Source of the DNA: Tubulanus polymorphus
Taxonomy: Eukaryota > Animalia > Nemertea
Direction: 5' to 3'
Assembly (NCBI RefSeq): GCF_964204645.1
Contig: NC_134026.1
Span: 1,201,950-1,265,949, forward strand
Length of the DNA stretch: 64,000 bases
Shown here: in pieces, positions 1-64,000 of the stretch
Layout: each line of letters starts with the position of its first letter
Position numbering within the stretch: the stretch's first letter is position 1
Translations under genes and position numbers: made by a program
The notes under the pieces: generated by a model
The model's input: only the letters and a program-made list of their open reading frames with translations
The model's database searches: none
Told to the model about the DNA's origin: nothing

Positions 1-751
1 AATTAAGAAGGCTGTTGAACTACAAGAAAACTGCTTAAGTCATAAAGATTTCTAAGTGACGGTAAATCTTCTGTTTCGCAAAATTGAAGTCGTTTGAAGT
101 TTTCTTTTTCTGGTTGGGAGACAGCGAGACCCAACACGCGGAACTAAGTCGGTTCGCCAATTGCACCAGAGTCGAACGGTTTTCAATCATGTTCTATCTT
201 CGTTTCCGGTGAATGGAATGAAAATCACATTAAGCCAATATTAGCTGGAAATGATTAAATAACAAGCTAAGCTTTGTTCATTGATCCTGTAGAGGCAGGT
301 ACACGCTACACTGATCACTGTAACTAACACGAGACGAATAGCATCGTCTCATACGTCACTCGATCGGAGGTTTGCATATTCGGAAAATTAATTACTTATT
401 TTGTAAATACACTAAAAATACACAAAATACTAAAAATATACTTTTAAAGTACTAAACAGCATTTTAAAGATATTTTCTATACTTCCACAAAATATTTGAA
501 TTATGTAAGAATTTGTGAAATTGAATAAATCATCGTATAAATTGTTTGTGAAAATGTTGCTTAAACTACAAAAATGGTGCTGCCTAACGAAAGGTTATGT
601 TGAATAAAGCAAGGTTATGGATCTGAATATATAGAATTTTTGTAGTATCGGCGAAGGAACTGATCCGCTGAATTTACTTGGAATATTCAGGAGATTGAGG
701 TATCGGAATGTTTATGTCAAATAAGATTCATTTTCGCAGTCTGAACACGGT

Positions 752-795
752 GTCACGTGACTGCTGCCCCGTGCCCTCCCTCGATGGTGACGTCA
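752..795. promoter_or_regulatory. Palindromic E-box/CLEAR-type site GTCACGTGAC (752-761) and perfect CRE TGACGTCA (788-795) in a GC/CpG-richer patch upstream of the SLC18 gene's putative non-coding first exon
   Basis: Both motifs are seen directly. They lie about 80-120 bp upstream of a strong splice donor, GAG|GTAAGT at 876/877. Promoter function is inferred. Confidence 0.5.
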
Positions 796-2583
796 TCACG
801 CGGATAGCCGGTTACTCGACGCTCATCAGAAAGATTCGGTTACACATTCTTGGATAGATGGAGGCAAAAAACTGAGGTAAGTTTGATGCAAAATATTAAG
901 GATATCATTCTACTTTATTCAACTTCTTCATTTAAAAAAATTCTACATAGAATATCCGTACAATTCAGTCGATTGATTTTAAGTTTTTAAGTTTTTTCCT
1001 CCATTTTCTAAAAGAAAACGTCTTGAAATACAAAAACGCAATTTCATTTTCTTTTTAATTGAGCAAATTCTTGCTGATAAAATTATGAGATATAATTCTT
1101 ATAATGAATTATTAGTATTCGTTTTCATAGACTTCTCGGTTTCAAAGGGAATCCTTATACTTATTTAAGTATTTCCCTAAATGAAGTGCCTGACAACGAA
1201 TTAATGAATATATACTTGTTTTAACTTTCATTTTAACCAAATCTACAACGACTTTTGGATTATCGACGGAAGATCATCGAACGCCTAATAACTACTGATT
1301 TACTGATTATACTGATTTCATCCTTTTGAAATCCTGGTCAAGTTCTGATCAGTCAATCCTCTGCTAGAATCAATTAAATGACAAGAAGCATCCATACTAT
1401 AGTATTGTGGCTGACCTGATTATCAATTAAAACGCGTGTTTCTAATTCTCTGTGGCATAGAGTGCATTTTCATTTATTAGAATCAATCATTTTGTACTAT
1501 ACGCTCGTCACAGGTTATTGGAAAAATGTCTGCGGTTATTAAATTCATTTCCGATGAATTGGCTTTTTATGCGTTAATCGGGATTTTTTCCAGCAATGAT
1601 CGATCGTTTTCCTAATCTTCCCGAATCGATGTGGGAGGAAAACGGGTCTTTCCAACGAGATCATACGAAAAACTAATGTTTATTCGAATATCGTAAAGGT
1701 TTATCGCATACGTATGAATGACAGACGTTACATATTCATGAGTTCATGAAATATGGTTGAAAACTTTTAGCATTTTCAATAGAATCGATAGTCAAATGTT
1801 ATAACTTGATAATAACATTCCTTGCCTTCTGGGACGTTGCGGGGACCTTTAAGTAACGGACATATACTATTTTGCTTTTTTGTAATACGCCTATGACGTA
1901 GCATCATAATGAAGCCGTATGAGGTAATCTAGATTTGTTTTCAATCACGAGGTTCAGCTTCTATGTATATATACTGAAGTTAAGCAGCCTGAGGAAGTGA
2001 AGATACATCGGTCAATTCGGGGTATGATGTATCAACACGATCAGTAATTCTTTCCTCGAGGGGATTGATGGATCAGTCGGTTCAATCGCGGATAAAAATG
2101 AAAATCTTCTCCAACTTATTACTGGTCTATTGAATCTGTGTTTGCCAGGCGTGTAATGCTCGGTTTTGGATAGAAGCGATAAGACCGACCTTTGTGCATC
2201 TACCACCTTTTTATACAGTGATTGTGTATACGGTGGCAACCACTGGCGTATCATCGAACTCCGTGTAGTTCAACGAATTCGCGATAATTGGACGAGCCGG
2301 CGACGAAAACAGAATTCCCTACAGAAATTCTTTACAGATTTTGAAAAATATTGAAAGATTTCCTCTATTTGATCGACGCAATAAATTCATTCATGATAGC
2401 ATTTTCGCTTTAGCGATGCTTTATGAAATAAGTTGATGTTGAATCGACGAATGTCACACATATATCTATGTGTATGAATTCTAATTGCCTCTAAGGTAAA
2501 CATAACGAATTCTATATCGAAAGCAGATGTTTTGATAACCATTCGATACAATGAATATATATTCTGTTTTCAGGGAGCCAGTT

Positions 2584-5500
2584 ATGCCTTTTTCTCTTTC
2601 TGTATTGGCAAAATGTCACACGGATCTAATAAAAAAGGTGCGCGAGTCGAGAAAACTCGTAGTCGGCATTGTGTTCATGTGTTTGTTAACAGATGGCATT
2701 CTGCTCTGTGTTGTAGGTAAGCTAAATCAGCGAATGTATCACAAACACCGTCATTTCAGAAAACATTTCGTGAAAATTCCAGCACGTATGAAAAATACTT
2801 GAAAATTTACAAATTTTTTCAGTACCGATCATACCTGACTATCTACTCCGTCTTGAACTGAGAGAAAACTCCTACGAATATAGATATTCTAGTTCTAACA
2901 TATCGACGGGAGATGTTAATAATTCTGCGAGGCTTCATTACAACAATTCACTCGATGGGAATCTGAATCGTGACGGAAATTCAACAACATCAGCCGATTT
3001 CATTTTACCACAGGATATCATAAATGAAAATAGTAAAGTTGGCTGGCTTCTGTCATCGAAAGCGATCGTGCAACTTTTTATTTATCCGCTGGTCGGTGTT
3101 GTATGTTGCAGGTAACATTGCAATTTAAAGTTTTATTCGCGCGATAACCACACTGAAACGTGGTGAACAGATAATATAATAAAAACCCGTTATGTACAAA
3201 TTAAAAGAATTCAAGTTGATCTCTAGAGTGACATCGAAACGTCGTGTATTTTACAATTTAGATTTTTTAAATCAAATAAATAAATTCTCAATTTTAGAAT
3301 TCTTTTAATTTGTAGATAGTGGGTTTTTATCTTATAATTCGTACATAGATTCCCGCACTGATGGCCGGATCATTCGACCAGGGTGTCCGGCGTCTAGACA
3401 CCAAATTTGCACTGGACATACATGATTCATTGTTTTCATGTTCACGCCAGGGCCTCCGATGTACGTTTTTTAAACCCAAAAAGCATTTTGTAACCCGTAA
3501 TTAAAAAATGAACCAATGAAACAATTTCTGAGTTCAGATTTGACTCAGTGTTAAGACATTAAAATGAAAATCTGATTCCCGAATATTACCTGTCACTAGA
3601 ATAAATACAAACTAATGATTTCGAAAAACTAGTGCATTCGATGATCGAAACTATCGATCGATTTCCCCTGATATATAGTGATGAATATCTTTTTTCTCTT
3701 CTAGAATTGGCTACGTCATTCCACTCTACCTCGGTTCGTTCGTCATGTTTTTGTCGTCGTTGGGTAAGCATCGCGATACGAGCAGGCGCGCGTACGTCCG
3801 CGCATCTGCCTGCCGTTTCTCGATAAGACAAGCCAAGTGAGAAAAAAGTGCAATGAGCCATCCAATAAGCGGCTTCTATGCGCGATAATCATCTGTAATA
3901 TAAAGCTAATTCAATTTCATACCTCATTTCTGCCTGGCTGCGGAGAGCTGTTTGCCGGTAAAATTAGTTATTTGGGATCAATTGATTTCGATCACTATTC
4001 TTCCCGTATACTGCCGATAATACCGATGAGAGACGTCCTTTTTTTCTGTGCGTGCGTAAATCTAAGATATTTTCTTCTTTAGTGTTCGCATTTTGTGAAT
4101 CGTACGCCTTACTGTTTTTGGCGAGATCTATCCACGGATTGGGCACCTCTTGCTACCAAGTTGCAGGTAAATGAATAAGCTTAAAGCTGCAGAACTAGAT
4201 ATCCCATGAAATCCAAACCTTGACCTAATGTGAACGCAGTTCAACGATCTGAAATATCGAATCAATATAGAATTACATTTTTAAAAGCATTCGCTATTAA
4301 ACTATAGACCTAAAGAATATTGAACTCGCTGTGTATAGCGTGGAATCAGAGTTAACTCAGCAGTAAATGAAGCCTATAGTTCATTTCAGTCAACTCAAAC
4401 CTATCTCCTGTTACGTGAATATGTCATAGTGACGATAAACTCCCAACAATCCTATCAGCGGGGGGGGGGAGTCGGGGGGTTGGCTGCGGGTTAACATTTC
4501 ATCTCGTATTCTAAACTTGTTGAATATGATGACATGGCCCTTTCTGTCTTATTAAAACTTCTTGTAAAATCTCTCTAACTGTATCTCTTACTATGTACGA
4601 CTATGTTATCATTGATATGACAGGTTTAGGTATGATCGCGGCTGTGTACCCCAAAGACAGAGAACGAAGTCGAGCGATGGGTATAGCTTTGGGTGGACAA
4701 GGATTCGGTATTCTCAGTAAGCATCTATCTACCTCAGGATTTCTCCGAGAAATTCATATTCATCTGAATCCATATTTTTGTTTGCTCGTTGAGTTTGAGT
4801 CTTCACTTGAACTAGGGATTTTCTTTATTGTGGAATTCAAATTCAAATCACTCAAGCACGTCTAAAACGACAACTCCAAACGACTGTTATATATAGTTCA
4901 TTCTAAAACCCAATCCTCATTTCAGTTGGATATCCGCTAGGGGGCAGTCTATACGCCTTCGTCGGAAAGATGGTTCCATTTCTTATAACTGCAGTAATAG
5001 TGGCCTTCACAGGAGGTGCGTCTATCATTGAATCAAATAATGATCTCCTTCGCCTTTCGCCACTAAATGTTCACATTGGAATTAACTAACACTAACTTTC
5101 TATTCTATTTATTTGTCAGCAAATTAGATAACACAAATATACATGTTTACATACATTCTACACAGATTATAGTTAATATATGTAATCGTATACATGTAAT
5201 GATGTATTGTGTAGTGAGCGATTGATCGTCTGTTAAATGCTTTTTTCTATTTCAGTTCTGATATTAATAATATATAAACCAACGTTAAACTTAGAGGTAA
5301 TAATGACGTCCTCGACTCAATTAATATACAATAGGATATAAGCGATGATAACACAAAGCCTTTAGCGAGACTTTTATAATACAATAGATAGACGAATATT
5401 TTTGAGAGTTTTAACTAAATTTAAGTACTGTTCCTTCATTCAGAAATTTAAAAGAAGGCGAACATTGAATATTTGTAATTTCTTTCAGGACACTTTGTGG

Positions 5501-8500
5501 CGTCGATACGCATACAATCAAAGGGGGTGTTCTGATTTTCTGTTTGAAGCCTCATTGGCAACCGCTGGAGAACGTTTAACCTTGTGTCTTTTTTCTGTTA
5601 CAGCCACGAATCGTTGGTACTCCACTTCACGTTATACTGAGAGACCCTTATATATTATTAGTAGCTGGTATGTAGATGACTTTCACAATTGATTATTTTC
5701 TATTCAGATCACCAACCTCAGGTTCTACCTCAACACATGAGATATTTTGGGTTCATCATGACGTGTTCGATGATTTTCTTGTCAAACAACACCTAATGAA
5801 ACTATAGAATCGATGCATTTATTGATAGACGTTGCGAAATAAGGAAAATTAAAATGTTTAGAAAAAACATCTCATCATATTGAATTAATGATTACGTCGC
5901 ATAAACTAAATACAATGATATTTACAGGACTACTGATGATCCCAGAAATGGCTATTGCTATTCTGGAGCCAACATTGCCGATTTGGCTGGCCGATTATCT
6001 ACACGTTGAAGAATGGCAAATAGGCAAGTATTGCGACCTCACCCCCGCCCCCAACACCACCTACTATTCAGCCTTAGGTTGTTTAAACACCTTGTTCGCA
6101 GATCATCTTCAGCAACAATCCCGGTCGAAAATTCCTAGAAATAATCATGACGACAGCTCGTCTTGCGGGAATTTATATAAAAACAAAGGTGACAGCACCA
6201 AAAAACAATAATAAACAGAATCTGTTACAATGAAAAGAATTGAGGATTAGAATACACATTTATTCACTCTAGACATTCTAAAGAAATGAAGACAAATTAA
6301 AATCAGCACACCAAAATATGACATTTTTTCTATTAAAACTCTAATTTAATCTTGATAATTACTAATTTAGAAAAAAAAAGAAAATATTTCTGTTCTGATT
6401 CAGGTCTAGTATTTTTACCGGACTCTATAGGACAGTTGATCGCTTCAAATGTGTTTGGAATTGCTAGCTATAGAATAGGAAGGTAACGTATTCGATTGAG
6501 TATAAAGTGTATCTTCATTTACGTATAACGAATATAAATCCGTTGATATATTTTTCTAATTTGAAGGTGGATTTGTGGTTTGACTAGTTTACTGTCCGCT
6601 GCTGCATGTCTCATCATAGTGAGTTTGATCAGAATAATCACCATAACAATTTTGTTTTTATTGTTGTTTTAAGCATTCTATGAGTAATACATATAATTGA
6701 GATCGAGAGACTTAAGTTACGCCCGACATTTCACCTTTTAGTCAATAATACTTGACCCCAGCACCCCCTGACTGGTCTGTGACACTGAAAACCTATTTAG
6801 CCCAGTTCATGTAATATGAATATCAGAAACAGTGGAAATCAGCCGCAACAAAATATCAGTAAACATCTCGGCGACAGAAGTTCAAGATGCAAACATCAAG
6901 AAATTTAGTTTTATACACGTTTCAACGTTTATATTTGCATTGTTTTTAGTTACCTTTTGCGACGAAGATTGTCCATTTGATACTTCCACATTTTGGTGTC
7001 GGTTTCAGTATCGGTAAGTAGGGATTTCTCAGAAATCTGTCATGCTTTGAAAGAAAACTCGACCCCGTAGACAAGACTATCATTTTGAACTGATCTCCGA
7101 GCTTTTTTCTAATATTCTTTTAAAGTTCTAGCATCTTCGATTCTCTGGCGTCAGGTGTTAATAAAGAACTAAAACGAGGGGTATATGAGCCGGATGGGGG
7201 AACATATTATTTGAATCAATCTCTTAGTTTTATCGGGTTTTCATCTCTTATCTATTCTCTACGCCCGAATGTGTGGCTATTCTTTCAATACTATATACTG
7301 TGTCATTTTCCTCGAGACAACGAAACATGAGATTCGTAAACAAATATTTCAGGAATCATGAACGCGACTATGTTGCCCTTGCTTGCCCTTCTTGTTGATC
7401 AGCGACACCGTGCTGAGTACGGGATGGTATACGCAATAGGCCAACTGGCCTGTAGTCTGGGATACGCAATTGGTAAGTAGTACCTATACAATCGCCCAGT
7501 ACCTATATCTGGTCACCGCGGAAAATACAATGTTTTAATCAAGAATAAAAACGACACAAGTTAGTACCTCGAAAGTCGAATCAACGCTGAAGAAGTTCCT
7601 CACTGAAAATTGATGATGAATGATCATGATCTGGTGATTTACTGAGATTTTAAAAGATCTCGGCTGCCAATCATAAGTCGATTTCTCATCCAATCCAAAC
7701 ACCTTGATTTTACCGTGTTCTACAGAATTTTGAACACACATGTGTTTCAGGGCCATCGATTGGTGGACAGTTGGCTGGTATTATGGGATTCCCGTGGTAA
7801 GCTCGTAAATCGTATACAGAGCCGACTGAAAGGGTTTCCGAGGAACTTATGAATCGATGTTTTCGATGTTGTTTTTCCAGGTTAATTAGAGGAATGGGGA
7901 TATTCTGTCTTCTCGCGTGTCCATTCACGTTCTTCCTCAGACAACTGCCATGCGACGAAGAACACAAGGTATAATAACAAATCACAAATCGATATAAAAA
8001 GGGGGATATCGTAACAACTTACCTGTATATCATTATTTATTCGAGGTGCCACGAATTTGACAATGTTTGTAATCGAAAGGAATTAGAATATGACATTTAA
8101 TCTCTGAAATATGGTAAATGATTTTTCATGCTCCGCAACACTGTGCGTTGGGTTATGATAGATAAATGAATAGAAATTGGAATAGAAAATGTCTTGGCCT
8201 TTAACCATATGTAGGTTTATATCTATTTGTTTCATAAAGGGAATAATGAGAATAAAACACGGTTACGGATGTGGTTGATTTTCGCCTGTTTTAAGCAGTC
8301 GTTTATTGTCTTCTTTTGCTACAGAGTTAATCTTACCACCGGAAGTGCTAAACAGGCAATTTACTCGGCTCGGATGAAATCTATTTCAGTTGTTTGTAGT
8401 TTTGCGTAAAACACTAAAAATAACGAATCATTTATTGTTCATTTCAGGCCATTTTAAAAGACGACCATCTCTCTCATGCCTCGTATTCGGTGCGTGGTGA

Positions 8501-8549
8501 AAAAGCGTTTGAATACAACCGATTTTCCGATACGGATTCATCTCCATAA
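2584..8549 (+). CDS. SLC18 family (VMAT/VAChT/portabella-like) vesicular MFS transporter, 16 coding exons
   Basis: Approximate exons: 2584-2716, 2823-3111, 3705-3763, 4083-4166, 4624-4717, 4926-5015, 5256-5296, 5604-5667, 5928-6023, 6404-6482, 6568-6618, 6950-7013, 7353-7472, 7751-7796, 7881-7968, 8448-8549. They splice in frame to give RESRKLVVGIVFMCLLTDGILLCVVVPIIPDYL, VGWLLSSKAIVQL, RIGY, ARSIHGLG, ERSRAMGIALGG, DPYI, ILEPTLPIW, LVDQRH..YGMVYAI, GYAIGPSIGG, GFPW and a C-terminal EEHKAIL. These are collinear with VMAT motifs, including the KEEKMAIL dileucine-like sorting signal. A probable 5'UTR exon ends at 876, with its acceptor at 2573. Confidence 0.93.
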
Positions 8550-9970
8550 GTTTACCTTTTTAAATACCGCCTACGGTTCATCGAGTACCGACAGACACAT
8601 GCATCTATCTTTCCACGAATTTAAAGCATCGTCTATTCGTTTGGCCAATTGCTGGTCGCATCACGTCAGCGAACTCGGCTGCAATCACATATGGAAATAT
8701 TCAAATTCAATCAAAGAATATCAAAGCTATTTTATTCATTCGACACGACTTATGAAGAAATGTATTTATCAATTAAATCTCTATACTGCCAGTCAGGGAG
8801 AGACATTGATGCGTTATTCGGCGATGTGAAAATAGTTTTTCGACGAAGAAAATAAGTGAAAAAAAACTTGGGAAAGTCAGAGAAGAAGTTACTCAACTTC
8901 ACTGCGACAGTCGGCGAACATGAACTGGGAACATGTAATATTGATGCGATGTTTACGCATAAAATTGCGTGGTCTGAAAGATGATCCGACTATTTGCCAT
9001 TTTGAACCATATTTGGCCCCTCGTTAATTGTTTTTGATGGCGGGAAACAATTATTTCTTAGCGACCTTAGTCTGAGAATTTAGATGTAATAGATTATCAA
9101 ATAAATATTCAACATATATACTCAACGTATTTGCTTGTTATTTCTCGATCCTTCGCGTAATTCAAAATCTGAAAATAGTAAGAATAAATGTATAGAATAC
9201 TGTACATTTGTTTACATCATCGCCAGACATGTAAGAGACTTAATTTGAGTAATTTAGTCCCAATAATAGTTACGAACTCCGGTGACTGCGGCGTTCTGGT
9301 CTTAAGACGTAGTTCGGAAGGAAGGGCTTCGCAAAATTAGCCATATCCCGTGTTCGGCTATGCAGTTCACCCCGAGGACAAACTGGCTTAGCAAAACGCA
9401 TGTGTTTAATCCACGGCGATGTCGCTGCAAGTTCAATAAATTTAGCAGGAAAATAAATATAATCCTCTTCTCGATTTGGAGTGAGATAAAATGATGAATA
9501 GCACTTTTCAGTATAAATCTTTAATATATACATATATTTGGGAAATGACCCGTAAGAAATACAAAACGGCAAATTTTTTCGCTCTAAAAATTCGATCTTT
9601 AGAAACAATACGATTTTTAAAAGCATATTGAATATACATTCTTTTTCAAAATATGAAGAAAATCTTAGTGATGCGTAGGTTTTTATGAATGACCTTTCGT
9701 GGTAAATACGATTCCCAGACGCTAACTTACAATGGTATTGAGCAAATTCTAGGAAATCATCGCAAGCACACATTCGTAGATAAACGAACTATTTGAAATC
9801 TATGTTTTGATGTCTGGCATGATACAATGTGATACAGATGACAGGATGGGCTTCGATACCCGAGCTCCACGTTCCAGGGGAAAACTTTAAAAAAAAACTC
9901 TCACGCTCACGAAAATAAATCACAATTCAACTTTTTTTTTAAATCTCAACCTAGTCGTTTAAGTCATCAG

Positions 9971-10110
9971 GGGGCCGGTTGCATAGTCATGGCTTAGACT
10001 TAAGACCAGTCTAAGACCAACTAAGTTCTATAGCCAATCAAACAACTTAAGACCAGTCTAAAGATTTAAGACTATTTTTGGACTTAAGTCACGACTGTCC
10101 AACTGGCCCC
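9971..10110. mobile_element. MITE family A copy 1 (~140 bp, PIF/Harbinger-like non-autonomous element)
   Basis: Terminal inverted repeats GGGGCCGGTTGCATAGTCATGGCTTA ... TAAGTCACGACTGTCCAACTGGCCCC with CAG at the flanks. A close second copy lies at 38968-39106. Confidence 0.8.
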
Positions 10111-11692
10111 AGTAGCTTAAGAACGCGGACCCTAATGAAGTTTGTAACCATTCTTTATTAAATGGAATCTGAAGATGAGAACTAACGTGGTAAAAAAACA
10201 CTGTGCCGTGTGTTGGAAATTCTGAAATGGACCTGAAACTGCTCAATATAGGGAATCGTATAAGGAAACAATCTGGACTTTCTTTTTGCTCGTGGAGAGA
10301 TCAACCTTTTATGAACTGGGTATTGACCATAACAGTATATAATAAGCTAGGGAAATTATGCCGAATTCCAAGAAAATTTCTATCTAGATTTGTGTTGTCA
10401 ATCAGTAGCTTGTGTTTAACGTGTAAACTTTCGGTTATATTATGATTTCCCGCTTCCAACCAAACGGCTGACAGAATGCTCTTAACGACACGTCCTTCGA
10501 TGATGACTCTGTCATCGCGTTTGTTTTCAGTTAAAACATATTACTCGATATCTGTCATATTAAATCACATCGTAGCCGCGATAATCCTTAACCTTCCAAG
10601 GAAGTCGAAACCCGACACGGATGTTTGGATTAATGTTGTAACACTAATTGCCGTAAAACTTCGAACGCAGAAATATTTACCGAAAATCAGCCACGGTCCG
10701 AGTTTTCACTTGCCAGCCGACAAGGCCAGCTCCACACAATATTCTCATGCATTTTAAAGGAACGTTGTTTATCAGCTCAGCTCCTTGATTTCAGTCTTCG
10801 AGTTGCAGACAAAGTACTTATTTCAGATTGATTCAAATTCAAATTAATTCGTGGTGTTATATGGTTTGTGATTAAGTCGTTACAACAGTTGCCCATTGTA
10901 TTATTAGCATAAGAAAACGGCCGATTGGTCGAGACTCTAATAGTTACGCATATAAAAACCCTATTGCCTTAACGAACATTAAGCAATATTTGAAATTTAA
11001 CTTTACTAAAAAGCGATTTTGAATCTTCACTTTACTAGCAAGAATTCTGCCTCATTAAGGCGACGTTTTTTTAGGCCATTTGAATCTTTGTTCACGCGAA
11101 ACACGTAATGATATTCATCGTTGTAATATTTGCCACTTTCAAGTGAACTCACACGATTGCGTCAGCTTTGGTGACAATTTGACTTATATATATGTAAGCG
11201 GAGGCGGTGGCGGCCAATTATTCATTTTCGATAATCCACTTGGAATTTGAGGTATTACGCGCGGGCTTCAGGCGTTTAAACACAACTGCTCTACGCGAAT
11301 CATCAATAACATGAAGAAGGAAGATTTGCCGGGTTTTATGATCAAATATCAGATTTAGACCCGATGACGGGTTGTAACGAAAGTTCATAAAGAACGTGAC
11401 AGAAGCAACTCACAGAGTTTTGCATTATTTATCAACACAACGTTGGTCTCACGTGAGTGGGTTGGATGATAGGTCACCATGGAGACCCATCCTAGAAGTG
11501 ATCGGAAACTTTTCCAGGATGAGTTGGTAACATTCATCGCTCAGTAAGTTTTCGTTGCTAGGCAGTGATAAACATTTCCCATTTAACCTCAATTTATCAG
11601 AGATAAAAGGCAGTGCGACTTGGGAGCAGGCCCTTACTTTTCAGAAACACGGACCATTTTAGATCTCTGGATAAATTGCGAAGAGAGGGAAA

Positions 11693-14600
11693 ATGGAAGC
11701 AGGTAGGCAATACATTTAATCACTCAATGATTCATGTATTTTTGTTTATGTATTTCTTTTTCTTTTATAAGAATATCTATTCAAATTATCGAAACGATGA
11801 ATTGTATTCTATAATCTTTTTTACAAAAAACTTGATTTTGTTAAAGATATTTTAGATGTTTAAGATTTTAAACATGAATTGTGTACGACAATTTGTGAGA
11901 AAGTTTCCAAGTAGTCGGCATTTTTATAATTATCGTTAATATGTGATTTACTGATTTACGATTAACTTTTGTATTTCATATAAACAACGCCAAAAATATT
12001 TGACCGCTAAAATTTAACGGAGTTCGCGGAGGCATTGAGTTAAACGTAGTAAATATTTGAATTCAAGGTTTAATCGGATATCAAAGCCATTAGCTATAAC
12101 GTGTAGTCAGTGATTAGGTGAAATATTAAACCAACACAGTGTTTATTATTAGTGAGCTTTGTGCCACTAACTATAAATGCGACTAGGTACATATTTCAAT
12201 TCTAATTATTGACCGCGAAATTTGTGCGAGAATTTACTGAATTCATTTAATGGATTCGTGGATGTTTAAGTCATTGTGCGCTGCTTTTACGATTGTAGTT
12301 CAATCACTGTTTCAACGACTTCTAAATGAAAATCGGTTGTATTCAAACGATTTTTCACCACGCACCGAATTCGAGGCATGAGAGAAATGGTCGTCTTTTA
12401 AAATGGCCTGAAATGAACAATAAATGATTCGTTATTTTTAGTGCTTTACGCAAAACTACAAAGGACTGAACTAGATTTCATCCGATCCGAGTAACTTGCC
12501 TGTTAAGCACTTCCGGTGGTAAGATTAACTAAAACAGGCGAAAATCAACCTAAGGTTTCTAATGATATTGTGTTTTCAGTAATGATACAGACGCGAACGG
12601 CTGAGTAATTATTCATTGGGTACAAAAACTCATTTTTGGCACAACGCATTACATTCGATATTCCATTTCAAGCATATCGAATTTATTTCTGTCTTTTCGC
12701 CCCAATGTTTGTCGAATCGGTTTAGTTTTCTAATCCAAAGGTCGGTTTGTGAAGTGTAAGATGACTGCTACACGATTTCAACCAGCGCGTTTATCGTATA
12801 TATTCATTTATTTCAACTGCCGCCGATGTGTTGCTGAAATAGTTCTGCAAAACGACGTCAATTTTTCATTTGACATGTGTAAATAACGAAACTTATTGAA
12901 CATCGATATGAGAAGTGCGAACGCCCACGCCGCAAATTAAAAATCTACTTCATTCCGAACTGTTAAAAAACTGAGTACGCTCCTCGGCCTGGCAATAAAA
13001 CGGTTAAATTCTGATACTTTAACCTATAGACATTATTTCCCAACATCACGAAGTGTCTCGAAGAGTCTATAGATTGCTATTTGTGTCTCACTCTGACGAC
13101 TATTCAAATTCTACGTCGCAAAAGTGATCTACTTTACAAAAAGATATATGTGTCAAGATCCTCATATTAATCAAATCAATGTAATCCCGTTTGCGTGGGT
13201 GATGTCACCATCGAGTGGTTAATCATTGCATACGTAACATCTATAAAAATACTGTGCATTTCGTGTTAAAGTTATCGTTTTCATTTTATTGAATGAAATA
13301 TGTTTAAAACTACACGAAATAAACGTGTGATTTGTTGATCTTTTTTCTCAGTATCAATCCGTGATGTAACCGTGTTACTACTCGTCTTCTTGTGCGTGAT
13401 GTCTCAAACGCAGTCACTGCCAGTGGAAGAACGGGGCGCGTTCTATCGGGATATTCTGCGTCAGCTTCAACGCGGCACAAACGTCGTACAGCACCGAACC
13501 TTTTCGGACAGATTCGGCCAACAAGACGACGGGGAGAAAGATCTGATCGACGGACGCGTCCGGCGCGGATCTCCTGAATATCTCACCGTCGTTAGACAGA
13601 AGCTCGACCACATGGCTTCATCGGCACTAGATCTAAAATATCGTTTACAAGAGACCTTCCAGGATTATGTAAGTAAATACTCGCAGTGGATCGTATTTTC
13701 TGTTACGTTAATGGTGTTAGTTGATTCGTTCTGATAAATCAAGATATTTAAAGTTTTAGAACTAACATATATCATCGATCGTCTAGTGGTATTTGGTTAA
13801 CACCGTGCCACATAAGTCGTTGTTAATCCCTGCTTCGACGAGTGCTCGGTAAACGTTAGAGTGACCGGAAATAGATCGTATCAATTAACTAATTCCTCTA
13901 TGACCTTGGAAGGTCAAACATGTACAGCGCGATTATGACCACTGTAACAGTGACGTATATCGTATGATCTCAGAGATAATAGTTAACGTAAATTAGGCGG
14001 CTGAATTGTAATATTGCAGAATTATTTATAGTTGATAGTTCGGTATTAATTCTAATTCTAGATATCCGATATTTTAGCGGTATAGAAATGTCCGTGTTAT
14101 AATTTCTAACGATAATTAGATCCACAGCAAGATTGTGTTGATGAATATATTCTTCTTGAAAAAAAACGCTCGTCTTTCGCCCATATGATGATGGTTACTA
14201 CGATTCATAGTGCAATCTTTAATCTACTCTTAAATACGGGAATCAATATTTGAATTGAATGAAAACTTTTACTCTTTTGGTAGATTTTGTATTTGATAGA
14301 AAGGTAATCTGCTGATAATACGACGGATAAACTGATCTATTCTCAATGTAGCACAATAAACGATCGCACAATTAGTGATATCGTATATTTATTTATCGAT
14401 CCCACGGCTTCGCGATCAATCTAAATCTCATCTTCATAGAAACATTACTTTTTACTCTTTGATTGAGATTGAGATTAAGATATCGTTATTAAAGAAGTTT
14501 CCAGTTTCTAGGCGCCATTTCGTGGCGGTCGCTCGAGGTCCCCATTGTTGCGATAATTTTTTTAGTCTTTTGTGAAACATAAGATATTACCAATTAAATG

Positions 14601-16596
14601 GTCGTTCATCGGGCAATTTACTGGATGCTGTTATCGTTTTCTATTCTAACAGGATTTCTGTTTTGTTGCTCTAATTTCATAGTGCATTCGTCGAAAGCGA
14701 GCGATTCCTGCTGACAAATTCAAAAACTGTGAAATATTTGCCGTTGCTATGACTAATCATCCGCTTCTCGAGATTCCGGAGATGACCAGCCACGATACCG
14801 GCTTACAAAATCTCAACGACGTTTTACAGGTTTGATATACTTTCTTAAAGCTCACTTCCGTTCAAACTAACCGATGAACAATATTTCAATTCTATTGATT
14901 TCATCAAAAATATTGCTGATAACTATAACTCACAGATCGTGTTTTTCTTTGAACTGCACATTAAAGCCTCGTCACTCAAACATATAGAAATGAATGACAG
15001 AATGTAACCAGTATAACCGTTCAGAAGTTGGTTTGATTATGATTATGATATTCTTTATTTCTGGATGCATTGAAATTACATATAAATATAGAAACATTAT
15101 ATATATAAAAAAATAATTTCACATATAGTCTAATGAGTTATAGATAATTTCAATAGAACAGCAGGGATGCCAAACCTTGGTTTTAACCATCGGAATACGA
15201 AGTAACCCCGTTCAAACTTTCACTACGGTTACCTTTTAATCTACTTTCGAGCCTGGCCCCTGGTTTTATAGCATTCTAAATACGGAGCTATCGGAATCGT
15301 ATTACGAGCGAGATTCATATTTGTTCTACATGAAACCTGATATGAAGAGTTGGTGGTGATTCTCGGAATCAACGGTTTCTTTTTTTATACCTGGCGCATC
15401 GTCACACTCGCAGCAACTGCCGTCACCTTTAGAAATAAACCCGTTCAGCAGAAGATGGAAGCGTGTATCGATGAATGAATTGCAATTTGAAAACTTGTCG
15501 TTCATTGAAACAGCTTTAAACGAGAGTAATGTCTGCGATTCTGCTTCAATGCTTAAAATCAACAGCTGAACTCTATCGGCTGTGTTTGTGCTTAATTGAT
15601 CGTCGATGACGAGAGGCGGGGGTGGAAATAACAAATTAGCTTATGAATCTTCCAGCTGATTAACTGTAAAGACAACTTCCTTTCGTTATAACATTCACGC
15701 GTTAGATAACAAATAGACTGAAATAAATCTATAGTGTTGATAGCTCATTTTTTCGATTGAATAATATTCTTGCGGCTAATCATTTGACAATTATGTACAT
15801 TCAAACAGGAGATGCTGAATCGAGCATTGAACACTATGAAAAGATTCAAGAAAGTAGTCATCAATGTAACGACTATGGAAGAAATGGAAGTGTGCAAACA
15901 CAATTTGTTGGCCGATAAAGCCTGTCATATAGACTGTTCTAAAGAAGGCAACGGTCACGAATTCTGGTGTCAAATGGAGACAATAACAAAACGATTGAAT
16001 TCGTTAATTGCCCACATCAAGATCACGGTAGGCAACACTCGTTTTGTAAAAAATGCTACATTTATTGTTTTTTCTTTTACTGAATTATTCCCAAGGCTAA
16101 TGCCGGTATTTGATATTCCCGAGTGAGTTAACTCCTACAGATTCTCAGAAAGTTTTCCGAATTAGCCCGACCTTGCCCCCACGTTTAAAGTAAGGTCAAT
16201 CTCATCCCAGTACTCCTACAATTTGAGGGATCAGATCAAGCATCATTGTGAATGCATCCAGTTTCCGTTCTTGTAACACCATTGTAACATAGTTATTATT
16301 AACCCACGTATAGCCGTCGAAACGGCCACCCCGTTCTTTTCTGTACACGGATAATCGTCGACAATGTAAGAATAATAATCGTGTAGATATTATTTTGTAT
16401 TTTGGCTGCTTGATTGCAGATGAACGAGTTGCATTTAACCCTCGAAGAATTCCAGATCATGATGAACATAATGGAACCTTCCTCTATATCTAACTCGCAA
16501 CGCTTGGCGTACAACTTCGCCGCACTTCACCGTCTCATGGAACAGACAACAGAATTTTATGAAAAAGTCATCGAGTTGCAGAATCGCATTCCGTGA
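11693..16596 (+). CDS. Secreted 289-aa precursor, putative long-chain four-helix-bundle (IL-6/CNTF/LIF-like) cytokine with signal peptide, pro-region and furin site
   Basis: Exons 11693-11702 (ATGGAAGCAG|gtaggc), 13352-13668, 14683-14829, 15809-16027 and 16420-16596 give an 870-nt in-frame CDS with GT-AG introns of phase 1,0,0,0. Signal peptide is MEAVSIRDVTVLLLVFLCVMSQTQS, followed by an RVRR|GSPEY furin site, four long amphipathic segments and 6 Cys. The gene model is well supported; the cytokine fold is inferred. Confidence 0.75.
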
Positions 16597-17687
16597 GCGC
16601 ATTAACGTTATTGACTGCATCTTTTGCGGCCGATGCAAGCAAATCTGTGATACGGGAGCGCGCAATCACCAAACGACAATTTAACGAATTTATTCTGCAT
16701 ATTTTCCAACGCCAACAAAAACAGAGGAAAGCCATAGATGTTTACCATGAAAAATCAATAGCTTGATTAACCAATATCAGAAATGAATTTCAATCAAATC
16801 AATTTTGATCCAACCAGATAGATAGGCATCATCAGATCAATATCGTCATCATGGCCGTCAGGGTAAAAATTCCCCCCGAAAATACTCTTCATAGAAATAT
16901 TGCATTACAGACCCGTCGATTTGTTCGCAAAAGACATATGTGGCCTGGCTACCCACGTAGTAGCAGTGTTGGTAATTTTTGTCATTTCGAGATCTTATAG
17001 TAGGTACTTTGACTTTCGTTACGAATAAGAAAAAAATAACTTCTAAAATCTTTGAAATGATCATGTGATCAGATAGAATGATTGCTACTTCTAAGAGACG
17101 GAGGCTGCTCTCAATATTGCCCTCAAACCAAAACAAACGAAGACAACGAAAACGAACTTGCACATCTAATGTAACAATAATTGAGTACATATCAATCGAG
17201 TATGAATAAGTAAATATACATATAAATATTATCGTGTGTCTTATATAGTGTGACCGTCCTTTGCGAGAAATGTTTTAAGTGGACTTCGATCTTGGAGTTA
17301 GCGAAATTCTAACAACAGAGAGATAATTTCACCGAGTTCCACATTACGTATATATCACATTTCATATCTGGTGTATACGATCATCGTATATCACAAAAAC
17401 AACACAAAGACAACTATATTATGTAAGTGAGATCAATATCTACTATCGTTCAATGTGTGTGCGTGTGTGTGTAACGATTTTTGTTTTGAATTTTAAGTGG
17501 GCCGACATCTATGTAGAATAAATCAGCGTGTTCAATGCGCTACATCAAAAGATAACGAATAACTCGTTTTTATTCATTTTTTTGCGTTTTTGTGAAGTTA
17601 AGACAAATAACATCTTCCGACTTGCGCTTATTGAAGAAATGAGGTCCGCATTTCTAGGACAGGAAATATTTTTTTCTGACGGACGTG

Positions 17688-18050
17688 CCTGATCGTGCCG
17701 AGTCCAGGAGCCCGTTACCTGATCGTGCCGGGTCCAGGAACCCGTTACCTGATCATGGCGGGGACCAGGAGCCCGTTACCTGATCGTGCCGGGTCCAGGA
17801 GCCCGTTACCTGATCGTGCCGAGTCCAGGAGCCCGTTACCTGATCGTGCCGGGTCCAGGAGCCCGTTACATGATCTTGCCGGGTCCAGGAGCCCGTTACC
17901 TGATCGTGCCGGGTCCAGGAGCCCGTTACCTGATCGTGCCGGGTCCAGGAGCCCGTTACCTGATCGTGCCGGGTCCAGGAACCCGTTACCTGATCGTGCT
18001 GAGTCCAGGAACCCGTTACCTGATCATGGCGGGGACCAGGAGCCCGTTAC
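17688..18050. repeat. GC-rich minisatellite, ~12 copies of a 30-bp unit CCTGATCGTGCCGGGTCCAGGAGCCCGTTA
   Basis: Direct tandem periodicity of 30 bp. Two 31-bp variant units (CCTGATCATGGCGGGGACCAGG...) occur as the 3rd and last units. Confidence 0.95.
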
Positions 18051-19126
18051 TCGAAACGACTTCGCATTTCTTGAAAGTTTCCTCAAATCATTACGAAAAA
18101 AAGTAAGAATGAAATGTCGAGATGAGTCGGGAATAAAATGCTAAAAGAAAACTGAAAAATAAAGCCGTTCCGTAGGATATTGTATCTACTTGCAAGCTAT
18201 CGCTCAGTAACATTTAAGTCGTAGATGATTTTTCCTACCTTTCCATAACTAAGAATGCGTTCAATAGTGCAGGCTCTCCGGAAACTCCGCTTATTTTTTC
18301 ATTGCGAATTCGATCGTTTCAAAAACTTTTGAGCCAAAAGTTTTGATAAGGATAAGACGTTCAAAAAGATTTGTCTACAACATATTTTTTATTTGAAATA
18401 ACAGTGCGAGGTTTGTATGAAGAAGCGAATTAAATAGAAGTATAATTTCAATAATTTAACCCTGTATAATGGTATCACAGTCGCAAACAAATGAATGTTT
18501 TTCAAAAATAGATAATAAACTGCAATGAGCGAAATTCTATGATTTAGTAATCAACAAAAATCCAAAATCATGTCGCATCTGCGAATTTGATATAACCAAT
18601 GCACCTGCGCAATACTAGTAATAGTGGACATTATCACAATAAACATACGATAATATATACATATTTAGTAAAATCTTTAAAATTTAACATTCTTGAAAAC
18701 TTTGATACAATTAGAATTTGATTTTACATATTTGAAAGTAACAAAAAGGTTAACGGGCGTGAGCCGATCCGATGGGTTATACTATATGATATGTGTTATA
18801 AAAATCATAATATATAAATATATAAAAACGTCATTAGCAAAGTTATATATGGATATTGTCTTCATAATTAAAAGGCCTATAGTAAACTATGATAAATAGA
18901 TCATTATCGGAAACTGGAAACTCATGGTAACTGGATTTTTCAAGCCGAATAATATCTTCTATTATTGATGAACTTAAATTTGATATAATTCTAGCCTACT
19001 GTGTAACACTCGTGGGGATTCGAACCTGAAATGATCGGGAACTCGTGGTTACGTATTCGGTTCGAACTCTGTACGAAGGATTAATTGATAACTGTCCTAA
19101 GTGGCATAAATTACATCGATATCAAT

Positions 19127-22100
19127 TTAATAGAGGGGGTCTTCGATAACGGCGGTTTTTTCGATAGGAAGAGGTGGTGGTGGCGGCGTTTCATTTCGAA
19201 GTTCCAGTGGTTCTACGTCGGAATATTTATCTTTGGTGGCAGCTTTCTTTCTATAAAGGTTATTGAGAAAAAAAAGGAATAGAATTTCAATCTAAGAACG
19301 AGCATCGATGACGGAGGCGTGATAAAACTACGCAATAAATCGCGAAAAAGATTTAAAACATCAAAACTATAAAGAATTTATTAAAAACTCGAATTTTCGG
19401 TTTTATCCTAAAAGCCATTCTCAAGAGTTAAATCTTTTTCGAACTTGTGATTGTGGGACTCATATTTCATCGATGACGGAAGATGAATCAGATGATATGA
19501 ATACGTTACGACTAAATTACTAAATGAATTTCTAATGATCATTTTAACTTTTTACGTAGAATTAACAAAACATAACCTGCTATAAAATGAATTGTAAATC
19601 CCTGTATGTAACTTACGCCTTTACGTGTTTGTAGATGACAACTCCCAGAGCGCCCAAAACAATACAAACACAAACCACGACTATAATGATAATATCGGTC
19701 GTATCCAAAGTTGTTGGTCGTTTGATCTTGTTGTGTTTGAGGAGACACGCGTCAGCTGAAATGAACGAAGGAAATACTTAAATGTAGCGGATCGGAGCGC
19801 AAGCCAAGTCGGAATGGGCTTATTTTCAGTAATATCGTATTCTATACCATAATACATCCAATGAATACTCAATGTTTTCAAATTAAATCTCACAACCCAC
19901 ATGTAAAGCCAACGTATGGATTCTAGTCTCAATAAATTGTTTGATAATCTAATTAAGATCATCCTTGTATCGCCAAGTTTTGCCGTTACTCCCTCAGCGG
20001 GGAATTTTTGTTCTTACGTACTATTTCTTTTAGATAAACATTTCATTATTCCACAAAGCGATTTGAAAAAAATACAATTTATACAGATCAAAGTTTATGA
20101 GCGAATTGAGAAAGAATTTAACTTACTTTGGCGAAGCGTGTAACCGTACGGATTCTTTTTAGCGTCGCAGTAGAGACACGAGTCAGTGACTTTACTTTCT
20201 CCAGGTGCCATGCAGTCACCGGACGGTAAGTTACAAATACCAGCCTGTACGATATTAGATATACGATATCAGATATGTGATATACGATATTAGATTATAG
20301 ATATACGATGAGAAGTTGCTTTTAGTTAATTGACGTGATATGCTTGTTAACAATCACGGAAATCAGTAAAACCTTACGGATGTATGAATCAAGATTTTGA
20401 CTTGTTTTGTAAAATCGTAAAACCAACAGCCAATGGGTGCAGATGTTTATACCTTCTTCGTGCAAGTTGGAGTCTCTGCGTTACATTCGTGACAGTTCGG
20501 GTCAAAAACAAGATACAGCAAAGAATCACCGGGGTTTATCTTATTGTTGCTGAGAGACACAGAGTAACTATCGTTCTTGGTTGGAAGTACGCAGATGACT
20601 TGCGATTCGGTTACAAAGTTCGCTTTCGAGATAACTGGTGAGCCAACTGTTTCAGCTGAAGTAGTTATCTAAAACAAAAAGAATATTCTAGTTTTCATCT
20701 TTTATTTCGGCTAAAACTCTTTCAAGAAATAATTTAAAAAAATATAAATTCAGTCAAACTGATATTGTCACAATCTAATAACTGTATAGTTAAGGCAATT
20801 TAACAATAAATAGTCCAGTTCTGAATAATTGCAAAAAAAATTTTTGCCCCTCATGCGCAACATCTCGTAGAAAATAGTGTAAATAATTGTATGCATGTTT
20901 CTATGGACCTAGAGTGTGTATTGGATGAATTAACGAATAGATGAAAAATTATGTTTCCTAAGGTCTAGAAAGAGGATAGTCACAAGGCGTGCTAGAGCGA
21001 GCTGAAGAATATGTCTACAATATACGTGAGTGCGGCCTTCATAGTCTTTCCGTGAATTTGCTAGTTACTCACTTTCAAAAGCGTCACATGACACGAAAGA
21101 TCATCCGAATTGAAAATATTTGACGCTGTTACCAGCGCTTCTCTGCAGTTAGTAACGCGAGGATTGCAGATTCCGTCTTGACCGATGTTCGTCGGAATTG
21201 GAGCTTCCGTCATGTTCACCGAGCAAGATTCGCCGTCCCAACCCGGGTAACAGGTACAATTTCCTGCAATGTCAATCAAACAGCTTTCAAAACACATTCC
21301 AAAATAGCCTAGGCCTTTTTTAATTAATCGGAGTACAGGTGTTTCAAAAGAGAAAATGGAAAGCGATTGGATTACAGGTGTTTTATAACAGTTGGGAACA
21401 GATAAAAGATAAGTACAGTTCTTGTATCATTCGAGTATTTCCACATAAAACATTGGAAGGACTGCGGAAAGAAATTTTTAAAAAGAGTGGAAATTGTGTC
21501 GAATTCGAATGATGGCAAAAACGGAGAAAAATTACTCTTTGCTAATCAATACATTGACAATTCTGACGGAAATATCGAAAAAAGAACACGACCAACGAGG
21601 GCCGAATATAATTAAAATTCATATGACGCTCTTGGTGGAATTCCAATTACCAAAATGAAACTATAATTACTGATTAAATGAAGGATAATGAATTCAGTCG
21701 CTAACACGCAGATACTGTAGATAATCTTACCTCCTTCGCACGCTCCTCTTAAGTTACATTGTCCAGGACAGCTGTTCGCAACCATGAATGTGACAATAGC
21801 CGCTCCAGCAGGAGTGTCTGCAAAATCTGGATCTGCGTCGATAGCATTCTGACACGAGGCTTTCATAGATTCGAGCGCACCTATTGCGCTTGCGTTCAAA
21901 TCACCGCTAGCCTATGTGAAATGAAAAACCTTACGTAAATAAACAAGAAATGAATTGCTAGAAAGTTTACCTTATAAGGCGAAACTTGTTCAAATTCAAA
22001 CCTGTATATCTTCGACACATTGCGTGAGCGTAGTCGACAAATCTAGATCATTGCTGGGAACGTTTGCTACTAACGCACATTTCGTGTACATTTCATTTTG

Positions 22101-25100
22101 AAACAAATAATCTCCGCAAGCTTCTTCCGCCAGTGCCTTCGTCCAAGGAGGTGTCCAGTCAGTGTCGTTCTGTGAAAGAGGTTTATTCATTCTTTTTAAT
22201 TATTTGTATACAATAACCACGACGTATTATCTATTCATCCACCACTACCTCACCATTTTTACAAGATTAACTATAATATTCTCTGTAAAGATATCGTCAT
22301 TATACGAAAAAACCTTAACCGAATCAGCGTGTTAGACTTACACTAATAGGATTGAAATTAGGATGTTCCTCCGGGAGATCAACTGGATCATCCTCTACAG
22401 CTCTTCTCCTTCGCTCACGTTGTTCAGTCTGAGCATCTCCTTCGTTATTGTTATTGTTATTGTTATTAGCATTAGGAGTTTCTTCTTCTTTAGGAACTTT
22501 CACTTGTTCTTCTTTTTTCTCTTCAAATCTGAGCTTCGTACTGGTTTTAAGGAACTCTTTAGTTTTGTCCTTCATGCCTCTTTCTGAATTATACGAAACA
22601 AAATGTTGTTTATGTAATAAGAAGCGTTGGTGGTAAAGTGTACAAAGAAAAAAAGAAATAAATTGCGGTTAAGCAAATGACCGAAGTTAGCAAGAGATTT
22701 GCAATATTTTCATAAAGTCCAATGAAAACTTGGGCCCTCTCGGTTGTGCTCTTCCAGAAGAAAAATTATCTTATTTATCTTCTGATTGTCGCGTTTTGAG
22801 AATTTCTGCCAAATATTCAGTCACTGCAACGGCGGAAAACGTCTATCGTGAAGAATTCTATCTTTTCCGTAAGAGTACAATCAAAAAGGGCCTTTGTCAA
22901 AACAACTGAACTAATATAAGCAAAAATATGCTTGTACGACTCAATGGATTTTGTTGCGCGATCCAGATACACCGTATGTGATCGGCTTGCGATTTGCTCC
23001 AATGATACTCACGAATAATGTAACATGTTTCGGTTGCTTTGTCATCGCCGCAAATAGCATCTTTTCCTTTCGCTACGAGGCAAAGTCGAGTCGGGGGTTT
23101 TTTCACTACTTTTACTTTTTTCGGGAAGTAGATCATCGTCTCGCGTACGGGAATTCTTCAATAAAAGGAATTTATACATAAAGACTATTCTTTCGAAATG
23201 TTGAGATTTTTAAATCTGTTCTTCAAATTAGAAGACAAAATAATACGTCATTTTCTCAGAATTCGTTGGCAATATATTATCTTTTTGCATACTTATATTC
23301 CTTGTGAAATCGTGATGGATAACGTGTTAACTTTATCACTGATCCATCTTTCATAATCAAATCATTGGCTTTATTCCCGTTAAACCAGCCGCAGAGTCCT
23401 GTAATGATATTGTCTATGTTGAAAATACTGTTAAAACTAAACACTGCATCATCTCTAACTCTGGTTTTCAGCTCGAGTTACGATCGAGCAAAATTCAATA
23501 ATTTGTTAGTTTATCTTGACCTTAGTTTCTTTTTCTTTGGAATGTATCACTATTTACAGTTAGCTGGTCAGATTATAATTTTCAAATCCTTACAATTGGT
23601 TTTTTCGTGACAAAAGGACGTTCAGCAATTTTTTCAAAAATTTCCATATCTACGATAACATAGCGCGATCACAGTCTGAACAGATTGAAATAAAATTCCT
23701 CTAACTTGATGACAGCTTGTGCATAAATTCTGAGCCCGACGATACATGGTTTGAGGGGGTCAAAATATTTCATATTACAAAATATTTTCACATCCTTCGA
23801 TCGAATTAGTTTTTAGCTTTAAAAGCGATACATACCACGAGTCTTTCTGAAATCGGAGGGAGCAGCTGAGACGTAAACCGACATAATCCACTTGGTTTTT
23901 TTCACTGTAACTGACGTCCCGCTTGGTAGAATTACCTAATATTACATCGATATGGAATAAATTTATCCGTTTAATTTGGTTGATTAAATCGGTTAACAAT
24001 TTTATTCAATTTACTAATTCATCTATAATTCCCACCTGGAGTTTGTCGCGTCCATAATACAACTTCATCCCCGGTGCTAATTTATCTTCGATGAAAAACT
24101 TGTAATTAAACGGTCGACGTTTAGGCTTTCTGCATTTCTTTCTGCGACGATTTTTACCGAAACATTTACCACGTCTGGATGGCTTTAAGCACGCGTCCAC
24201 AGTGAATATATTGCCGCGATGGCGGATTGAAACGGCACAGTTACAGCTAGCTCTTCTCGCGCACGGTTCGAGGAATGTTTGTACCTGACGTTGAATAAAG
24301 AATGAATTAACATGCTTTACATGAACAGTTATTTCGCTGATATTCTACGGATATTTCATCCATTTGTTCGATACTTACCTCAGAGTCACTCTCCGTATTT
24401 TCGTAAAGGAGGAACGCACCGATTTTGTAGTTATTGTAATAACTGATGATATGAAATGCAAGTGTATATTTCAAACACGTTTATTTACATCTTATTCTAT
24501 GACAATTTACAAGATGCTTAAACCTAAAGACTTTTAACTTACGCTTTGTCAAACGTTGTGTAATGAGGATCACCAACTGCCTTACAGAACGGTCTTATTT
24601 TGTATTGCGATGACACAGATACCTGACAATTCAAAAAAAAGATTAGTGAATGCATTCGGCCAGTAAGTACCAGGCTAGAGGAGGCAGTGTGCTGATTGAT
24701 GCGCTGGTTAAAACGCGCCTAACGGAATACAAAGACATTGATTACCTGAATTTTCTTCACTACCGTCTCTGAGTCGCGTACACCATTGAGGTAAACGGCA
24801 TAACTAATCTCAATCATTCTATTCACAGGTTTGGATGGTCTCACTCCAATATTTCGGCTAGTTACACTGATTTCGTGCTCGCCTTTCCAATTTTCTTCTG
24901 TTATATCTTTCCCGTGAGAGCCGAATGCAAGCCAGTATATTCCCCTTTTATAACGTTTACAACTGTTACGAAACAAAAAGAACACGATCTAATGATGAAT
25001 CTGAATGTAAATCATTAATCACATACGTTAGACATGGTGGCTGAATCGGGCATACTAAAAATGTTTTCTTTATATGCGGCTAGAAGAATGATGAAAATAT

Positions 25101-28100
25101 TTTCACATTGGCCCATTTTTGGTTTTCTCGTCCGAAAATTCATTTCAAAACTTTAGATCTTCTCTCGCGTACATAAAAACTATTGAGTAGGCCCGAATCT
25201 ATGAAATATATAAAAGAAATATATGACACTCGATCTAAAAAATTTTTAAATAAGTTTTACACTTTTTGTTTTAACGTGGTCTTTTCCTTTTAAAGCCACG
25301 TTAAAACTAGTTTTCCATTTTAACGTGGCTTCAAACGAAAGACTCGTTTTAACGTAGCGTTGAAACGCAAAGAGTCTAATGTATAGAAAAAAAAATGGTG
25401 GAGTTCGAGTGTGTTGTTTGTCGAATCGCTTACTAGTTGTACGAGCGTTTACTATCCGTGAGGATTTCACTGGCGATCACTCTGACGATACATGAGCTTT
25501 TTCCTTTACACGGAATAGATGGGGATTCTTGCACTTTGAATTTGAACGATTTCGTCTCACCCATATTCAACTCCAAACGAGCCACATTCACTACAACCTG
25601 GAAACAACGAATCCGAATACGAGATATAGTATCACCTACAGCGAAAACCACCATTGACTAGATATAAATCATTAGGAAAGATTACTTCAAATCGCTTTTC
25701 ACACGACTTAGACATCAAACGTTCCATTGCCTCAAAACGTATTTTGATTTCCTTAGACGCATATGCTGGACAATCCTTTATGTTAACAGTCAAACAAGCT
25801 TTACTAGATTTCATTAATCTAAAAACAAAAGACTAAGTATGAGATATTAAGACAAAGTTGAGAATGTGATTGAGAAAGTTTGATAGAAACCAAACGATTC
25901 ATTTCAGAATGAGTTCTAATTGAATAGATGCTTACGGACACAATGAAACGGCAGCTTCTTTTTTATTCTCTAACTTTTCTTCCAGTTCTCCGATACAGGT
26001 TTTAGCTGCCATCAATCGACAGGTTGAAGAAAGCCACGGCGCGTATTGAACGTGTGGACATTTTTCTTTTAGTTTATGACATTTGATGATTCCCAGAACC
26101 CCCCGGTCTATCATCGATTGGTATCCGCCTTTACAGGTCTTCATGTTTTCTCCAATACACGACACCATCTTTGCCATATCCCTGAAACATTCATTCATAA
26201 GATCGGGCGGATCTCAAGAAGTCTGAATGATACGGGGATAAACTTGAGGTTAATTGAAACGAATTAAGTTAATCCCGGGTTTAACGTCAATACAGGACTC
26301 AGTTCCACAGTTCCACAGAGTTAAAGTTAGTTCATTTTCAATGTTTTATTTAACCCAGGGTTAAATCTTAACTCAGAACTGTGGAACTGGACCCTGGTTT
26401 GTAAAACTGACCCATGATTCTGTAAAGTCAAAATTATGAAAAAAACTAATTTTGTTGGTACACGTTTCCTACTCGAAACAAATTTCGTTTCAGAGACTAC
26501 CCCGAAAATATTCATTCGGCTGTAAACGGTTATTTACGTGCAGACGTCCTTGCCATCAACGAAATTTTTCGTAAGACCTTCACTGAACGTCTTTACGCAG
26601 GCTTTGGCTGTATAATAATCACATCCCTCTTTTTCTACAACGAAATATTGTTATCAACCTTCAGTTTGAAAAGAATATGGCTACATGTATGTGAAAGTCA
26701 ACATCGCATGTGTATTTAGGGAAGCGTCCTGGGGATATGTATCTATAAATCTTTCGTCGGGTTAGCTAAGTCAAAATAAACTACATTCTATAACTTTCAA
26801 AGTTGTAAGTGATTTTCGAGGTTTATTCAGAATTATCTCAGAATGAACCCAGACATACTATTTTTCACAAGTATGTCCCCGCGACGCTTCCGTACAAATG
26901 GATTCACGTGGCTACGATAGCTGAAACACTTACTCGCTATGGTGGTTTTACAGTAATTATCCGCACATTTTTCCAGATGATGTAAAACCATTTTCTTTCG
27001 AGTTTCCTGATCGGCTGTGCATGCGGTCGCTTCATCATCTATACACTCTTTTTTCTCTTTCATTTTGCTAGAAAAAAAGGGAAAAACCGTAACGACGAAA
27101 GTATCTCGATGAGGTATTCGTAGCAGCAAAACGGTTTTTGAAATCAAATCTATTATACGACGTAAGAAAATGTATTGAATTGTCGAAAGTTGATTTCGTC
27201 GTCGGGGATCTTATACTACCGCGGAATATATTGGATTGTAAATACAAATAAGTAATTGTCTTGTTTCAGATCAAAGCAGATTATAGATGTGACATACATA
27301 TGATGTCGACACCGCATAGTAAGAACTGGTAGTTTTGAAAATTCAGGTAGTTGATGTCTATTAATTTCATCAGTAACGTTCATCATCTCTGCAGTAATCG
27401 GCATATCGAATACTCTTATTAAGTACTGCCAGACCGAATGCAATCACTAATTTCTGACCATTGATATTGATTACATTGATAAGATGTGACCGTGCGGTGG
27501 AATCGGGAGATCTGATCCGAGGGATCACGGGTATATCGGTTATATGTGGTAAGATATCTGCGGTCATCTATTCACTTACTCGCAGAACGTTTCGTATCTC
27601 TGTGAGTAATACGCGTTAACACGAGCATACTCCAGTTCTATCAAACATTTCATCGGAGCCGACTGGGCGCATTTTTCTCCGGTCACAACTGGCGGGACCA
27701 CCGTACATTTAGTTCCGACCTTCTCCTTGAACACGCTTTCCTGAATGCGCATCGCATTTTTCACGGAGACGTAAGCGATTTTAACACAACCGGCTAACTT
27801 GTTGACGACGCATTTTAGATTTTCATTGAACGACGAACAAACTGCGGTCATATCATCCTCAATAACGACATCAGTGGCGGTTTTAGTTAGTTCTTCCAGA
27901 CATTGCTTGGCTTCGTCTATCTGACACGTATCTTCGTCAGCTTTCGGTGTGACATCTTCGCAAGCTTCTTTGTTGATAGCGTGTACGACATGCAAAGCTA
28001 TGTATAAGATTCGTTGAGTGTACACAGAACACTTTTTACTTTCCGACACAACGTTCAACAGCATAGCCTTGTAATCACTGTGATAAAAAAAAACGAAAAC

Positions 28101-31100
28101 CGCCATATATTCATTGAGGTAAATAAACAAATCAGTTACTCAATGAGGAAAGTACGGAAGAGCAATGCGGCCAACAACAATTTATTTTCAGTTTAAAAAT
28201 TCGACTTTTCGAGTTAGTAAGTCGACTTTTTAAACTCGAAAAGTCGAATTTTTAAACTGAAAATAAAGTGTTGTTGGCCGCATTGCTCTTCCGTACTTTT
28301 CCGTAGGAAAGAACAACAAAAAACAAAATTCTTTTACCGGCAGAACTTTTTCTGAGTTTCCTCATTGTCTGCAGATGCTTTAAATGTACGACCAAAGTAT
28401 TCCACGATTTTAGCTTTCAGCAACTCGAATTTACATTCGTCTAAAGTGATTGAACACATATTTTAAGCATATCAATGCATGAATAAATTTTTTCTGAATT
28501 TTTGGTAAATCATTTCAATACGCACCAGCTCCAGGTCCCATTTCGATTGTTTTCGCATCTGAAAATTTTCATATCAAAATGAAAAAAATGATGCAAACAA
28601 ATCTCACAATAAAATAAATTAACGCAAAATAGTCAAACTAGGGGTCCAAGGACACCATGCCCACTTGGGAAGTGGTTTGAAATGCTCAACAAACATAAGT
28701 TTTTAATATTCAACACCCACTGGTGACCATACACGGAAATATCTCTGAAACTCACAACAATCATAGAACATGTCATGAGCTACAATTATGGAAAGAATTT
28801 GCTATTGATCGCCGTTACGAAATATGCACAGGAACTAATAGAAATGGTCATATTGTATAAGATTGAATATGACTTCCCCTTGATGGCAATAATGAAAATT
28901 GGGTGATCCCAATTCCATATGGCAGCACTATTAATAATCAAATATGAAGTTAAAACCAGTTGATATTTTCTTTGATAAAAACCTTTCCCCTGCGAATGGA
29001 GGAATGATGACACCAAGATGGCCATCGTTTGACGTGTATCATTTCCCTGTGATGTTTGAGTTGATGATATACAATGATGACGTCGATGTTACAAATTTCA
29101 AAGCTACCTCACAAGCCGATAAAGCTGAGCGACACCCGCCATGAACAATCCAATAGGGTTAGTCTTAGGAAACCAAGATCCGGACATAAAGCAAGATAAA
29201 CAAACAAACAAACATACTGTCTTACTGAATTCAAACGTTCATGTCATCATCGGAGCTTTGAATATCATAGTATTCATTTCTTATAAGGATTCAGACCATA
29301 GTATACGAACCGTATTTCTGACATATCTCATTCTTCGTCGTCCCAATAGCTTCCAGAATTCGTTTCATGCGTACATATTTCACCTTGTTTGGACCGTTTT
29401 CACAGTACATTTTCAGTTTCGTCATACATTTTGTTGAATCCGTCGTCGCGAATTTTCTAATACAACCAAGAAATTACTTAAAACGTTTATTGCATTTTTG
29501 AAAAAAAAAGCTATTCGATAAGTTTCTTAATCAAAACTTCTGGACTCTATTCAACAACCTCGATAAAGATCTAAGGACACTATAGTCAGCAGGCAAGCAC
29601 AGTGACTTACCGGCAGAGTTCAGAATTGTACTTTCCGGCAAATATCCCTTTCATGAATTTACTATAATAGTCTTTCGAACACTGTAATGTTTCAGTCGAA
29701 TCGCATTTGACTGAAAGCAAAATAATTGAAGAACTTCATACATTCGGGAACTCTAAACTATGAGTCTCGAAACAGTGATTCTACGCTTGCTCGATGTTGA
29801 ATACGAGGTTGAACCGTTTTTACCTTCAGGTTTCATGCACTGACGCAGGATGCCTTGGAATAGGCCGTTGAAGTAGTAATGAATGAACTGTTTTTCTCCG
29901 GGACAGTTATTCATTTGTTTTTTAACGCAATCTATCGCTTCAGTGAGTCGACTGTAACAAAATCCATCGAAAACATTAACATTTTCTATGTGAAAACCGA
30001 TTAGCTCGATGATGCTATACTTTAAACAACCTGCATCGTGTTTCTTCGTCAACTTTTGTATCCAGCACCATTTTGGTACACACTGAATAAACTTTCTCAT
30101 TTGTGCAATTTTCCTTTACTGGTGGCAGGTCATTACATATTTTAGACGCGACTAATGACTTTCTCTTTTTCGCCAACACACTTATGAAACGGAACTGTAC
30201 CGCACCGCTACACTCTTTAATGTCCATCGTAATTTTTCTTTCAATATCGTAATATACTCTGCAAATATAAAAGGAAATTTATTTCTCTACTAAGGAAGGA
30301 TTTTACTCCCAGTGGCGTGGAGGATACGCGAGCGAAATAATTTAAACGATTAAAGCCTCGTTTCAGACGTTGATAGAAAAGCGATATTCAAATTTGTTGG
30401 ACTGTCTATGGGGAAGGATCTTTTTTAATAGGGGGTTAGTAGTAGCGGGGAACAAAATTCAGTATTTTTCATTAATTTTGTGTTTTACAGCGAAAACTTC
30501 CAATTGGTCTCTCAATGGGAACTCACTTGCAAATGCTTGATTTTATGATGGAGTCGTCGGTGACAGTTGCTTTCCAGAATAGTGAAAAGAATACTTTTAA
30601 GTACTTTTCAGCTTCCTTAAATCGGCACTCTTTACTCTCTGCAAGACAGTTAAGATTTTCATCTTATTTCAATTTTAACTTTTGCAATGAGTTATTGAGT
30701 CTTTTCTGATGAATAAAACAGCTTACCTTCTTCATCCGTGTCTGGAACTGGAATATAAACGGGCAAAAATGGATTAATCGAATTCATATGTATTGATTTT
30801 CAATAAACTACGGTGTTTTTTTATCATTGATCGGGATTATTTTTGGTATGTGTAACTGTGATGATGGCGAATCAAACTAATGTATTTAATGAACACATCA
30901 GATTGTATTTTCTGTTGCGCCCAGTCAGATTTCTGTAAAACCTATAGGTGGGGTGCATCGTACTAATCTACAGTGATGCAAGTGTGTCATTCCGTACAAA
31001 CGCGTGATAAAAATAACTGTATGCATGAGAAAAACCTGAATTCCCGATCGAAAATGATGATTTCGAACATTTTGATCAAGAAATTACATTTTTCTGTTTT

Positions 31101-34100
31101 ATTTCATAGCGGCAGCGTTCTATTGTTAAAGAATACAGATGTTAAATCAAATATAAACTTACTCATTCCTGAAAATATTGTTTAGATCATGATTCGGTGA
31201 ATGAAGATATTTAAGATAGTACGCGAGGAGAGAAGTTGAAATCGATGAACAAAAACGATTTTGAATAGCGAACTTTCACTTACTATCGTCGTTACATATA
31301 GAGTTATCCCCCACGAGTTGACCCTTAATGGCCGTAAAACGATTTGCAATCTCAGCTGGTTTCTGCGAACACTTGAACGAATCTTCGCCAACTTTTCCAA
31401 AGCATTTCTCTATTTTCTTAACCAATTTATATGACTCCCTAAATTTCAATACACAAACGTATTTTTCTTCAAATATTTTTTTCTAAAGAAAACATGGTTG
31501 AATATGATACACATGTATATAGTAGTCGGTGGTTATCGAATACTTACGAGCAAATATGTTTAATGCGGTAACCTCCTTTCATCATAGCGTCGAGAATTTT
31601 GTCACCAACTTCCGTTATACACTTGTAGTTTTTACTTTCGTAACAAATTGATTTATCTAAAAATGAAAATTTTCTTTCAAAATTTTTGTTCATTTAAAAC
31701 AGATATCGTGAAAAACTATGACATTCAGAATACGTAAGTTTTAGTTTGTTTGTGTAAAGCGTCTGAACATCCTTTTGGATATACAGCCTCTGTGGCTCTG
31801 CTCAGGCTTCGGTCTCCTGATTGTCACTAACCTATTTTGTTATTATCAATTTTGTAAATATTGATGGGGACAAATAAAATATATACTATTAGATTTGTAC
31901 CTTGAAATGACGTCTTGATCGCCAATAGGATTTATCTTCGTTTTTTACGGTTAAATGCATCGAGATATTACGCACAAAACGTTGTTCATTTCTCAGTATT
32001 GATAAAAAAAAGTTGGACTGGGTAAGATTTTGACAGAGAAATATTGCGGAACTTTTGCAGATTCGAAGACGAAACGTGGTCATTTACGTTATTGCATTCA
32101 GCACCTTAGATTGGCGAGGTGTGACGACGCTAATGCTCGATGAAAAAGTCTCCATGACAAATAACTCGTAGCTTAAAAATTACAATCATAAATAGATCTA
32201 ACCATCCATCGGAGTAACGGGCCACCATAACAAGGTACCGTCGATAGCAGTCGATGCCAACCGCTATTTATGTAACTACGTAAAACGCCGTTGTTTTTAT
32301 ACAATCGAAATGCCGCTTACCGCATTGTTTTGAGTATTTATACGTGGAAGCAACGACCTTCTTTTCTAGATACAATCGTTTTTCACGATCACAACCAGCA
32401 ACCCTTTCGTTAACGCACAATTTCAACTTGGTAAACTTCCTGAAATTGATGCATTATGAAATGGTAATTGTGTTTCGAGAAATATTTGTGTTCGAATGAA
32501 TTAAAGTCTCTCATTAATTCATTAATTTATTGTCCATATGTTAGAGGTAAAGCCCAACGCACACGACGCAGGGAAACATAAAAACACAGAAACAAGCAAA
32601 TAAACTTGTTTGATCCCGAAACGAAGCATTTCTAGTGGATTCACACGGGAATCAAAGTACTCACTCCTGGCGCGAATCCGTACAAATCTTGTTATTCCCG
32701 GTTTCAGCTTCTTTTAGATTCATGGTAAAGTCCTTTATACAGGTAGAAGCGCCCTCGTGATTACAACTTGGTTTCGGCGGTGGTGGAACCAAGTCATCAT
32801 CTTCTTCCTCCCGTCCCTCGATTTGGTAGTCGACCGCGCACTCGAATTTGCTGGTTATATTTATCAGGGTGGATAAGTATTTATAAATCTTCATGAGAAG
32901 TCCGGAACTGCACGACAGAATCATTTTTTCAATTTCCATTCGATCCTTGTTGAATTGACTGCGGATTAAAGATAAATACATATATATTATATCAAGTTTA
33001 CGCAGAATGATATGAAGCCGTAGAGTAAAGAGAATAGAATCATTCGAAATTAAATTCGGCTACACACATGCAGGTCTTTTGACGGAAAAACTTATCCATG
33101 ACCACCGCCTTCCTTATTGTCTTAGAGATGTGTTTTATTTTCTTAAAAGCCGTCTCAGCTTTGCATTCAGGCGCTTCTGTTGAATTGAAAACACAAGATC
33201 GATAGGAACACCCAAAAAATCTACTCAACACAAATCGATTTGATACGCAGTGCGACAGAAAAGATTCAAAAGTTAATTGTCTAACCTTTATCGGGAAGTA
33301 TAATTGTTGCTGAAAATAAACACGAATAAAAATATCAGCGATACAAAGAAAAAAACCAAAATTGAGTACATCATCGAAATGGATACAGTGAGTATAGCTT
33401 ACGAGTTTCTACGCAAGAGTTTTTCAGCAAGGTCTGCATTACGGTGACTACAGTACTATATCTTGTCTTCGTTGTTTTATCGCACGAAGTCTCCAAAGTA
33501 GTCAAGCATTTTGTGACTTCAGTTTTTCTAGCATCACTGTTGGAAAAGTATCAATGCGATTTCAAACGTTTGAATACGTGCACGTGTTATTTTCGGAAAA
33601 TGTAAGAAAGACGTTAATTTGATCTTACCTACAAACGTCATTACTGCTGGTGCTATTTTGCGTATTTAGGTAGATAAATCCGTCTTGAATGTACGTTTCC
33701 AAACACTTTGCCTCCTTCGATTGGAGACATTTCACTGAAAAAAACCCAGATTAATTGCATCATATCCGAACACTGGTAACTATTATTATGAGTATAATTA
33801 GTATAGATCTTACAGGATTTTGCTTCGCAGTAAGTTTGAGTAAAATCTGTTTTGGCCGTTTCGATGACGTAAGATGCAGTTGGACAACATTTGCCGGTGA
33901 GAGTATCGCACAGGGTTGCATTTTGAAGAGTTCTGTGAAATCAAAATTAGAATGGAGATCAAGTAGTGAATATCTCACACCACAGAAATCGATTTTATTG
34001 TTCTATAGTTTTCGTATTAAAAACTCACGCGCAAGCAGTCTGTAAAGTGCCGTTCATTAACGAATCTTTTAAATTTTCTTTTTCCTTCATCAGACAACTG

Positions 34101-37100
34101 CCAACTTTCAAAATGGTACATTCTTTATCCGATTTGATTATTGTACCGCTCTCACAACTGGCAGAAAACGAAGTCTTGAGGTAATACAACATATATGCTA
34201 TGTCGTGTTGAAACTTGCCACTGCAATTTGCGTCAATCGCCAACTTCTTCGTGGAAACAAATGTCGAAGAGTATTCCCTAAAACATCGGGTTTTGGATGA
34301 TAGTGTTATGGAAGCGGAAGTGACATAATGAACAATATCGCAGCTAAACAAATATTGATCGCGTGCATGTGTTTAACAACTTACTTGCAAAAGGTTGCGG
34401 TGATTTTCTTTCCCCACGACAAATAAGGTATGATCGACGACGATAGTTTTATCAGATTGAATGCGATAGACACCAAACTCGCTTTACATGCCATTGGTTC
34501 TATAAAGTTGTAATACATGCAGTCAGCAGTTTCACTAGAAATCTCATATTTACCTATTTCTTTTACAATTCTACACTTAACGCACCTTTACTGTATGTAT
34601 CGAGGAACTGTCCGCCTGAAAATTGATAGGTTTATCAATTACGGAAGAAATTATCTCTGATAGCAATGAGTCTATATGGATATAACTGAGATTCGTACCT
34701 TTGCATATGCTCTTTAAGAAATCTTCATAACGCGTGAAAGCACGGTTGATGCTATCAAAAGTACTCTGATCACACGTGTTCCGAACTTTCAGTAAACACT
34801 TATGGTAGCGCCGGTCTTTTAGGATTCTGTCAAAGTGTAATTGTAATTCAATAAACCAGGAACGAGGTGACCAAAGATGAAACATAACAAGTTGTTACAC
34901 TTACTTGCAGGCTTTTTTAGATCTCAATGCCAATAAGTGAGTGGATGTATGTTTTAAATAGTTCGATAAACAGCGAGTTGCATCTGAGGAATAGCATTTC
35001 TTATCCGGTTCTGTGAATGTAGCATCAGAAAGGTATTCTTATGTTACGGATTTGTCACAAACTGATTATACACATATTAATCATAGATGTATCGAAGGAA
35101 TAAAAGGATGAATAAGAAGGATTGAAGTGGAACCCAGAAAGTGATTCATAAAATCAAATTTAATCATTATTTACCTGTACATCTGTACTTGATGGCAGAA
35201 ATTGCATACTGGAAAAAGCGTTTCTTGCCATATGGACATTCCTGTACTGCGTCTGTGATACACTTGGATTTTTCAGTGATCTTTCTAGAAAATGTGTCCA
35301 CGTACATACAATATAAACGATGAAAAAGTAGAAAAATCAGTCAGAAATATCTCACTGATAAGAACTACTTACTTTTCAATGTGTTTGCAAATGTCTTTTC
35401 CACGTTTTTTACCCTTTCCTTTGTGTTTTATTTCCTTGGATAGTTCTTTCATGCATTTCTTCGCCTTATCGAGTTCTTTCTTCCCGCATTTTGGTTTCTC
35501 CTCAGTATCAGGGCACTCCATTGCTTTTGCCATCATCTCAGACGGGTACATTGAACGTAGTACCGTGAATTTCAAGAAATCGCTGCATTTCTTCGCTTTC
35601 CCTTCGAAACAGCTCTTGCCATTTTTGTAAGCACTGTAAGAAATCCAACAACATATTTCTAAATCGCATTACTCTTGTTTATGAAAAAGTAAATAACCAC
35701 GTCTTAGTGGCTTTGTGAGTGATCGCGACGATTGGTACTATTGGTATTCATGGGCTAAATCTTGGCCGGTCGGTAATCGTGCAATAATGTAATTATTACC
35801 GTGATTGTTTTGTAACCGAGATGCACAACAAGTTAGTTATAATAATGAATATCGGATTTATTTCGAATCTCATAGAATATCACGTATCTTTTTACCTGCA
35901 AACGAATAACTTAGACACTGCCTTGTCCTTGAATGCCATACCAAAAAGCATCGTTTCCATTGCATGTTTTGCGCAATACTTTAGTTCATCGGATTGGCAT
36001 TCGACATTTTCTGAAATGATAGCGCACTCAATCGAGTGATCCTTATTGAACGAAGGCTTTATTTCAGATCCGTGAAGATGTGTTAACGTATTATGTCACT
36101 TACCGTAAACTTTTCCGAAATCATAAACTGAAAAATAAATTAAACAACAAAATAAGAATAATTGAATCTATATTCATTATAACCATTGAAGAAATACTAT
36201 TCCGTATTGCGACGATATAGAATACTGGCACACGATATAGAATACTGGCACACGATATAGAATACTGGCACACTGATATAGAATACTGGCACACGATATA
36301 GAATACTGGCACACGATATAGAATACTGGCACACGATATAGAATACTGGCACACTGATATAGAATACTGGCACACGATATAGAATACTGGCACACGATAT
36401 AGAATACTGGCACACGATATAGAATACTGGCACACTGATATAAAATACTAGCACACGATATAGAATACTGGCACACGATATAGAATACTGGCACACGATA
36501 TAGAATACTGGCACACGATATAGAATACTGGCACACTGATATAGAATACTGGCACACGATATAGAATACTGGCACACGATATAGAATACTGGCACACTAT
36601 ATAGAATACTGGCACACTGATATAACGTATCGGTTATAATGATAAGGAAACGTCGAATTAATGAATAATTAGCTGAAAGAAACTTTTTGGAATTCATCGG
36701 GATTCTCTATTTATCTATATTGATTGATGTGGCGCGATTTCAGTCACATCTCACCTTCGTCTTTACAGATCATATCACTGAGCTTAGTCAATGCTTCCAA
36801 CGACTTTGAGTATCTTTTCGTCACTTCGGCGTCACATTTTTTCTCGTACTTTTTGAAACATTTTTCTACCTCGTGTTTTTGTTTCTTCCTGTAATTGGAA
36901 TAATTTTAGACGTGGATCATTTTTTCGAGATTCCGAATTGGTTCTCTACGCACGGAGGAGATTTACGAACCTGCATAACGTGCTTTCCTTTCCTGTGTTG
37001 TATACCAGTGCCTCGAACGCGTTATAGGAAAATCTTTCAAGACACCGTATCGGAGTCGATTCTGTGCATTCAGCTGAATATGAACGTACGAATAGGTATT

Positions 37101-40100
37101 ATAATCGTTCTAAAAGAGCGGCTTTGAAAAGAAATGATTCTCAGCATCCTTCAAGTCTTACCGACATCATCCTCACACATCGGTTCTAGAAGCTTATAGG
37201 CGTTATCCAGAATGTTTTTTCCAATAGGTGAACAGTCACTTCTTATACTCGATACGCATCCAGTTTTCCCAAAAATTTTCCTGTAAATAGAAAAAGTTTT
37301 AACTCACTGCCACAAAATAATGAAACCTATGTAATTTCTTAGTAAAATTCTTGTAATGAAGATTTTCGTTAAATCTGATTTTACTTACAAACACATGTTA
37401 GATAAAGTCATGTGTCCCATTGTGAAGGCGTATACGTGTTCATTCATTTCGAAGATACATCGATCAAATTCATCCTTTGAACACTTCGCTTTTGGCGTTG
37501 GAATGTTCGAGCACAATTTCATGTCTAACAAAGTCCGATCTATGGTGTTTAGCATATAGTCGAAACGTAGAAATGTGTTATAACTACAGCTTTCGAGGTT
37601 TGTTTTTATGCAACTTTTCGATGTAGTGAGAACCCTTGAAAATCAAAGAATACATATTAAATTCAATTTTTAGATTTTACTTTAATTTTTCTATTTGCAC
37701 AGTATCTATTGTCTTTATGTTAATATCAGATGAAGACAAACGGGTAATTCCTTAATGAAATTTGGCCAACAACTCATAGGTTTTTGGTACCATACACTTT
37801 TTGTTGATTTATTTCATGTGTAGGTTGCCAATATGTAATAGCTGTCTCCCAGGTTAATAAAATGCAAAAGTGTTTTTATTACATTTCTCTTTTTTCTTTT
37901 TTTCACTTTTCCCTTTTGATGGACCTGTTTTATATAAACTATATTCCTTAGTTTCTACAGACCCCTCCAAGTCTAATTAATTTACTGTATTTTGTATTAT
38001 GCTTTTGTACACTATGCTGTAAATTATATTTGAAAATAAAACGTTCATTCATTCATTCATTCATTCATTCATTCATTCATTCATTCATTCAAAAAAATTT
38101 CAAAAAAATGAAATATACGCGCATTTGAGGAGCTCTTACGTGCAGAATTCGTTATTTGCAGGGGATCCAATTCCTATTATGGACCCATCGACTATCTTCG
38201 TCAAACATTTCGTAGCCTCAGCCGCCTTGCATTCATCGGCTTTACCTGAGGAAAATTCCACAATTGATGACAAGAAATTTATCAGTCTACCCTTGTAATG
38301 AATTAGAAGTTCATACATCGATTGTTTCTGTTCTCTAATTCTCGTTCAACCTTGCGTGTTGAATGTTAGAAAACAACCAAAACGTTTCAATCCCAATCAA
38401 CTCTCTAAATCTCAACACTTCGATTGTGGGACTTCGCTTTCATTATATTTCTAACGGTTAGTGTCTAAGGGAACAGTTTGGTTAGTACCGATAATAATTT
38501 GGAGTGCTCGATTTTTCTAAATGAATATTCATGCTTACCTCCAACCTCGGGCGAATCTCCTAAAATAGATGCAAAGAAATGTTACTTTCAATCGAACACG
38601 TATTTTTGCATAAACATCTAATTCCTAAGGGCTTGCGTTACCTTTTACACAAGCTGCCATGAGATAACCAACCATGTTATAAACCAGTTTGTAGATATTG
38701 TTGTAGATAGGGATGTCAGGTGATGCTTTGCAATGTTCATTTACATTTTCTAGAAGAGTTTGGACACCTCCTGTGTAGATATCTCTGAAAATGTGAAATA
38801 TAAATAAGAGAAGAATATGTTTAACAGTCGTTTTAACGCATTAAACCTTTTCAGCCTTCAGGCTTGTAATAATATTGCTTGTCACATCATATTAATGTTA
38901 AATATTGTATAAATTATATAACGTGCATGTTACACGTATGTCACTACGTGCTATATTTGTAAACTGCGGGCTGGTTGCATAGTCATGGCTTAGACTTAAG
39001 ACCAGTCTTAGACCAACTTAGTTCTATAGCCAATCTAACAACTTGAGACCAGTCATAAGATTTAAGACCACTTTTGGACTTAAGTCACGACTGTGCAACT
39101 GGCCCCAACGTAGATAAAGTTCAAATTCAACAGATTCTTACTCGCAAACTTCGTTTCGATTTCCAATGGCCCATTTTTCCAGTGTGTCCACCATATTGTT
39201 TTTCAATTCGACAGCTGCCCCGGATCCCAAGCATGTTGGATTGACTGCAAATAATATAATCGAATAAAACCTAAAATCGTTACCAAATCTATCGCAAATC
39301 ATATATATGACGATGCCGAACATACCGCATTGATTTTCATAATGGTACGTAACCATCTTTAGTTTTGCTTCGAGGACGGTAGTGTATATGTCATCGCATC
39401 CTGTCAGTTTTTCCTTTACACACTTTGTCATTTCTGTAACTAATCTGTCGTATACAAAGAAAAACGCCATTTAGTACACGAATAATTGTTATTCGTTCGG
39501 ATGCATTTATCGTTATCTTACCCCTTAAGTTTGCATATATTATTCTTTTCCTTCATATATTTAGCAAACTCTTCATTGAGGTTTGAAATGCATTTAGCTG
39601 CTTCATTAGCCTTGCAAAACGGAAGCGGCTCCTTGAAATTTGTGCATTGAAGTTTGTCTAATATTCTCATTTTTAATGTTGAGTATCCAGCAAGGACTGA
39701 GTATTGACCGGGGCCGGAACAGTTAACGATGTGACCAGTCGCACACGAGAAAGCTTCCTTATACAGACTGTTAAAGCGAAAATAAAGTTAGTTAGATAAA
39801 CATGTCTACGGATCATCCGAGATTCTTCATCGAGTTATCTAAATCGGAATAAACAAGTATTCTACGTTTAAAGTGAGGTTAATTCCGAGTCACATACTCG
39901 GTATTAACCTAATTTTTACACAAATGTCGCCAGGACGCTTTACTTAATTTCGAAGATAAACGAAAACTAGTGAAGAGACATCAATCATACCTGCAAGCGC
40001 GATTTATCGTGTCACGCGTACCAACGATAGCACTGCCAATAATATTCAATAATTTCATTGAACACTCCTTGGCTTCTTTAATGCGGCACATCGGGTCATT

Positions 40101-43100
40101 CTCTGAAAAAAATACTCCAATTTGTTATTATCTTTTTTAATAGATCGGTTTAGTGTGAGATTGATTCTAATCGTCATTGATTCAAATTACATACCGGCCA
40201 CGTTTGGAAGGCTTTCATCTAAAACAAATTAAAAAACAAGATACAATTGTTGATGACTATTACATATCTAACATTCGATGAATGAAAAACTAATTGGTCA
40301 TTGCATAATAATGAAATTGCTAATACGCACATTTATCTAAGTTTTCACAGTGAGGTTTCCATGCGCTTTGAATTCCTGTCATTATATCACGTAGTGATTT
40401 CTTATTGTCATCCGTGCAATTGTTCGTCGTAAAGTTCCCGCATTCATCAACCTTAGTATCATTTACCACCAGGCTGAAAAATTGCATCAATTCGAGTTTT
40501 GTTTAAACTTTTTGTAAAGCTGTGTGTAAAGCTGATTCTGGTCATACGTAAAAAAATCATAAATATGCAAATGAAGGTGACAAAATAATATAACAAAAAT
40601 AACGCGACAAAACAAAATAAGAAATGTGCGTATTCATGATTTTTTCACGTATGGCCTGATTCGGCCCCCATTCGAGGCTAAATATAATTGTGAGTATTTC
40701 AACTTATTCAAAGCATTCGATTTCATTTTTTCGAATTGATTTTTCTGCCTTTTGAAAAAATTATTTTTCTTGTCCCTTAGACACTTCCTTTATACCCCGG
40801 GGCCAGTTTTATAGACTGGTATTAACTTTAACCCGGGGTTAACTTGACTGAAAATTAATTGAGTTAGCCCCCGGGTTAAAGTTGATACAAGTCTATAAAA
40901 CCGGCCCCAGGGCCCAGTTTCACAAAAAAAGATTAAATTCGTTAAATCGATTTAAATCCTTAAATCGATTTAACTTTTTGAGTTAAATTTCAAACCAAAA
41001 TAGGTTAAATCTTAAATCGATTTAGAAGTGAGTTGAATTTAACCCATCGCAGGAGGAGGATTAAATATCCTTAAATCGATTTAAGAATTTAAATCGATTT
41101 TAGATCTTTTTTGTAAAACCGGGCCCAGCTTACTTACGTGCAAAACGTATTCGTTTTCTCTGGCGAATAAAGCGCCTCAAACGAATCCCTGATAAATTTG
41201 ATAATACAAACGCTTCCAGGGCCAGCTTCGCACTTTCCTGTAAAGAGAATTTCTTCACTGCAACTGCGCACGACGTGCCTTTAAGTTTAAATTATATGTC
41301 TTTGCACATATCATGTGCGGATTTAGTAATCAGAACCCAGTTCCACAGTTGTGATTTAGAGTTAACTCTGAGTTAAAGTTAGTTCATTTTCAATGTTTTA
41401 ACCCAGGGTCAAATCTTAACTCAGAACTGTGGAACTGGACCCTGGCTACTTACCTTTTTTGAAATAGTAATAACCAGTTCTTTTCGTTAGTAGTTGATTA
41501 CTAGGGCAACTGGACTCGAAGAACCTGCAAAACTTTGTTGACTTATAATCGAAAGCTTTACACTTAGGCTCATCATCGCACGCTTTTTTGCACTCAAATG
41601 CGTCCTTTCCGTTCTGGTCTGGTAATTTTGCTGAAGCTCCACACTCTGTATTGTGCATGTATTCATACCAAGGCCATTCTGTAACAGAATATTCACCTTT
41701 TTAAAAACTGATTCGACGTTTAAAAAACCTTCTTTTTCTCTTGTAATATCGCATACAAATCTTACTTGGAATCATGCATGTGTTGTTGGACCAGGGTATC
41801 GAATCTACGTAGTCACAGTCAGTCTCCTGTTTTACAAACGTTGCACTTGCACTAGTGAGATTAAACGTCGGACAATTAGCAGTAATATCTATATCTGCTA
41901 AAGAAGACCATTTCTTATCGACATTTAGGTTAACCATCATTCCTTTAAACTTTTCAACGGCATTCTGGATCACTTGGAAGTCTGCATAGGCACTCTCTAA
42001 CCAAAACTCCAACTTAATCGTGTACGTCAACGTTGTCTGAGAAACAAATAAACAAACAGAAATTCATGTTGAATTCCTTTGCACCTCATCTCTCATTCGT
42101 GCCGGAATCGAATTCGGGGGTTCGATCAAAAAAGGGTTGTGTAACTGAATTATCGAGTTAACACACTGACAGTGTCATCTGCCTTAATTCAAAAGAGTGA
42201 ACCGCCCATAGTTAGATTATCAATTCTAAGAATGCAGGTCGTCTCCGATCAGTTTGTATCGTGTTCCATACAGTTGCATATTTTATTACGTTACATTTTG
42301 AAGGAAATGTTACAAATCATGTGCGGAGTACTTCGAATCCGAAGCGCAATTCTTAATGGCAGCTCAACTTGTTCGAGCATCTGAACCATTGGGTTTACAA
42401 CAACATTTCAATACTTTGAAAGTTAGCGATAAATGTAACTATCTACTTTTTGGTGAAAAGGATTTCTCATTTGATACAAACAATACTGTTTTACTGACAA
42501 TTGCAAAATTTATATTAAAAAGTCATAAATTGTAGTATCAATTTCTAGCACCGTCATTATATGATTTGTATGTTCATTTTCACTTTTGGACGCGCTGAAG
42601 CTTCCAACAAAACTTAGAATCTGCAGCGCATCCAGCGGTTAACATATCCGTTATTATTATGTCATATTCAAACTCACTGTAATGTCACCTTATGACGAAA
42701 GTGAGTTTTATCTAAATTTTGTATATACAACTTAATGTAAATAAGATTCAAATGTTTAAAAAAAGCTCGATTCGTTACTCACCGAATTTTTTTTGTAATC
42801 GTATTTGCTTGGAAAAACTTGGATCGGTAATATTGCAGAGCTCACAGTTCCACGGATGTTATTTATGTTATTACGAAGCTTTCCAAAATATGAAGTTAAA
42901 TTGCAAGCATCCGGTAGGTTGACTTTTTCTTTTACATAGGTAAGCGCCATCGTCTGGATTATCATTTTGGGGACAACTGTCAAAGAAATACAAATGTTAT
43001 ATCTTTCAAAGGGTTATAGATATTTTGGATTAGGTTTCGGTGACTTACTGCGCATGTTATCGGTGAGTTTCTCGATTGCGCATCTATTTGTGTTGAGATC

Positions 43101-44020
43101 CAACTCAAAACCACTAGCGCATTGATATGACGCCGAAAATGAGTAAGATTGTGAGTCAAGCATCCAATTGTTACAACTCGAAAGATTTGCGGTCTGGATC
43201 TTTTCTACAACTCCAATAAGAGATTTATCGGTCAGAAAGGTTTGTGATGTGTATATCGATGAACAGTTTTCCCAGACGCTTACGTCCATCACGACATACA
43301 AACGCAAAGATGACATCTAAAAAATAAACACGAAAATATCATAATATGACAGATCAAAAGAGAAAACGATTATGATTCTCTTTAAAAGAGCTTAATTGTG
43401 TATCAAACGTACAAATTTGTACGAGTTTGTTTTACTCAATTTCGCTGTGATCGTCTGATCTTTGAGGTTTTGGATACAGCTATCTGTGTTGTTCGCCACT
43501 TCCTCCCTATAATCAAAATACAAGTGGCGAAGATGAACGAAAACTCACTATATAATTCAGCTGTGCAGATAAATGTGACATCATTCGCAGAGTTAAGCAT
43601 AAAAAGTTACAAGATTAAATGATTAAAGATTTGTTCGAAAATATTTAACTAAAAGAGATTCTCTTTCCATCTTGAATATCACTCTTATACAAACTTACTT
43701 GAATGCTGTTGCCAGATTTTCTTTCGCCCAGACATCTGTCTGATCAGTACACGTGGACGGAACCACCGTGTGGGGGTATTTTGGATGATTTATGTAAGCG
43801 TATAGCATCAACTTTACTTCGGTTACCGGCGGAGTGCTTTCGACTGTTGCACACGTCACCTGACCTACAGAAATGAAGCGGACAGTTTTCTTACAATCAC
43901 CGCCATTCTTTCCGTCTAATAAATTCAAATGATCTAAGTACATAAATAAAAATGATGATTTTAGGTATACCCACCAATGAGGATGGTCAGAAACACCAGT
44001 ATCAGGTGTCCATTCGTCAT
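19127..44020 (-). CDS. Giant multi-exon type-I membrane protein: signal peptide, two N-terminal modules, PAN/apple, ~24 six-Cys helical (DUF19-like) repeats, VWD + EGF (VWDE-like) region, TM, cytoplasmic tail
   Basis: ATG at 44020 (MTNGHLILVFLTILIDGKNG) with a TATA-like box ~65 bp upstream. PAN exon ~41452-41678 (CKKACDDEPKCKAFDY). Repeated A/B exon pairs span ~41238-25700. VWD motifs are CKAVGDPHYTTFD (~24545-24600), CNCAVSIR (~24230) and CGWFNGNKANDL (~23365-23395). EGF is CPGQCNLRGACEGG|NCTCYPGWDGESC. TM is IIIIVVVCVCIVLGALGVVIY (~19630-19700). The last exon 19250-19127 ends ...PPPPPLPIEKTAVIEDPLY*. Splice phases are consistent wherever checked; not every internal exon was verified. Confidence 0.82.
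26300..26396. mobile_element. MITE family D copy (TIR CAGTTCCACAG...CTGTGGAACTGG)
   Basis: Near-identical to 41336-41444, sharing the core GAGTTAAAGTTAGTTCATTTTCAATGTTTTA...CAGAACTGTGGAACTGGACCCTGG. Inverted termini are present. Confidence 0.75.
28150..28299. repeat. Long near-perfect inverted repeat (hairpin/MITE-like), arms ~65 bp
   Basis: AAGTACGGAAGAGCAATGCGGCCAACAAC..TTTATTTTCAGTTTAAAAATTCGACTTTTCGAGTT pairs with AACTCGAAAAGTCGAATTTTTAAACTGAAAATAAA..GTTGTTGGCCGCATTGCTCTTCCGTACTT. Confidence 0.9.
28636..29220. mobile_element. Possible non-autonomous interspersed element (Helentron/DINE-1-like) in an intron
   Basis: A ~600-bp intronic block begins AAACTAG.. and ends in an (AAAC)n microsatellite, a layout typical of DINE-1/HINE elements. 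No second copy is in the window, so this is inference only. Confidence 0.3.
36212..36623. repeat. Minisatellite of ~20 copies of CACACGATATAGAATACTGG (20 bp) with a 21-bp variant (CACACTGATATAG...) roughly every 4th unit
   Basis: Direct tandem periodicity, with a higher-order ~81-bp structure visible. Confidence 0.95.
37730..38090 (+). mobile_element. Probable 3' end of a non-LTR retroelement (CR1/L2-like) ending in an AATAAA + (TTCA)n tail
   Basis: An intronic CpG-poor stretch ends in AAAATAAAACG(TTCA)~12 at 38033-38090. Microsatellite tails are typical of CR1/L2 3' ends. No ORF homology was seen. Confidence 0.35.
38968..39106. mobile_element. MITE family A copy 2
   Basis: GGGCTGGTTGCATAGTCATGGCTTAGACTTAAGACCAGTC...AAGTCACGACTGTGCAACTGGCCCC is highly similar to 9971-10110. 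Confidence 0.8.
40800..40907. mobile_element. MITE family B (TIR GGGCCAGTTTTATAGACT...AGTCTATAAAACCGGCCC)
   Basis: Inverted arms of ~40 bp, flanked by CCG-like/CAG triplets. Confidence 0.75.
40911..41125. mobile_element. MITE family C (TIR GGCCCAGTTTCACAAAAAA...TTTTTTGTAAAACCGGGCC; internal TTAAATCGATTTAA repeats)
   Basis: Inverted termini with CAG on both sides. It directly abuts family B. Confidence 0.75.
41336..41444. mobile_element. MITE family D copy
   Basis: CCCAGTTCCACAGTT...CAGAACTGTGGAACTGGACCCTGG, homologous to 26300-26396. Confidence 0.75.
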
Positions 44021-45783
44021 CGTGGAGTTCGTAGCTGTTGCTCTTCACAGCTCAACGAACGAAAGCAAGACTCAGGGCTTGGAGATTATATAAATATCAA
44101 ACAACACAAGTAAACTTGTTCCAAATAGCAAAATCTGGAATTTGTTTTCTATGAATTCAGACAAAGGGTCTTAACCGGTTTTCGAGAATCAATTTTGCCG
44201 ATGTGACGTCTGTTATTTCTATTGCTTTTTCTGAAAGTACTGAGGCCTGATACGTTAGCCTAAAACACCCGCGTCATTCTGAATTCGTCTTATACCAAAC
44301 ATTAAAACTAACACGAATGAATAACCGATACAAAATCCATTTGGAACCTCTTCAATAATAAATCTATTCGATATTTCTGGAAAAAAAAATGAAGCGCATA
44401 AATTTACATTGTCGAGGGTCCATGGGGTCTGTGCTTTATTGTCGAATCACGCTCGAAATCATTTTATTTCACTATACTTTCATTATTTGTGCATGAAAAG
44501 AACGAAAGGTACGTTGCCTGTGCCTTTTCAGACAGTTCCAGTTTTGGACCTTTCGATTGCTACGTACAGAAAATAGATATCAAAGAATTGAATGAAAGAA
44601 CTGAGATTTATATGCAGCCCACCCTCATGTGTATTCAACAAATTCATTGCTGGCCTTCGAAAATCAGAAAATCAATTTTGACTTCAATAACCTCAAATAA
44701 CGAAGAAGACAATTCAGTAGCTCTTAACTGCGTGTTTAAGAAATATCAAATATTTGCATTATATCGATGGAAATACGTTTTTTATTGACTTATCGTCGAA
44801 TGTTTTGATACCATATGCCAAATATGCAAACGTTCACATTTTTCTTGCCCATCCTGTAGTCGGTTTTCGATCATGACATTGCCCAAGAAAAACATAAGCG
44901 CATATATGCCACGAAAAACCTGTTATGATATAGGCCAGACATGACTTCGGTTTATGTAAATTCTATATCGTCGCTTTAAAAGCTTAAATGATATGATCTA
45001 TTCACTTTTAGAATGCATTCATACGGGTCTATTTCACGCCGACGCCCTGTACTGGTGCTAAATGACTCAGTACATACGAAAATCAATCACTTGTGTTTGC
45101 TAAGTTTATTTGGTCAGTTTCCACGGTTCTTCATAACTCCATTCATTTTGCGCAACAAAGATACTTATTATGAATATCAAAAAATTGGCATGTCTCATTG
45201 TTGTTCTACAGAAACCCAACATAAATGAAACAGTCACAAACAAAAGAATTTTATGCGATCGAAATGAAGCCACAACGTTTCGGCCGTTGACTAACAACCA
45301 TCATCAGGTGGAATGTTTAACGTTCAACAGCCGAACCGTAGTGGTTTTATCGCATAAATTCTGTTTCTGGGGGGGGGGGGCTAGTCATTTATCCACATTT
45401 GACGGGCGTTGTAGCGTTATATTCGACTAAGAATCAAACAGTGTGCAATTGGAAAATACATAACACTATTTCACTTTCTTTAGCTGTGAAAATATACGCA
45501 TTTCTGCATAATAAAAAAGAAATTATATGAATAAAAAATGAATGCTACAATTCACATACTTTATTTCATATACATGAACACTATTTACACAGACTAGATT
45601 ACTTTCACGTGTCACCTCGCATTATTTTTCGAAGTTTCTACAGTGTTACCTACACGTCTGAAATATACCGTAGCAATGAAATATCATCGACAGTTTAAAT
45701 GGCCAGGTCAAAATGCGACTATACCCACATATGTATGCCAAGTAATTTCTCACTAACTTAACTTAAAGCAATTTCAATGTTTT

Positions 45784-47052
45784 TCAGTAATGGTAATAGT
45801 AACAATAGTCCAGAATTAATTCTCTTGGAAATGGAAAGTTGATAGTGGGCACCGTTCCGCTGTACGTGGTGTTCACGTCACAATTAAAATAGAATCGTTC
45901 GACCATTACCCCCATACCGGTGACCGGCTGACAGCTCGTCCCCGCCCGAAACAAGTAAAACGGGTTTTCATTCGGTAACGTGATCGCCGATCCATTTCCG
46001 GTTCGTTTGCAACAATAGAAGATCTTAGTATACGGTTTATCCTGTCCGAACTCATCGACGCTAGACGGCACTGAACCGCTATACTGTCCAACACTGACAT
46101 CATTGAAGAAAATGTAACCCGAATTGAACCCTACAAATATATGCGCAAACGTAGGAATGCAATTACACAATTACACAATGATCCGTTACAAATGAGAAAT
46201 AAAACACGCAACTAGAAATAAATTATAAGTAGATTTAACCTACCGGATGGACATGCATTTACCATAAATAAACAGTAATTGCCTTCAGGCCATCGCCTGG
46301 TGTTTGCTCCGTTAGTTTTCCGAACGCAAAATGTTTGGTTCGCAAAGTTTTGAGCATAAGCACCTTCGGGCCAATGTTTATAATTTGGAAAAGTATCCTG
46401 ATTAAAGTTCAAATGTTGAGTTTCCCATCCAGTTTCGAACACAAATTCTGATGCAGTTGGACACCCAGTTTTTGTCATAGGTATGGCAAATGGTCCCTCT
46501 GGCCACTGTGAACCATCTGGAACAGGTGTGTTTACTAGAAAATTGAACAAACAATTTTGAGAATCAAACTTTTCAGCTTCGGGATGCTGAATATTTCAGC
46601 AAATTATTTTACGTAATACGTGAAAATGTCCCTTATTTTACTGACGAATCGCCATGTTGGAATACACCAAGAAAAGTAGATATTTATCATTCGGCTAGCA
46701 TCCTTTTTAATGAAATGTGTTTTAGGATTGATAGATATTTCCTACCTTGATTTTGATTCTTGTATGCGATATATCCCAATGGAATGTTGATCTCAGTCGC
46801 ATCTGTCTCCGTACACAACTGACAAGTCTTGGTGTTACCGTTATACAAAAAACCGTCGCAATTTACATTCGATGCATTTTCAGATAAACATTGAACCCCG
46901 CAATTTATTTGTGAGATTTCACCGTGTGTACTAAACACTGAACATTTCAATGTTTTGACGTCGGTCATTTCTTCGAATTTTACTGATCTTTCAATTCCGT
47001 AGGCGAACCGAGTCACGAAGCTCAGTGTCCATAGCAGTTCATAAACGACCAT
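45784..47052 (-). CDS. Secreted apextrin-like protein: signal peptide + PAN/apple-like domain + ApeC domain (314 aa, 3 exons)
   Basis: Exons 47052-46746, 46534-46244 and 46130-45784 are joined by phase-1 GT-AG introns. The PAN-like segment is CGVQCLSE...CDGFLYNGNTKTCQLC. ApeC signatures are WPEGPFAIPMTKTGCP, FETGW, FCVRK, WPEGNYCL, CPSGF..G, FYCCKRTG, LPNENPFYLF, CQPVTGM and LDYCYY. Confidence 0.88.
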
Positions 47053-49842
47053 CTTCTAGTCGGCCCTGTTTTCAGAAGCGCCCATATAATCAAATAAATC
47101 TTCGCGTAAGTTAATACTAATTGGTGTCAAGTGATGGTTTAGGGTTGATCTTTGATAGCATCTTCGCAGCAACCATGTTCCGAGGAGTTTTTTACAGCGT
47201 TGCCATGGCTGTTATTACCTCTCCCTACCGCGGACGTCGCACAAACTGCCGCAGAATATTTTAATCGTCATGGTTGCTTTTGTTGTGCATAAGTACGAAG
47301 ATTTTTAATCAATCCATTAGAAATATCCTGCAAACGCAAGTAATACCGATCAATTAAGACTCAATTAGTGTATTCGTGGGAGTTCTTATTGTCGACGATC
47401 CGGAAAGCAGAAAACTTCGATTTTTCGTCATTCGCTCGAATTAATTCGATTTTGTTTGTCGTAGATAGAAACAAAATTCTAATTGAATAAATCGCTGCCG
47501 CATCGCTGAACTGCACTCATAAACACTCAAAGTATAAAAACTTAACGAAAGTTGCAATGATGAAAAATATCTGAATACATATGTGTATACATATATGTAA
47601 ATACATATATGGAAATATAACTATTATACAATTAGGTCATAATCACTAGCTGGTCCATCTTCATACGTACTGTATCGTAGATATTACAGTAAATGTTTTT
47701 ACATACTAAATGTCCGAGCGGTTTTTGTAGTTTCACCAGGTATTCGGGTCACTCAACCGACGAAGCTACAATACACATAGCACATGAAATGGAGAATATG
47801 CATATAACGAATGTACTATTTGTCTCACAGTTTACTGATTCACAACTCTCTCTTCACTGACTGTGATCTATTTTTTAGAGATGAGGTTTGAATATTTCAT
47901 ATATCGTCCAGTTTTCGACTGACTACCGGGGGTTATAAATCTTTACAAATCGATGACATCATCGAGCAACAACTATCGATATAGGTGAAGCATGGAAGTA
48001 ATAAAAAATAGAAGTCTTTTACCGCCTCCACAGAGTTGCCAGGTGTCCCTGCTTAAGAATAGGTTGCATGTTATTAAAGTGTCCACGCCAGCGCCAACAC
48101 GTCGACAGAAATCCCTGACGACGACGTTTCATACACGACTTTAACATTAAACGGTATTGATTGACCATTTCTGAGCTTGTAAAACAGTTATGATCACGAA
48201 ACGTCGAGAAATCACTTTTAGTTTATTAGTTCCTCGTTGATGTTTGGAAAAATATGTCTACACCGGAATTGTTTTAGATATAAAATTCAGTCGCATTCGT
48301 TCGGATCAAAAATAATCTAGTGGTTATTGATGATGTCGATAAATCAATTGCACCCGCCAGATCTTTTGCTTGATTTAATCACTGATATTTATTACGTTTA
48401 TTTCTCCTTTCATCGAGTACAAATCAGCCGACCTTTCATATCTGGAATCTTTCGATTTATGTTTATGATTGTAGGCCTGGACGGTTTTAGAGTAGTAGTT
48501 CTCACCTGCGCTCGTAACTATTTATTTCAACGTTTTAAGAGGCTTCAGCGAAACTAAGTCAAATCATGTTTTAGTTATGACGACAGACTTCCTATTTTAG
48601 ATTTAATTATGATTAGTCTTCTGAAACTGGACTCTGGGGACTGAAACAATCCTGAATACCTCCGTCGGTTCTGTATGAACGTATTGCATAATGGAATAAT
48701 GAAAATGAATTATAAGGAGGGGCAGAGAAACCCGGAAAAGGGCAGTCCTTATAACAATATTTGCAAAAGGGCACTTTTTAAAAATTTCTGGAGGGCAACT
48801 GCCAAACCCCCGAAGCCCATCGAGTTGGGCGTATTGGCGATCTCTTCTCATCCTACTGGTCAACGCTTCATTCTTCGTCATGTTAAATATGCGAAACGTT
48901 CAACTAGTTGTGTTGTATAACATCGTACTGGAAAAATGTTATTTCTAATTATGCGAACTTTTATGTGAAGCGTGTTTGAATTTTAAGCCTCTTAATCCCA
49001 CGGATCTCAGTAAACTTGCTTCATAGAATGGTTAAGTTTCTTTTCGTCTTTTCAATTTGTGATTGATGGAGTGTTTTCTTCTCCGATGTTTCTTGATAAT
49101 CGTTATGCAAATTGATAGCGAGTAATAGGAAATTAGGATTGGGTTGATTTTGTGCAAATTGATAATAAAACCAGTGTAACCGTTGGCAGCCACAGGAAGT
49201 GGCGTCATTGCTTAAACTAGTAAAACCTTCGGCGCCGTCGGAAGAGTGACGTTGTATGAAAACCATGGCAGACATCACAAAATCAATATTCGAAAAAAGT
49301 TAATTTATATTTCTCCATCCAGTATCACGCTAACAGTGCGTAATAATTCCGTGTGTCAGTCGAAACCTTTAATGGTTGCCCCAGGACTGTACCAAATCGC
49401 TTTCCAATAACACAAGTAACATTTGCCACAGCAAAATTTTGGTATTTTTTCAGTTGTCAAATCATAATTTTGACCTTTCTCCCGAAATTATCGACAGTGC
49501 GGGATATTTGAGGTTGAAAATCTTCAGGGACCTCAAAATTTTAGGTCTGGACCCCCATGGACACTCCCTGAATCCGCCATTGAGTTCATTAGGAACACAG
49601 GGTGAATGAATGAATGTATGGACCGTCAACAAATTTTCATTTCAAATGGGATTCGAACCATGGGGATATTAGTCTAGCATGTTTTGACGTCATTTCGCGC
49701 CGACAATTTTGATTGGTACACTCCAATATAAGTGCAATTTCATTGGCTCCAGCTATATATACATTTCCTTGCCGTAACCGTAATAATGTGGTATTTCGTG
49801 AAGGACGCGTGGAGTGCCTGTGTGCCCTAAAATCTCCCTAAA

Positions 49843-50300
<458 letters not shown>

Positions 50301-51091
50301 TATCCATAAATGAATAAGGAACAATGTTAAAATCGCAGAGATTGTGAACATTTATTACCCATTAGCGAGTTAGATGTGAACATGGATATTTTGCTGAAAT
50401 CTACGTTAAATCTTTCGTTCATAGTCTCCTTTAGGTTAAAGTTCTACCAGGATAAGTCAAATACCGATTTCAGGATTTAACTATGGATATGTAATTTTCC
50501 ACATGGACCAGAATTGTCATAATGGAGTGTTTCTAGTTTTGTAGAGAGAAAAGAAAAGTAAAACAAACAACTGGTTTGACATTGATACACAACCGAAACA
50601 TAATTTATTATTACATAGAGATATCTATACACACAGAGATATGATGAAACGATAGGTTATGGAAGTACATATTGATGAATGGGAACATTTTTTCTAAATT
50701 ATCTATTTTATATAAAAATCAAAGGAATAATAAATCACAACTAGTTTCTTTTTACATACTTTACTTTAATATTATGATAATTCTACTCAAATTTATTACA
50801 CGGTGCGGTGACAATTTTTTGTGCGCTGAACATTTAAATCATATTTGAAAAAGTTAAAATTATTCATGATATTAAAATAGCTTTATTTATGGTAAGACTA
50901 ATGTTTGTTGTAATGAACCTATTGACTATTGTTTGCACATGATAATAATGTAAGCTAGTCTAATCTGAGAAACCTGTCAGATTTGTTGTACATTAGTTTC
51001 GGCCAGATTTGAACACAAAAACAAACTAAAGATTCTTCGAGAATCTTCTTCAACTTGTGGAAAATATCTTGCGGAGTAGATGCATTGCGTA

Positions 51092-63076
<11,985 letters not shown>

Positions 63077-63645
63077 CGCTTTCGCTGGTCGGCATGTACC
63101 TTCCGTGCAAAGTATTTCCGTTTGCGACCACAGAAAATCATTCGCGTCAATTTGTAGACGCTAGTGTCACACCATCATTGCGAGGACCGCTATATTAGTT
63201 TCCTTTTTGGCTGAAGATGTAGCGCTTTATGGAATGGTTAAGCTACTTATGATCGACCGCCGAACGCCTTAATCTCGACGAACGTTCTCCAACGCGTGGA
63301 ATACACCGCTTCCAGTAGTGCAACCGATCGCTCTCTCTCTCTCACGTCCACGGCCACTAAGACGGTGTCATAATGAAGTATACTCCTGCCCAACAAATTA
63401 CCGGTATCCCGTCGTAAATATTTCCGAAAACCTCCGTTTCTATTATTCGTTAAATCTCATTTCAATACAAAAACGGCAAGCAGTATATTATAGTCTCAGG
63501 TATAACAATGGTTACCGTAGATATTTCACATAAACCTCGCTCGAAAAACGACGTTAATTTTCATATGAATACGCGCGGCCTGTTTTATGATATACGTTCT
63601 CATTAGTACAGTTCTGCTGGTTAACATTCCGGACATTTCTTTCAA

Positions 63646-63656
63646 ATATATATGTA

Positions 63657-63692
<36 letters not shown>
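63646..63692. repeat. (TA)n microsatellite
   Basis: Seen directly. Confidence 0.9.
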
Positions 63693-63693
<1 letters not shown>

Positions 63694-64000
63694 ATGATTT
63701 TATATGATTTTCATGAGTTCTGACATTAAATTAGTTGTTTCCAAATCGACCGTGTTGCACTACATAAGTTGAACATACCATGCATACCAGGAAATGCTCT
63801 TAGGTAAAATTTTAGGAAGCAAAATCGAGGCATTGAAAAACGTTTATTTAATTCTATATATTTGAAATTAACGAGACAGAAACAGGATAGGTCCTACTCC
63901 TTTTCAAGCAATGCATTATGAGGGCTTAATAAGGACTTTATGAGGCTTTGCTGATTTGTGGATTGATGATGTTGAAAAGGCTTGTGGAATTTATTAAAAC

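Follow-up and report, generated by a model that had tools for sequence, protein, structure and literature searches.

Members of the IL-6/gp130 family signal via gp130 or a shared beta receptor, and IL6R-like receptors, JAK and STAT are reported in molluscs, with ligands found in vertebrates only (PMC13203501). Recent surveys likewise describe IL-6-family ligands as restricted to vertebrates though invertebrates possess receptor, JAK and STAT (PMC13203501; PMC12284397; PMC9601804). Drosophila Unpaired 1-3, the ligands of Domeless, are secreted JAK/STAT ligands of a protostome that have been described as four-helical cytokines (PMC9601804; 10.64898/2026.10.26.761873), and Unpaired ligands are reported from insects (PMC13203501). 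The IL-6 of lamprey and hagfish was invisible to BLAST and was found by its signal peptide, predicted bundle, Foldseek matches and exon layout; the IL-6 cysteines and synteny are kept and STAT5 activation was shown, and that paper also describes the IL-6 exon layout and a search range of 150-280 aa (PMC13081863). Here we describe a gene from the nemertean Tubulanus polymorphus, lying on the plus strand of a 64,000-nucleotide stretch of DNA (the window), in which an earlier note had seen a candidate IL-6/CNTF-type cytokine made as a furin-processed pro-protein. We found this to be a known cytokine class in a changed form, as judged from a predicted model, in a lineage for which none had previously been described in the literature searched.

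The gene has five exons which, as the earlier note had read them, splice to a single open frame of 289 aa with intron phases 1,0,0,0, and it has GT donors and AG acceptors throughout; vertebrate long-chain class-I cytokines have intron phases 1-0-0-0, and the nemertean layout is the same. The coding part of exon 1 (11693..11702) contains, again as claimed, only the first three codons plus one base, with a phase-1 intron within the signal peptide and an in-frame stop upstream. Exon 2 (13352..13668) contains the remaining signal-like segment, the leader, the furin-type site and, in the model, most of helix A; exon 3 (14683..14829) contains C110, the end of helix A, an A-B loop that includes C125 and a mini-helix, and the start of helix B; exon 4 (15809..16027) contains helix B with an N-glycosylation sequon at N177, a four-cysteine B-C insert and helix C; and the coding part of exon 5 (16420..16596) contains the C-D loop and helix D. 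This is followed by a likely 3' UTR (16597..17612) with an AATAAA at 17517.

We compared the locus with four public runs, all originating from one study and with the kind of run unrecorded. In one of the four (X2) a contig lacks introns 2, 3 and 4, each missing piece having GT..AG ends, and this contig also covers exon 2; exon 1 was joined to exon 2 because a 15-letter loose end of the contig matches 11685-11699 only. X2 contigs extend into the 3' UTR as far as 17282 and again over 17374-17612. None of these exon joints was present in run X1, which covers the whole locus, and runs X3 and X4 consisted of unspliced pieces only and are uninformative on expression. The identical 289-aa protein is listed in RefSeq as uncharacterized in Tubulanus polymorphus (XP_074643379.1), but as this entry was probably built on the same assembly we did not count it as independent support. 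Given the splice ends, the single frame and the spliced contig, the five-exon gene is real.

The AlphaFold model of residues 76-289 (pLDDT 85.8, pTM 0.83; all five models > 80) has four long helices in precursor numbering, A 78-116, B 153-186, C 209-234 and D 256-287 (39, 34, 26 and 32 residues), connected by loops of 36, 22 and 21 residues and predicted to run up-up-down-down with long A-B and C-D connections. The four amphipathic segments that had been picked out by eye match these helices closely, and the expected long A-B loop and cysteine-rich B-C loop were found as a 36-residue loop and a four-cysteine stretch. Using VIA-align, the best matches were CNTF (Z 19.2, rmsd 2.8, 174/174 residues) and IL-11 (Z 19.1, rmsd 2.4, 169/169 residues), and all 50 of the matches listed were long-chain class-I cytokines. 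In a comparison with 48,161 representatives, helical cytokines filled all of the top 27 rows and the best non-cytokine was a ferritin at Z 8.2, aligned over residues 77-214 only. Long-chain cytokines made up 40 of the 42 Foldseek matches listed, with no match reaching E 0.001 (best 1.8e-3), and independent models in the ESM Atlas, one for this protein and one for its relative from Lingula, matched cardiotrophin/CNTF-type clusters (TM 0.67-0.70). In a viral library, too, no match reached E 0.001; HHV-8 ORF K2, the viral IL-6, ranked second with a probability of 0.97. A single-sequence model of the whole precursor had a pLDDT of 41 and was unusable, and a structure search with that model matched nothing. 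The predicted model, three fold comparisons and the ESM Atlas models thus strongly support a long-chain four-helix cytokine fold of IL-6/CNTF type for residues 76-289.

It should be noted that structural alignments with known cytokines share 5-17% identity, that no Pfam family was above cut-off (only sub-threshold noise, e.g. FinO_N) and that PDB sequence searches gave no match below E 0.47, so that neither search linked the protein to a cytokine family by sequence profile. This lack of sequence similarity would suit an unrelated four-helix bundle which had converged on the cytokine shape, as would the fact that helical bundles reach Z 13-14 through common arrangement and that the phase string alone is weak, arising by chance at ~0.03 under assumed animal phase frequencies. 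However, Z values of 17.7-19.2 with whole-chain cover, ~10 Z units above non-cytokines, together with a signal-like segment and introns placed close to where helix A ends, helix B starts and helix C ends, make convergence very improbable.

The relatives of this protein comprise two Tubulanus paralogs, one protein from the brachiopod Lingula and one exon, giving five family sequences, of which three are full-length (this protein, P0006 and Lingula P0010). Word-index searches returned at most this protein, the Lingula protein and one ENA protein. No paralog was found within the 64-kb window by tblastn with five relatives, which matched the exons of this gene; the sole other match was 14 residues long (E 0.024). 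The leader, an R-x-R-R site, the cysteines and the glycan sequon (N177) are kept from nemertean to brachiopod. The mature part has six cysteines. Two lie where helix A passes into the A-B loop; the other four are those of the B-C insert (C187, C197, C201 and C212; 15893..15970), which probably form two disulfides and occur with similar spacing in 5/5 family sequences. Conservation is highest in helix D (41% mean identity), which carries the family motif R-x-x-Y-x-x-A-x-x-H at residues 259-268.

Secretion of the 289-aa precursor is likely on sequence grounds: by hydropathy, all three full-length members have a single strong, signal-like hydrophobic segment at residues 9-21, followed by no membrane segment. 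With signal cleavage placed by eye after residue 25, residues 26-75 (13417..13566) form a putative 50-aa pro-region, amphipathic over ~31-46, and similar leaders are present in P0006 and P0010. It ends in the furin-type site RVRR (residues 72-75; 13555..13566), two residues before the predicted helix A and where the earlier note had placed it. R-x-R-R is placed alike in 3/3 full-length members, at 76-79 in P0006 and 84-87 in Lingula P0010, with a chance of ~0.006 by shuffle for each member, and this conservation at the pro/mature border supports the proposed ~50-aa pro-domain with its furin site. An allele within the RVRR codons is synonymous. A second basic site, RRKR (residues 112-115; 14689..14700), lies between C110 and C125; it was overlooked in the first reading, and we rejected it as a family feature as it is present in only one of the three full-length members.

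The protein could be a true helical cytokine ligand whose leader is not a regulatory pro-domain: the leader may only assist folding or sorting, may stay attached, or may itself be the short peptide that is released. The leader sequence is poorly conserved, with the BLAST alignment to P0006 beginning only at residue 54, further basic sites occur within the leaders of P0006 (at 66) and Lingula (at 54), as in peptide precursors, and a 200-aa isoform model from Lingula starts after the R-x-R-R site. We nevertheless consider this unlikely, as only a few residues separate R-x-R-R from helix A in 3/3 full-length members and the part that follows the site is modelled confidently by itself.

The site-3 aromatic anchor of the IL-6/gp130 family (Trp, or Phe of FxxK) is absent. 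Assuming an ungapped helix D, IL-11 W168, CNTF F152, IL-27p28 W197 and IL-6 W185 map to residue 257 and CLCF1 F178 to residue 256; the family column at 257 reads S, S, T, S and FxxK is absent at the start of helix D. Because this anchor is Ser/Thr here, the protein is by this criterion not an IL-6, IL-11 or LIF orthologue, and the term IL-6/CNTF-type, as used in the earlier note, is valid for the fold but not for the manner of receptor binding. The IL-6 site-1 arginines are also not kept in the family, with the register inferred from alignment end points, and the canonical IL-6 four-cysteine arrangement is absent.

The protein could also be a class-I cytokine descendant that does not activate JAK/STAT. 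It might then act as an antagonist, join a soluble receptor as its partner subunit in the manner of IL-12p35 or CLCF1, or be a secreted protein co-opted for another purpose. The pole lacking the anchor bears the insert and the glycan sequon, and an enlarged B-C loop reduces the activity of human OSM (PMC9601804). CLCF1, IL-27p28, IL-23 and IL-12 are also among the structural matches. On the other hand, ligands of the GH, prolactin and leptin type match well too (Z 11-15), and helix D is best conserved, as expected of a receptor-facing or core-critical helix. GH and prolactin signal without site 3. We therefore regard a non-activating protein as improbable, slightly more so than a leader without a regulatory role.

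In contrast to lamprey and hagfish IL-6, the gene lies beside a vesicular amine transporter gene, its upstream neighbour, and otherwise unrelated genes, and IL-6 synteny (TOMM7 and others) was not found within 64 kb. No NF-kB-like or TTCN3GAA site was present in 10500-11692, where three TTCN4GAA sites and one CRE-like site were indistinguishable from background, and the 3' UTR has only two ATTTA elements. With no NF-kB-like site upstream and so few ATTTA elements, nothing points to immune induction.

A shared fold by itself shows no function. Our preferred reading, which we hold to be reasonably probable, is that of a secreted pre-pro long-chain class-I cytokine, furin-released from its leader and likely to activate JAK/STAT via a Domeless/IL6R/gp130-like receptor. 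The pre-pro-protein would enter the secretory pathway, furin would cut after RVRR to release residues 76-289 from the 50-residue leader, and three disulfides would form in the mature part; the bundle would then probably bind its receptor via helices A/C and D and so switch on JAK/STAT. The site-3 pole is rebuilt: Ser/Thr replaces the aromatic residue, and the pole also carries the stapled B-C insert and a glycan sequon. Receptor engagement is therefore likely to be specific to the lineage or to use sites 1 and 2 alone. More tentatively, lophotrochozoans may keep an old family of furin-activated latent long-chain class-I pro-cytokines that would be the ligands so far missing for the Domeless/IL6R-like receptors of spiralians, with the five-exon gene predating the protostome-deuterostome split; we think this somewhat doubtful. 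To our knowledge, furin activation of a latent pro-cytokine is not known in this fold class.

In the literature searched, with most subscription papers and supplements outside its scope, we found no long-chain cytokine described from nemerteans, brachiopods or other lophotrochozoans, nor a furin-cleaved leader on such a cytokine. The supplement of an interferon preprint holds a Foldseek screen of invertebrate proteomes, which may bear on novelty. The gene provides a concrete, spliced and conserved candidate ligand in nemerteans and brachiopods which is open to expression and assay, and the combination of signal, leader, R-x-R-R, phases 1,0,0,0 and fold provides a search recipe for regenerating or farmed spiralians. 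If the above is true, the long-chain cytokine gene and its exon layout would be pushed back to the bilaterian ancestor, and the known cytokine designs would gain the processing of a pro-domain and a site 3 of altered build.

Unpaired is not among the five sequence matches of the nemertean protein, whose 289-aa precursor exceeds the length range used for lamprey IL-6. Type I interferons, described as having five helices and phases 0-0-0-0, share five exons and a helical bundle and reach Z 10.5, but Z is 7-9 units higher against class-I cytokines; a type I interferon was rejected, as the gene has phases 1,0,0,0 and its model four helices. Other long-chain class-I cytokines are similar at lower Z than IL-11 and CNTF (G-CSF 16.2, prolactin 15.1, placental lactogen 14.6, GH 11.9 and leptin 11.2), and we know of none of these five with an N-terminal furin-cleaved leader. 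The vertebrate gp130-family cytokines, compared using structures of IL-11 (PDB 8dpw, 6o4o, 8qy4), CNTF (8d74, 1cnt), CLCF1 (8d7h) and IL-6 (1alu) and also LIF, OSM and IL-27p28, share at most 17% identity with the nemertean protein, which adds a 50-aa leader with a furin-type site, has a four-cysteine insert in the B-C loop, which is short in the vertebrate proteins, and carries Ser/Thr at the site-3 aromatic position, lacking FxxK where helix D begins.

The earlier note had proposed a gene of five exons on the forward strand (11693-11702, 13352-13668, 14683-14829, 15809-16027 and 16420-16596), and this was borne out by its splice sites and reading frame, with GT..AG at every intron, phases of 1,0,0,0 and an open frame of 289 residues across the five exons. 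RefSeq lists the identical 289-aa protein for the nemertean Tubulanus polymorphus under LOC141900396, described there as uncharacterized, in a model which probably derives from the same assembly as the window. Four public sequencing runs from one study, whose run kinds are not on record, were compared with 10500-18500. The predicted exon junctions were recovered in one of the four (X2), in which a contig of 1564 bases skipped introns 2, 3 and 4 exactly and its 15-letter loose end had a single match in the window, at 11685-11699, joining exon 1 to exon 2. Run X1 spans the whole locus and has none of these exon joints. Among 40 of the 52 differences from the window, 2 fell in 870 coding bases, both synonymous and one within the furin site, and 25 in 4034 intron bases.

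One intron interrupts the signal peptide, and the other three follow residue 109 (late in helix A, directly before C110), residue 158 (early helix B) and residue 231 (end of helix C). Phases of 1-0-0-0 with similar positions are found in vertebrate long-chain cytokine genes. The chance of the phase string alone is ~0.03 under assumed frequencies and the gene layout is therefore supporting evidence only. Interferon genes are described as 0-0-0-0 (10.64898/2026.05.30.728932). No NF-kB-like sites were found in the upstream 1.2 kb and the 3′ UTR contains just two ATTTA elements. Directly 3′ of this UTR is a tandem array of ~30-base units (17680-18100), with repetitive false ORFs in its frames. Contigs of three runs diverge from the window at 12530 in intron 1 with identical alternative letters, marking an insertion allele or a repeat, and an element at 14485-14560 in intron 2, seen at thousands-fold depth with many differing flanks in all four runs, is a very high-copy interspersed repeat.

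The neighbouring gene on the upstream side (2539-7477, forward strand) encodes a vesicular amine transporter (VMAT/SLC18-like); two frames from its exons match solved VMAT structures (E ~3e-6). On the reverse strand, one or more large genes occupy 19700-44050, including an EGF-like exon with a weak teneurin-type EGF match (21064-21426) and many Cys-rich, helical-looking repeat exons (25900-39500), for which six tested frames gave no Pfam match. Also on this strand are an Apextrin C-terminal domain (ApeC) in two exons at 45784-47055 (E 1e-15 or better), preceded by a weak PAN domain and likely to belong to a secreted immune-recognition protein, and Sushi (CCP) domain exons at 52043-53419.

Searching 1.84 billion representatives with phmmer returned five proteins at the E 0.001 threshold, the query included: a Tubulanus paralog of 282 aa (P0006, E 3e-20), a partial model of a second paralog of 121 aa (P0008, E 1e-7), a Lingula anatina relative with isoforms of 274-293 aa (E 7e-12) and, as the fifth, a 135-aa entry from ENA that carries no name. 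Identities within the family were 24-32%. Both paralogs are uncharacterized genes outside the window, in which no other family member was located; they sit on a contig equal in length to the one carrying this gene, and the P0008 model looks to be missing its first exons. Judged from translation only, the ENA protein resembles exon 4 read through into its flanks, with the borders unchanged: Gln occupies the acceptor position, and Val-Ser falls precisely at the exon 4 end.

A single hydrophobic N-terminal segment was found in all three full-length members, as was R-x-R-R at positionally equivalent places (72-75, 76-79 and 84-87). Shuffling gave ~0.006 for each placement, in a test window picked post hoc and among sequences which are kin. 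The leader (residues 26-75), which contains an amphipathic segment, may alternatively have no regulatory role, a reading which we consider unlikely given the shared placement of the site. A second basic site, RRKR at 112-115, lies between C110 and C125 and is private to this gene, while the Cys pair itself is kept in 3/3 members. The Cys-rich B-C loop was also confirmed; all five sequences share four cysteines in the stretch linking helix B to helix C. Towards the end of helix B, four of five members carry an N-x-T/S sequon (absent from the partial paralog), and the helix D motif R-x-x-Y-x-x-A-x-x-H is present in all four extending that far.

Pfam and PDB sequence searches gave no match for the protein. 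A single-sequence model of the full precursor had a pLDDT of 41 and its structure search returned no matches. Residues 76-289, modelled from a five-sequence alignment of mature parts, reached pLDDT 85.8 and pTM 0.83, with helices A (78-116), B (153-186), C (209-234) and D (256-287) and a mini-helix in the A-B loop. Foldseek against the PDB with this model gave nothing at E 0.001; long-chain class-I cytokines made up 40 of the 42 listed rows, with IL-11 at the top of the list (E 1.8e-3, TM by target 0.80). VIA-align against 48,161 representatives placed helical cytokines in the first 27 rows: IL-11 (Z 17.7, rmsd 2.6, 163/165 residues), CLCF1 (17.5), CNTF (16.3), IL-6 (16.0), LIF (15.8), and OSM and IL-27 (15.5). 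Interferons reached Z 10.5 and the best non-cytokine, ferritin, Z 8.2 over three helices only. In a second look, all 50 among the matches listed were long-chain class-I cytokines, including CNTF (Z 19.2, 174/174), IL-11 (Z 19.1, 169/169), G-CSF (Z 16.2) and prolactin (Z 15.1). Common arrangement alone can bring helical bundles to Z 13-14, a background which the IL-11 and CNTF scores exceed with whole chains covered, and we regard convergence on the cytokine shape as highly improbable. In the ESM Atlas, whose own models (pTM 0.63) were used, cardiotrophin-1, IL-6/G-CSF-like and CLCF1 clusters matched at TM 0.67-0.70 and the Lingula relative matched a cardiotrophin-2-like cluster at TM 0.69. The four-helix cytokine fold is supported by the predicted model and by three fold comparisons; the original observation is confirmed, and its interpretation is supported for the fold and the conserved pro-form.

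By ESM Atlas features, both proteins resemble unnamed arthropod-dominated clusters (0.91-0.92), while mollusc-dominated ones, at 0.86, fall below the 0.9 bar. One mostly arthropod cluster holds 53 proteins (191 aa) and one mostly mollusc cluster 114 (229 aa, 11% with Pfam IL6); the resembling clusters are possibly further invertebrate helical cytokines. In published surveys, IL-6-family cytokines are reported from vertebrates only, whereas molluscs have IL6R-like receptors, JAK and STAT, and insect Upd1-3 are the invertebrate ligands named (PMC13203501); leptin and IL-6-family cytokines are reported as not identified outside gnathostomes and Dome is placed as sister to LepR and IL6RB (PMC12284397); and no invertebrate matches were found in PMC9601804. 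The shrimp Domeless ligands reported to date have different folds: peroxiredoxin 4 (PMC9195186) and Vago4 (10.64898/2026.10.26.761873). A starfish IL-6-like activity of 1996 is cited in PMC9465101, and PMC12162339 dates IL-12 receptors as older than their ligands. No description of the Tubulanus/Lingula family was found in the partial literature searched. Taken together, Upd and the unnamed clusters point to a wide occurrence of long-chain cytokines among invertebrates, making the Tubulanus gene less an isolated surprise than a family to define.

The most likely account, and a probable one, adds inferred steps to the observed splicing and conservation and the predicted fold: the precursor would be secreted, a furin-type convertase would cut after R75, and the 25-kDa glycosylated core with three disulfides thereby set free would activate a Domeless/IL6R-like receptor and JAK/STAT. 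The family marks (Cys pair, glycan sequon, four-Cys insert and R-x-x-Y) cluster at the site-3 pole, and human OSM is dampened by an enlarged B-C loop, according to PMC9601804. That the protein instead acts as an antagonist or partner subunit, or has been co-opted, seems quite unlikely to us beside the activating role proposed here.

In gp130-family cytokines, site 3 comprises the A-B loop start, helix B end, short B-C loop and helix D start, anchored by Trp or FxxK (PMC10022904, PMC9601804). Mapping from structural-alignment end points, with helix D taken as gapless, puts the IL-11, CNTF, IL-27p28 and IL-6 anchors on residue 257 and that of CLCF1 on 256. In contrast to this Trp/FxxK anchor, the 257 column of the family reads Ser, Ser, Thr, Ser. 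Arginines of the IL-6 site 1 fall on variable columns. The 'IL-6/CNTF-type' label of the earlier note therefore appears to hold for the long-chain cytokine shape but not, by the tests run on the anchor and site-1 arginines, for IL-6, IL-11 or LIF-type membership.
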